Source: Macrostomum lignano (lineage: Eukaryota). From it: a stretch of 64,000 bases of DNA. The DNA is taken from NCBI GenBank assembly GCA_002269645.1, contig NIVC01000102.1, positions 515,950 through 579,949 of the forward strand. Direction: 5' to 3'. Below, piece after piece: positions 1 to 64,000 of the stretch; position 1 is the stretch's first letter, and every line of letters begins with the position of its first letter. The translations under genes and the position numbers were made by a program. A model generated the notes under the pieces. It was not told the origin of the DNA and made no database searches. It was given only the letters and a program-made list of their open reading frames with translations.

Positions 1-2760
1 GGCGCTTTTTATGAGTTGACGGCGGTGCAGCTGAGGCAGCAGAGGCTGACAACCTTCTGTCGTTAGAAGGCGTCGATGCCGGATCTGCTGAGGCAGCAGA
101 GGCTGACAACCTTCTGTCGTTAGAAGGCGTCGATGCCGGATCTGCTGAGGCAGCAGAGGCTGACAACCTTCTGTCGTTAGAAGGCGTCGATGCCGGATCT
201 GCTGAGGCAGCAGAGGCTGACAACCTTCTGTCGTTAGAAGGCGTCGATGCCGGATCTGCTGAGGCAGCAGAGGCTGACAACCTTCTGTCGTTAGAAGGCG
301 TGGATGCCGGATCTGCTGAGGCAGCAGACGACCCCCTAGGGCCCCTATTATTGGTCGGCGTTGATGCAGGGGCAGCGGGCCGATTGGCTGCTCCAAGTAC
401 AGGCTGTCGCCGATGTATTCTCCCAGCAATTCTGTCGTTGCCGCGTTTGAGTTGATCCACAACGACAGTTTTTACATTGTCTCGGGAGGGACGCCCAAGC
501 TCTTCAGACGGGCCATAGATGGTGGTGATGGCATCTGTGGGTTCAAAAGTTGACCGGTATATATTGTTGAGCGAAATTACGAAGCGCTAAGTTAGATTTC
601 CTTAGTTTGGTATGTTAAATAAAGAATTGTTTTTAGATTTTGCTAATACTTGTACGCCTATGTTACCCATCTCCCCATTTAAAAGTAAAAAGGAATAAGT
701 ACGGATTTATTTTGTGTAATAGACAGAAATTCCATACCTTGAAATCTCTCAATGAATACGGCACTAAAAGCCAATTCGCCATCTGATAGGATAGTCTCAA
801 TCCCAGCGTTATGGGCTCTCGCCTGCAGGTCATTGCCCTTAAAGTTTATGACCGCCTGCATATTCGCCGACAGAGTGCAGTCCAGCATAGCCCGGATAGA
901 ATCCTGCCATCTCTGTCTGCGACACAGACGCAGTAGAAGCCTCTGGAAATAGTTATGGTAATGATATACATTCTGTATTTTCAATGCTAATTTTGTATTA
1001 TACACGTATGTAAAGAGCTTTAAAGTTGATTTTCTGTCATACTACTCACTAGGTATAATCAGTAGAGTAACAAGAAAATTTTGCTTAGCTTAAGTTTGGA
1101 ATTTAATTTATCGAAAATTTAGCTTAAAAATGCTGACTTTCTAATTCTAACACATTTTGCATGGCCAGAGGCTAAATATATATTTGTTGGCGAAAGATAA
1201 ATATATTTTACCAAGGATGCTAAATGCTCCACTGGCCGCTCGTCAGCAAACTGAACGTACTGCTCCCAGCTTCTGATAGGCCAAAAGGTGGTCTCCGGTG
1301 CAGCGTCTGGGTCCAGTGAAGCTGAGATCCGCGTCAGCTCAGCACGCATTCCCGACACCTCGTTGACAACTCTGTTGAGATGCTCCACGAGCTGAATATG
1401 CCGTACCTCGGACTCCCGAAGGTGAGTTAGCTGCACAAATAGCAGCCCAAGAACACTGTCCAACGGGCCCGTGTGGCGTCTTTCAAATTGGTCCTGTAAG
1501 GACCGAATGCCTTGCGGCCACTGTTGCTGTTGCGATGTTGCTGCAACTGTCTGAGCTGAATTTTCTGAAAACATCCCACTTGATGCCGCAGTTTCGCCTG
1601 ACGGACTCTTTGGCACGGTAGAGTCATTCGGGACTCGGCGCCTCGGTTTTGGTGTTGGCGGCGGGCCTGTTGCTGATGGCGTCGGCACCGGGGCAGCGTC
1701 CTCTACGGCTGACTCAGTCTCGAGTGGCAGAGACTGCACCGACTGTGGCGGTTGCATGGTCGTATCGTTGCCCCCAGCTTCTGGCGACACAAGCGATGTT
1801 GGTGGTTGAGACTCCTCGGCCGCGTTTCTGTCATCCGAACTAGGTGACATGGGCAGAAGCTGAGCTGCCGTCTCTACCACTTCTGCTGCTCCAAGCCGAT
1901 AACAAACCGCCTCACTTCGCTGCTCATCATCTGCATCCCGAGTCTCGAAGAAGGTGTCTGTATCAGACGCGGAGCCTATTGCAACATCCTGTGTGATTTA
2001 AATAAAAATTCTGCATTTAGAGTTGATTAGTGGATGGAATCTAATTCCACTGAGATAATGCTATGCTAGATCTGCTTATTTCGAAGAGAAAACCTCGGAC
2101 TTTGAATTGGATGGACAGACGAGAGTCTTTGAGTTTATTTACGGATAATTTACGGATATGGCTCGGTTAATGCATATAGCATATATGAGAAAGTGTTGTG
2201 GTTATTGTTGATAATTTCAAAGTTGTTCGTGATGTGCTTAACGACTTATTGGTAGAGCTCATGACCCATGATACCAAGCTCATAATTTCTATATTGCTGG
2301 CGCGATACACAAGGAACTCACACGACTTTGGTAACGACGACGGGCTTCTTTGGCGTCATCTTCAGTAAACACACGAGGCTGCACCTTAGCCAAAACATCA
2401 CAAAGCCGAACCTTCTTGGCTACTAATTCCCGGATGAACCGGATACTACTAGTAGGCTGCAACTCCTTGGACAGAATTACCTATAAGAAAAAAAAGCAAC
2501 GAGACGATTGTCAGCGTGGGAAGTCTTCGATGCATGAAATTCACAGCAAACAATGAATTAAATACACAACTTACTTGGAGAATGACAGCTTCGTAATATT
2601 CCCCTTCGTACTCTACCGAGCAATTCCAGATGTCAGTTGACTCTCGGTACTTCAGCCATTCTGATTCCGTTAATACTGCTAGATGCGGAGGCAGTCTAAC
2701 ATATTCTGTTTCAGTCTCAATGACTTGTCTATCAACTTTAAAAACAATTACGAATTTCAT
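1..2760 (-). CDS. Spliced accessory gene of the EnSpm/CACTA-like transposon (DUF4806-like protein); 3' end runs off the window
   Basis: Exon-like pieces: 2760-2576 (MKFVIVFKVDRQ...EAVILQ|gtaagt), 2481-~2325, ~1990-~1211 (S/P/T-rich, then WPIRSWEQY...), ~950-738 (RAMLDCTLSANMQAVINFKG...FQ G|gtatgg) and 534-1 (cacag|AT gives D, then AITTIYG...VVDQLKRGNDRIAGR). The last junction is in phase. It lies divergent from the transposase. The family name comes from recalled motif resemblance, and the middle junctions are unresolved. Confidence 0.55.
31..328 (-). repeat. 57-bp tandem repeat, ~5 copies, coding (ASTPSNDRRLSASAASADP)n
   Basis: The unit recurs at 57-bp spacing (aaccttctgt at 51, 108, ...) and is open in the frame of the last exon of the accessory gene. 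Confidence 0.9.
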
Positions 2761-3147
2761 TATTTGCAAAAATGCTAAGATAGATCGGGGTACGAACCTT
2801 GAATGGGGTTGTTGGAGTGCTAGGAAAATAGATACGAGCTGGAGAGAACAGAACTAAACAGCTTGTAGTGGCTTTTCAGTCCCCGCCATGGTTTTCGGGG
2901 GACGAACTCCGGGACCAATGCCATTTCTTCAGGGCGGCCGCGGTAGGTTGGTAGTAAGTTCTAGCCGACAGCCGGCAGCCAATTAGCTTAAAGCAAAGTT
3001 AAAGCTTTGAAAGCTTTGAATTAGAAAATTTGCTTTTTAATTGATTTTTATAGTACGAGCATACGAGCTTGATTTGTCTAGAAAACTTTCAATTTTCGAA
3101 TTATCACCTAACTTCTAATTTTTACGGCATTTAATGTTCACAAAATA

Positions 3148-5342
3148 ATGAGAGTCTATAAGACCAAGAATTCCCGACACAAGGCTGACAAGCATTTAAG
3201 AAAGTTATTCGATGGCGCACATAGCCGAAGTAGCTTACTATCATGTTCTAATGCCACTACCACTTCAGCAAGTTCATCAATCTGCATCACACAAGAAGAT
3301 TCTTTACCGACTGTTCCAGCGGCAAGAGCTGCCGAAAAAGTTGCTATATCTGAAGATTCTTTTTCAAACAGTAAGTCGCTTATCTCAAGTTTAGAAACGC
3401 GCTCAATAAGCTATATAGCTTCTTACATGATTTAATCCTCTACTCTGCCACAATGTGTTACTCTCACTTAAGGTTAATGCTATTATTGATATTTCATTTC
3501 CTGGCAGGTGGACTTTCTGATGACGTCGAAATACTTGGGGATCTTGAGTCCCTTTGTAGTGAGTCCAGTGATGAAGCTGAGGAAGACGATAATTCGAGGG
3601 ATGCTTGCGTAGAGACGGACGATCGCCCACTGGAAGTGCAATTGGAAGACGTATTCGTTTCATTGCGGACCGTGCACGGGGTTTCTCGAAGAGCGGTTGA
3701 ATTTTTGATTGGAGAATTGCACCGACTAGGATTGCCTGTGCCTAGGTCGGCCAGCCGCATTGAAACCATCATTAAATCGACGGAACCCGCCACTAAGCTG
3801 CTGTCAATGGGTGCAGGGAAGTTTCGCTACGTGTCAATTCTGAACAATCTGCAGGAACTGCATAAAAAAGATTTGCTGAAGCTGAAGCCTGAAAGTATTG
3901 GACTTGAAGGAGACAGTAGAGTTTACAATCTCATTGGCGTCGTAAATTGCGATGGTCTTCCGCTCTACAACTCTAGCTCCTTCGGAATGTGGCCAATTCT
4001 CATGATGATTCCACAGGCTTTTCCCAAACCTTTTCCGGTGGCGATTTGGTTTGGTGAAGGCAAACCTCCTCTGGAGGATTTCCTGGAAGAATTCTGTATC
4101 GAAGTGAAACAGTTTCTTTCCGGGCCCATCGAAATTGCAAACGCAGTCAGTGTAACGCTTTCCGAGCTACTTTTTGTTTGTGACACCCCAGCGCGATCAT
4201 TTTTAATGCGGACATTAGGACACACTTCTTACCACGGTTGCACTTACTGCAGAGCGACGGGTCCGCGCGTGGACAATAGGGTGACCTACTCAACTACAAT
4301 AGGGGAGAAGAGGTGCGGAGAAATGTACCGGGCGAAGCAAGAGAGCTGTATGGATTACGAACGAACACACAAGGTGTCACCCCTTCTATATCTACCTCGC
4401 GTGGACTTCGTTACGTCGTTCCCTATTGACTATCAGCACGCTGTCTGTCTCGGGGTAGTCCGGAAGCTGATGCACTTTTATTTTCCGGTTTCTGCACGGC
4501 ACCGACTCAACCATCCTCAGAGACAGCTTTCTGACTGGATTGCTGAAATTTCCTGCTGGACACCTTCAAATTTCCAGAGGAGACCTCGGCGAATCGACAA
4601 AAACCTGAGCCATTTTAAGGCTACTGAATTCAGACAGTTCGTGCTGTATATCGGACCCATCCTGTTCAGAAAGTATTTACCTACTAAGCTGTACAAACAC
4701 TTTCTGCTGCTGCACTTTGCTATCTACACCTACTCGACGACCAAACTTTCTAATCGATGGGAACATGCTCAGAGCTGCATCGAGGTTTTTGTTCAGCAGT
4801 TGGCCGTGTATTTTGGCCAGAAGTCAGTATCATTCAACGTGCACGCCCTACTGCACATGCATGACTTTGTCAAGCATCTGGGTAGCCTGAACAGCTTCTC
4901 AACATTTCCATTTGAGAATTACCTCGGCATTGTAAAGCGTAAAGTGAGAGTGACTCGCCATGTCGCTTCTCACGCCGTCAAGCAGGTTCTACAGGTGCGG
5001 CACGTTCAGATGATGCGAGGACCAGCAATTATTTCTCCGTCGCTAAAATTTTCCACTACGAGAGGCGACAACTGCTGCATTCTGGGACGATCTTGCATGA
5101 TGATCGAAGCAACATCCGACAAGGGCACTGTGACGGGAAAGATACTACGCCCAGTTGAAGAATTGTACTCATATCCATACAGTTCTTTAAAATTGGAGAT
5201 CGGAGTGTACCGCCTAACCTCAGAAGTAATTTCTGGCAAGCCGGAAAGGAAGTGCTGGTGCATTCCGAAGCAGCCGAACGCTGAAGGCACCTGCGAGTTA
5301 TTCTATGTCGTACCACTGACGGGCGAGGACATCAGTAATTAA
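3148..5342 (+). CDS. EnSpm/CACTA (CMC superfamily) DDE transposase, join(3148..3370,3508..5342), 685 aa
   Basis: Phase-1 intron A|gtaagt...ctggcag|GT keeps the frame (2058 nt). Motifs: NCDGLPLY..SS..MWPI, CDTPAR..GH...GC..C, DYQH.VCLGV, FKATEFR.F.LY.GP, NVH.L.H, S.FPFEN.LG. No stops. Element termini were not identified. Confidence 0.85.
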
Positions 5343-8204
5343 GTATTTGCAAGAACAAACTTTTAAACTTCGAGCGAAGATAGAGTTTTTTAATTCGTTT
5401 TTCATCATTTTCTATCGCCAAGTTTATTCCCAATCCCAACCCAGCATACGGTTAAACATAATGCCAAGAGTTCAAACCAGCTAGCATAGAATTGTTAATT
5501 TGACACACTAGGCAGCCTAGGCTGTGGGGGTTGCCCCATAAATTCCCTGGCCGGGGCCCCAAGTTTTGCATTAGAATTTTTCGGTGTCTGCCACAGTTAT
5601 TTAGTCTTGATTTTTGTATATAGGAAGGATTCTTTTATCTCTGTAAAATATATCTTTAGTAACCCGCTCGTAAAACACACCTGGAGAGAGCAATGCTTTC
5701 CTGTTCTTTGTTCAATATCGCGTATATGGTATTGGGGCCTTACTCTTTGTTAGAGCCCCTTTACTTTTCGTCTCTTTCTTCCCTCGTAGAAGGAAGAATC
5801 CAAAGAGGGGGAGCCTTAAAACTAATTTTTTTCTTCTAGATTGGTAAAGTGAGTGGAAGAAAATACAGAATCGTTCAGTTTAAGCCAGGTGTCCGTTTGT
5901 ACAAATTCAGGGACTTCTCTGTATAGATGCTATGTAGAGAACTCCCTGGTAAAATCGCAAGCTTTTTCGAAGAGCCATGTGAAAAAAGAATTTATGAGAA
6001 AAAGAGAAAGAAAATATTTAGATAGCATAAAAATTCTAGCTAGAAACACAGACCCGCATAAAAATTTATGGGAGTCACAATGGGTGTTGTCTAAACAGAC
6101 TAGCCGTATAACTTCTTTTTTGGTCTGCAGCTAGTTTCCTCCTAACACTAAATTATATGATTTTTCTGCGATTTCCTGCTCGTGTCACTGTTGCATACTT
6201 GCTGTCAAATATTTCCATAACTAAGAACAAAGAACAAAGAAGCACAGAAAATTTTCGTTGAATTTTTATCAACGCCAAACATATGCCCATGCAGTGTGAG
6301 CACTGAGCACTATAGGGATCTCAGTCCTGGTAGCCCGGGATTGGGATTGGGACTAATCCCAAGATTTTTTACAAATCCAGGATAGGATGAGTTAGTTTTT
6401 GTCAGAAAAATGCGACATGCAACATGAATATACGATGAATACTCTCGTATATTCTATTCTTCCATCTTCCATGCAATACTGTATGCTTCTATATTAACTC
6501 AGTTTTTAGCTCATATAACGTATTCTAATTTTTTTGTAATCTAGAATCTAGTTTGCAAAAACTGTAATCAATTTTGTCTGTGGAAACTCATGTTAATCAC
6601 TGTCCTTTTATGACCCCAGCTTGAGCCATAGACAAATGCATGTATCCTAAAGCTGTATTCAATTTTGCCAAAACTGCGACCTTAGGGAGCCAAAGAATAT
6701 ATTTAGAATCAATTTTAGTATACTTGATTGAATTCAGAAGTGAATGAACGAAACAGTAGAAGTGAACATTGAATTAAACACATGAATGTGTACGCGCATA
6801 CATTAGCCACTGAAATGAAGAGAGGCTAATGTTAGTCGTCATTGTCATTCAGTCAAAGATTTTGACCAGCTCTAAACATCTGGATTTAGTTTGTAGAGTG
6901 TGATTTACCCATGCACTGAAACACGATTCTTTGTGCGATGCCCAGCAGCCTATCGAAACCAGTTCTCTCCATTTTGAAATGCTTGAGTCAAACCGCGCTG
7001 CCGGTGTTTTTCATGGAAATCTTGCTGTAAGATCCACACTGGGCCATTCTTGCTCCTGTCTGTCGAAAACCATATACGCAATCGATCATTATGATTCCAA
7101 CATGAGCAAACTAGGTTGCAGTTTTGGCAAATTTGAATGCAGTTTTGGCTAACTAGATTGCAAAAATCTAGTTATTACCATGTATATATTATAATAAATA
7201 GTTTTATACTGTATAAAATAAGTGCATTGTCTCTTTGTAAGCTTTTACTCTCGCGTCTAATCTTTTTCTGCAAAAAGTACATCACAACTCACAAGCAATT
7301 ATGTTGACTTTTTCCAAAAAGTTTTTTAAAACAATTACTTACTAGGTAAATGAGTAATTTTTTTAAAGCGTTTAACACCAGCAGAAATAAATTGCGTTCA
7401 TACAATTTACAATAAATACAGCGTTATAAGCTAATTCACCCTTAAACCCGATTCAAATCCAGCACAAAAGTACTCTGTTTCTTTCAATATCATTTTGCTT
7501 GGTAGAATGAGCATCAGTATGAGGGATTAAGGGTGCTCATACCGGTAGTATGTGTGAGTCATGTGACCCCATTCTCCGCCTTGATACAAACCGAGTCTTT
7601 ATTCTTAATACACCCTTTATTCGCCTACCCTCCCATTTTATGTCTATTCGATCATTCAAACATATTCTCATGGCCTATATTTCGGTGCTGTGGCAAGGAG
7701 TTCTAAATCTAGAATCTTGGTTCTGGCAAAGAAATCTAGAACAACTTAGAACCTGCTAAAAATAGACGGACGCTACTATATCTAGATTTCCTTGCAACCC
7801 CCACCAATCCGCCTCAAAGTAAACAAAGACCACAGACAGCTGTGTAACAGGATATATATACACATCCAGAATGTCTGAAGTTAGAAATCGGTTTGTTTGA
7901 GAGGGAAGATTTTTTTGTGCTTTTCTCAATTGCGTTATGACTATACTTTGAGTAGGGAGCCCCCATTAGTTCCCTTGTTCCCTAGTCCATATCCTTTATT
8001 TTATGTGAATTGAAAAGGCCCGGAATCAAAATTGGCTAAATGAGAGGAAGAAAAAAGCTGTGCTATTTGCTAATTTAAGATCCCGTGCCTTTGTCCAGGG
8101 AATATGTAAAGTATTCCCTGCTTTACCGCACAGAAATAAGATATATAGTTCGAGGGGGTTTCACAAATTCGAAATTTCACGTCGAAAGCACCTTCTTTCA
8201 CAAG

Positions 8205-9295
8205 ATCATAGATGTATCAGTGTGGTCTAGTAGCCTGTAGAAATGTAGCCACTAATCTGCTGATCCGGCCTGGCAAATTCGGGTTGAATTTATTGACTTT
8301 CTCCTATCTAAATACACTACAAATTGGCCATTTCTCCGCCTTTGCATATCTTGAGAGCCGATTGACTTACTCAAACAATTATTTCTGCATCATACATGTA
8401 TCAGTGTGGTCTAGTAGCCTGTAGAAATTTAGCCGCTAATCTGCTGATTCGGCCTGGCAAATTCGGGTTGAATTTATTGACTTTCTCCTATCTAAATACA
8501 CTACAAATTGGCCATTTCTCCGCCTTTGCATATCTTGGGAGCTGATTGACTTACTCAAACAATTCTTTCTGCATCATACATGTATCACTGTGGTCTAGTA
8601 GCCTGTAGAAATTTAGCCGCTAATCTGCTGATCCGGCCTGGCAAATTCGGGTTGAATTTATTGACTTTCTCCTATCTAAATACACTACAAATTGGCCATT
8701 TCTCCGCCTTTGCATATCTTGGGAGCTGATTGACTTACTCAAACAATTCTTTCTGCATCATACATGTATCAGTGTGGTCTAGTAGCCTGTAGAAATTTAG
8801 CCGCTAATCTGCTGATCCGGCCTGGCAAATTCGGGTTGAATTTATTGACTTTCTCCTATCTAAATACACTACAAATTGGCCATTTCTCCGCCTTTGCATA
8901 TCTTGGGAGCTGATTGACTTACTCAAACAATTCTTTCTGCATCATACATGTATCAGTGTGGTCTAGTAGCCTGTAGAAATTTAGCCGCTAATCTGCTGAT
9001 CCGGCCTGGCAAATTCGGGTTGAATTTATTGACTTTCTCCTATCTAAATACACTACAAATTGGCCATTTCTCCGCCTTTGCATATCTTGGGAGCTGATTG
9101 ACTTACTCAAACAATTCTTTCTGCATCATACATGTATCAGTGTGGTCTAGTAGCCTGTAGAAATTTAGCCGCTAATCTGCTGATTCGGCCTGGCAAATTC
9201 GGGTTGAATTTATTGACTTTCTCCTATCTAAATACACTACAAATTGGCCATTTCTCCGCCTTTGCATATCTTGGGAGCTGATTGACTTACTCAAT
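8205..9295. repeat. 184-bp tandem repeat, ~6 copies
   Basis: The atgtatcagtgtggtctag unit starts at 8212, 8396, 8580, 8764, 8948 and 9132. Confidence 0.95.
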
Positions 9296-9401
9296 CTGCT
9301 GATCCGGCTTGGCAGATTCATAGACTTCATTGACTTGGAAAATGACGGTACTATGGTAAAAATGACGGTATTTTACGCTACTCGCAGTTCGATCTAGCTT
9401 A

Positions 9402-9530
9402 GGCCGCTGTACACTCCTGTGTGAGTATGTGCCTGCTCAGGGGAGTCGGCGGAAAGGGCAGTAATGCCTCTCGCCGGTTGTGTGTGTGCCTGTGTCGTTT
9501 AAAGTGCGCCAGGGTGCACACAACCCCCCT
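9402..9530 (+). repeat. Dispersed ~130-bp structured element of unknown class (second copy inverted at 56315-56446)
   Basis: Blocks shared with the second copy: ggcYgctgtacactcctgtgtg, caggggag, gtaatgcctctcgc, ggttgtgtgtg, ttaaaRtgcgcc, aaccccc. Consecutive hairpins are visible by eye. Confidence 0.65.
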
Positions 9531-10214
9531 GCCTCAAAAAAATAGGCCTTTCTTCTTTCTCTCTTTAGCCTGTGCAAAAAGAGGTTCAAGAAAGAAACCA
9601 TGGGATAAAGCGAATCTTACCCACTTAAACGTATTTCATGCATATCTACAGTTTGTGATCTGTGAGCTAACGTAACAAATTAAAATTCCAGTGCAGATTG
9701 AGTACGCACCATTAAAGGAATAAAACTATTTTACTAAAGTTTTATCTCTTAAAAGCAATAATGCTTTTTAGCTACTGTAAGTAGCTAGCTAAGAACATTA
9801 ATTTTTGCAGTTTAAAAAAATAACTGTCTTAGCACTCCATCTTTTGTATAGCGTGCAAATACAGCGGTCTGCCTTTTTCAGCTTTTCGTCGAAAGTATTA
9901 AGGGCAAAAACCTTTTTTGGATAGCAAAAGGGCAACGTAAAATAATTTTCTAAGGAGAAACTAATCTAAAAAACTATGCTAGCAAATGCGGGCGCCCTTG
10001 GACAACAGGGCGCAGAGTAGGGCGTACTGTGTTTTCTAAAAAATATGGATTGAATAAAACGGTAATTTTAGGGCGAAATTTTATGTTCTTTGTGTGTTTA
10101 AATATCAATAACACCGAAATAAATCAAAAAGAAGAAAACTTTTTTTTTGTGAAAATTCTGGGGGCGCCTTGTGGGCGTAGGTTGCCCACCGGCGCCTGAC
10201 ATATTCTCTCCACT

Positions 10215-11080
10215 GGGTGGTTCCCCATCCGCTACTCAGCTTCTGGTTCCCCATCCTCTACTCAGCTTCCCGTTCCCCATCCTCTACTCAGCTTCTGGTT
10301 CCCTATCCTCTACTCAGCTTCCGGTTCCCCATCCTCTACTCAGCTTCCGATTCTCCATCCTCTACTCAGCTTCCGGTTCCCCATCCTATACTCAGCTTCC
10401 GATTCTCCATCCTCTACTCAGCTTCCGGTTCCCCATCCTCTACTAAGCTTCTGGTTCCCCATCCGCAACTCAGCTTCTGATTCCCTATCCTCTACTCAGT
10501 TTCTGATTCCCTATCCTCTACTCAGCTTCCGGTTCCCTATCCTCTACTCAGCTTCTGGTTCCCTATCATCTACTCAGCTTCTGGTTCCCTATCCTCTACT
10601 CAGCTTCCAGTTTCCTATCCTCTACTCAGCTTCTTCCGATTCCCTATCCTCTACTCAGCTTCCGGTTCCCTATCCTCTACTCAGCTTCCAGTTCCCTATC
10701 CTCTACTCAGCTTCCGGTTCCCCATCCTCTACTCAGCTTCTGGTTCCCCATCCGCTACTCAGCTTCTGGTTCCCCATCCTCTACTCAGCTTCCCGTTCCC
10801 CATCCTCTACTCAGCTTCTGGTTCCCTATCCTCTACTCAGCTTCCGGTTCCCCATCCTCTACTCAGCTTCCGATTCTCCATCCTCTACTCAGCTTCAGGT
10901 TCCCCATCCTATACTCAGCTTCCGATTCTCCATCCTCTACTCAGCTTCCGGTTCCCCATCCTCTACTAAGCTTCTGGTTCCCCATCCGCAACTCAGCTTC
11001 TGATTCCCTATCCTCTACTCAGTTTCTGATTCCCCATCCTCTACTCAGCTTCCGATTCCCTATCCTCTACTCAGCTTCTG
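10215..11080. repeat. 26-bp minisatellite (cctctactcagcttccggttccccat)n, ~33 copies
   Basis: Directly visible. The last unit supplies ctactcag just before the RRM-coding sequence. Confidence 0.95.
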
Positions 11081-11240
11081 GTATTCGGCGGAGCTTCCGG
11101 TGGCAGCAGGCAGTCGGCGCTGGCGCCGCGCGATCCGAGCGACGAGGCGTCTTCGAAAATCGAAAAATCGAAAATCTTCGTCGGCGGCCTCAGTCCCGAC
11201 GTGAGCACCGACGGCCTGCGCGAGTACTTTGCCAGGAGCT

Positions 11241-14200
11241 TGTTATGTTTTGGATATGAATGTTAGATTACGGCATAGCCGTCTGTGCTGCGCTTAGTTC
11301 GTATCTGCAGCTCTCGTATATTTAGCTTATAAAGACATAAAGCTAAGGTCATAGACAACTTAATTCGGTCTGTCTGCGACATCCCTTTTTTTCCAAAAAG
11401 AAGTGTCATACGCATTAATGGATGAATGAAATGATAACTGGCATTGTCAGTTAGTTCAGTTTGAGTGCATATAATTATGAAGCCTTGTAAAATTGAGTTG
11501 GCTTCACTTCACGTCCATATCGTGTAATGTATTTTGTTCCACCAGATTTTCCAGAATCCAGCTGCGAATTGTGTACTGTATCGGATGCATGAGCGTCTGA
11601 GCTGTAAGTCTGAATCGTTCCATTGTTAGAATCCTGATTAGGTAGTTGAATCCTTGAATACTCTGGTATGGTCTGCATTCTGCGGTCTGTATTGCGCTTT
11701 GCCAGAAATCTGCGATTTCGTCTGAATTCACGACCTGTAGCAGTTCGAACTTTGTATGACCTGTCTGGGTCAGTGACATCGGGTTTCACGATTTCTGCAG
11801 GAATCCATTGTCTTCGATCTTCTTGCATCCACACCTGATCTCCTTCTTTAAACGGTCGTAGGTCTCGTGCAGTGCGATTGTAGTAGAATGCCTGTTTACT
11901 GTTCTTCTCTGCCAAAATCTCTAGTTCACGTTTTGTCCAGACTTGTCTTGGTTTCAGCTGTTCAATGGGCAGTGGCAGTTGATATCTGAGCTTTCGTCCC
12001 ATCACTAGCTCAGCCGGTGTCGGTAGCCCTCTTTCAATTGGCGTATTCCGATAGTGTAGTAATGCACAATTTATATCTTCTGCTTTGTTTAGAAATCCTT
12101 TAACTGTCTGAACAGCTCTTTCTGATAGGCCATTTGATTGTGGATATTTTGGCGACGATGTCCTAATTCGTATACCTTTCTGTTCAGCAAACTCTTTAAA
12201 CCTGTTGGATCCAAATGGAGGTCCGTTGTCACATCTTATCACTTCTGGAGTACCATAGGTAGCAAAATATTGTGACAGCTGTTTTATGACGCACTCTGCT
12301 GATGTAGTCGTGATCTTATCAGTGCAGATCCATCGACTTAACCTGTCAACCAGGACAATGTGTGTTTCTCCTTTCCAATAGAAAATGTCAGTTCCACACT
12401 CTTGAAATGGATACTCAGGTATTTCAACCATTTTCATGGATTCTTTTTGATGAAGAGCTTGGTAACTTTGGCATTTTTCGCATGAAGAAATGTATTGCTC
12501 AATGTCATGGCGCATTCGAGGCCAAAATACAGATTCAGTAGCCTTCATCAACGTCTTTTCCACGCCTTGATGACTTTCATGGAGGATTTGAAGCATTTGT
12601 CTTCGCATTGCATCAGGAATGAATATTTTGCTGCTCTTGTATATGAGTCTGTCATTCTCCATCAGTTCATGCCGAATATTCCAGAATGGCTTCAGCTCTT
12701 CAGCTATTTGGGATTTGGCATCTGGCCAACCCTCTCGAATCTGGTCCTTTAGCTTATGACATAAATCGTCAGCATTTGTGTGATGCTGGATGTCCTTTAG
12801 CAAGTTGTCTGGTAGGCATACACGAGCTACTCCAAGTATTTGGCACTGAATGTCATCATCAATATCATTGGATGAATGTACGGATTTCAGATAAGCGCGG
12901 CTTAGTGTATCCGCAAGGTATAGTTCTTTTCCGGGTACATACGTCACATTGAGATCGAATTCTTGAATTTTCAAAGCTAGTCGCTGCAGTCGAGCTGATA
13001 GTTCACTCAGTGGCTTTTTCATAATGAATTGCAGGGGCTTGTGATCTGATTCAACCTGTACGTGCCGACCCCATAAGTATTGTCGAAATCTGCGACATCC
13101 AAAGACTATTGCTAAGAATTCTTTTTCGATTTGAGCATATTTCTTTTGAGCAGGAGTCATCGATGACGATGCGTATTCAATGACGTGTCCATCTTGCATC
13201 AATGCGGCTCCGAGTCCATCTTTACTGGCATCTACACTTAGAATGACACTCTGATCTGGGTTAAATTGTCCCAATAGTGGAGCTTTGCACAGTGATTCCT
13301 TAATTGCTTCATATGCTTCTTCCTGCCGTTTTCCCCAGTTCCACGCTACATCTTTTTTCAGTAACTGTCGCAAAGGTGAAGCAAGCGCTGAGAAATTTGG
13401 TATGAACTTCGACAAGAAGTTTGCGCTGCCGATGAATCTTTGTAGTTGCGCGGCTTTTTCAGATATCTGGGAGTAACTGTTCGGATGCGGCATGTCTTTG
13501 ATGCTTCGTATCTTTTCCGGATCGATCTTGACTCCTTCGCTGGTTAGAATATGTCCTAGGAATTTCAACTCTCGCTGTCCGATTTTAGCTTTGGTCTTGT
13601 TTAGCTTTAAATTCTTATCCTTGCACTGCTGTAGCAGTTGCCTCACCGAGTCATCATGCTCTTTCCTTGTTCTGCCCCACACGATTATATCGTCAATATA
13701 GTTTGCGGAGTTTGCAACATGACTCGTGATCTCTTCTCTGATTTTTCTCTGATACGCCTCTGGAGCATCCTTCAATCCGAATGGCAGTCTGTTCCACCTG
13801 TAGACTCCGAAAGGTGTATGAAAGGCGGTTAGAAGAGAGCTTTCATGATCTAAAGCTACTTGATGAAATCCTGCTGTAGCATCAAAAGTTGAAAAAAACT
13901 TTGCGCCAGTCATCTTGCTAATAATTTCATTATATGATGGAATTGGGTACCGGTCTCGAATGATGAACTCGTTTAGACTTTGCGGATCGAGACAGAGACG
14001 CACAGAACTGTCAGGCTTCCACACAACCACAACGTTGGATACCCACTCCGTGGGGTGCGAACACTGGGAAATCATTCCTTGCTCACTGAGGCGATGCAGC
14101 TCATCTCTTAATGCTTTCAATGCTGCAAACGGAACTTTTCTTGGACCCTGAACTCTGGGAACAGCGTTCGTCTGTAAAACTATGTGGTGTGTTCCTGGCA

Positions 14201-15772
14201 GACAACCTAGCCCTTCAAAGACATCGGCGTATTCTTTCAAAATCACTTCCTTTGTAAGTGGTTCTTCCGATACCGGTACATCCTGTTGAACAGCATGCAG
14301 TATCCGTATCAGTCCGAGACTCTCTGCTGTATTTGTCTCAAGCAATGGCATATTATCTTCAGCAATGACAAAGAATTTTGCTTGAATTTCTTCATTCTGG
14401 TGTCTGAGAAGCAGTTGAATTTGTCCCAAAACTGTCAGCCTCTGTTTGTTGTACACAACTAACTGTGTGCTTCTATCCTCTCGGTATTCCTTCTTGGTAA
14501 TCTGCCTAAGTCTTTTTGCAGACATAATGTTAACATCGGCTCCTGTGTCGATTTTAAACGAAATCAACTGACGATCCTCAACCAGTACACTCGCGATTGT
14601 CTTGCTGTTCGTGCGAGCGGTCTTATTTTCATTATTTCCAGCCATCTGGTCAGAGCTAGCAACTGAAGATACAGCCCATGATTTTGTTAAGCTGCCTCCT
14701 GTGTCTTCGTCATTTTCGTCATCATGTTCATCTACCAGTCTGACATGTCTTGTAGGGTTATTTCGAAACTTTTGCTGACACATGGCTTTAAAATGGTTCT
14801 TTCTTCCACAATTACTACACAGCTTTCCAAATGCAGGACAGTGCTTACTACCAAAGGTGTGCTGTTTTCCGCAGTATCTGCAACTGGTTCTGCCCTGATG
14901 CGAGTCCTTGCGGGAGCCTTGGGAGGAGTTTCTTACTCGGTTTCTCTGGTGCTTTGCTGTGGGTGCCATTTTTTTAACTGTGTCCACACTTGGTCTTGGG
15001 TTTTCACACGCCTTACCGATCATTTTCTGTGCTTGCACTTTGGATGCTTCACATGCTCGACACAATACGATTGCCTTCTCGAGCGTCAGCTTGTCCTGTT
15101 CCAATAGCCTCTCCCTGACCGAAGGATTGTGCACTCCATACACGATTTGGTCTCTTAGAATTGCATTTTCGATTGTTTCGGATGCCATTGGTTTTGCAAA
15201 ATTGCATTGTTTTATGAGTGTTCGCAGCTCGCCAAGATAGTGATCGAATTCTTCGAATTGCTGCTGTGTGCGCATTCTGAACTTGTATCTTTCGAATGTT
15301 TCACAGTCCAGCGGCTTGCAGAATTTCTCAAATGCGGCAACAATTTGGTCGAATGAATTACCTTCAGTCAAATCTAGCGTATCGTAAATATCTCGACCTT
15401 GTTCACCCAATGCCGTGAGGAGAATTGCTGTCTTGACCTCGTCGGCCTCTTTTTCTCTCATAGTCGCCGTGAGGAATAGTTTGAAACCGTTGATCCACTT
15501 TCGCCATTTCTCGGCTTTGTTTTCATCAAAGGAAAATGGTGCAGGCGGCTTTAGGCTTCCAGAATCAGCCATATGTATGCTTTAGTGGAGCTCGAATTGA
15601 AGTTGCACTTTTACGGTTTCCTCTGACACCATGTTATGTTTTGGATATGAATGTTAGATTACGGCATAGCCGTCTGTGCTGCGCTTAGTTCGTATCTGCA
15701 GCTCTCGTATATTTAGCTTATAAAGACATAAAGCTAAGGTCATAGACAACTTAATTCGGTCTGTCTGCGACA
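11241..15772 (-). mobile_element. Intact Ty3/Gypsy LTR retrotransposon
   Basis: Identical 141-bp TG...CA LTRs at 11241-11381 and 15632-15772. 5-bp TSD GAGCT at 11236-11240 and 15773-15777. PBS TGGTGTCAGAG (tRNA-Leu-like) abuts the 5' LTR and a PPT (GGAAAAAAAGGGA) abuts the 3' LTR. Confidence 0.97.
11475..15572 (-). CDS. Gag-Pol polyprotein, 1365 aa, single open frame
   Basis: Zn knuckles (CRYCGKQH..., CSNCGRKNHFKAMC), protease DTGA, RT YIDD, RNase H DASKDGLGA, integrase HESH...CEKC and D..DNG..E, in PR-RT-RH-IN order. Confidence 0.95.
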   Translation of the reverse strand: MADSGSLKPPAPFSFDENKAEKWRKWINGFKLFLTATMREKEADEVKTAILLTALGEQGRDIYDTLDLTEGNSFDQIVAAFEKFCKPLDCETFERYKFRMRTQQQFEEFDHYLGELRTLIKQCNFAKPMASETIENAILRDQIVYGVHNPSVRERLLEQDKLTLEKAIVLCRACEASKVQAQKMIGKACENPRPSVDTVKKMAPTAKHQRNRVRNSSQGSRKDSHQGRTSCRYCGKQHTFGSKHCPAFGKLCSNCGRKNHFKAMCQQKFRNNPTRHVRLVDEHDDENDEDTGGSLTKSWAVSSVASSDQMAGNNENKTARTNSKTIASVLVEDRQLISFKIDTGADVNIMSAKRLRQITKKEYREDRSTQLVVYNKQRLTVLGQIQLLLRHQNEEIQAKFFVIAEDNMPLLETNTAESLGLIRILHAVQQDVPVSEEPLTKEVILKEYADVFEGLGCLPGTHHIVLQTNAVPRVQGPRKVPFAALKALRDELHRLSEQGMISQCSHPTEWVSNVVVVWKPDSSVRLCLDPQSLNEFIIRDRYPIPSYNEIISKMTGAKFFSTFDATAGFHQVALDHESSLLTAFHTPFGVYRWNRLPFGLKDAPEAYQRKIREEITSHVANSANYIDDIIVWGRTRKEHDDSVRQLLQQCKDKNLKLNKTKAKIGQRELKFLGHILTSEGVKIDPEKIRSIKDMPHPNSYSQISEKAAQLQRFIGSANFLSKFIPNFSALASPLRQLLKKDVAWNWGKRQEEAYEAIKESLCKAPLLGQFNPDQSVILSVDASKDGLGAALMQDGHVIEYASSSMTPAQKKYAQIEKEFLAIVFGCRRFRQYLWGRHVQVESDHKPLQFIMKKPLSELSARLQRLALKIQEFDLNVTYVPGKELYLADTLSRAYLKSVHSSNDIDDDIQCQILGVARVCLPDNLLKDIQHHTNADDLCHKLKDQIREGWPDAKSQIAEELKPFWNIRHELMENDRLIYKSSKIFIPDAMRRQMLQILHESHQGVEKTLMKATESVFWPRMRHDIEQYISSCEKCQSYQALHQKESMKMVEIPEYPFQECGTDIFYWKGETHIVLVDRLSRWICTDKITTTSAECVIKQLSQYFATYGTPEVIRCDNGPPFGSNRFKEFAEQKGIRIRTSSPKYPQSNGLSERAVQTVKGFLNKAEDINCALLHYRNTPIERGLPTPAELVMGRKLRYQLPLPIEQLKPRQVWTKRELEILAEKNSKQAFYYNRTARDLRPFKEGDQVWMQEDRRQWIPAEIVKPDVTDPDRSYKVRTATGREFRRNRRFLAKRNTDRRMQTIPEYSRIQLPNQDSNNGTIQTYSSDAHASDTVHNSQLDSGKSGGTKYITRYGREVKPTQFYKAS

Positions 15773-15917
15773 GAGCTTTGTCAGGAACCCGGCCACTCAG
15801 CGGTCCAAGGGCTTCGGCTTCGTCACCTTCAAGGACGCCGAGACCGTGAATGCGGTGCAGGCCAAGCGACCCCACACCATTCAGGATAAGGAGGTGAGCG
15901 GAGCTCTGAGTAGCCCA

Positions 15918-16152
15918 GAAATGCCTCAGCTGCTCCCAGCCTCCCAGATAAAGCCTCAAATGCCTCACTCACAGCTGCTCCCAGCTTCCCAGATGAAGCC
16001 TCAAATGCCTCACTCACAGCTGCTCCCAGCCTCCCAGATGAAGCCTCAAATGTCTCACTCACAGCTGCTCCCAGCCTCCCAGATGAAGCCTCAAATGCCT
16101 CACTCAGCTTCTCCCAGCCTCCCAAATGAAGCCTCAAATGCCTCACTCACAG
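15918..16152. repeat. 45-bp tandem repeat, ~5 copies, each containing ctcactcacag
   Basis: Unit aagcctcaaatgcctcactcacagctgctcccagcctcccagatg. The array ends exactly at the RGG-coding segment. Confidence 0.9.
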
Positions 16153-16902
16153 CATATGCAGGCGGCTGGCAGCGCGGCGGCGGCGGCTACCGAGGAGGTC
16201 GCGGCCGCGGCATTTGAGGCCGGCTGAGCAGCTGCGGGTTTCGGCTGGGCCGGGCGGTGCTGAGCAGCCGACTGTCTCTCCTCTGACAGCCCCAGCCGCC
16301 TGTGGCGCGGTGCACCGCTTTGTTAGAAACGCGGCTTGGAGTCTCAAAGCCGGCCGCACCGGTCCGGGGCTTCTCCCACTGCCAGATCTGTTTTTTATTC
16401 ATATTTATAAGCGACCTGACCGGCTGTTCAAAGTGACGCCTCACCCTACTGGGAGTAGTATATCGTCTGCGAGTCTCAAATTATTATTTTCCTTTGTTAT
16501 AATCGCTGTTGTTTCAAGTGGCACCAATTTAAACAGTTAATTGGGTTATCAGTTATCTGTAGGAATGCGAGCTGGTCAGTCAGCCTCTGCTAATCATCCG
16601 GCCCCATATTGATAATTTGCCCGCTTTGCCCTCCCTGCCCGCCTTGCGAACCCGCCGCCCCCGCCCAGGCCCGCCCGCAGCTGTTCTGTTGTTGCTGAGG
16701 TCCCGAGTTCGAGTCCCTCCGCCGCCGTCCCAGCTGCATGGACAATTTTGAGTCAGGCAGCGGCAGCGGCGGCTTCTGACCTTCCCTGTGCTTTTTTCTA
16801 ACTGGCGTCAGAGCGGAAATACAATTTCTAAGAAACACCGCGGCTGCGCACCTGCGGCGCTCGCGGCTCCTCTGGGGCGCGAGTTTGGAGATAAAATGCT
16901 TT

Positions 16903-16916
16903 GTTGCCATGGCAAC
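16903..16916. promoter_or_regulatory. Perfect palindromic RFX X-box GTTGCCATGGCAAC
   Basis: Exact match to the established X-box consensus, next to a GC-rich island. The target gene is not identified. Confidence 0.5.
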
Positions 16917-16942
16917 CTGCGGCTTTGTTACCTGCTTTTGAA

Positions 16943-17650
16943 GTGACTGTGAGCTGAGGCCAGATTGGTGACTCACTCATTGGTGACTGTGAGCTGAGGC
17001 CAGATTGGTGACTCACTCATTTGTGACTGTGAGCTGAGGCCACATTGGTGACTCACTCATAGGTGACTGTGAGCTGAGGCCAGATTGGTGACTCACTCAT
17101 TGGTGACTGTGAGCTGAGGCCACATTGGTGACTCACTCATTGGTGACTGTGAGCTGAGGCCAGATTGGTGACTCACTCATTTGTGACTGTGAGCTGAGGC
17201 CAGATTGGTGACTCACTCATTGGTGACTGTGAGCTGAGGCCAGATTGGTGACTCACTCATTGGTGACTGTGAGCTGAGGCCACATTGGTGACTCACTCAT
17301 TGGTGACTGTGAGCTGAGGCCAGATTGGTGACTCACTCATTTGTGACTGTGAGCTGAGGCCAGATTGGTGACTCACTCATTGGTGACTGTGAGCTGAGGC
17401 CAGATTGGTGACTCACTCATTGGTGACTGTGAGCTGAGGCCACATTGGTGACTCACTCATTGGTGACTGTGAGCTGAGGCCAGATTGGTGACTCACTCAT
17501 TTGTGACTGTGAGCTGAGGCCAGATTGGTGACTCACTCATTGGTGACTGTGAGCTGAGGCCAGATTGGTGACTCACTCATTGGTGACTGTGAGCTGAGGC
17601 CAGTGTCAGATTGGTGACTCACTCTGCAGTGACTGTGAGCTGAGGCCAGT
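16943..17650. repeat. 40-bp minisatellite, ~17 copies
   Basis: Unit tggtgactgtgagctgaggccagattggtgactcactcat. Confidence 0.95.
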
Positions 17651-18134
17651 GAGACACCTCAGCCACGACCGCCGGAACCCTGCGGTAACGCAGAAGTCCT
17701 GGAAAATCCTCTGGAATGAGTTTAGATATCCGGTGCGTGTGCGTCTCACGGGTTCAAGAACAGGTGTGTGCAGAAGGCATCGCAGAGCAACAAGCATCAG
17801 CGTGTACCTGGAGTGATTACAAGTCTGCTGTTTCCGTTCAAGCAGCTGTGACGGTCACAGATGGAAACTGCAGTCTTCCGTGTCTTTAGTTGCCAAGGCC
17901 CTGCCATTGACACCTTGCTGGAGAATTCCTATTAAAACTTTCAAAGCTTCTGGCACCTGTAGCTGAAATTGAGCACTCTGAGAAGTGGCTGGTGACTACA
18001 GACGGGTCAGGGTGTGCTCAAGCTGGGGTCAATTGAGCTGATGGGAGGCGGAGATGCCGACAGTGGCGACTTGGTGCAACGGCTGGCGGATTGCCGTACC
18101 ACTTCCGCTTGGTGAAATGTGTCCATCTCCATCG

Positions 18135-18260
18135 CTGCTGCACACCCAGAATGGCACACAATATTCCATTCAATGTCCTTCTCAGCATCTGATCTGCCAC
18201 CAATATTGATGAGGTCGCACTTTTTCCAATCTTAGAATCGCGCCTGGTTCCCATCTCTGT
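18135..18260 (-). pseudogene. Possible remnant of a second Mab-21/cGLR paralog (N-terminal NTase motif)
   Basis: DWKKCDLINIGGRSDAEKDIEWNIVCHSGC aligns by eye with GWANSLVQVNGRTAADSDIDWTVLV...HLEGGC of the intact gene. An upstream EMGTRRDS is in another frame. No downstream homology was recognised. Confidence 0.4.
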
Positions 18261-18617
18261 TACTGTAAGTAGGCTGGGTAAGGATTTTTATCTACTATTT
18301 GTTCTTGGAATTTTCTAGGTCTTACTGAATTTTTGTGGTTTCTGCTTTGTTGAATGGTTTACCTGTCCAGAGCTCAGCCGGTCTGGACTGATTTTGATTT
18401 ATGATCACCTACCTGTCACTCTAACAAGGTGATTTTTAGTCATCGTTTTCGTCAGTTTTTGTGATTGGCGATCGTCTAGCTGTCATTCTTTGGCTCCGAC
18501 AAGTCAAGGATTTTGACTGGCTTTTCCCCCATTTTTATGATTTATGACCGCACCTGTCAAGTCCCACGGAGTCTGAGAGGCCTCTCGATAGAGAGCATTG
18601 TGGGGTTTTGAGCTCAT

Positions 18618-18659
18618 CCAATCAGAATCGAGCTAGTCATCCCGGACTCGTCCAATCAG
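18618..18659. promoter_or_regulatory. Paired CCAATCAG boxes 34 bp apart (NF-Y-type promoter signature)
   Basis: ccaatcag at 18618 and 18652. Confidence 0.3.
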
Positions 18660-19019
18660 AAAACCCAACGCTTGATATAACAAACAGGCAGCTGGAAAGC
18701 CTCGAGACTTCAGTCATCACTCCTTCGTCATCAAGTAGGCCACAAAGTCTCTCTGGATTATCTTGGCTTCACCTGCGCGACATTCCGGCACCGGCCAGCA
18801 TGCCGATAAGTACGGCGTGTTTCTTTTGCAATCAATACTTATGAATTGTCTGAGTAGGGACTGGATTTGCCAGAACTGAGTGGTTTCCCATAATGCCATT
18901 GCGGATTGAGAATCTGGTTTAGGAGTTTGACTGTGTGTAGGTGCAGGCTCATTTTCACTGGGCGATGACGCCAGTCCCGCAGTCCATCGACTGCAAACGC
19001 GACAGGAGTACGGAATGAT

Positions 19020-19525
19020 GGCGATACAGAGTGAGGGCGAGACAGAGTGAGGGCGAGACAGGGGGAGGGCGATACAGAGCGAGGGCGAGACAGAGTGAGG
19101 GCGAGACAGAGTGAGGGCGAGACAGAGTGAGGGCGAGACAGAGTGAGGGCGAGACAGAGTGAGGGCGAGACAGAGTGAGGGCGAGACAGAGTGAGGGCGA
19201 GACAGAGTGAGGGCGAGACAGAGTGAGGGCGAGACAGAGTGAGGGCGAGACAGAGTGAGGGCGAGACAGAATGAGGGCGAGACAGAGTGAGGGCGAGACA
19301 GAGCGAGGGCGAGACAGAGTGAGGGCGAGACAGGGGGAGGGCGATACAGAGCGAGGGCGAGACAGAGTGAGGGCGAGACAGAGTGAGGGCGAGACAGAGT
19401 GAGGGCGAGACAGAGTGAGGGCGAGACAGAGTGAGGGCGAGACAGAGTGAGGGCGAGACAGAGTGAGGGCGAGACAGAGTGAGGGCGAGACAGAGTGAGG
19501 GCGAGAAAGAGGGAGGGCGAGACAG
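19020..19525. repeat. 16-bp minisatellite (gagggcgagacagagt)n, ~31 copies
   Basis: Directly visible. Confidence 0.95.
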
Positions 19526-19683
19526 CGCAGGGAAGCGTTCGCTGCCACTGCGGGCTCGGAGGCCAATCGCAGATTCCTCTGCATCCCCCTGTCTGCATGT
19601 TGCTGTGGGAGCAGCCAGTGCAGCTCCTGAGGGATTAACTGAACCTGCGGGTCAAGCACACTGCATCCCCGCTAATCATTCAG

Positions 19684-19842
19684 GGACTCGAGCCCACTTC
19701 AGATGCTCACTGCATCCCCACTGCTCGGTCCCGGACTCGAGCCCACTTCAGATGCTCACTGCATCCCCACTGCTCGGTCCCGGACTCGAGCCCACTTCAG
19801 ATGCTCACTGCATCCCCACTGCTCGGTCCCGGACTCGAGCCC
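19684..19842. repeat. 49-bp tandem repeat, ~3 copies
   Basis: cccacttcagatgctcactgc at 19693, 19742 and 19791. Confidence 0.9.
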
Positions 19843-20224
19843 TTAACTTATTTTATTTCTGTAATTTGTTTTAGATTTCAAATTTTTCTTAATTTAAGCT
19901 ACCTGGCTGCTGGAACGCACGCACATCTCCATCAAGTGAATTTTATGAGGCAAATCTGCAAAGCACTGGTTGACATTTCAATGACATTCAAGCCACCCTT
20001 GCAGAGCATCAGAGCTGGCACTGAGAGCGAGTGGCAGGTCGCATCATTCTATATTTAGAAACCGAAGCAGTGCATTTGATTTGGTTTATGGCACAGAGCA
20101 GGCATCAAATATGGACGGCAATATAGAAATGGCCGCAGTTTTGAGTTCATCAGCAGCGTGCGGAGCTCTTGGATCGGACAGAAAAATGAATGGCGACTGG
20201 GGCCGCGACCTGCCTGTCCGGCCA

Positions 20225-20895
20225 GTCCCGTCAGTGAATGTTCATGAGAGAGCTGTCAGGCTGTAAGTCACTGAAAGTTCATAAGGGAGTTGTCAGGCTG
20301 TCAGTCACTGAATGTTCATGAGGGAGCTGTCAGGCTGTCAGTCACTGAATGTTCATGAGGGAGCTGTCAGGCTGTCAGTCACTGAATGTTCATGAGGGAG
20401 CTGTCAGGCTGTCAGTCACTGAATGTTCATGAGGGAGCTGTCAGGCTGTCAGTCACTGAATGTTCATGAGAGAGCTGTCAGGCTGTCAGTCACTGAATGT
20501 TCATGAGGGAGCTGTCAGGCTGTCAGTCACTGAATGTTCATGAGGGAGCTGTCAGGCTGTCAGTCAGTGAATGTTCATGAGGGAGCTGTCAGGCTGTCAG
20601 TCAGTGAATGTTCATGAGGGAGCTGTCAGGCTGTCAGTCACTGAATGTTCATGAGGGAGCTGTCAGGCTGTCAGTCAGTGAATGTTCATGAGGGAGCTGT
20701 CAGGCTGTCAGTCACTGAATGTTCATGAGGGAGCTGTCAGGCTGTCAGTCACTGAATGTTCATTAGGGAGCTGTCAGGCTGTCAGTCCCTGAATGTTCAT
20801 GAGGGAGCTGTCAGGCTGTCAGTCACTGAATGTTCATGAGGGAGCTGTCAGGCTGTCAGTCACTGAATGTTCATTAGGGAGCTGTCAGGCTGCCA
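20225..20895. repeat. 37-bp minisatellite, ~18 copies
   Basis: Unit gtcactgaatgttcatgagggagctgtcaggctgtca. Confidence 0.95.
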
Positions 20896-21759
20896 GTCTC
20901 TGCAGGGTACATGAGTACATGATGAAAGTACATGATGAAATCAATTTGCAGACTGATTGAGGTGATTCTGAGAGCAGCTGCTTAAAGAATCCAGGAGCAT
21001 GTACACACAATATTTTAAGCCATTAAAGTACATTTTAAATATCAGAAACATGTGCAGTAAAATTTCTCAAACTGCACGGGCAAAGCCAGAGGCTTACAGT
21101 TTCTGAGTTCAGCTCAAGCTGCTGCATCAAGTCTGTCCAGCTTCTCCCTGACCCAACCGACCTTAGGATTTTCCAGATTACCAGGTTTCCATGCAGATTA
21201 CTGTCACCTGTATATTTGGCTTATATATTTCATTAAAAGCATTGGCAATTGTGTATTGAAGTCCGCAGAACAAAATCGCAGAAAAAAGCCCGCATCAAAG
21301 CAGACACGCAGTTTGAACGGATAAAGAAATTCATAATTTATAATGCAGGCTGAATTGAATTGCAGCACGAATGTACAAAACTGCAGTTCATAGCAGGAGG
21401 GCTACTCGCACTCGATGGCTCTCGATGTGCTCATTTCCTAAAAAAGTAGCAAAGTCAGCTACAGGAAAAATCTTCGGCATAACTTGATCCAAAAGTCTAT
21501 GAGCGGTACAGTTACAAGTACATGCTTCGGACAACATACCTACATCATGTACAGTTAATCCAACAGCATGTACATATAATGTAACAGGATGTACATATAT
21601 CTAACAGCATGTACAAAAGCCTGCATAGATAATCCAAGAGAATGCAGAGATAATTCAACAGCATTTTCATACATTAAAAAAGCGTGTACAGAAAATTCAA
21701 CAGTATATGTATAGATAATGTGACGTGATGTACAATGTAACAGGATGTAAAGATAATGT

Positions 21760-22070
21760 AAGAGGATGTGCAGACAATCCAACAACTTGTGCAGAAAATC
21801 CAACAGCATGTGCAGACAATCCAACAGCATGTGCAGACAATCCAACAGCATGTGCAGCCAATCCAACAGCATGTGCAGACAAGCCAACAGCATGTGCAGA
21901 CAATCCAACAGCATGTGCAGACAAGCCAACAGCATGTGCGGTCAATCCAACAGCATGTGCAGTCAATCCAACAGCATGTGCAGACAAGCCAACAGCATGT
22001 GCGGTCAATCCAACAGCATGTGCAGACAATCCAACAGCATGTGCAGACAATCCAACAGCATGTGCAGACA
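21760..22070. repeat. 21-bp minisatellite (ccaacagcatgtgcagacaat)n, ~15 copies
   Basis: Directly visible. It produces spurious ORFs in all six frames. Confidence 0.95.
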
Positions 22071-22276
22071 ATATTCATAACCATTGCATATTATGATATT
22101 AAAGATAATTCACAGAAAATTAGCAAAAATAGTTGAAATACAAATTCTAAAACTTACGGACTCAACTGAATTTAACAGAAGAAAGTCAAGGAAGCCAAAC
22201 GGTAAAAGTACATTATTATGGGTTCTGAAATTCGAGTCCAGAAAAATTAAAAAATCTGAGTAACGAAGTCCTCAGG

Positions 22277-25200
22277 TCACTGCAGTCTCATTCGAATAAG
22301 CTTGACGTGAGTCCAGCTGTCTCTCTGCTCCGCTGCTGTTTCCATGGCAACGAAGCGACCCAAGTCGACCCCGTCTCGCCGCAGCCTCGCCCTCGCCCAC
22401 AGCCTCCGCTCCTCATCTTCCCTGCTGCGGTGAGCGCCGCTGTCGCTGCCGCTGCGGTTCGAAACTCGCCACCGCTTCTGCCTGACCCAGCCGATCTTCT
22501 CCTCGTCCTGCGTCTCCATGACGACGCGTCTCTCTTTCTCGATCATCTCCATCTGCTGCAAGCTGAGCTCCACGTGCTCGCGGCAGTCGCTGTAGTGAGC
22601 CAGAGTGAGCAGCTCCTCCAAGTCCGGGTCTTCTTCCAGCTCTCGCTTCCAATCGTCCAGTTTAATTGCAGGTGCGCGATTGCAGAGCAGCTCAGCTTGG
22701 AGACTCCAGCTCAGGCAGCGAAAGTTCACGTACAGGTGGGAGGAGAGAGGCTGCGACAGTCTGGCTGTGAACAGAGTCTGCGTGAACTCGGGAAGGAATG
22801 GGAAGCGAGGCGGAGAGTCGCAGGGGAGGCAGAACCTCCACGCCCAGTCTGAGTCTGCTGGCAATTCATAAATTCGAATACCCTGTGGCTTTAACCCTGA
22901 CTGAACCTGATGTCTCTGCAGCTCCATCGCGAGTCTCTCAGCCTCCTCAGATTCTCTGAACTTCAAATGCGCCATTGCGGTCATGCACAGGGCGGCGCAC
23001 TTGCACCACTGCAGCTCATGCAGGAGACTGAGCTGCCTCATCAGGGTGTATCTTTTGCTTGATTCCGACTGCAGCTCGCTCACACACTGGTGCACCACAC
23101 TGTACACGTCTGCGAAATTGTAGTACATTTCTGTGTAGCCACTTCCTTCCCTGATCTCAGTGACAGCAGGCGGCGCTGTCAGAGGCAGCAGAGTGAACGG
23201 GTGAAAGTAGAACTTCTCTGACTGCAGAGGTCTCACGAGTCTCCTCAGCTGCTCGACCACTCCACCGATGTCGCTTCTCAGCTCAAAAAGTCCGTCTCGA
23301 ACCCTCGCCTTCGTATTGTCGAAGTCGCCGCCGATTCCAGCGTTCTTGAAGTAGAGCGGAGCGTCGGGCATGAAGAAGTGCGGCATGCACTCATCGGGCG
23401 AGCTGCTCGAGTCGATGAAGCTCAGCATCAAGTCGAGAGACTCCTTGAGCAGAGCGATCAGATTGTGGAGCTTCCAAGCGTCAGTTTCGGTATCTGTGCC
23501 ATGCTTCTCCAGCATTGTAAAGAGCAGTGTCTTTGCATGGTAGGTCTTGAGTCCAGGTGTGTCCAGAGTGAGCGGCAAGTGTCTCTTGAAGATGAACTTG
23601 ATGAGTGTGAACAGCTGGCCCTGGACTGTGCTCAGCCGTCCCATGATGTATTTCTCTTGGAAGCTGAAGCTCACTCTGAGCTCGTTGGTCGAGCTCGGTC
23701 TGGTCGCCCGCACGAGGTGAACTCTGTTATTGAATAGAACCGGTTTTCTACTTCTGTCCTCACAGAAACTGCTGCAGCACTCGATTGCATGGCACGTGTC
23801 CTGTGCAGGCCGCACACCGCACGCCGTGGCTGTCACTGCAGGTTGGCTGCCTGCAAAGCGCAGTGAGCGGAGAGTGGCTTTGTGGCAAGTGAAAAAAATG
23901 GGTTGGTTTGAAACTGCAGATTTGCTCCTGGCCGGTTGGGAATTTTGCTTTTGCAACTCCATTTTCATTTACTAATCAATACACACGAGCTATTTTTATT
24001 TAATATCAATAAAAAATGTGTACATTGTGGGCGGCGTTGCCTAGCCTGCAAAGGCGTTAGAGACTCCAGTGAGAGTGGGGGGCGCCTCTCGCTGTGTGGC
24101 GAGGGTTGCAATGCTCTCCGTCTGGCCCAGTGTACAGCACAAGCTGCTCGGTGAGACGTCACAGAATTTCGACGCTTCTTGAAGAGCCAAATAAGTGCAC
24201 CTGTGAGGCATGAGCCTCTGCACCCACTGAGTTCACCCAGCTTCAGCTTCAGGTGCTCTGGCTTCATCAGGTTGCAGCTCAGCACAGCTGCTCAAGCATC
24301 ATCAGAACTCAGTGCCCCGCAGCAAGGCACCAATCAGGCAGTCAGGGCGGCTTCGGTTTATTTTGTTTGAAATTTCCCAAGTGAGAGCAGCAGCACCTCA
24401 GCAGAGCCATGCCGCCTACCGTGGGTCACCCAAGCACCGCTGCATCCACTCTGCTGCAATCGGAGCCTGTGAATTCAAAACCCAATGGCCCGGCTCAGCC
24501 AGTTGGCATCAAAGTTTTCTTTTCAATTTCGCCTGCCGCTTATTTCAGCACCCAAGCCGACATTCGCAGTCACAGAAACTGCTGGAGACTATGCGCCACT
24601 CGGTTGCAAAATTTAAAGTTGAGCAAAGTTAATGGGCCTCCAGTTGCATGCGGATCTCAGCATTCTGATGATGAACCCAGCCTCACTCACCTGCTCCCAC
24701 TGCCACCTGTGCGTGGCCCTCCATGACCTGCAGCCGAGTGGCGTCTCGGCAGGAACGATATCCCTCTCTGTCGCAGCCACCTTCCAGATGGAACTCTTGC
24801 CCAGCAACCAGCACAGTCCAGTCAATGTCCGAGTCTGCAGCTGTCCTGCCGTTCACTTGCACCAGACTGTTGGCCCAGCCCTCTGCGTAGCTGCCCGTCA
24901 TCTGCCTGTCATCCTGTGTGAGGACTTGAGCGACTTCTTCCAGCCAGTCAGCCAGTCTCTGCTGACACTTTGCTCTCTCCTCGGTGAATCCCGCCTCGCT
25001 GAGCAGTCGATGCAGCTCCTCACTCAGACGCCTGTCTTGCTGAGAGTCATCTGAGAGCCTGGAACGATTCGAGATGCGTGTGAGAGATTTGCTCAGAGTT
25101 GGATGGACGGAACAAGCAGGAGAGCTGAGAGTGCAGCTGCTGCAGCACTCAGACTGGCATCTCAAGCAGGAGAGCTGAGAGTGCAGCTGCTGCAGCACTC

Positions 25201-28200
25201 AGACTGGCATCTCAAGCAGGAGAGCTGAGAGTGCAGCTGCTGCAGCACTCAGACTGGCATCTCAAGCAGGAGAGCTGAGAGTGCAGCTGCTGCAGCACTC
25301 AGACTGGCATCTCAAGCAGGAGAGCTGAGAGTGCAGCTGCTGCAGCACTCAGACTGGCATCTCAAGCAGGAGAGCTGAGAGTGCAGCTGCTGCAGCACTC
25401 AGACTGGCATCTCAAGCAGGAGAGCTGAGAGTGCAGCTGCTGCAGCACTCAGACTGGCATCTCAAGCAGGAGAGCTGAGAGTGCAGCTGCTGCAGCACTC
25501 AGTCCAACCCAATCTCATCCCTGCCGAGTTTCGCTGCAATTTCTGCCCCAAGCTGCCAGCCTGTTGGAAGGTGCAATGAGGCAGTGAAAGCCGAACCGGT
25601 CAGACTCACCGATGGCGGCCCGACTCCAAGCGGTGAGCGGCTGCCTGCCGGGCCTCTGGGCTACTGCAATGCAGGAAGGAAAGTAAGGGTTCTCACTTCT
25701 CACAGCAGTTGAGTCGGAGATTGTCATGCACCAGAAGTTTCTCTCGAAGTAGAAAAAATTCAAAAAGCGGATGGGGGCGTTCTTGTTGCGTCTTTTTTCT
25801 GTTTTCTCTTTTTCTCCCATTTTTCTGGCTCACCTCTTTTCTTGTTCCCTTTGTTTTCTACTTCTGCCAATTGCATTTTCTATTGCAAGAATTTTTACAA
25901 GCAATAACATTGCCTCACTCACCCCGCTTCACTGGGATGAAGCAGCCGCAGCACCTGCTGCTGCTCAAATCGCTGTGCCACCTGCGCACACGTCTGACCC
26001 CGACCGTCTCGATGACTCGCATCCGCTCCTCTGTCCATCAGAGCCTTGGCTGCTCGCACATGACCGGCTTCGCACGCTCGTGACAGAGCAGTCCGACCCT
26101 GACTGTCTTCAGCACGCACTGACGCACCGAGATCGATGAGTTTCTCAATGAGCTCATGATGACCTGCATCAGCTGCCAGCATGAGAGCAGTGGCTCCAGT
26201 GCTGTCTTCTGGGAGATCGACATGCTGTGTGCTGACTCGCTCATCATTGATCAGTGTGACAGCAATTGTGACAGCAAGAGCGACGTGTCTTTGAGAGATG
26301 GAGAGACGGAGCAGCTGTGTGATGTGAGGTGGCTGCATTCGAGATAGGGTGTCGGTGAGAACAGAGTTCCTGCCTTCGATGGCCATTGCTGCAGTGAAGC
26401 TGAGGATGGTGCTGGATTGGAAGAGCCAGTCGGGCTCTAGGCCAAGGAAGGCAGCGACATCTTCGTGAAGACGAGAGCAAGTCGCGACTGCGCATTGGAA
26501 ACGGAGATTCGCTCTCTGATCGGGACTTGAGAGAAACGAGATAAGAAACTCGACGACATCCTGCAGACCATTGCTTGCAGCAGATTCGGCAGCTTTGATG
26601 CACCAATCATCTCTTTTTGTTTGGTCGGCGACTGTCGGCACAAGAAACTTGACGATTTCCATGTGGCCATATCTGCCAGCAGATGCGGCAGCTTTGATGC
26701 AGCAATCATCTCTTTTTGTTTGGTCCGCGACTGTCGGCACGAGAAACTTGACGATTTCCATGTGGCCCTTGATTGCAGCAGATTCGGCAGCTTTGATGCA
26801 GCAATCATCTCTTTTTGTTTGGTCAGCGACTGTCGGCACGAGAAACTTGACGATTTCAAAGTGACCATTACTGTAAGCAGATTCGGCAGCTTTGATGCAG
26901 CAATCATCTCTTTTTGTTTGGTCCGCGACTGTCAGCACGAGAAACTTGACGATTTCAAAGTGACCATTTCTGCCAGCAGATTCGGCAGCTTTGATGCGGC
27001 AATCATCTCTTTTTGTTTGGTCCGCGACTGTCGGCACGAGAAACTTGACGATTTCAATGTGGCCCTCGTCTGCAGCAGATTTGGCAGCTTTGATGCAGCA
27101 ATCATCTCTTTTTGTTTGGTCAGCGACTGTCGGCACGAGAAACTTGACGATTTCAAAGTGACCATTTCTGCCAGCAGATTCGGCAGCTTTGATGCGGCAA
27201 TCATCTCTTTTTGTTTGGTCCGCGACTGTCGGCACGAGAAACTTGACGATTTCAATGTGGCCATTGAATGCAGCAGATGCGGCAGCTTTGATGCAGCAAT
27301 CATCTCTTTTTGTTTGGTCAGCGACTGTCGGCACGAGAAACTTGACGATTTCAATGTGGCCCTTCACTGCAGCATATTCGGCAGCTTTGATGCGGCAATC
27401 ATCTCTTTTTGTTTGGTCAGCGACTGTCGGCACGAGAAACTTGACGATTTCAATGTGGCCATATCTGCCAGCAGATCCGGCAGCTTTGATGCAGCAATCA
27501 TCTCTTTTTGTTTGGTTAGCGACTGTCGGCACGAGAAACTTGACGATTTCAAAGTGACCATTACTGTAAGCAGATTCGGCAGCTTTGATGCAGCAATCAT
27601 CTCTTTTTGTTTGGTCCGCGACTGTCAGCACGAGAAACTTGACGATTTCAAAGTGACCATTTCTGCCAGCAGATTCGGCAGCTTTGATGCGGCAATCATC
27701 TCTTTTTGTTTGGTCCGCGACTGTCGGCACGAGAAACTTGACGATTTCAATGTGGCCCTCGTCTGCAGCAGATTTGGCAGCTTTGATGCAGCAATCATCT
27801 CTTTTTGTTTGGTCAGCGACTGTCGGCACGAGAAACTTGACGATTTCAAAGTGACCATTTCTGCCAGCAGATTCGGCAGCTTTGATGCGGCAATCATCTC
27901 TTTTTGTTTGGTCCGCGACTGTCGGCACGAGAAACTTGACGATTTCAATGTGGCCATTGAATGCAGCAGATGCGGCAGCTTTGATGCAGCAATCATCTCT
28001 TTTTGTTTGGTCAGCGACTGTCGGCACGAGAAACTTGACGATTTCAAAGTGACCATTACTGTAAGCAGATTCGGCAGCTTTGATGCGGCAATCATCTCTT
28101 TTTGTTTGGTCAGCGACTGTCGGCACGAGAAACTTGACGATTTCAATGTGGCCATATCTGCCAGCAGATCCGGCAGCTTTGATGCAGCAATCATCTCTTT

Positions 28201-29485
28201 TTGTTTGGTCAGCGACTGTCGGCACGAGAAACTTGACGATTTCAATGTGGCCATATCTGCCAGCAGATCCGGCAGCTTTGATGCAGCAATCATCTCTTTT
28301 TGTTTGGTCAGCGACTGTCGGCACGAGAAACTTGACGATTTCAATGTGGCCATATCTGCCAGCAGATCCGGCAGCTTTGATGCAGCAATCATCTCTTATT
28401 GTTTGGTCAGCGACTGTCGGCACGAGAAACTTGACGATTTCAATGTGGCCCTTCACTGCAGCATATTCGGCAGCTTTGATGCAGCAATCATCTCTTTTTG
28501 TTTGGTCAGCGACTGTCGGCACGAGAAACTTGACGATTTCAATGTGGCCCTTCACTGCAGCAGATTCGGCAGCTTTGATGCAGCAATCATCTCTTTTTGT
28601 TTGGTCAGCGACTGTCGGCACGAGAAACTTGACGATTTCAATGTGGCCCTTGATTGCAGCATATTCGGCAGCTTTGATGCAGCAATCATCTCTTTTTGTT
28701 TGGTCAGCGACTGTCGGCACGAGAAACTTGACGATTTCAATGTGGCCATATCTGCCAGCAGATCCGGCAGCTTTGATGCAGCAATCATCTCTTATTGTTT
28801 GGTCAGCGACTGTCGGCACGAGAAACTTGACGATTTCAATGTGGCCCTTCACTGCAGCATATTCGGCAGCTTTGATGCAGCAATCATCTCTTTTTGTTTG
28901 GTCAGCGACTGTCGGCACGAGAAACTTGACGATTTCAATGTGGCCATATCTGCCAGCAGATCCGGCAGCTTTGATGCAGCAATCATCTCTTTTTGTTTGG
29001 TCAGCGACTGTCGGCACGAGAAACTTGACGATTTCAATGTGGCCATATCTGCCAGCAGATCCGGCAGCTTTGATGCAGCAATCATCTCTTATTGTTTGCG
29101 CAGCGACTGTCGGCACGAGAAACTTGACGATTTCAATGTGGCCCTTCACTGCAGCATATTCGGCAGCTTTGATGCAGCAATCATCTCTTTTTGTTTGGTC
29201 AGCGACTGTCGGCACGAGAAACTTGACGATTTCAATGTGGCCCTTCACTGCAGCAGATTCGGCAGCTTTGATGCAGCAATAATCTCTTTGTTTTTGGTCA
29301 GCGACTGTCGGCACGAGAAACTTGACCAGTTCTAAGTGACCATGGGATGCAGCATCAGGTAAATACCTTTTGCAAAAAAAATATGTGTTCTTTTCTCCTA
29401 TCTGACGGTCGAGATGATGTCTGAGTGCTTGGATATTTCCTGTGCTGGCAGCCTCATCAGCACTGATCTCGTGATCAACCTGCAT
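22277..29485 (-). CDS. Predicted ankyrin-repeat / Mab-21 (cGAS-like receptor, cGLR) fusion protein, join complement(29485..25923,25663..25610,25058..24691,23850..22277), 1852 aa
   Basis: All three introns begin GTGAGT and end CAG, and the phases 2-2-1 match (3563+54+368+1574=5559 nt, no stop). NTase motifs: GSYAEG...SDID, QPAVT, DTCHAIEC, HLV...ELRVSFSFQEK, IKFIFK...LKTYHAKTLLF. A helical C-terminal region follows. The fusion rests on splice prediction only. Confidence 0.7.
22338..22351. promoter_or_regulatory. RFX X-box GTTTCCATGGCAAC overlapping the 3' end of the cGLR ORF
   Basis: Matches the X-box consensus within a GC-rich stretch. Confidence 0.35.
25113..25502. repeat. 50-bp perfect tandem repeat, ~7.8 copies, in the intron before the NTase exon
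   Basis: caagcagg recurs at 25113, 25163, ... 25463 and the copies are identical. Confidence 0.95.
26560..29340 (-). repeat. 99-bp coding tandem repeat: 28 ankyrin-like 33-aa units plus an N-terminal cap unit
   Basis: Unit A-x-x-A-x-x-x-GH(I/F/M)EIVKFLVPTVADQTKRDDCCIKA. Canonical ankyrin repeats follow (TGATALMLAADAGH, QGRTALSRACEAGH). Confidence 0.95.
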
Positions 29486-29607
29486 TTTCCTTGGTTCAGC
29501 AGAGATTGTTTGATCTAGAAAGAATATTCTTAATTGCTTGTCACGAACGATTTGTAGTTTTTTTATCACTCTACTTCTTTAATCAACTTTTACTGTCTGT
29601 GATTATT

Positions 29608-29815
29608 GTCTGCTGTTAGAGTGGCAGATGTCAGTCACGGCTGCTGTCAGAGTGCCAGATGTCAGTCACGGCTGCTGTCAGAGCGGCAGATGTCAGTCAC
29701 GGCTGCTGTCAGAGTGGCAGATGTCAGTCACGGCTGCTGTCAGAGCGGCAGATGTCAGTCACGGCTGCTGTCAGAGTGGCAGATGTCAGTCACGGCTGCA
29801 CTCAGAGCGACAGAT
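29608..29815. repeat. 31-bp tandem repeat, ~6.5 copies
   Basis: Unit gtcagagYggcagatgtcagtcacggctgct. Confidence 0.9.
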
Positions 29816-30742
29816 GTTTCAAAGGTTTGTGCAGCCGGTTGCCAGAAAGATTTTACCGCCTCATCTCTCAGCTGCCCACCTTTTTGCAGCCTCTGGCGAG
29901 CGCCGACCACCCCTGGCCTTTGCAGCCGAATCTTCTCACCCGTGCATGAGCGCTGAGTCCGCCGCCTTCGCCTCTGTGCACCCAGCATGGCAACGGAGAG
30001 GCTGCGGCTGCAGCGGCCACCCCAAGCTGTACTTGATGAGGCTGAGCTGACCCATTGTGCAGTGTGAGGTCTGCGAACGCTTTTCATGGCCTACTGAGCA
30101 GTGTAAAATGCTTCTCAGTCCCTCAGTGCATCAGGTTTGAGAAGGCGTTCAAATGTGCAAGAAAAATGCATTGTTAAACTTGGTCAGGCTTCTCTTTCAC
30201 CCTGCCCGCTGGCCTTCCAATTGCAGCAGTTGCAGACGATCGGTTGCCAAGTAACAGGGGGTTGGCTCTCCCCGTCTCTCCGAATGCTTTCGCCTGTTCG
30301 TCTCGTGTGCATTCGAGCCAGCTGAGACTCTGCTGGGTTGAATATGGCGAGTGCATTTTAGCAGCAATAATTAACATTCTTTTGCTTTTCTAAAGAAGCT
30401 TCTCATCACTGGCGCCCCTCTGTTTGATATTGTAAACAGATGGCAAACGGCCATTGTGGCAAAAATTGGCTTACAGGGGCAGACAGAAACCTGCAGTGAC
30501 GATGGAATCAATTGAAATATAAATCTTTATTCATATTTGCCGGGTAGCACAGTACTATTTATTGAGATCGCCTTGCAGTCCTTGTTAAAGTCTTGGTCCA
30601 CTAAGCCATTGGGACACGTCTGGAACTCTCTACATTGAATAAGCTGTCTATCTACCTGGTAATCGGCCTAGGAATTCAATTATTCAACCTCTGAGTCATC
30701 CCGGCCAGCTGAAATCCTGCCACTCTTGATTCAGTGCACGTG

Positions 30743-30890
30743 TCACCATGCCTACAGTCACCATGCCTACAGTCACCATGCCTACAGTCACCATGCCTAC
30801 AGTCACCATGCCTACAGTCACCATGCCTACAGTCACCATGCCTACAGTCACCATGCCTACAGTCACCATGCCTACAGTCACCATGCCTAA
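30743..30890. repeat. 15-bp tandem repeat (cagtcaccatgccta)n, ~10 copies
   Basis: Directly visible. Confidence 0.95.
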
Positions 30891-31274
30891 AGTAACAATC
30901 CCCACAGTCAAAGTCTTTGCTCACTGTTGCAGCGTGAGTCAAATTTTCAATGTTGGCGATAGTCGCGATCCACTTAGCCGCGGACAATGACCACTTAGCC
31001 ACTGAGTTACCGAGATCTCCATTGACCTCCGTTGACGGCAGAGCTTCAGATTTCGGGGAATTTCACAGCTGGCTGCTGTCTGGCATTCAGTGGTGCACTC
31101 GACCAGACTGCGAGCTGTGGACGACTGTGGCGAGGCGAGACGGCGACGGAGCTGTTGTTACCGGCTGCCAACTGGAAGCACCCGTTTCTTCCTGGGTTGG
31201 CTTTGGTGTCAGCGATTGCAGTATCGAAACTTGAGATTGAAGTCATTTGACAATAGGAAGCCCTATATTGGCGC

Positions 31275-32162
31275 CCATCTGACACTCTAGATTGGCACCC
31301 CATCTGACACTAGATTGGCACCCCATCTGACACCTTAGATTGGCACCCCATCTGACACCTTAGATTGGCACCCCATTTGACACCTTAGATTGGCACCCCA
31401 TCTGACACCTTAGATTGGCACCTCATCTGACACCTTAGATTGGCACCCCATCTGACACCTTAGATTGGCACCCCATTTGACACCTTAGATTGGCACCCCA
31501 TCTGACACCTTAGATTGGCACCTCATCTGACACCTTAGATTGGCACCCCATTTGACACCTTAGATTGGCACCCCATCTGACACCTTAGATTGGCACCTCA
31601 TCTGACACCTTAGATTGGCACCCCATCTGACACCTTAGATTGGCACCCCATTTGACACCTTAGATTGGCACCCCATCTGACACCTTAGATTGGCACCTCA
31701 TCTGACACCTTAGATTGGCACCTCATCTGACACCTTAGATTGGCACCCCATCTGACACCTTAGATTGGCACCCCATTTGACACCTTAGATTGGCACCCCA
31801 TCTGACACCTTAGATTGGCACCTCATCTGACACCTTAGATTGGCACCCCATTTGACACCTTAGATTGGCACCCCATCTGACACCTTAGATTGGCACCTCA
31901 TCTGACACCTTAGATTGGCACCCCATCTGACACCTTAGATTGGCACCCCATTTGACACCTTAGATTGGCACCCCATCTGACACCTTAGATTGGCACCTCA
32001 TCTGACACCTTAGATTGGCACCCCATTTGACACCTTAGATTGGCACCCCATCTGACACCTTAGATTGGCACCTCATCTGACACCTTAGATTGGCGCCCAT
32101 CTGACACCCTAGATTGGCGCCCATCTGAGACTCTAGATTGGCACCCCATCTGACACCTTAGA
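31275..32162. repeat. 25-bp minisatellite (gattggcaccccatctgacacctta)n, ~35 copies
   Basis: Directly visible. Confidence 0.95.
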
Positions 32163-32236
32163 CTTTGTAGATGTCTTTCTGTTTGACCCTTTTAAAATGG
32201 CCGCGAACGGGTTTCTACAACGCGAGAGTCTACCGT

Positions 32237-32418
32237 GTCCCCTGCAATTATGAGTAGCTGATGCTGAGTCCCCTGCAATTATGAGTAGCTGATGCTGAGT
32301 CCCCTGCAATTATGAGTAGCTGATGCTGAGTCCCCTGCAATTATGAGTAGCTGATGCTGAGTCCCCTGCAATTATGAGTAGCTGATGCTGAGTCCCCTGC
32401 AATTATGAGTGGCTGATG
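32237..32418. repeat. 31-bp tandem repeat, ~6 copies
   Basis: Unit gtcccctgcaattatgagtagctgatgctga. Confidence 0.9.
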
Positions 32419-32726
32419 ATTAATAAGCAAACAAAATTAACGGCAATAAAAACTGGCGTCATGTAAACAGATTTATTCAAGACTGACAGTCTGTGTTCCA
32501 GCAATATTGTCAGCAATATGCATTAAAATATACTGATAATTGAATGATCGGCTGCTACAAATGCATGGATCATGGTTAAAAGCAAATATACTTATATGTT
32601 CATTAAGTTCGTGTTCTTTGGTGACAGGGGTGACAGGGTTTACAGGGTTGACAGGCTGTGTGACAGGAGGGACAGGGGTGAGAGTGACAGGAATGACAGG
32701 GACAGGGTGAGTGACAGGGAAGTTTA

Positions 32727-35700
32727 CTTGCCGAAGTTTGCTTGCAGGAACTTTCACGTTCACCCCGTTTCAAATCGATTTGTCTAATTTTCGCAACGTT
32801 TGTATAACAAAAGTGAATTCAAATATTGTTCACTCTAATAAATTGACTGAAACCGGGCCTCATTTACAATTTACATCGGTTTAATATCTTCAAGCGTGTT
32901 TGCTTTAAGAGTGAAAAATTATTAATCATTGTTTTCAATTAATTTATGTGTAAGACTTGCACTTTGTCGAGACGTCAATCAAACGCGATTCAAACGCAAT
33001 TTTGACTTTATATTTCGAGGTGCCGAGTCACTTCCCCGCTTACAGTACCAACATGGTCTGATGCGAGAGCGCTTTTTAAATTGGGGCGCACTGTCGGAAA
33101 TTACAACAAAATACATTATCGATATTATACATTAACAGTCCTAACCCCCAACTAAACAAAAATGCATCCATACGAAATTCAATGATGAGATTTGCTACAT
33201 TATCCCCCCAACGGAAATTGACAATGTCCTCATTGGCAAAAAAACTGCATTACACAAGGAGAAAGTTACATGTAGTTTACCACAATTTTACAGTCACACA
33301 AAATTCACGGTATATGCATATAAGTAGTGAGCACATCAGTACTCGGCTTAATGCTACAGATCGGCAAAAGAGGCGAAGCACCGCACTGTGAGCAGCCAAG
33401 ATGCATCGCAAAAGAAACGGGCAACCAATGCTTCCATAACATTTCGGATGCTTGATTCCCCACAGAAATGCACAATACAGGGTTAGAAACACATGAAAAC
33501 AGCCCAAATGGGACTTGTGACATGCCAACTTGCTTGACAGTTGAATACATTGAATTGTGCGATTTCATTGGGACCAGGAACAGCAATCGGGGATTTAAAG
33601 GTACGATTTCGATTAAATGAACGAATTGTTGGATCGATAGGTTATGCCTTAATAAGAAGCAATAAAAGAATTTTTTTAATAAAATAGTGCGATTATTTTG
33701 ATATTGAAATATTGAGCGATAAAAGCGAAAGAAATATTTACACAGAAGGCATGAAAATAATAAGTAACACTGAAGTATTTCGCGAAGTGCATTAAAGCAG
33801 CTGAAATAGGGCAGCACAATTAGATCAATAATAAAAACACGACCGTAAATTCCAACAGAATTCTAAAGGGTATGCAGTACAGCGGCACGGCTGCGCCCAA
33901 CAAGGGCCAAACTGAACAATTACTAATCCCCACAGTCCAAAACCCGCCAAGCATCGACCACCGCCACACAAAAGAGGACTCTAGACAGATGGGGCAGCCA
34001 AAACGCGAACAAAATTGCGATTAAAACTTACAACATTGTACATGCTGAACTTCAATTAGGGAAAATTTGTGCACTCTGCAATTTAAGTCCAAGGAACCTC
34101 AGCACAGTCCATATCCTCACACTCTATCAAATGACGACCCAGTCAGCGTCAAGCACCTCACTGCTGTCGTCACTGGCCGCTCCGCTCCGAGGCTGATCCA
34201 GGGGCCGTGGCTGATGCGCTCGCTTCAGTTTGTTGACGTGGACCACCCGGCCAGCATCGCCGTCCTTGTACTCAACGGGGCGGACCAGGTAATTGACAGG
34301 CGATGTACGCCGCAGAACTCGAAACGGTCCGGTCCACGGTGCCTGATGCTTCCGTGGCAGGCCACTCGTCCGCGACAGGGCCGACGGCGGCACAAAGAGC
34401 CACACCAGGTCGCCTGCTCGAAAACGGCGCCGCGCCGCCTTCTGGTCGTAGTAGCGCCGCTGCCGTCTTTGTGCCGCTGCTGTCGCCAGCCTCACGGATT
34501 CGAAGGCGCTGAGCAGTCGATCCCGGTTGTCCGCGGCGAATTTTCCTGTAGTTCTCGGTGGCTCCGGCAGTCGGTAGACAATGTCCAGCGGCAAGGTCAC
34601 CTCTCGGCCCGTCATCAGAAAGTGCGGCGTGAAACCGGAGGTTGCGTTGACACTACTGCGGTAAGCAAGGAGACAGTGCGGCAACACCTCCTCCCACTCG
34701 TCGAACTGGACGGTCTGAAGGTGGCAGCGGAGCATCTGGTGGAGTATGCGATGGAACCGTTCTACCAGACCGTCACACTGCGGATGGTAACCAGACGTCC
34801 GCGTCTTCTGTACCGTCGAGCAGTCTGCAGAGGCTCCGGATTATTTTCCCGTCAACGGCCTTGCCACGGTCGGAGTGGAGGATGTGCGGTGCGCCCCACC
34901 GCGACACCCAATTGTCAAACAGCGCCCTGGCAATTGTTGCTGCTTTCTCATCCGGCGTAGGCACCAGCTCCACCCACTTCGTGAAGTAGTCCATGATCGT
35001 CAACAGACGATCATTTCCATGCCGAGACACGCCGATCTTAACCACATCGATGCCTATGCGCTGCATCGGGAAACTGCTCTCTATCGATCGAAGTGGTGCC
35101 CGCTAATGGCCGCTGGTTTTGGCGCGCTGGCACACCTGACATGCTCTGACTGCAACTCTGATGCTCTCGGACATTTTCGGCCAGTAACACCTCGACTTGA
35201 GGGCTGCCAGTGTCTTCGCTTCGCCCAGATGACCAACTTCGTGAATCTCATCGATCAGCTGCTTCGACTCCACCAGTCTGTGCAGGGCTCCATCAACGAA
35301 ACATAGTTCTTTGATCTTCTGCGCCAGGATCAGGCTCCCTGGTGGTAGTCGGGCTCGTTGCTGGTCGCTGAGTCTTGTCTTGCCTTTGGCGAGAAGACGA
35401 AATACTGGTCCGATGTCAGCGTCTTTGAGCTGCCGCTCACGCAGCGTCAGAGACTCGTTCGACTGCATTGCTCTCGCCTGGCCGGTCTCATTGTCGCCAT
35501 CATCATCCTGGTCATCACTATCGCTGGACTCCTCGCTTTCGCTTGGCCTCGGCTGCAGCTGCTGCTTCCGTCTAGATGGAGCGCGGCCAGCAGTCCTAGG
35601 GTCGTTCTGAGGGTCGGCTGCTGAAGGCGCAGGGTCTGTCGTCGCCTCGTTGACCAGCGCGAGTTTAGTACCACCAGCTTCCACTTGACAGGGTGTTGAT

Positions 35701-38700
35701 GCCGTTTGCACTGGTGTTTCAGCGAATTTTTCTGCTTGGCAAGCTACGTTCGCAACCGGCCTCGCTGTCTCCGCAATTGGCTCCGTTTGACAAGCTACCG
35801 TAGCTGACGGCTTCCGTAGTTCAGCTGCCGATTCTGGCCGACAAACCCGGCACTGAATCGTGCATTTCGATGTCCGGCGTGAAAGTGCATCGGCATTCGA
35901 GTGCTGACGTCCAGGACGGAACACTATCTCGAAGTCAAACTCGTCGAGGATTTGCAACCATCTCGCTAATTGACCCTCCGGTTCCTTGAAGTTCAGCAGG
36001 TACGTCAGGGCTTGATGATCGACTCTGATCGTGAATGGCCGTGCCAGCAGATAACTTCGAAATTTCTTTACAAATTCGACAACTGCCAGTAGCTCGCGCC
36101 GTGTCACGCAGTAATTGCGTTCAGCCCGAGACAGCGTGCGACTTGCATACGCCACGACTCGCTCTTCACCAGCCTGAATTTGCGACAAAACAGCACCAAC
36201 TGCGCAATCACTGGCGTCGGTGTCCAAGATGTACTCACCGCCAGTGTCGCTGGTGTCCGGAAAGGCCAGGATCGGCGCGGATGTAAGCACTTGCTTCAAC
36301 TGGTTGAAGGCCACTTCGGCGGCTGGTGTCCATTTAAAGCCGGTTGTCAGAGTCAGTCGCCTTAGCGGTTCTGCAATCTTGGCGTAGTCGCGAACAAATC
36401 TCCTGTAGTACGATGTCATGCCAAGGAAACTTTTGACGTCCTTGGCGAGTGCGGTTTTGGCCAGTCGCGCACTGCTGCTGTCTTCGACTCGTCGACTGCG
36501 ATGCCAGTCCTGGAGACTCGGTGACCCAGAACGATGATGCTGGAATTGGCGAAACGACATTTGGACGGCTTAAGACGCAAGTTGGCTTCGCGAAGACGCT
36601 CTAGCACCGCTCTTAGCCGATTGTTGTGTTCGGCCATCGTCCGGCCCATGACGATAACATCATCTATGAAGACAAGGCACGCTTGTCACGTGAGTCCCCG
36701 GAGCACTAATTGCATCAAGCGCTGGAATGTAGCTGGTGCATTGCGGAGGCCGAATGGCATTACGTTGAACTCAAAAATGCCTTCGTGGCAGACGAATGCC
36801 GTTTTTTCTTTGTCTTTCTCATTCATTTCAACTTGCCAATATCCGCTTTCCAGGTCGAGTGCGGAGAAAAAACTGTTGCCCTCCAGCGCATCCAGCGTGT
36901 CGTAAACGCGAGGCATTGGAAATGCATCGGGCTTGGTCACCGAGTTGAGCTGCCGGTAGTCGAGGCAAAAACGTGCCGAGCCGTCTTTTTTTCGAACCAG
37001 GACAATCGGCGACGCCCACTGAGAAGATGATGGCTGAATGACACCTCTGCTCAGCATGTCTTCGACCAGCTCTTTTTGCTGCACGATTGCCGTAGGAGCT
37101 GCACGGCGTATACCTTGCCGGATCGGTCTCGCATCACCGGTGTCGATGGTATGGCTCAGCAGACGGGTGCAGCCCTGGTTGCCAGGTGATGCAAACACGT
37201 CGTTGAATTCCAGAAGGAGGTCTCTGATCTGCTGCTGTTCACTCGCTGAAATTTCGTCGGCAATGTGCACTTCTCGAAGCCATGGTGCATTGCCATCTAT
37301 TGAGGTTGTCGCTGTTGCCATGCTGGTAAACTGGAGCCGCGTCCCGCCTTGGCTGCTGAGTGGCGTGAACCATCCGATGGTGTCGCCTTCTCTGACAGCC
37401 ACCGGTGCATCGCTAGCGTTGATGATTGCGACGCCCATGCCATTGTTCGATATTTTGGCTACACAGCGAGCAATCAAGACCTTCGATGACCTGCTACCGT
37501 TGACGATGCCGGGTGCCTCCGAACTTGTCCACGCGGTCACGTGCAACGGTCGGACTGGAACGGGTCCAACCTTCACCAGGCTGTAACTGAACTGCTGCTG
37601 CCGCCACCAGTTTGCTGGACTGCGCTGCCTGCTTCGACTTCCGCAGCGGCACTGTTGCTCCAAGGCCATTGAAAACGAGACAGCCCGAACCGAGATGAAT
37701 TAAGCAGTCTTGCTTGTCAAGAAAGTCACATCCCAGAATTATAGGTACATTTAAGTCTGTCACCACCAGAAAGGTGTGTTGAAACTGGACAGATCCGAGA
37801 GAGAAGTACAAATGAATCTCACCCAGCACGCTCGCCGGATTGCCACTCACGCCATAGATGGTTTTTTTGCTGGGTTTGAACTGCCGCCTGATTGATCGCG
37901 CGATGTTGAGACTGATGCAGGAAACTTCGGCACCTGTGTCGATCAAGCAGGGCCGACGACGTCTGCAGATGCGCGCGGTGACGAAACGCGCTTGACCGGG
38001 CTGGCAGCTGGGGCGTGAGGGCGGGGCCGATTTGCTCAGTGCCGAGAGGGCCGGTACTGGCCCTGTGGACCAGCCCCCCTGGCGTTTGGGCAGTTCCTTC
38101 GAATGTGACCTGGCAGATTACAGCTGTAACACACTGGCATTGGTCGGTGCGACGGATGATGGCCAGCTTGAGCTTGGGCCTGTTGCTGAGGTGGTCTTGG
38201 GGTCGCATGCGGCTGTCGATTCAGTGGCTTCCACGATGTTGTTGGGTCACTCTGGTGCTCACCACCAGGTCGTTGTCCATGCATTGGCGGAGCTGCTGAT
38301 CCCACCACGGGTGCCGACGTCGCCGTGCCGCGTTGATGCTGCTGATTATGTCCTTGGCCTTCCAGGAATTGCTGAGTCTCGCGGATCTGCTGAGCCCATC
38401 GGAGCGCTTGCTCTGTTGTTGTCACTGCCATTGGCATATTAAGAAGACGCTCTGACACATAGCTGTTGTTTAGGCCCTGGATTAACTGGTCCAAGACAGC
38501 CTGTTGAAGGAACTCGTGAGCACCTGCATCAGGAAATGCTTTGACAGCCAGGCGTTGCAATGCAGTGAGAAACTGTTCGAAGGTTTCATCTTTTCCTCGG
38601 TATCGACTTCGAAGCTCAAGCCGAAGCAAGGCTGTACTCTTTGCTCCTCCGTACCGCGCTCGCAGAAACTGTAGCAGTGAGTCATACCGTGCTCCAGGGA

Positions 38701-40209
38701 GGTGCTCCAGGTTTGAACCAACTGGCAACCCATGCAGGACGCACTGCTGGTCGAACCAAGCTGCGTACGTGGCAAATGCAGGTCCTAGATAAGCAATTAA
38801 AGTTGCAATTTTGCCGTGCTCACCCAATCCTGGGAACCGACTCATGAATGCTGACATTCGGCTTAGGAAGTCGTCAAAATTCTCTCAGCTATTGAATGGT
38901 GCAGGCTTGGGCACTGGTGATAAGGGAGGCTGACTGAATTGATGCTGCACTGGAGCATGCACTGCCTCTGCATAGATTGGTGTCAGTCGAGTCCCTGGTG
39001 TTGGTGCTGCCTGTTGCCCATGGTACAGGTGAGGCATACCTGTGCACGGCCTGGTGTTACTGCTGTTGGTTGCTCCTCCTTGCAGCGGGAATGCTGTCGT
39101 AGGTTGAGGTTGCCTCTCTGACTGTAGTGGATCTGGCGAGCTTGCAGCTTCACACTGTACGTTGTTGCACTTGCACTCGGTGCTCGGCATAATCAGCAGA
39201 AGCTAAATGATCATAGTACCTGTGTCTGTGTCTCCTTACTGGGCATGTCTCAGCACTGTTGATCGCATCGTCGAGCGTTTCAATTGTGTCAGATTCATGG
39301 AGATCGTGGTAACTCTGTTTTACTCGGTCCTGCTCTGGACGACCGGCAGCTGCAGCTGCTGCTGCGGCGCCGTGTATGGCTGTAGTAGGTATAGGCCTTA
39401 GTACATCTCAGCCACGAAGTTGCAGAAAGTCTTGCCTCCACATGCTCAATCTCGCTCCAACGACTTCGGTCCTGGCGTGGTCGCCAATGTAAGACTTGCA
39501 CTTTGTCGAGACGTCAATCAAACGCGATTCAAACGCAATTCTGACTTTATATTTCGAGGTGCCGAGTCACTTCCCCGCTTACAGTACCAACATGGTCTGA
39601 TGCGAGAGCGCTTTTTAAATTGGGGCGCACTGTCGGAAATTACAACAAAATACATTATCGATAATATACAATAACAGTCCTAACCCCCAACTAAACAAAA
39701 ATGCATCCATACGAAATTCAATGATGAGATTTGCTACATATGGCACAAGTTTAGGCACACAAGGACTAAGTTAACACTTTTAATTACTTGGTTACTGTCA
39801 CTATTAGTTTGTAATTATAAAGCAGAGCGTTGGGTATCCTAACGAGTCATGAAATGTAGCAATTCACAGATCGGTGGTACATTCATTTGCAAAAAATCTA
39901 TTTTGTACATTTCGCTGCCTGAATCATTCGATATGTGTATTATAGTTAGAAATTGTGTCCAATTTTGTTGAAAATATATTCCCAGTAAAAAAACTAAATT
40001 ATTCCATTTCTGTGTTAGGGCTTTACAAATCCGCCATATCCTTATACAAAATCTTAACACTATTATAAGGCGACTTCCACTTCCACTAATATTTAGAAAA
40101 TGAAAATTAGAAATACAAGAGCTTAAAAATAGGTTATTTAAGGTCCCGCAACAAAACTTTGGCTGGCAAATCTCGGCAAGCAAAATTTCTGCACGCAAAC
40201 GTCGGCAAG
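32727..40209. mobile_element. Probable ~0.7-kb non-autonomous TIR element hosting the second Gypsy
   Basis: Imperfect ~28-bp inverted repeats: cttgccgaagtttgcttgcaggaacttt at 32727 and the reverse complement cttgccgacgtttgcgtgcagaaatttt ending at 40209. No clear TSD. Confidence 0.45.
32949..39738 (-). mobile_element. Full-length but decayed Ty3/Gypsy LTR retrotransposon
   Basis: 251-bp LTRs at 32949-33199 and 39488-39738 differ at about 3 positions. 4-bp TSD TATG. PBS TGGCGACCACGCCAGGAC (tRNA-Arg-like). Gag has CYSCNLPGHIRRNC; then PR LIDTGA, RT FIDD, RH DASD, IN with GPY/F-like GPFRV. At least 3 in-frame stops and 3 frameshifts. Confidence 0.93.
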
Positions 40210-40980
40210 CCTATGTGCAGCAAGCAAACAATTCTCGCGAGCAATTTCATGGACCCGGTAGAATTCTTGGCTTTGTCCTCCTCACCGTAAAATCCATGGC
40301 GACGCCCCTGTGTAGCAGGCACCTCTAAATTAGATCACATGTAGATCTAGACAAATTAGATTAATTTTTAGTATATGGATTTTCAGAAAATTGCCAATGA
40401 TACAAAGTGCATGGACAAATTATTATAAGTAAAATTCTGCATGTATGTATGTGTATATATCTTTTGTGGTCCTTGAATGAATACATGTACCTGTATGCTG
40501 CCTTATTTTTTAGAAACCTTCTCTTTCGGTATTATCAAGAAAAACTTCCGCAATGAACACTTCAAATGAGTTTGCTTGCATACAAATAACTACCGCGTGA
40601 AACACGCTATGTATTAGGCTATAGCTGGTGGGAATTGGTGGAATCTTCAGGATCAAGATGGGGACCTCAGGTGTTCAACAGAGCTGCGTGAAGTTTAGAC
40701 GGTTGTGGGTAACGCAACTGTACAAAGGACTGTGACTCGAAGGGGCGCGTCTATAGGTTTCACTGGACGCATTAATGGACGTAACACTACACCAACGCTG
40801 ATCGCCTTACTGGCGCTGAAAAAACGTAGTCGAAGAAAAAGTGCTAAAGAAAATTATGCAAAAAAGTAGTAGCGCGCCCAGTGCTACACTCTTATTCATA
40901 AAAGGTTTGTTTAAATTAACTTCTTTCTGCACCCAAATTTAGCGGCGGTTTAAATTTTACAAAGTTAATCAAATAATTTT

Positions 40981-43801
40981 GGGGTGCCGTCAAAACGGCC
41001 ACATGCGGAACGGCCACACGACAAAACGCCCAGTGAAAAATGATTTATGGATTCCACGTGGGTTTCATGTGGCCATGTGGAATTTAAATGTTTCTTTTAT
41101 TTTTGCAAATTAATGAACTAAAGATTACATAATGGTATGCAAAGTATTTTTTATGCATTAATTTTCTATTTTTACTATCCTATTGTAGATGTGGATTTTA
41201 CAAGGAATTCATTAGAAATACGCGTATATTGATTCAACATGGAATCCACTTCGATAAAAAAACTAAGATATACTACATTCAGATGTTTTTATAAAATTAA
41301 TTTTATCAATTATTATATTTATGTGATTTTAAGTAAAACTTAATAACTTTAAGCTAAATTATTATCAAAAAATTAGACGCTGTTTGTTAAAATAGACAAA
41401 ATAGAAGTGGACAGTAAAAAATGTTTCGTGCTTTTTAAAATTGAATTTATTTTATTTTTATTCGTCAATGTCTTGGTTGGTTCAAGGCCTTGAAAGATAA
41501 ATTGCTGTGTTTATGGCTATTTAAGCACCTTATAAATTTTAGTAGGCCTAACCTATAGGCAATAGGCCCCCTACTTATAAGGCCATGGTCTCCATGGGAT
41601 TAGAAATCAGATAAATCAGTACTTTTTCATAGATGGCCTACTTTTGGTAAAATCCATGATAAAATTATTTATCCAATCTCTAGGAATCCCATGGCCATGC
41701 CTATAGTTTAGGCCATTTTATCAATTTTATCAATTACTCATTTTTAACTTCAATAGGCCTACAGAAGCTCATAATTTCCTCTTAGTCCTACCTACCTATC
41801 TGTTTATATGTATGCTTATTAGGCCTAGGCCTATTTTAAGCCGTAACTATCAAGTTATATCTTTCTATTTTAATTAAGGTTAGGACTAGCTTGACTTTGT
41901 GAATTGAGTAGTCAATCTAGCTATTCAGTTAAATCTATTAAATAATGATTTTCTGCAAGAAAGCCTGCTAGCATCTTTTGGACTTGTTGCATTTTTAAAA
42001 ACAATGTTATTAGATCTAATAAATAAATTCTTTGCAATTATACTTGCAACTTGCTTTTGGCATAACTAGCCTAGTAGCTAAGGTTGTTATTATGAATAAA
42101 TAATGATTATTGTAAGTTTAATCAGATGTAGGGCTAGGCCAAGTCTAGAATTTAATAGCCATGGGGCATAATGCCTATTTAAACTTAGGCCTCATGTTTT
42201 ATCATACTAGCAAATAAATGGAACTTGCATTGTTTTGCCTAAAAACTATATGGTCTAGAACCAATTTTAAAATTAAAAAATTAAATCTAAAAACATATAT
42301 AATAATAATTTCTATACTCATTATTTTATTGGTATTTCTATTTATTGACTTAGGCCTTGTTACTTTTGAAATAGTCTTTATTAAGTATTCATCCTTAAAA
42401 GTATGCTAATATAATCTATCAATCTTAATTGGCAACAACTATTTTTTTGTTTCATTTCAGCCTAACATCACGTGGCTTATCCTGAAACTTGGGTGTCACC
42501 TTGGTCTTGCCTTTAAAGAAGCATGCAAAGCTACTTGGAATTTGAATTTAATATCCAGAATGCTACCTTTTGTGAAGCAGTGGTAAGTTTTAGTTACAAA
42601 CTGATTTTTTTCTGTCATCAAAATGTACATTTATCTGTTATCCACAGATACTAATAAAATTCTGTAATTTAACTCATTTCTTTTCTAAGGTTTCTCACCT
42701 GACCTGAAGAAGCAGCATTCTGGCGATTGGCAGCAGCTTGTTTCTGAGTGTTCTAATTCTGGTGCATTATAATATTTTTAATTAATGCTATTGACAATGT
42801 CAGTTTCAAATTATATATTATATCATATGCACAACTCTTAAAGGTATCAATATCTACATCAGTGTGTTTATTCTTTGTGTGCCAGTGACTTACTACTGTA
42901 CATAAATACACCTTACTTATTGAGATATCCTTTTTGAATATTTTTTGTGCAGAAATATTTTTTGCCTTTAGTGTTTTATCTGTGTTTCAGTTTTTTATAT
43001 GGTATTGAGATCTGGGGTTTGTATGAAATTTTGAGATTTAAGATGCAATAATTTATTAGGGCAACCGGTATAATGGCTGCTACTCAATGACAATGTGGAT
43101 TCTATGTGAAATACATAATTACTTCCATGTGGATCTTCGATGTGGAATCCATATCTTGATTCCACATGGATGGACGGAGACAAATGCACATATGGATTTC
43201 ATATGAAAAATCCACATGGAATCCATATCATTTTTTTCACTGGGCGGCCACACCGTCAAAACGGCCACACGATGTAATAATTTGTAATAATAAGAGATAA
43301 GAGAAGTGGAGGGTTGATTGTACATTTAAGTAGAAAGATAAATGATGAACGATCGGGGGGGTGGCGTACATGGGGGCCGAGGCACTGGTCAATTAAGAAT
43401 AAAGGTGGATGGTTGCAGAGAGAGGAGCAAGTGCAGGCGCACTCATACTCAAATAACAATTTAACAACAGCGCAAAATATCTTATGGCAGTTAGTAGTTA
43501 TCTCTGATGCGAAATTTTTCATTTCATTTTTCATTTTTAACAATGGACGACAGTGGTGCTTCCTTTTCGGATCCTTTTCGGCCTACATAAATTTCACAAT
43601 ATCTCAATGCATTCACTTCTTTTGCATTTTGATAAATTGATTTGATAAAAATAATTAACATAACGAAGCTTCATTAACATAACAAATAGTCGATCTGCAA
43701 CCCTTTTTGTTTTATGTGGCCGTTTTGTCGTGTGGCTGTTTTGACGGTGTGGCCGTTTTGTCGTGTGGCCGTTCCGCGTGTGGCCGTTTTGACGGGCATC
43801 C
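40981..43801. mobile_element. ~0.6-kb MITE with long TIRs built of aaaacggccacac motifs, interrupted by a nested element
   Basis: Left end ggggtgccgtcaaaacggccacatgcggaacggccacacgac; the right end is the reverse complement of ggatgcccgtcaaaacggccacacgcggaacggccacacgac. No TSD was recognised. Confidence 0.75.
41029..43244. mobile_element. Non-autonomous CCC...GGG TIR element with 2-bp TSD (CMC/EnSpm-like), 2216 bp
   Basis: TIR CCCAGTGAAAAA(AA)TGAT..TATGGATTCCA at both ends. CG is duplicated at 41027-41028 and 43245-43246, and removal restores the host motif acgacaaaacggccacac. AT-rich interior with no transposase. Confidence 0.8.
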
Positions 43802-44937
43802 ATCAATTATTTCTCATGATTTAATAAATCCTGGCAATATTCCTAGGCCTATACAGCGCCGATTAACAGCCCATAATGTAGTTATTTTTGTTTTTTGTCC
43901 TCGAAAATTTCGTCTGCTTTGCCAAGCAATTAAGCCTGATCTCAATGTCTTACTAGCTCAAAAAGAAAAACTGGGATCAACCTACAGACGACTAGGCCTA
44001 CTATAGCCTGACTAGTGTAAGACCTTAGAAAATAGCTTTTTTAGTTTTAATGAGTATAAACATAAATATATATTAATAACATGTAATAGTATAATATAAG
44101 ATATAATGATATATTAATACTCATTTATTATACCTGCCCTTATTGCAGATTTGCAAGCATAAACTACTCAGCCATAGGCATAGCATATCTAATCCATGGA
44201 CCATAGTCTGGAACAATGTAGCTAGTCTGTATGTAACCTGGAAAAATGAGCTACATTTTTTGTTTATGCCAATATAGGCATAGCTAGGCCGGCCCTACAC
44301 TGTATACATGCCTTGGGTACAATTGTACAAATAGTACTAGGCCTAATAATTTTGGTTAGACTACATGTTGCTTCTGTGACAGACATGTTTCACCTTTGGT
44401 GGAAATAAAAGATTTAGTAAGTTGGTCATTTTAGTGACAGGAGGCACTTCATAATATCAGTTTGTAGTTTTTTTGTTAAGATTTATGTTTCATAGGCTTT
44501 ATATTTTAAAAATTGTATCAAAAGTAAAACATTAATATTATGATATCATGAGTATCTTTAATGGAGTTGAGCCATAACTGAATTTTTCCTAAAGCCATAT
44601 CTCAAAAATTTTTCTTGTAGCTTATTTGTATTTATATCCATATCCATAGCTAAAAAAACTTTTATAACTGTTAGTGTTATAAAATGCCAAGATATTGACC
44701 CTAGTGGACACTTTAAAGAGATAGTTAAACATTGCATATATGGCCCATTGTCAGTAAAGTTTCCTATATGCCAGAATTTTCTGGAATGCATTAGCCTTTT
44801 AAAGTTCATTAGCATGTTTGAATCTAAAAAGTTTTATTTAGTATACAAAAAAGAGTATATAAAGCTATTTAAAAATAAATGCAAGTATCTTCTAATTTCT
44901 ATAACAAAAGGTAAAACATTTCAAAGAAAAAGATAGT

Positions 44938-45232
44938 GGGGGCGTAGCCAGGAATTTTGATTGGGGGGGGGCGTGAGTTAGGGGGTGCCAGCTTCTTATA
45001 GGGGAAGGGGTGCCAGTTTCTTTTAGGGGGGGGGTGCCAGTTTCTTAAAAGGGGGAGAGGGCACCAGTTCTTTTAGGGGGGGGGCACCAGTTTCTTATAG
45101 GGGGGGGGGGGTGCGCCAGTTTCTTTTAGGGGGGGAGGCGCCAGTTTCTTTTAGGGGGGGGGTGCCAAGGCCAGAGTTGGTGATTGGGGAGGGGGGGCCA
45201 CGGCCTCCCTTGCCCCCCTCTGGCTATGCCCC
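44938..45232. mobile_element. G-rich MITE, PIF/Harbinger-like TIR GGGGCGTAGCCAG
   Basis: Ends ggggcgtagccag and ctggctatgcccc, with TAGT on both flanks. The interior has ggggggtgccagtttctt repeats. Confidence 0.65.
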
Positions 45233-46062
45233 TAGTTAAGAGGTAATAAGAGTGCAAATGAAAAAAATAAAAGTAGTATTTGAATGTGATAGTGCTATTT
45301 TAAAGAATTTAAGTACTAAAAGCTTTGTGTAATATAATTGCAAGTTGTTATAAAAGTGTAATAGACAATACTTTTTTTGTTATAATGTATATGACAATAA
45401 TATCAAACATAACAATAGAAAAAAAGGTCATTGATTGTTGCAATGTAAAAATGTCTTTAATTTTATTGCAGCTCAAAAAGTAAAATTGTATCATTTTGAG
45501 ATTTTAGTGAACATTACTCTCGTAATTTATGTTTCCAATTTTTGGCATATTTAAGATATACCTAAAATTTTGCAAAAAACCCGTGGTTTACACTGGACAC
45601 ATAAACACCTTCCTGACAAGCCTCTTCCTTTTCCTCTCTTCTTTCCATTCTTTTTTTCTGCCCTTTTCTTTCCTCCCACCTCCCCTTTCTCTTTTTTCCC
45701 ATTCTCTATTTCTCCTTCTCTCTTTTATTTCCCTTCTCTTTTTCTTATATTGTTTAAGTAACTAAAGTAACAAAATCTCCAATTCTTGCCAAGATCTTCT
45801 GCAAAGGCAATGGCCTACTTATCATTTCTTTCCAATAAGCCTTCTTAACTTAAGCCCCCACTATCCTAATCTCAATGTGTATTTGGTGTAAAAATGTGTT
45901 GTTGAAGAGCTCCCCTTGGAATGTAAAAATATTCATCCTCACTTAGTCCCTATCATCCAACCATGGAGATGGCATTGACAATTTATGTTGATGCTTGAGT
46001 CCTAAGTTCCAGTGACTTAAAGAGTTCCCCTCACTTAAAAAATGGCAACATTCATTTATTTC

Positions 46063-49000
46063 TGTTGTGTAGCCAAGACTTGAGGTTTCCAGTTGTAGTT
46101 GAAAGTTAAAGTGCCAGGTGCACACAGTTGCTTTATTTATATTTTAGTCACACTAGAAAAAATGCATGATCGATAAATTAAAGAGCTAGATATGTCACAT
46201 GATCAATAATATGTTATACAGATAATTTATCAACTACTCTACTGAAAGTGGCAATAGCTATAAGTACAAGACAAGAATAATATTAATATAGTTAGCATTT
46301 ACATTATACCATACTTATAGTAGAAATACCAGCGTAACAATATTGTTATTAAGTTGACCTGTCAAGTTACAACAATATCTTCCCCCTCTCCAATTGAGAT
46401 CACCAGCCTTAGCACTGCAGAGGACGTCGCAGACGAGTGAACCGTCACAAAGCCGGAGCCAGTGGTCCTTTAGTTAGACCAGGAGTCAATGGTCGAACCT
46501 CTCCTCCTCCATCTTGCATTGCATGCTCTTGGACTCTTGGGGATCAAACTCGCCAGCCGCAGATGCCTCATAGTTTGATCACAGAGATGTCGGCACTAGC
46601 GGTTGCTGGTTCCAGGTGCTGCCGTCCGCCAGTCAACAGGCTGCTCCTGTTGCCTTGACTATCTGCAGCACCGCAGAGTGCCGGCTGCCGAGCTTGCCAG
46701 GTCGTGTTGGCTGCTGGGCTCCACGCTGTTGGTTGGTGTACTCTGCCGTCTCCTGTTGACGCTGCTGAATGCGTTTTGCGATATTAGATTTCGCAGCAGT
46801 GCCGTTCTTGACTGGAGCAAGTAGCAACATGGACGTGCACCAGTGGCGACCCAACATCAGTTCGTCCGGGCTCTTGCCAGTCAGGGCGTGCAGCGTGCTG
46901 CGGTAGCTCTCGAGAAATTGCAGCAGCGCATTCTGCATCGGCACATTGTCGTCTCTAGACGCTCAAATGCTGTCCATCAGGAACCGGTTGAGCCGCTTGG
47001 TTTGGCCATTAGTCCTCTGTACTGGACGATATGGACAAGTCTTCAGGTGTTGGATGCTCTCGCAGGAAACCGGTGAAGGCGTCACCGAACTGGGGTCCAT
47101 TGTCAGTGAGGACCTTCTCGCAGACAGCCTGCGTAGCACCTTACAGACAGTGTCGGTGGTAATGCTTGAAGTCGCGAAGACCTCCGGCCACTTACTGTGC
47201 AAATCCGTGATGACCAGTAGGAATTATAACGATGCTGGCGCTGCCTGCAGTTCACCCACGATGTCGATGGCGATCTCTGTCCACGGCGAGTCTGGCCATG
47301 GCAGGGGCTGCAGCAGAGCCGGTCGCAGCTTGAAAGCTTCTCCGCAGTCTCGCAGTCTCTGACAAACGTCTCGACGTCGGCTTCCATCCTCGGCCACCAG
47401 GCAAACTCACGAAGCTGCTGCTTGGTACGCACCACCCCCGGGTGTCCCGCATACGCGAACTCCAAAAGCTCACCGCGCAGGTCCTGTGGGATGATGGCGC
47501 GGTCTTGGAAGGCCAGGCAGGGGCCGTCTTGCCAGATTCTGAGATGCTCTCGGACTTTTACGCACGGCTGCAACTTGGTGTCCTTGGCCGAACTCCAGTT
47601 GCCGGTGGTAACTCGCTGAATGACTTCGCGCAGTATCGTGTCCTCTGCTGTGCCCGTCGCTAGCCGCTGTGGCGTGATGATTCGGAGTCGAGGCATCGCG
47701 GTGTCCGGCAATTGGACGACGTTCATGTCCGACCTGCAGCTCCACCTGGACAGCATGTCGGCCAACAAGTTGCGACTCCCGGGAGGTAGCGCACATACAT
47801 GCGCAACCCCCCCCCCTGATTTACACTGGCCATGCGACTTACTTTTTGACCAAAAATGCGACTTACCTGTGAAAGAAACCCTAGAGCAACAGTAACGCAA
47901 TTTTGGGTAAACGGCAAGAGTAACTATGACTGTCTTATAAGGGCTAAATGCCTTGTCATCTAATTAGTACTACGTCTGTATTCTTTGGGGTGTGCATTTT
48001 TGCGACTTACCCCTGGTCCACCACAATTTACGGTGGCCAGATCGGCCAGGTCGGCCAGCAGTTGCGCATGTCTGGTAGCGCACATAAAAGTCGTACTGCT
48101 TAAATCGGTCACACCACCGGTGAATGCGCAGCGGCCGATGTCCGGTGTCGCTGGGTCCCAGCAGCAGCTGTCGCAGGGCCTGGTGATCCGTTCGCAGCTC
48201 GAAATGGCGCCCAAACAGGTAGTAGTGCCGCTTTTCCATGGCCCACAGGCTCGCCAGCGCCTCTCGCTCGTTCGCAGAGTAACGTTTCTTGATCTCTATC
48301 AGCGCGCGTGCCGTGAATTCGATCGGCTGTGCGCCCAGGGACTCGGCGCTGGCGTCGCTGGTGACGATTGTTTCGGCATCGGGGTCGAAGTGCGTCAGGA
48401 CCGGCGGATTGCAGATTGCCGTTTTCAGCGCCTGGAAGGCTCGCTCGCATTGAGCTGTCCATTTGAACTCGGCATCGCCCTTGAGCAGAGACCTCAGCAG
48501 CGTCGTGTCCTCGGTAAAGTGGGGCACGAACTACATCAGATAGTTTGCCGATCCAAGGAACACCTGCAGCTCCTTGCTCGTCGGCGCGCGCAGCTCGTTG
48601 AAAGCCTTGGTCTGAGACTTGGACGACCGGATGCCCTCCGCCAAGAAGACGAAGCCGAAAAACTATCTCGGTCTTCCGTAGCTCGCACTTGTCCTTGTTG
48701 GAGGTGAGGCCGGCGTCCTGGTCGCTTCAGCAGAGCTTGCAGCCTCGAGTCATGTTCGTCCTCAGTTGCTCCGAAGACGAAGTCATCCAAGATGTGCTCC
48801 ACTCCTGGCAGATGAGCCACCAGGTCGTCCAGCATCCTCTGGAAGGCCGCCGGAGCAGACGCTAGGTCAAACGGCACCCGGCAGTAACGGTACAAGCCCT
48901 GGTGCGTAATGAAGGTCGTCAGGTCACGTGATGACTCGTGTAGCTGCATCTGCATGTAGCCCACATTGAGGTCGATCTTGGAGAACATGTGGCTGCTGGC

Positions 49001-51000
49001 CGCCTTGATCTTTGCAGAGATCTCGTCCAACTGCGGCATTGGGTGTCGGTCGATGATCAGCGACTTATTTAGTTTGCGCACGTCGATGCACACTCGAATG
49101 CTGCCATTCTTCTTGTTCGCCACGACCAGATTAGAAATCCATGGGCTTGAGTTGACCCGCTGGATGATGCCTGCTGCCTCCAGACGGTCGAGCTCCTCGC
49201 CGACCTATTGCTGATTGGCGAGTGGCAGGCGGCGCAGCGGCTGCTGCACTGGTGGCACGACCGTGTTGATCCTCGGTTGGTGCACCTCTGCAGAGACCGA
49301 TTGATCCGTCGAAGACCGCTGGGCGATGTCCACGTTGGCAATTCCGATGTTAGCATCGTGAGGCTGGAGTCGCACTTGGATACCCAGCTTCTGCATCAGA
49401 TCGCGGCCGACAATATTTTCGCCCGACCTAGTGACGTGAAAGTCGTGTTGCACTTGGCCGTGGTACTTGACGCCGACTGTTGAAAGCCCCGCGACGGCGA
49501 TCTTCTTCCCGCCATAAGCTCATAGCTGCACTGCCGATGGCTTCAGATCGATGTCGCCCAGACTTCTCGCCGTAGCCTCGTTGAGCAGAGAAACTTTGGC
49601 GCCGCAGTCGACCATCAGGCTGACAGTCTTCGAGCAGTTGCCCAGCTGAAGCTCGACTCGGATCTCGTCGCTGCCATGCACGGCAGAGATCATGACTGTC
49701 TCCTCTGCGCTGACTTGGAGTGCTTTGCTGCGGCAGCATCGACTGAAGTGGTTCAATTTCCTGCAACTGTTGCATTTCTTGCCGTGCGGGGGACACTTTG
49801 CCTTAGCCTCGTGGCTCCGACTGCATCGGGTGCAGGAGCTTTTAGCCGGATTGTTGTGATTTAAAAAACTCAATGTACTTGCTCATACTGTAGCTCTCTC
49901 TCTCTCCCTCTGACAACTCTCCCTACCCCTTCCATGCTAGCCACCTATTGTGAGCTATTTTTATAAAGTACTTTGCTTGAATTTGGTGCCACTGCACTAA
50001 ACCTAATCAATTGATGAATTTATTATTGAAGTTGGTTATTTATCCAGCCTTTGCGGTTTTCTCACCCCTGATTATTATTATCCTTCCCCCTCCGTGCCCT
50101 CTCATTGACTGTCGCTGTTATTTGCAATTCTTGTTTTCAACCCCCAGTCGAGTTCTGCGTGGCTGCAGCAAATCCCCGCTCGCTCTCTCTGCCCCACCCC
50201 GCCGTTTCTCTTGCCCTAAAGCTTTTGCCCCACCCCATTTTGTACTGACTAATATTCATTAGCGCGCGCTCCTCCCCCCCCCCCGCTATCCCTTGGTTCG
50301 CTTCTCTTTTGGCTCCTTCGCCGCTCCGGCTAAAACCAATTAGCCGGAGTAAATAGTATACAAAATAGTAAATAGTACACAAACAATATACTCGTACAAT
50401 CGTAGCAATCGTATTTCAACATAGACGCCAAGAGCGCCCAGTGAGCAACCTACGCCACCGTAAGTATCGTTCTGCTTTTGTTATTTGGGGCTCTAGCGCC
50501 ATTAGGTCATCGTCACCAGGGCCTGTGCGTTCGCTGCGACCCTGGTTGCCGGCCTACTGCCTGCGCGTTTGTGCGACAGTGGGTTGGCAAGCAGCAGGAC
50601 TGGGGCTGAGTTTCCCTGCTCGTACAGAGCGCGAGTCGAAGCTGGCTGGTCCGTCTCGGGACACAACAGGATGCTGCGACCTGCTGTCGGGCGGAGCGTT
50701 GCCGGGGCCCTGTCGCCCTGCTGCCTGCCGCACCGTCTGGACGCTCCCAAAGGAGCTGGTGACCGCCATCACCTTGCTGCCTGCCACTGCATCCTCAATT
50801 GTAGATGCGATGACAACTGCTTGCTCTAGCGTCAGCCTGGCGGCGTCCTCCATCAGAAGACGCTCGCAAATTCAGGTGCTGTTGGTCTTCTGGGCAAGCT
50901 GGTCTTGGATCATTTTGTCTGCCAGGCAAAATAAGCCAACATTTACGCTAAATTTCTTGACTGTACCTCAGAAATTTCTGGTGTACATGTCTTTTTCCTG
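46063..51000 (-). mobile_element. Heavily decayed Ty3/Gypsy element; 3' LTR retained, 5' LTR not found
   Basis: LTR 46063-46374 (TGTTGT...ACAACA, AATAAA inside) is preceded on the minus strand by PPT GGAGAGGGGGAAGATAT. Fragments: gag (MEDAARLTLEQAV; CNSCRKLNHFSRCC), PR VDCGA, RT ILDD, RH SDAS and IN, broken by many frameshifts and by insertions at 47794-48074 and ~49890-50420. Confidence 0.85.
47794..48074. mobile_element. hAT MITE, 281 bp, inserted in the RNase H region of the decayed Gypsy
   Basis: 14-bp TIR CA(T/G)ACATGCGCAAC, 8-bp TSD GTAGCGCA (47786-47793 and 48075-48082), and gcgacttac subterminal motifs. Confidence 0.9.
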
Positions 51001-51084
51001 ACTATGGTATTTATCTAATGGCTATTTAGTCCAAATATTAGGGGGTCACTATACACACCGTCAATTACTACAGCTACTGCTATA

Positions 51085-51175
51085 ACCCCATTTTCCCCAT
51101 TTTACAGTTGTGTGAACTGAAGCAATGCAAGAGTTTAATGTCTTGCTTAAGGACACAAATTGTTCCAAGTGGGCT
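51085..51175 (-). mobile_element. Partial CORE-type SINE fragment
   Basis: Matches the central part (gtgtccttRagcaagaca...ctgtaaatggg) of the copies at 57590 and 63243. Confidence 0.6.
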
Positions 51176-51308
51176 AAGAGTACATCAAAAATATTGTGAA
51201 TAATTGATAGGATTATATGGCGTTGATCTATTAATAGCAAAAGCTACTTTTTGATAGAAGTTAACAGACAGTAGACTTTATTAGAAAAACAGAACAGAAC
51301 AGAATTAA

Positions 51309-53838
<2,530 letters not shown>

Positions 53839-54104
53839 TTCACGGTGGGGGGGAGCTGTGATTTTCTCATCAGCTCTGACTGACTGACTCACGACTTTTT
53901 CGTTAACTCGCTTTTTTATACCCGGTTATTGTATTATCAAGTATCAATTAATTAGTCTTGACGCATTATAATTACCGTTTTATTTACCTTTTCAAGTAGT
54001 ATATAAGCGTTACTAAATGATTGTTTAAAAAGTTCAATTGAAAATGTTTTCATTAATATTTAGTAGGTTAATTAAAGTAATTATAACTAAATAATGGCTT
54101 ACGG

Positions 54105-54420
54105 TTATTCCCCCTCCGACATTTCCCCTCTGGTGTTCCCCCTCCGGCATTTCCCCTCCGGTGTTCCCCTCCGGCATTTCCCCTCCGATTTTCTCCTTCC
54201 GGTGTTCCCCTCCGGAATTTCCCCTCCGGTGTTCCCCCTCTGGCATTTACCATCCTGCATTTCCCCTCCGATGTTCCCCCTCCGGTGTTCCCCCTTCGGC
54301 AATTCCCCTCCGGCATTTCCCCTCCGGCATTTCCCCTCTGGCATTCCCCTCTGGCGTTACCCCCCGGCGTTACCCCTCCGGCATTTCCCCTTCGGCATTT
54401 CCCCTCCGGCGTTCCCGGGA
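54105..54420. repeat. Degenerate ~14-bp repeat (ttcccctccggcat)n
   Basis: Directly visible. Confidence 0.85.
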
Positions 54421-55039
54421 GCATAATAAAACAAAGAAAAGTTGGTTCCGCTTTCCAAGATAAACGCCGGAGTGGAAATGCCCGGTAGTCATAAATAATT
54501 AATTATAATTATTATAACTTTAACTATAATTTTCACTCACATTTTGTCTTTTGTCATTTTTCTCTAGACACTAATAGCTTCTCTAACACTATAACACACC
54601 TGTGCTTACCTGACGAATTTGAACTCGTCCGCAAAACCGCAATAATCCTTGAAGTTTAGCTGTGCATTTTTTGTTTTTTGTTCTGATGAAATTATTTTTA
54701 AACTTGCAGCATTTCATTGCAATAGCCGTCTTGTTTGCAATAAGATTGAGACGCGAAATTTTTAGTTGGTTTGTTCAATATTTTTATAGTCTGTTTTTAT
54801 AAAAAATATTTAATGTCAGAAAACCCAGGTGTACTATTTTTTTAACTTTTTAAAACTTAATAACAAAAGTTTACTAAATATAAAACTGCAATGACAGCAT
54901 TACTTACTACGGCTTCTGTTGTGTCTTGCCAAATTTTCATAAGAAAATTTAAAATTCCAATTCTTTGATCCGTTTACTGTTTTTTATAAAATTGCTTAAT
55001 CAGGAACTGATGGAGTAGAGGCAGATTCCGGTGATTCCG

Positions 55040-55662
55040 AAGGACTGAAATAACGGAGAGGCAGATTCTCAAGGACTGAAGTAACGGAGAGGCAGATTCT
55101 CAAGGACTGAAGTAACGGAGAGGCAGATTCTCAAGGACTGAAGTAACGGAGAGGCAGATTCTCAAGTACTGAAGTAACGGAGAGGCAGATTCTCAAGGAC
55201 TGAAGTAACGGAGAGGCAGATTCTCAAGGACTGAAGTAACGGAGAGGCAAATTCTCAAGGACTGAAGTAACGGAGAGGCAAATTCTCAAGGACTGAAGTA
55301 ACGGAGAGGCAGATTCTCAAGGACTGAAGTAACGGAGAGGCAGATTCTCAATGACTGAAGTAACGGAGAGGCAGATTCTCAATGACTGAAGTAACGGAGA
55401 GGCAGATTCTCAATGACTGAAGTAACGGAGAGGCAGATTCTCAATGACTGAAGTAACGGAGAGGCAAATTCTCAAGGACTGAAGTAACGGAGAGGCAGAT
55501 TCTCAAGTACTGAAGTAACGGAGAGGCAGATTCTCAATGACTGAAGTAACGGAGAGGCAGATTCTCAAGGACTGAAGGAAGGGAGAGGCAGATGCTCAAG
55601 GACTGAAGTAACGGAGAGGCAGATTCTCAAGGACTGAAGTAACGGAGAGGCAGATTCTCAAG
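55040..55662. repeat. 31-bp minisatellite (actgaagtaacggagaggcagattctcaagg)n, ~20 copies
   Basis: Directly visible. Confidence 0.95.
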
Positions 55663-55892
55663 GGAGAAAGAGACAAGATAGATTATCAAGGAACTGCAAA
55701 GCACACAGACTAAGCGAAATGAATTTTGGGTAAGCCAGTCTGGATTTGGTCTTCATTTTGTCTATGGTCTACTATATTTAGTCTAAGCTATAGTAGAGAA
55801 CACTAAAAGCCATCAATTTCAAAACGCTAGTTGAGCATAAATCAACTTCTTTCGTTGAGACCGCTGTCTGCTGCACAGTCCATCGCATCGCC

Positions 55893-57123
55893 ATGGTCAA
55901 GGGCTCGAATCGACCAATGGTGAAGATTCTAGACGAGCAGCCGCCTTTGCCGCTGTACCCACTAGAGAGTGGCAGCTCAACAAAGCACCAGCAGCACCAT
56001 CTGCCGCAGAGTGCGTTGCAGCAGCGAAATGTGGCAACTTACTGTCCAGCCCCTGCGCCTCAGCTGGAGCAGCCTGATGGCGCATCAAGTCAGATCTGGT
56101 AATTCTGCAATTTGACTTGTAAAGAATTTTAAGTTAGTTTAGCTTCGCATTAGGTGGATTAGTAAGCCGTAAATAGCCTATCCAAAAGACATACATACGG
56201 TTCATATTGCGAGAAAATGTGCATCATGGTATTGCTGACAATTAATCTTTTTCCAAGACTAAAAACTGGGTTTTCATTCCATTTTCTGTATCAAAGTTGT
56301 ACTTTTTTCCGGAAGGGGGTTTAATTACGGCGCATTTTAATCGACATTGTCACACACAACCGCGAGAGGCATTACTCGAGACATTTCGCTAGCTCCCCTG
56401 GGCAGTCATACGCACAGGCACACACACACAGGAGTGTACAGCAGCCCCAACTTTATTTATGGTTTTGGGGTTGGCCCTTAATTGCCGTTAATTGCACGAT
56501 CAGAGCCAAGCCGAGATGTCAATTTAGCCCCAAATCAACGTGACTGGCAATTGGAATCGAGCCTGGGCCACTGGCGCCATCAAAGCGCCACGCTGGACCA
56601 CTGGGCTACCGCGCCTCCCAGGGTGTCCACATTAATTGATATGAAAAGAAAACCAACTTTTTGAGACGGAACAAAGAAACCTTGTCAAGCACGACAGCTC
56701 CCAAACCAACTCCGCAGCTACAACTCGGTGAACTATTTCACCGACAACCCCGATGCTGTCCCGCGCCGCCTGCTGTCCTGCTGGTGCGGCGAACCGATCC
56801 ACCTGGGCGAGGACTGGCACACCGAGATCTGCGACGGCACAGTGGTGTGCGGCGGCTGCTCCAGCTGCTCCCGGTGCGGCCTGACGGGCCACGCCGCTAA
56901 CAAACGACTGGTGTGCATCGGCGGCTACGTTCTGTGCTACCTGTGCATCCAGCACTACGGAGAGCCGCGCGGCAAAGCCTGGCGACCCAAGGTGGTCGAG
57001 AATTTGGGCAAGCGGAGGGCTCGATGGCTTACGCAAAGAAATACGAGTGCCGAAAGCGACGGTCGCCGGGCCACGACTGACGGTCACAATATCGCGACTA
57101 ATGCTGACAGGCGGATAACGTGA
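55893..57123 (+). CDS. Predicted two-exon Q/P-rich, LIM-like Zn-finger protein, join(55893..56098,56718..57123), 203 aa
   Basis: gccATGG start context. The phase-2 intron TG|gtaatt...actccgcag|C is in frame (612 nt). The Cys/His pattern CWCGEPI...WH..C...C..C..C...GGYVLCYLC resembles a LIM domain. Confidence 0.45.
56315..56446 (-). repeat. Second, inverted copy of the unknown structured element at 9402-9530
   Basis: Contains cacacacaaccgcgagaggcattact...ctcccctgggcag...cacacaggagtgtacagcagcc, the reverse complement of the 9402 blocks. Confidence 0.65.
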
Positions 57124-57589
57124 GTGACAGGCTATTTTAACGTGTCAAAATTCACGATAAGTGTCCAGAAAGTATTGACACTTCGGAAAACTAGTGCTAC
57201 ATCCTATGGTTCCACCTTAAAGTGGTACACAATTCAGCTTTCATTTGACACTCAGGTCAAAAGTTATGGCTGAACATGTATCGCATTGTGGGTGCCAATG
57301 ATGCAGCATTAAATTACATGTAGCTTCTACAGTATGAGCCCCAGGGTCAAACGCTTTCTGGACACCCTTTCGTAGGGTAACAGGTGACGGGACACGATTT
57401 AAAATCAGATTTCAGGCAATGGACGTATTTAAAATTAGCTACATTTAGGCGACAGAACATCACAATCAAAATCAAACTTCGAACCTAGTTTTAGGTGACA
57501 CGGCCCTAAGTTGACACTAGGTTTAAAAATGAGGACGTACTTAAAATGACGAGTAAATTCAACAGGTTTGAGGTGACATAACACTACTA

Positions 57590-57912
57590 ATTAGTAGTTA
57601 ATAATTGATTACTCCTGCGGTCCTGCCCTAATTAGGCCAGATGTGCAGCCGAAAGCTCAGCCGGCAGCTACATGTACATGTATTGCGCGGCGCATCTGAA
57701 GGCTGCGTACGGCTGTTCAGTCCAAAGACTGGGGGGTCGCCACACACACCCTCAATTACCCCAGCTAATGCTGGCACCCATTTTACAGCTGGGTGAACGG
57801 AAGCAATGCAGAGCGAAGTGTCTTGCTCAAGGACACAAATTGTTCCAGTGCCAGATCGGGAATCGAACCCCCGACCTTCAAGAGTCCGACGCTCCAACCA
57901 CTAGGCTGCAAC
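57590..57912 (-). mobile_element. tRNA-derived CORE-type SINE
   Basis: On the minus strand: A box tagtggttgg, B box ggttcgattcc, then a MIR-CORE-like gtgtccttgagcaagacactt...ctgtaaaatggg. Homologous to 63243-63556. Confidence 0.8.
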
Positions 57913-58037
57913 CTTTGTGTCCTAGTCAACATTTGAATTTCGCAAATGCAAAATTTGGTATATTAGTTCCCTGTCTAAAGTAGCTCGTACTTCTAAATGT
58001 TCTGTACCAAATCCGTCGCAGTCCTGACCGGCGCCGA

Positions 58038-58400
58038 GTGCTGCGCTGCCGCGGCCACCCTCGACCAAAGCGGCGCGTCCTGCCGCTTCAGCGGGATGCC
58101 GCAAATCGAATGAACCGCCCAAGCTGTCGGGTGCAGGCCAGCGGCACCAAGCCGCGCGTTGTTCCAGCGAGTAGCGCTGTCTGTGGCAGCAGCTGCTTCC
58201 GCTGCAGCGTCTGCTACTGGCCGCTCAATGTGGGATCAAGGCTGCCAGGGAAGCACTACGTGTTTTGCACCTGCCCGACCCCGGTGCTGTGGTGCAACAG
58301 GCCCGTCTGTCAGCGGAAACGGAAAGAGCATCACGTTGAGTTCAAGTATGCTATTTTGTTCGAGTTTGTGTTCTGTGCTGGTTCACTGGTTCAAGGCTTG
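58038..58400 (+). CDS. Possible second LIM-like Cys/His-rich coding segment
   Basis: CGSSCFRCSVCYWPLNVGSRLPGKHYVFCTC...C...C...HH in a GC-rich open frame. Gene structure is unresolved. Confidence 0.25.
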
Positions 58401-59479
58401 CTTCCTCGCCGTCTAATCATCAGTCATGTACACTTTCTGTGCCTTTGGGGGTTGGCACTCATGGCTGTGAATTATCGAGCAGAAGCCTCAAATAAATGCG
58501 GAATCAAACCAGAGGTCGCGGCGGGAGAGCGAAACTGCATGCTCACATTGTATTTTTTTTTATTCTTGTCGTCCACTCACTAACGTAAGAGAGCACCCCA
58601 ATGGCCCCTTTGCCAGGTGCAAGCCGGAGCCTGTACACTCGGGAGGCCGCGGTCAGGGTGACTCGTTGGATCGCCCGAGAGCCGCAGAGCAGCAGTCTCC
58701 GCATGGAAAGAAGCAGAGCAGCAGCGAGGTACCTGAGACCGAATCAACTGGCAAACATCCAATCCATCAAGCGGCATCTGCCAGTGCTAGCGCGTCAGCT
58801 GCTGGAGTCCGGAAAGCCACCCCAGCTTCAAAGTGTGATTGAACCCTCAGACTGAAGGTGACGGTGGAATTCAAACAGCATCGGATTTTTCTTGTGTGGT
58901 TATGAACTCAAATTCGAACTCATAAAAGTTACCTACATGAACAACAAAGTACGATGCACACTGAAGTATTGTTAAGCACGGAACCTAACCGTATTTAACA
59001 CAGATTTTTGTTAACAATATCCGCGAACCCTGACTGAGCCCTAAAATGAGTGCCCATCAAAGGTAAACAATAAACTGGCAACAAAATATAAAGCTTTCTA
59101 CTTTTTTGTAACAATTGCAATTCAGAAAGTTGTCTTCGGTCAGTGATTTTGTTTATTTAGAGACACGACAATATCTGAAACACCTAAACATTGATGCAGG
59201 TGGCAATTGCCTTCCACACTGAATCCTGGTCTCTCAGGTCCATTTTTCCTTAGTTGCGGTGCAACTATGAATTGAAGGTCTCGTGCGTCGTAGGGAAAAG
59301 TGCAGGGAACCTGATCGCTGTGACGATGGGGATTGACCACACTTAACTCCCTTGACAAACGCGTGGTTTGAAAGTTGATTGAATAAAAATTTATCGCTTA
59401 TCACAAGGAACTTTTTGCAGATTTCGTCTCATAAGATATACAACTGCCATTCAGTCTATAAAAGCAATGCACCAGAAGA

Positions 59480-59880
59480 GACCAGGTGTTCTTCAAATTT
59501 GTTCGTCTGGCAACGGCATGCACCTGTGCGGAGTGAAGTACAGGCTGTACTCTGGCATCGGGACGTGGTGGCCGAGAAGGCAGAAGTGCGAGTCAGAGAG
59601 CAGTCTGGTCATCATAGCCGACGTGACCAGCGAGCAGGAGATGAGCCACGTGAACTCCATCTACTCAAGCTACAGCTCTGGACAATCGATCTGTCTCGGA
59701 GGCCTCTGGGCGGCTGGTACTGGGTCGGCTGCAACACCAGCGTTGACCGAACTCTGTGGAATGATCATCTGCCAATTGATGCTACGGAGAATGTAATTGC
59801 AAAGTATTGGAAGGAGGCCGGTCTGTCTGACCTGCACTAATCATTTGCAAGCGAGACAGTGCAGTGCGAGTGCAACTGAT
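59480..59880 (+). pseudogene. C-type lectin domain pseudogene
   Basis: Paralog of 60874. A 25-nt deletion between gcctc microhomologies causes a frameshift, there is an in-frame TAA, and the 5' part is missing. Confidence 0.85.
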
Positions 59881-60873
59881 TGCGGTCGACAATCCAAAGA
59901 CGGAATGTCAGGCACTTGCGATCTTGTCGAATTTCTTGTCGAATAGGCGAATTTCCTAATTTAGCTGTAATAAAGCTGGATAGTCAACAATATATATATA
60001 TATATATACGGTTATTTGCTCTTTCGAATTTGAAAAACTTAAATTGTTAAAATGGTATTCTTAATTCCTTTACATTTTGGGAAAGACATGAAGTCGAGAA
60101 AAAACTGTAACGCGTGTAACCCTGCAAGGGCTGCTCTGCTCTGCTCTGCCCACCGGATGAATGACACGTACAGTCTCAGAAATGCAGCTGCTGCACTAGC
60201 CCTTTAAAGGTTCTACATCTGGTGCAAGTTAGTCCTACAAAAAAAGTGAATAAAAAAACAGGAAATCAAAATTTTGGATGTAGGCTATCATTCTGCCTGG
60301 ATCTTGGTATCAAACCAGTTAGACTAGTGTATTCATTAGATGCATGCACGCTTTACTTTGAAGCCCATGGCAACTAACATTACTTCAGTTACTTTATACA
60401 GCATTGACAGGAAACAGAATAAGAACTGCTATATGAGCCAAATTGCATCGGTTTTTCGCCTACAATTAGTAAATGCAGCTCATGTTTGAGCGACTTCTAT
60501 CGTCGCAATTCAAACTTAGGCACTTAGGCGAGATCTGCATGAATTTGTAACAGACTCAGTTGTGTGTGCAATCCAGTAATTCTCAGTAAAAAGCCGATAT
60601 CAAATTGACGCTGTCAGCTGTGAAATCAAACCAACGCATTTTGCTTGAAGATGTCTGTCAAGTAAAAAAAAATCGCTGCCTTCTTAAGCCATTTTAAGAC
60701 AGAATATCCCTAGAAAGAAAAAGCTTTTAGCTGTAACTCAACGTATTTAAAGAGGGCTTTTTAGCCCTTGCAAAGATAAAAAATCTGTTGCTATTATAAC
60801 CTCACGCATTCTTTGCTAAAGCAGAGCCTGTAATCTAAAACTCAATTGCTGCTTCAAGGCAGTTAAAGAAACA

Positions 60874-61626
60874 ATGAGCCAGCTGAAAATCGTCTTCACT
60901 ATCGTGCTCATGGTTGTGATGAGTCACGAACTCAAACTCACCACTGCCAGCGAGCAGCAGTTCAGCCTCATTGACGGCAGCCTCTGCATCAATGCCGAGT
61001 TCGTCGAGTTCCACCCAGCCGTGGTCAGAAAGCTGGCCTGCGCCTCTCTGTGCTCCCGGAAGCTGCGCTGTCAGGCGTTCAGCCTGGCTGACGGTCCGTG
61101 CCAGCTGTTCGTGTTCGACAAGTGCAGCAAGTCGGTGAGGAGCTGCGGCTGCTCCAGGAGAGGCCGGGTGTTCGTCAAGCAGCGGCCGGGACTCGAGGCG
61201 GGCGCGCTGTGTCCGTCTGGCTACGGCATGGACCTGTGCGGAGTGAAGTACAGGCTGTACTCTGGTATCGGGACGTGGTGGCCGAGCAGGCGGAAGTGCG
61301 AGTCAGAGAGCGGTCTGGTCATCATGGCCGACGTGACCAGCGCCCAGGAGATGAGGCACGTGGACTCGATCTACTCAACCTACAGCTCTGGACAATCGAT
61401 CTGGCTCGGAGGCCGCCAGACAGAAGGCAGTGCGGAGCCAGCTAGCGGCTGGTACTGGGTCGGCTGCAACACCAGCGTTGGCAACTTCTGGGCCAAGGGA
61501 CAGCCAGACCTAGTCGGTAATGAGAACGTTATCGGAAGGTATAGCTATGTGGATGGACTCTCAGACCTTTTTGAAACGTATGCCACGGATCGAGTGCTGT
61601 GCGAATGCGTGTCTCCGTTTGACTGA
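60874..61626 (+). CDS. Secreted PAN/apple-like plus C-type lectin protein, 250 aa, single exon
   Basis: Hydrophobic signal peptide; CASLCSRKLRCQAFSLADGPCQLF (PAN-like); CTLD with A..CE...LA.V.S..E, IWLGG, WYW, WAKGQPD and terminal VLCEC. Confidence 0.85.
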   Translation: MSQLKIVFTIVLMVVMSHELKLTTASEQQFSLIDGSLCINAEFVEFHPAVVRKLACASLCSRKLRCQAFSLADGPCQLFVFDKCSKSVRSCGCSRRGRVFVKQRPGLEAGALCPSGYGMDLCGVKYRLYSGIGTWWPSRRKCESESGLVIMADVTSAQEMRHVDSIYSTYSSGQSIWLGGRQTEGSAEPASGWYWVGCNTSVGNFWAKGQPDLVGNENVIGRYSYVDGLSDLFETYATDRVLCECVSPFD

Positions 61627-61991
61627 CATCATCTCCTGAGTCAGTCCTAAGAGGCTTATGGATGTTATAAGCTTTTAACAACAGCAATGAGGTTTACTAG
61701 AGAAAGAAACATGCAGTGGACTTTGCCAAAAGACTTCAGTGTTTTATTAGTTTTTAACCAGCATCTCCAGTTTTTTATTGTCTGCAGGTAATTTTTTCGT
61801 TTGTTCTCGAACACGAATGACAAATAGTCTGCTAAGCATCTTTATTCTATGCGTTTTCTTCAGAGCCTTTGGATTCGAAAATAAGTGTGGAGTTCCTTGA
61901 TCTAGACCAGAGGTCGGCAAATTTTTTACCTCAAGAGAACCTAGCGCATGGCTGCGGGACAGAGTAGGGGAGAGAGGAGAGGGTAGGAGAG

Positions 61992-62330
61992 GAGGCAGAA
62001 GTGCGAGTCAGAGAGCGGTCTGGTCATCATGGCCGACGTGACCAGTGAGCAGGAGATGAGCCATGTGGACTCGATCTACTCGAACTACAGCTCTGGACAG
62101 TCGATCTGGCTCGGAGGCCTCCAGCCAGCAGGCAGTGCGGAGCCTCTGGGCGGCTGGTATTGGGTCAACTGCAACACCACCGTTGACCCAACTCTGTGGA
62201 ATGCTCATCAACTAAATGCTGCTCTGGAGAATGTGATTGCAAGGTACTGAAAGGATGCCGGACTCTCTGACCTGCACGAATCTTTTGCAAGCGAGACAGT
62301 GCTGTGCGAGTGCGTCTCTCCGTTCAACTG
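61992..62330 (+). pseudogene. 5'-truncated C-type lectin pseudogene
   Basis: Paralogous CTLD with an in-frame TGA (ARY*KD; the 59480 copy reads AKYWKE). Confidence 0.85.
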
Positions 62331-63242
62331 ATTGCAGAGAATTGACAACTGGTTGAAAGAATCTAAGCAGCTTTTTAGGATTTGACAGAGCTGTGTACCG
62401 TTTAGTGTGTACTGCTGTGTGATGTGAAGCATAATGGCTACTGTTTTTTTTCCGGTAAACATGCAGAACTTTTTTCATGATCGTGAAGTTGCTCAGTTGC
62501 AGGCCCAGGCCCGTAGGGGACCGTGTTCGTATTTGTCGAATGGCTGTCGCACTTATAGAAACGCTCATAGTATGCTCTCGAGAGATGTGGGTTTTTCTAG
62601 TTGCGAGTAAGAATTTTAATATATTAAGCAGCTACATGTGCAATGTCCAATATGCAATTACGTTATTCCTATTTGTTTACTTCTTGGATAAGAAGCCACT
62701 TGAAAACCATTAATTTTCGGAAGTCCCGCGCTATCAAATGAATTGCACTAAGAATCAATATGACTTGGCGATATTGTCCCTTAACCCCAGTACCGAAGCA
62801 ATTCTGCCCACGCTAACTGTACACAGGGTGTACAGCGGCCCTAAGTTTCTAAACGTCAGGCATGTGTACACTTTCTGTGCCTTGGGGGTGTTGGCCCTCA
62901 TGGCTGTGAACTTTCCTGCACACGAGCCCCAAATGAACTGCCGAACCAGCTGCATGGAGTCGTGGCGCGAGGGTCAGACGCTTGCACCGTTGAACTGCTC
63001 TCTGGTCCCGGATGAAATGACTCAGTTAGTGTCAGATATGCACACAGATCGCATGCAGCTGCTATAATTCAAGCTTCTTTAATGTACTACATGTCTAAAT
63101 AGTACGAAAAGGTGAAATTAAATAAATAAATAAATTATTTGTTGAAAGCCATCATTCTGGCGAAGGCTTCACTTGTCATCAAATGAGTGACTGCATACGC
63201 ACTTTACTCTGATAGCCATGGCAAATGTACTTTGCTTGAGAT

Positions 63243-63556
63243 TGTATAGTCTAGTGGTCAGAGCGTCGGACTTACGACTTGAAGGTCGGGGGTTCGATTC
63301 TCGATCCATTTAGGAACAACTTGTGTCCTTGAGCAAAACATTAAACTCTGCATTGCTTCAGTTCACCAAGCTGTAAAATGGGTGCCAGTATTAGCTGGGG
63401 TAATTGAGGGTGTTGTGTGTGGCCATCCCCCCCCAGTCCTTGGACTGAACAGCCTTACGCAGCCTTCAGATGCTTCGCACATAGCTGCGGCTGAGCTGTC
63501 GATTGCACATCTGGCCATTAGGGCAGGTATACTCAATTACTATTATTATTATTATT
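63243..63556 (+). mobile_element. tRNA-derived CORE-type SINE with (ATT)n tail
   Basis: A box tagtctagtgg, B box ggttcgattc, core tgtgtccttgagcaaaacattaaac...ctgtaaaatggg, 3' region shared with the 57590 copy, and an ATT tail. Confidence 0.8.
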
Positions 63557-63969
63557 GAGATAGGATTGGCAAAAAAACAGAATATAAAAGTCGTTTGTAA
63601 AATGCTAACTTGAATCGATTTTTCGTCTACATGCAGCTGCAGCTCATGTTGTCGCCTTTCAAACCTTAGCGGAGCTCAAATCTCCTTTACTTCTCCCAAA
63701 TCCAGCTTTATGAATACAAATTATCTTCTAACGCTTTTGTTTTTTTCCCAAAATAGAAAGGACTCAGATGTGTGTGCAATCCAGTAGCCCTTAGGCAAAA
63801 ATGGATACCAAATTAACCCTGTCAGATAAGAAATCCAACAACCATTATGTTTAAAGACAGAATTTCCAGTCAGAGAAAGACAGAGAAAGAATTATGACCT
63901 TTATCTCGAAGGAATGAAACAGGGGGAGGGATTCTTTGCTGGAGCAAAAACCTGAGAATCGGATGTTAT

Positions 63970-64000
63970 ACGCTCCAGGAGAGGCGCTGTGTCCGTCTGG
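63970..64000 (+). pseudogene. Start of a fourth lectin paralog running off the window
   Basis: gctccaggagaggcgctgtgtccgtctgg fuses 61151-61162 to 61204-61220 of the intact gene. Upstream 63600-63900 resembles 60440-60720. Confidence 0.55.

What the first reader, a model, noticed from the sequence alone, without database searches (positions are those of the whole stretch)
22277..29485. Ankyrin-array sensor spliced in frame to a cGAS-like (Mab-21/cGLR) nucleotidyltransferase: candidate diversifying innate-immune receptor
Seen: three separate ORFs in the track join into one 1852-aa frame. The ankyrin ORF 'stop' (GGG TGA GT) is actually a GTGAGT donor at 25922. A 54-nt phase-2/2 exon (25663-25610, GSPEARQAAAHRLESGRHR) links it to the NTase exon, and a phase-1 intron joins the Mab-21 C-terminal exon. 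Known: cGAS/cGLR enzymes make cyclic dinucleotide second messengers on ligand sensing, and some invertebrate cGLRs carry accessory repeat domains. Inference: the repeat array is a swappable recognition module controlling the synthase, like the repeat-shuffling sensors of fungal NLRs (e.g. HET-E WD40). I am not aware of this architecture with such a repeat code having been characterised.
Basis: partly seen in the sequence, partly recalled or inferred. Interest (0 to 1): 0.9.

Follow-up and report, generated by a model that had tools for sequence, protein, structure and literature searches.

The report
Flatworm ankyrin-array cGAS-like receptor gene
This is an intact four-exon gene from the flatworm Macrostomum (or a very close relative). 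It joins an unusually long array of near-identical ankyrin repeats, variable at a few positions, to a cGAS-like enzyme of a family already listed as cGAS-like receptors; the repeat array looks new, its immune role is untested.

Summary
On the minus strand, four exons (29485-25923, 25663-25610, 25058-24691, 23850-22277) join through three GTGAGT...AG introns into one 1852-aa frame. All three junctions, including the 54-nt microexon, match Macrostomum lignano paralogs whose GenBank models derive from RNA-seq (P0123, P0003).

The C-terminal half is a Mab21/cGAS-fold nucleotidyltransferase:
- Every one of the top 50 PDB fold matches is cGAS, MAB21L1 or MB21D2.
- hhalign against mollusc cGLRs gives 99.3% probability.
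- The GS, D-I-D and third-Asp motifs are present.

The N-terminal half holds 27 near-identical 33-aa ankyrin-like units. Twenty of 33 codons are invariant at the DNA level. Variation clusters in codons 9-17 (P=1e-4) as 10 cassette types. A 495-bp block is duplicated with one mismatch.

The novelty claim is only partly right. Li et al. 2023 catalogued this family as ANK-cGLR fusions and cloned the closest paralog's enzyme domain. What seems unreported is the fungal-NLR-style array: highly conserved repeats with hypervariable positions, and 4 to 29 anchor-delimited units in the four loci counted. Positive selection is not shown (pN/pS about 1). Expression of this locus, enzyme activity, ligand and downstream receptor are all untested.

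The parts
22277..29485 (-). Whole coding region of the ANK-cGLR gene: 4 exons, 1852 aa, stop at 22279-22277.
   Evidence: Joined frame has no internal stop. Exon boundaries match paralogs P0123 and P0003 by tblastn.
25923..29485 (-). Exon 1: N-terminal cap, ankyrin-like array, C-terminal cap and linker, and three canonical ankyrin repeats. Ends in phase 2 at a GTGAGT donor.
   Evidence: Pfam Ank_2 446.9 bits and Ank_4 336.7 bits. N-terminus matches P0123, P0044 and P0023.
26612..29284 (-). 27 full 33-aa (99-bp) ankyrin-like units with high internal conservation (mean 86% aa identity). Hypervariable codons are 9, 10, 12, 13, 14 and 17, plus codon 4. One degenerate unit flanks each end.
   Evidence: TRF 27.8 copies, 92% matches. 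Unit table and codon variants. Clustering P=1e-4. Identity.
26810..27997 (-). Two copies of a 495-bp (5-unit) block inside the array, 27997-27503 and 27304-26810, differing at 1 nt. This is a recent internal duplication.
   Evidence: Unit order ABCCDCEFDCCCGHIJKLCMHIJKNOP. 1 mismatch in 495.
26006..26215 (-). Canonical ankyrin repeats just before the enzyme (DSTGATALMLAADAGHHELIEKLIDLGASVRAEDSQGRTALSRACEAGH...).
   Evidence: Best Ank_2, Ank and Ank_5 stretches at ORF residues 1119-1198. Conserved in all paralogs.
25664..25922 (-). Intron 1 (259 nt, GTGAGT...AG). Contains the apparent TGA stop of the ankyrin ORF.
25610..25663 (-). Exon 2: 54-nt microexon, phase 2 in and phase 2 out, encoding GSPEARQAAAHRLESGRH(R).
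   Evidence: The same peptide is in P0123, P0003 and P0023.
25059..25609 (-). Intron 2 (551 nt). Holds a perfect 50-bp minisatellite in 7.8 copies at 25113-25502.
   Evidence: The same minisatellite sits in paralog introns: L003 x2.3, L004 x14.8.
24691..25058 (-). Exon 3: N-lobe of the nucleotidyltransferase. G-S at 24895-24890; D78 at 24829-24827; D80 at 24823-24821 (numbering of the 647-aa C-terminal query).
   Evidence: G, S and D78 are invariant and D80 nearly invariant in alignment A2. The same GS..EG...SD.D motif occurs in mollusc cGLRs.
23851..24690 (-). Intron 3 (840 nt, phase 1, GTGAGT...TTTGCAG).
22277..23850 (-). Exon 4: rest of the NTase core, C-lobe, family-specific helical domain, basic tail and stop. 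Third catalytic Asp D141 is at 23800-23798. The Mab-21_C match is at 23566-23354.
   Evidence: Pfam PF20266 22.7-23.0 bits. Foldseek hits to cGAS, MAB21L1 and MB21D2. hhalign to mollusc cGLRs 99.3% with D141 on their invariant Asp.
22436..23185 (-). C-terminal domain of about 250 aa, conserved in the family (WAWRFCLPC..., YVNFRCLSWSLQAELL). Mostly helical with a small sheet. No known relative found.
   Evidence: AF2 pLDDT 82, pTM 0.84. Best PDB fold hit E=0.14, TPR-like. No PDB sequence hit. No Pfam hit.
29610..29817 (.). 31-bp minisatellite (6.7 copies) about 125 bp upstream of the start codon. Also found upstream of paralogs; possibly part of the 5' region.
   Evidence: L001 9123-9484 x11.8 and L002 9562-9950 x12.5.

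Best explanation
This is a protein-coding gene of Macrostomum lignano or a very close relative. It belongs to a large, apparently lineage-specific family of cytosolic ankyrin-fused cGAS-like receptors (cGLRs).

Shown here:
- One 1852-aa frame from four exons.
- An N-terminal solenoid of 29 ankyrin-like units. 27 are near-identical, with variation confined mainly to inner-helix codons 9-17.
- Then three canonical ankyrin repeats and a short linker encoded by a microexon.
- Then a Mab21/cGAS-fold nucleotidyltransferase with the GS, D-x-D and third-Asp motifs present.
- Then a family-specific helical domain.
- The array differs greatly in length between paralogous loci. It carries very recent internal duplications, and its units resemble each other more than units of other loci. 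It therefore evolves by unequal crossing-over or conversion within the locus.

Inferred:
- The variable face of the ankyrin solenoid binds a non-self or modified-self ligand, more likely a protein than a nucleic acid. The enzyme core is acidic (pI 5.9).
- Binding relieves an inactive state of the NTase.
- The NTase then makes a nucleotide second messenger that triggers a downstream effector.
- Repeat shuffling gives the family a fast way to generate new specificities, as in the ANK, TPR and WD arrays of fungal NLRs.
For: Gene model. Junctions match RNA-seq-derived paralog models (annotation method in PMC5730564).

Enzyme identity:
- AF2 model has pLDDT 80 and pTM 0.81.
- All top 50 PDB fold hits are cGAS, MAB21L1 or MB21D2, best E 1.5e-5.
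- The family profile hits PDB 'cGAS-like receptor 1' at 6.4e-7 and cGAS at about 1e-5.
- hhalign to a profile of mollusc cGLRs from the Li et al. screen gives 99.3% probability, E 7e-21, with D141 on their invariant Asp.
- GS and D78 are invariant; D80 and D141 are nearly invariant.
- Paralogs are in the published cGLR catalogue and screen.

Array:
- Copy number, units and codon table.
- 14 of 23 variable nucleotide columns fall in 27 of 99 positions, P=1e-4, giving 10 cassette types.
- A 495-bp block is duplicated with 1 mismatch.
- Mean within-locus unit identity is 0.89, against 0.66-0.78 between loci. The nearest neighbour lies in the same locus for 27 of 29 units.
- TRF 99-bp copy number: none listed in L001, 3.4 in L002, 8.4 in L004, 11.3 in L003, 27.8 here.
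- The 3.6-kb frame is intact, whereas paralog L003's array is frameshifted.

Possible link to cell death or immunity: paralog P0129 is ANK-cGLR-ANK-caspase.

Acidic core. Li et al. associate a high predicted pI with nucleic-acid-sensing cGLRs.

Analogue: fungal NLR ANK repeats with high internal conservation and variable sites on the concave face (PMC4986451).
Against: - There is no transcript, protein or activity evidence for this locus.
- Pfam Mab-21_C scores just below its cut-off (22.7 vs 24.1 bits) and PF03281 does not hit.
- TM-scores to cGAS are only about 0.5.
- Active-site assignment in the N-lobe rests on motif and predicted strands, not on a superposition.
- pN/pS in the variable cassette is about 1.0, and synonymous divergence is also raised there. 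Positive selection is therefore not demonstrated.
- The cassettes number only 10 types and could be old variants that were amplified.
- The genome is full of minisatellites, so expansion alone is not evidence of function.
- The M. lignano NTase constructs in the Li et al. screen are not named among the 15 active enzymes.
- The STING status of the host is unknown. A planarian is reported to lack cGAS and STING.
- Some paralogs have lost catalytic Asp residues (P0025, P0035).
Confidence: 0.6

Rival explanations
1. A real ANK-Mab21 gene, but not an immune second-messenger synthase. The Mab21-like domain would act as a pseudoenzyme or scaffold, as proposed for MAB21L1, or make a product for another process. 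The ankyrin array would be a structural or adaptor solenoid in some fast-evolving, lineage-specific biology.
For: MAB21L1 ranks second among fold hits. Some paralogs lack catalytic Asp residues. M. lignano constructs are not named among the active enzymes in Li et al.. The conserved 250-aa C-terminal domain has no counterpart in the solved structures or Pfam families searched here.
Against: The catalytic GS, DxD and D motifs are kept in this gene and in most paralogs. By sequence profile, cGLR1 and cGAS score far better than MAB21L1: 6e-7 and 1e-5 against 0.05. Li et al. describe Mab21L1/2/3 as lacking a predicted functional active site. Family expansion to at least 88 clusters, caspase-fused members and hypervariable repeats are typical of immune or conflict genes.
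Confidence: 0.2
2. The long array is a recent, selectively neutral minisatellite-type expansion of an ankyrin exon, or is partly an assembly artefact of near-identical repeats. The locus could be a young pseudogene or an unexpressed copy. The 'code' would simply reflect a few ancestral units that were amplified.
For: The window holds 18 TRF rows scoring 300 or more (overlapping rows can describe one array), mostly non-coding. Blocks of 495 bp and 198 bp are duplicated with 1 and 0 mismatches. There are only 10 cassette types and pN/pS is about 1. Paralog L003's array is frameshifted. GenBank models excluded transcripts overlapping repeat annotations, so no annotated model shows a long array.
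Against: The period is exactly 99 bp in all 28 intervals, with no indel or stop over 3.6 kb. Cassette positions show recombinant combinations, for example G-R with Y or N, and E, G or A at codon 9. The framework shows fewer non-synonymous than synonymous changes, pN/pS 0.5. The rest of the gene is intact and 87-88% identical to expressed paralogs.
Confidence: 0.15
3. Two or three separate genes: an ankyrin protein ending at the TGA at 25919, plus an independently transcribed NTase gene.
For: The ORF track shows a stop at 25919-25921. Several annotated paralogs (P0002, P0003, P0021) begin downstream of the array.
Against: The stop lies inside a consensus GTGAGT donor. P0123, P0001 and P0023 join array, canonical ANK, microexon and NTase in one protein, and P0123 and P0001 come from the RNA-seq-derived GenBank set. 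Truncated models are explained by repeat masking and by frameshifts in the assembly.
Confidence: 0.04

Closest known systems
Macrostomum lignano ANK-cGLR paralogs (e.g. PAA62074.1 = BOX15_Mlig034155g1, PAA68676.1 = BOX15_Mlig016402g1), included in the cGLR catalogue and screen of Li et al. 2023
   Same: Same exon structure, same domain order (ankyrin-like units, cap, 3 canonical ANK, microexon linker, NTase, helical C-terminal domain). 87-88% identity over the enzyme half. Same catalytic motifs.
   Different: Paralogs carry about 3-11 TRF copies of more diverged units, or none listed (mean unit identity 0.69-0.80 at nucleotide level). This locus has 29 units with 27 near-identical (0.89). No 95%-or-better match was found among the four loci fetched, so this is a distinct locus, allele or strain.
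Animal cGAS-like receptors (cGAS, Drosophila cGLR1, mollusc and coral cGLRs)
   Same: Mab21/cGAS bilobal NTase fold. GS...[DE]h[DE]h...[DE] active site. The (W)R[VIL]SFS..EK and SYH.KT motifs of the C-lobe. A few per cent of cGLRs are fused to ANK or TPR repeats.
   Different: Very low sequence identity (13-19%). An insertion lies between the GS and DxD motifs. The core is acidic rather than basic. An extra 250-aa helical domain is present. Product, ligand and downstream receptor are all unknown.
[quoted passage not shown] 2014)
   Same: Tandem repeats with mean identity of about 86%, near the 85% threshold used there. A few hypervariable positions sit on a helix that forms the binding face. 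Repeat number varies, with evidence of unit shuffling or concerted evolution. The array is fused to a signalling module.
   Different: No NACHT or NB-ARC domain; the central module is a cGLR NTase. The repeats are N-terminal, not C-terminal. The host is an animal. Positive selection and allelic repeat-number polymorphism are not shown here.
Designed ankyrin repeat proteins (DARPins; from my own knowledge of Binz et al. libraries)
   Same: A consensus framework repeated many times with diversity restricted to a few surface positions. Positions 13 and 14 of the 33-residue unit are variable in both.
   Different: DARPin libraries also randomise the beta-turn positions 2, 3, 5 and 33. Here the other variable sites are 9, 10, 12 and 17 of the inner helix, and the TPLH motif is replaced by C-C-I-K-A-A.

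Membership tests
cGAS-like receptor / Mab21 nucleotidyltransferase family | Bilobal Mab21/cGAS NTase fold | tested here: met
   AF2 model has pLDDT 80 and pTM 0.81. All top 50 Foldseek PDB hits are cGAS, MAB21L1 or MB21D2, with best E 1.5e-5 and target-normalised TM of 0.34-0.53.
cGAS-like receptor / Mab21 nucleotidyltransferase family | Significant sequence-profile similarity to known members | tested here: met
   Family profile against PDB: cGLR1 (8gjy) 6.4e-7, cGAS about 1e-5. hhalign against a profile of seven mollusc cGLRs: 99.3% probability, E 7.4e-21. Single-sequence phmmer against PDB found nothing.
cGAS-like receptor / Mab21 nucleotidyltransferase family | Pfam Mab-21 (PF03281) or Mab-21_C (PF20266) above the curated threshold | tested here: not met
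   PF20266 scores 22.7-23.0 bits against a cut-off of 24.1. PF03281 gives no hit. The same marginal scores are seen in paralogs accepted as cGLRs.
cGAS-like receptor / Mab21 nucleotidyltransferase family | Catalytic motif G-S, [DE]-h-[DE] and a third acidic residue | tested here: met
   G56-S57, D78-I-D80 and D141. G56, S57 and D78 are invariant; D80 and D141 are nearly invariant in A2. D141 aligns to the invariant Asp of mollusc cGLRs. The N-lobe assignment is by motif and predicted strand only.
cGAS-like receptor / Mab21 nucleotidyltransferase family | Ligand-dependent synthesis of a nucleotide second messenger | not testable with these tools
   This needs recombinant protein and an NTP assay. 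Paralog NTase constructs were screened by Li et al. but are not named among the 15 active enzymes.
cGAS-like receptor / Mab21 nucleotidyltransferase family | A cognate receptor (STING or other) in the same genome | not testable with these tools
   No searchable Macrostomum genome was on hand. M. lignano is absent from the held copy of Li et al. Table S5. A planarian is reported to lack cGAS and STING.
Ankyrin repeat proteins | Pfam ankyrin-repeat profiles above threshold, with a 33-residue period | tested here: met
   Ank_2 446.9 bits, Ank_4 336.7 bits, Ank 279.2 bits. The period is exactly 99 bp. The register A11-A12-x-x-G15-H16...V20..L23 fits the ankyrin consensus (sequence; the consensus is from my own knowledge).
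Repeat domains with high internal conservation and hypervariable sites (as in fungal NLRs) | At least about 85% identity between units over at least 100 aa | tested here: met
   27 units, 891 aa, mean pairwise aa identity 86.4%. 20 of 33 codons are invariant at the DNA level.
Repeat domains with high internal conservation and hypervariable sites (as in fungal NLRs) | Variation concentrated at a few positions of each unit | tested here: met
   14 of 23 variable nucleotide columns lie in codons 9-17, hypergeometric P=1e-4. Codons 12-14 have 3-6 alleles that differ at several bases.
Repeat domains with high internal conservation and hypervariable sites (as in fungal NLRs) | Positive diversifying selection at those positions | tested here: inconclusive
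   Nei-Gojobori pN/pS is 1.04 in the cassette and 0.50 in the framework. The method is unreliable for multi-hit codons and recombining repeats. No population data were available.
Repeat domains with high internal conservation and hypervariable sites (as in fungal NLRs) | Repeat-number polymorphism and concerted evolution | tested here: inconclusive
   Between paralogous loci, TRF finds 3.4 to 27.8 copies and none listed at L001. Units are more alike within a locus than between loci. Allelic polymorphism could not be tested.
NOD-like receptors (NLR/STAND) | Central NACHT or NB-ARC NTPase domain | tested here: not met
   No such Pfam domain is found in any part of the protein. The resemblance to NLRs is one of design only.

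The most novel reading that the evidence does not exclude
The Macrostomum ANK-cGLRs may be an animal counterpart of NLR-type repertoires built on a cGAS-like switch. Arrays of near-identical ankyrin units would be reshuffled by unequal recombination to create new protein-recognition surfaces. Binding of a pathogen-derived or altered-self protein would then switch on nucleotide second-messenger synthesis. In the caspase-fused paralogs it would switch on a tethered protease directly. This would be a cGLR family that senses proteins rather than nucleic acids and that diversifies at the germline level within a single lineage.
Probability: 0.3. Interest if true: 0.8.

Novelty: new variant of a known kind. 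Interest (0 to 1): 0.6.

Why it matters
Li et al. state that many animal cGLRs appear inactive in vitro, probably because their activating ligands are unknown. A cGLR with a long, modular ankyrin surface whose variable residues can be read from the DNA offers a concrete handle. The array can be deleted, swapped between paralogs or used as bait to find ligands.

It would also show that repeat arrays kept near-identical but variable at a few positions, a strategy described for fungal NLRs, have been joined in an animal to a different signalling core.

Flatworms are otherwise reported to have lost much of the classical nucleic-acid-sensing machinery. A large cGLR expansion in Macrostomum therefore bears on how immune repertoires are rebuilt. 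M. lignano has transgenesis and RNAi, so the idea can be tested.

Tried and rejected
- Single-sequence phmmer of the 647-aa C-terminal half against PDB gave only chance hits. A family profile was needed.
- Pfam gave no PF03281 hit and a sub-threshold PF20266 hit.
- The conserved C-terminal 250-aa domain was modelled separately. It found no significant fold (best E 0.14, TPR-like) and no sequence match in PDB. Its role stays unknown.
- A homology search with the end of the array plus the cap was swamped by generic ankyrin proteins and added little.
- A test for positive selection on the units was inconclusive.
- No AATAAA or ATTAAA lies within 380 nt downstream of the stop.
- I looked for the same locus in the Mlig_3_7 assembly through four paralog loci. 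All are 82-94% identical, none is allelic, so the exact source strain or species is unresolved.
- STING presence in the host could not be tested. A search seeded with a vertebrate STING would not reach a flatworm homologue with the word-indexed tool, so I ran no further search on it.
- Long ORFs in other frames and on the plus strand across the array (for example 904 aa at 26621-29335) are by-products of a stop-free periodic sequence, not genes.
- Extra Pfam hits on the array (PTP-NADK, DUF3734, HEAT_2) have no individual significant stretch and come from summing over repeats.

Full report
**What is in the sequence**

The window is eukaryotic. It is rich in minisatellites and LTR-retrotransposon remains. 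On the minus strand between 22277 and 29569 lie three ORFs of 1216, 171 and 563 codons.

- The first is an ankyrin-repeat protein: Pfam Ank_2 446.9 bits.
- The third carries a marginal Mab-21_C match: 23.0 bits against a cut-off of 24.1.
- The second has the motif GSYAEGW...DSDIDW, typical of a nucleotidyltransferase.

**The gene model**

| Feature | Coordinates | Notes |
|---|---|---|
| Exon 1 | 29485-25923 | Ends ...GCG GG\|GTGAGT, so the TGA 'stop' is part of the donor |
| Exon 2 | 25663-25610 | 54 nt, encodes GSPEARQAAAHRLESGRH(R) |
| Exon 3 | 25058-24691 | N-lobe of the enzyme |
| Exon 4 | 23850-22277 | Includes the stop |
| Introns | 259, 551, 840 nt | All begin GTGAGT and end AG |

The product is 1852 aa with no internal stop.

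Sequence alone does not fix the acceptors. Fifteen or more in-frame AGs are available for exon 3 and six for exon 4. Homology fixes them.

- The closest relatives are all Macrostomum lignano proteins.
- P0123 (BOX15_Mlig034155g1, 1217 aa) aligns to the window in three blocks ending or starting at 25922, 25060-24689 and 23854-22280. The 18 residues between the first two blocks are the microexon peptide.
- P0003 and P0023 read ...AGSPEARQAAAH.L..G.HRLSDDSQQD... across the same joins.
- The GenBank models of that assembly were derived from a genome-guided RNA-seq transcriptome (PMC5730564). The junctions therefore have transcript support in paralogs, though not at this locus.
- The N-terminus (M..ISADEAA..GNIQAL.HHL) and the C-terminus (...RMRLQ) are also shared.

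That explains why several models (P0003, P0021) start just after the array. It also explains why no annotated protein shows a long array.

**The enzyme half**

An AlphaFold2 model of the 647 C-terminal residues, built with 25 paralogs, has pLDDT 80 and pTM 0.81.

- All 50 best PDB fold matches are cGAS, MAB21L1 or MB21D2. Best E is 1.5e-5 and target-normalised TM is up to 0.53.
- A profile of the NTase region finds 'cGAS-like receptor 1' (8gjy) at 6.4e-7, cGAS at about 1e-5, MB21D2 at 0.04 and MAB21L1 at 0.05.
- Against a profile of seven mollusc cGLRs taken from Table S3 of Li et al., hhalign gives 99.3% probability and E 7.4e-21.

In the numbering of the 647-aa query:
- G56, S57 and D78 are invariant in the family alignment.
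- D80 and D141 are nearly invariant.
- D141 aligns with the invariant Asp of the mollusc enzymes.
- The mollusc set has the same GS..EG...SD.D pattern.

The catalytic residues are therefore present, at window 24895-24890, 24829-24821 and 23800-23798. Two paralogs have lost them: P0025 has D80N, and P0035 has D78N and D80N.

The core is acidic, pI 5.9. Li et al. associate a high predicted pI with nucleic-acid-sensing cGLRs.

After the Mab21 fold comes a conserved domain of about 250 aa. Modelled alone it has pLDDT 82. It has no significant fold or sequence match in PDB and no Pfam match. Its function is unknown.

**The ankyrin half**

After a short N-terminal cap there are 29 units of exactly 33 residues.

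- The first and last units are degenerate. The middle 27 (29284-26612) average 86% pairwise identity.
- At the DNA level 20 of 33 codons never vary.
- Variation sits in codons 9 (E/G/A/K), 10 (S/Y), 12 (A/G/Y), 13 (V/R/I/S/F/D), 14 (K/Y/N/E) and 17 (I/F/M), plus C/R at codon 4. Codons 12-14 often differ at two or three bases.
- Fourteen of the 23 variable nucleotide columns fall in the 27 nucleotides of codons 9-17, hypergeometric P=1e-4.
- The cassette occurs in 10 types that look recombinant. For example G-R pairs with Y or N, and E, G or A occurs at codon 9.

Aligned to the ankyrin consensus (my knowledge of the motif), the unit reads D-D-C-C-I-K-A-A-x-x-A-x-x-x-G-H-x-E-I-V-K-F-L-V. The variable residues then lie on the first (inner) helix. 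[quoted passage not shown] I could not obtain coordinates to confirm exposure.

**How the array evolves**

- The unit order is ABCCDCEFDCCCGHIJKLCMHIJKNOP.
- A five-unit, 495-bp block is present twice with a single mismatch. A two-unit block is present twice with none.
- Paralogous loci are 82-94% identical to the window through exons and introns.
- The same upstream and intronic minisatellites occur at several of the paralogous loci.

| Locus | TRF 99-bp copies | Anchor-delimited units |
|---|---|---|
| L001 | none listed | not counted |
| L002 | 3.4 | 4 |
| L004 | 8.4 | 9 |
| L003 | 11.3 | 11 |
| Window | 27.8 | 29 |

- Units are more alike within a locus than between loci: 0.89 in the window against 0.66-0.78. 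For 27 of the 29 window units the nearest neighbour is in the window.
- This is the pattern expected from local unequal crossing-over or conversion.
- The L003 array has units of 96-98 bp and is out of frame. It is either a decayed copy or contains long-read indel errors.
- The window array has no indel in 28 intervals.

**What is not shown**

Nei-Gojobori pN/pS is 1.04 in the cassette and 0.50 in the framework. Synonymous divergence is also about five-fold higher in the cassette. The data show localised hypervariability, not proven positive selection.

A neutral amplification of a few old unit types, in a genome where minisatellites are everywhere, remains possible. The copy number of such an array in an assembly also cannot be checked here.

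**Comparison with what is known**

Li et al. 2023 (bioRxiv 10.1101/2023.02.22.529553 / PMC9980059) defined about 3,000 animal cGLRs.

- They noted that 87% are stand-alone enzymes and that some are fused to TPR or ankyrin repeats.
- They stated that nematodes and 'most platyhelminthes' have only Mab21-like proteins.
- Their Table S2 lists Ank_2 domains on PAA68676.1, which is P0001 here.
- Their Table S3 shows that the NTase portions of five M. lignano proteins, including PAA68676.1 and PAA93208.1, were cloned for the screen.
- None is named among the 15 enzymes studied further.

The family and its ANK fusion are therefore catalogued. I found no paper describing near-identical, positionally hypervariable arrays in cGLRs. 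The nearest described phenomenon is in fungal NLRs.

**Family context**

- A profile search of 1.84 billion representatives finds 88 clusters at E of 1e-30 or better and 916 at 1e-3 or better.
- Of the ten hits looked up, the eight that carry an organism name are all M. lignano.
- Members range up to 3379 aa.
- P0129, a GenBank (RNA-seq-derived) model, is ANK-cGLR-ANK-caspase.
- P0021 and P0123 are tandem neighbours on one contig.

This is the profile of a fast-expanding conflict or immune gene family, but the link to immunity is by analogy.

**Verdict**

| Claim | Status |
|---|---|
| The observation (in-frame join of three ORFs) | Confirmed |
| The gene is an ANK-cGLR of the Macrostomum family | Well supported |
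| The array is the ligand-sensing, diversifying module that gates the synthase | Best reading, but inferred |

The new element is the very long array of highly conserved repeats with a restricted variable cassette, and its dynamics across paralogs.

Noticed in passing
window 25113-25502: A perfect 50-bp minisatellite (7.8 copies, 100% identity) lies inside intron 2 of the gene. The same unit sits in the equivalent intron of paralogs with 2.3 copies (L003 10891-11004) and 14.8 copies (L004 12194-12933).
   Followed up: partly
window 29610-29817; L001 9123-9484; L002 9562-9950: A 31-bp minisatellite about 125 bp upstream of the start codon is conserved upstream of paralogous genes (6.7, 11.8 and 12.5 copies). 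It might be part of the promoter or 5' UTR, or simply inherited with the duplication.
   Followed up: no
window 11475-15572 (-), 35103-37669 (-), 47103-47900 (-): LTR-retrotransposon pol remains flank the gene. One is an uninterrupted 1365-aa ORF with RT, RNase H and integrase domains. A second copy is split into at least two ORFs. A third is an integrase zinc-finger fragment. A gag-like zinc-knuckle ORF lies at 38036-38857.
   Followed up: partly
P0129 (BOX15_Mlig026614g1, 2111 aa) and P0025: Some family members have the order ANK - cGLR - ANK - caspase (Peptidase_C14, 96 bits). P0025 of this type has Asn in place of the second catalytic Asp. This suggests a branch where the cGLR-like module is tethered directly to a protease.
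   Followed up: partly
L003 8723-9837 (upstream of P0021, NIVC01001976.1): The annotated paralog P0021 starts after an unannotated 99-bp array of 11.3 copies. Some of its units are 96-98 bp long, so the frame shifts three times. This is either a decaying copy or indel errors in the assembly.
   Followed up: partly
L003 and L004 (NIVC01001976.1, 136655-161723): Two family members (P0021 and P0123) lie in tandem on the same strand about 11 kb apart. The window holds only one member.
   Followed up: no
window 24777-24751 and 23791-23762 (residues C96, C104, H144, C148, C149, C153 of the 647-aa query): A cluster of conserved Cys residues (plus one His) lies in the NTase N-lobe next to the third catalytic Asp. 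C96, C104, C148 and C149 are invariant or nearly invariant in the family. It may be a metal site. Its position differs from that of the cGAS zinc thumb.
   Followed up: no
window 26621-29335 (+) and other frames across the array: Long ORFs (904, 400 and 255 aa and others) appear in other frames and on the opposite strand of the array. They exist only because a stop-free 99-bp unit is repeated.
   Followed up: yes
window 21766-22072 and 20230-20902: 21-bp and 37-bp minisatellites lie just downstream of the stop codon. The 37-bp one also lies downstream of paralogs L002 and L003. No AATAAA or ATTAAA signal was found within 380 nt of the stop.
   Followed up: partly
P0006 (UniProt A0A1I8..., 1036 aa): This predicted protein carries a second, diverged NTase N-lobe after the first complete cGLR unit (GSYSEGWGNSL...SDIDVMCLI). 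It is either a tandem cGLR fusion of the kind Li et al. describe or two neighbouring genes merged by the predictor.
   Followed up: no
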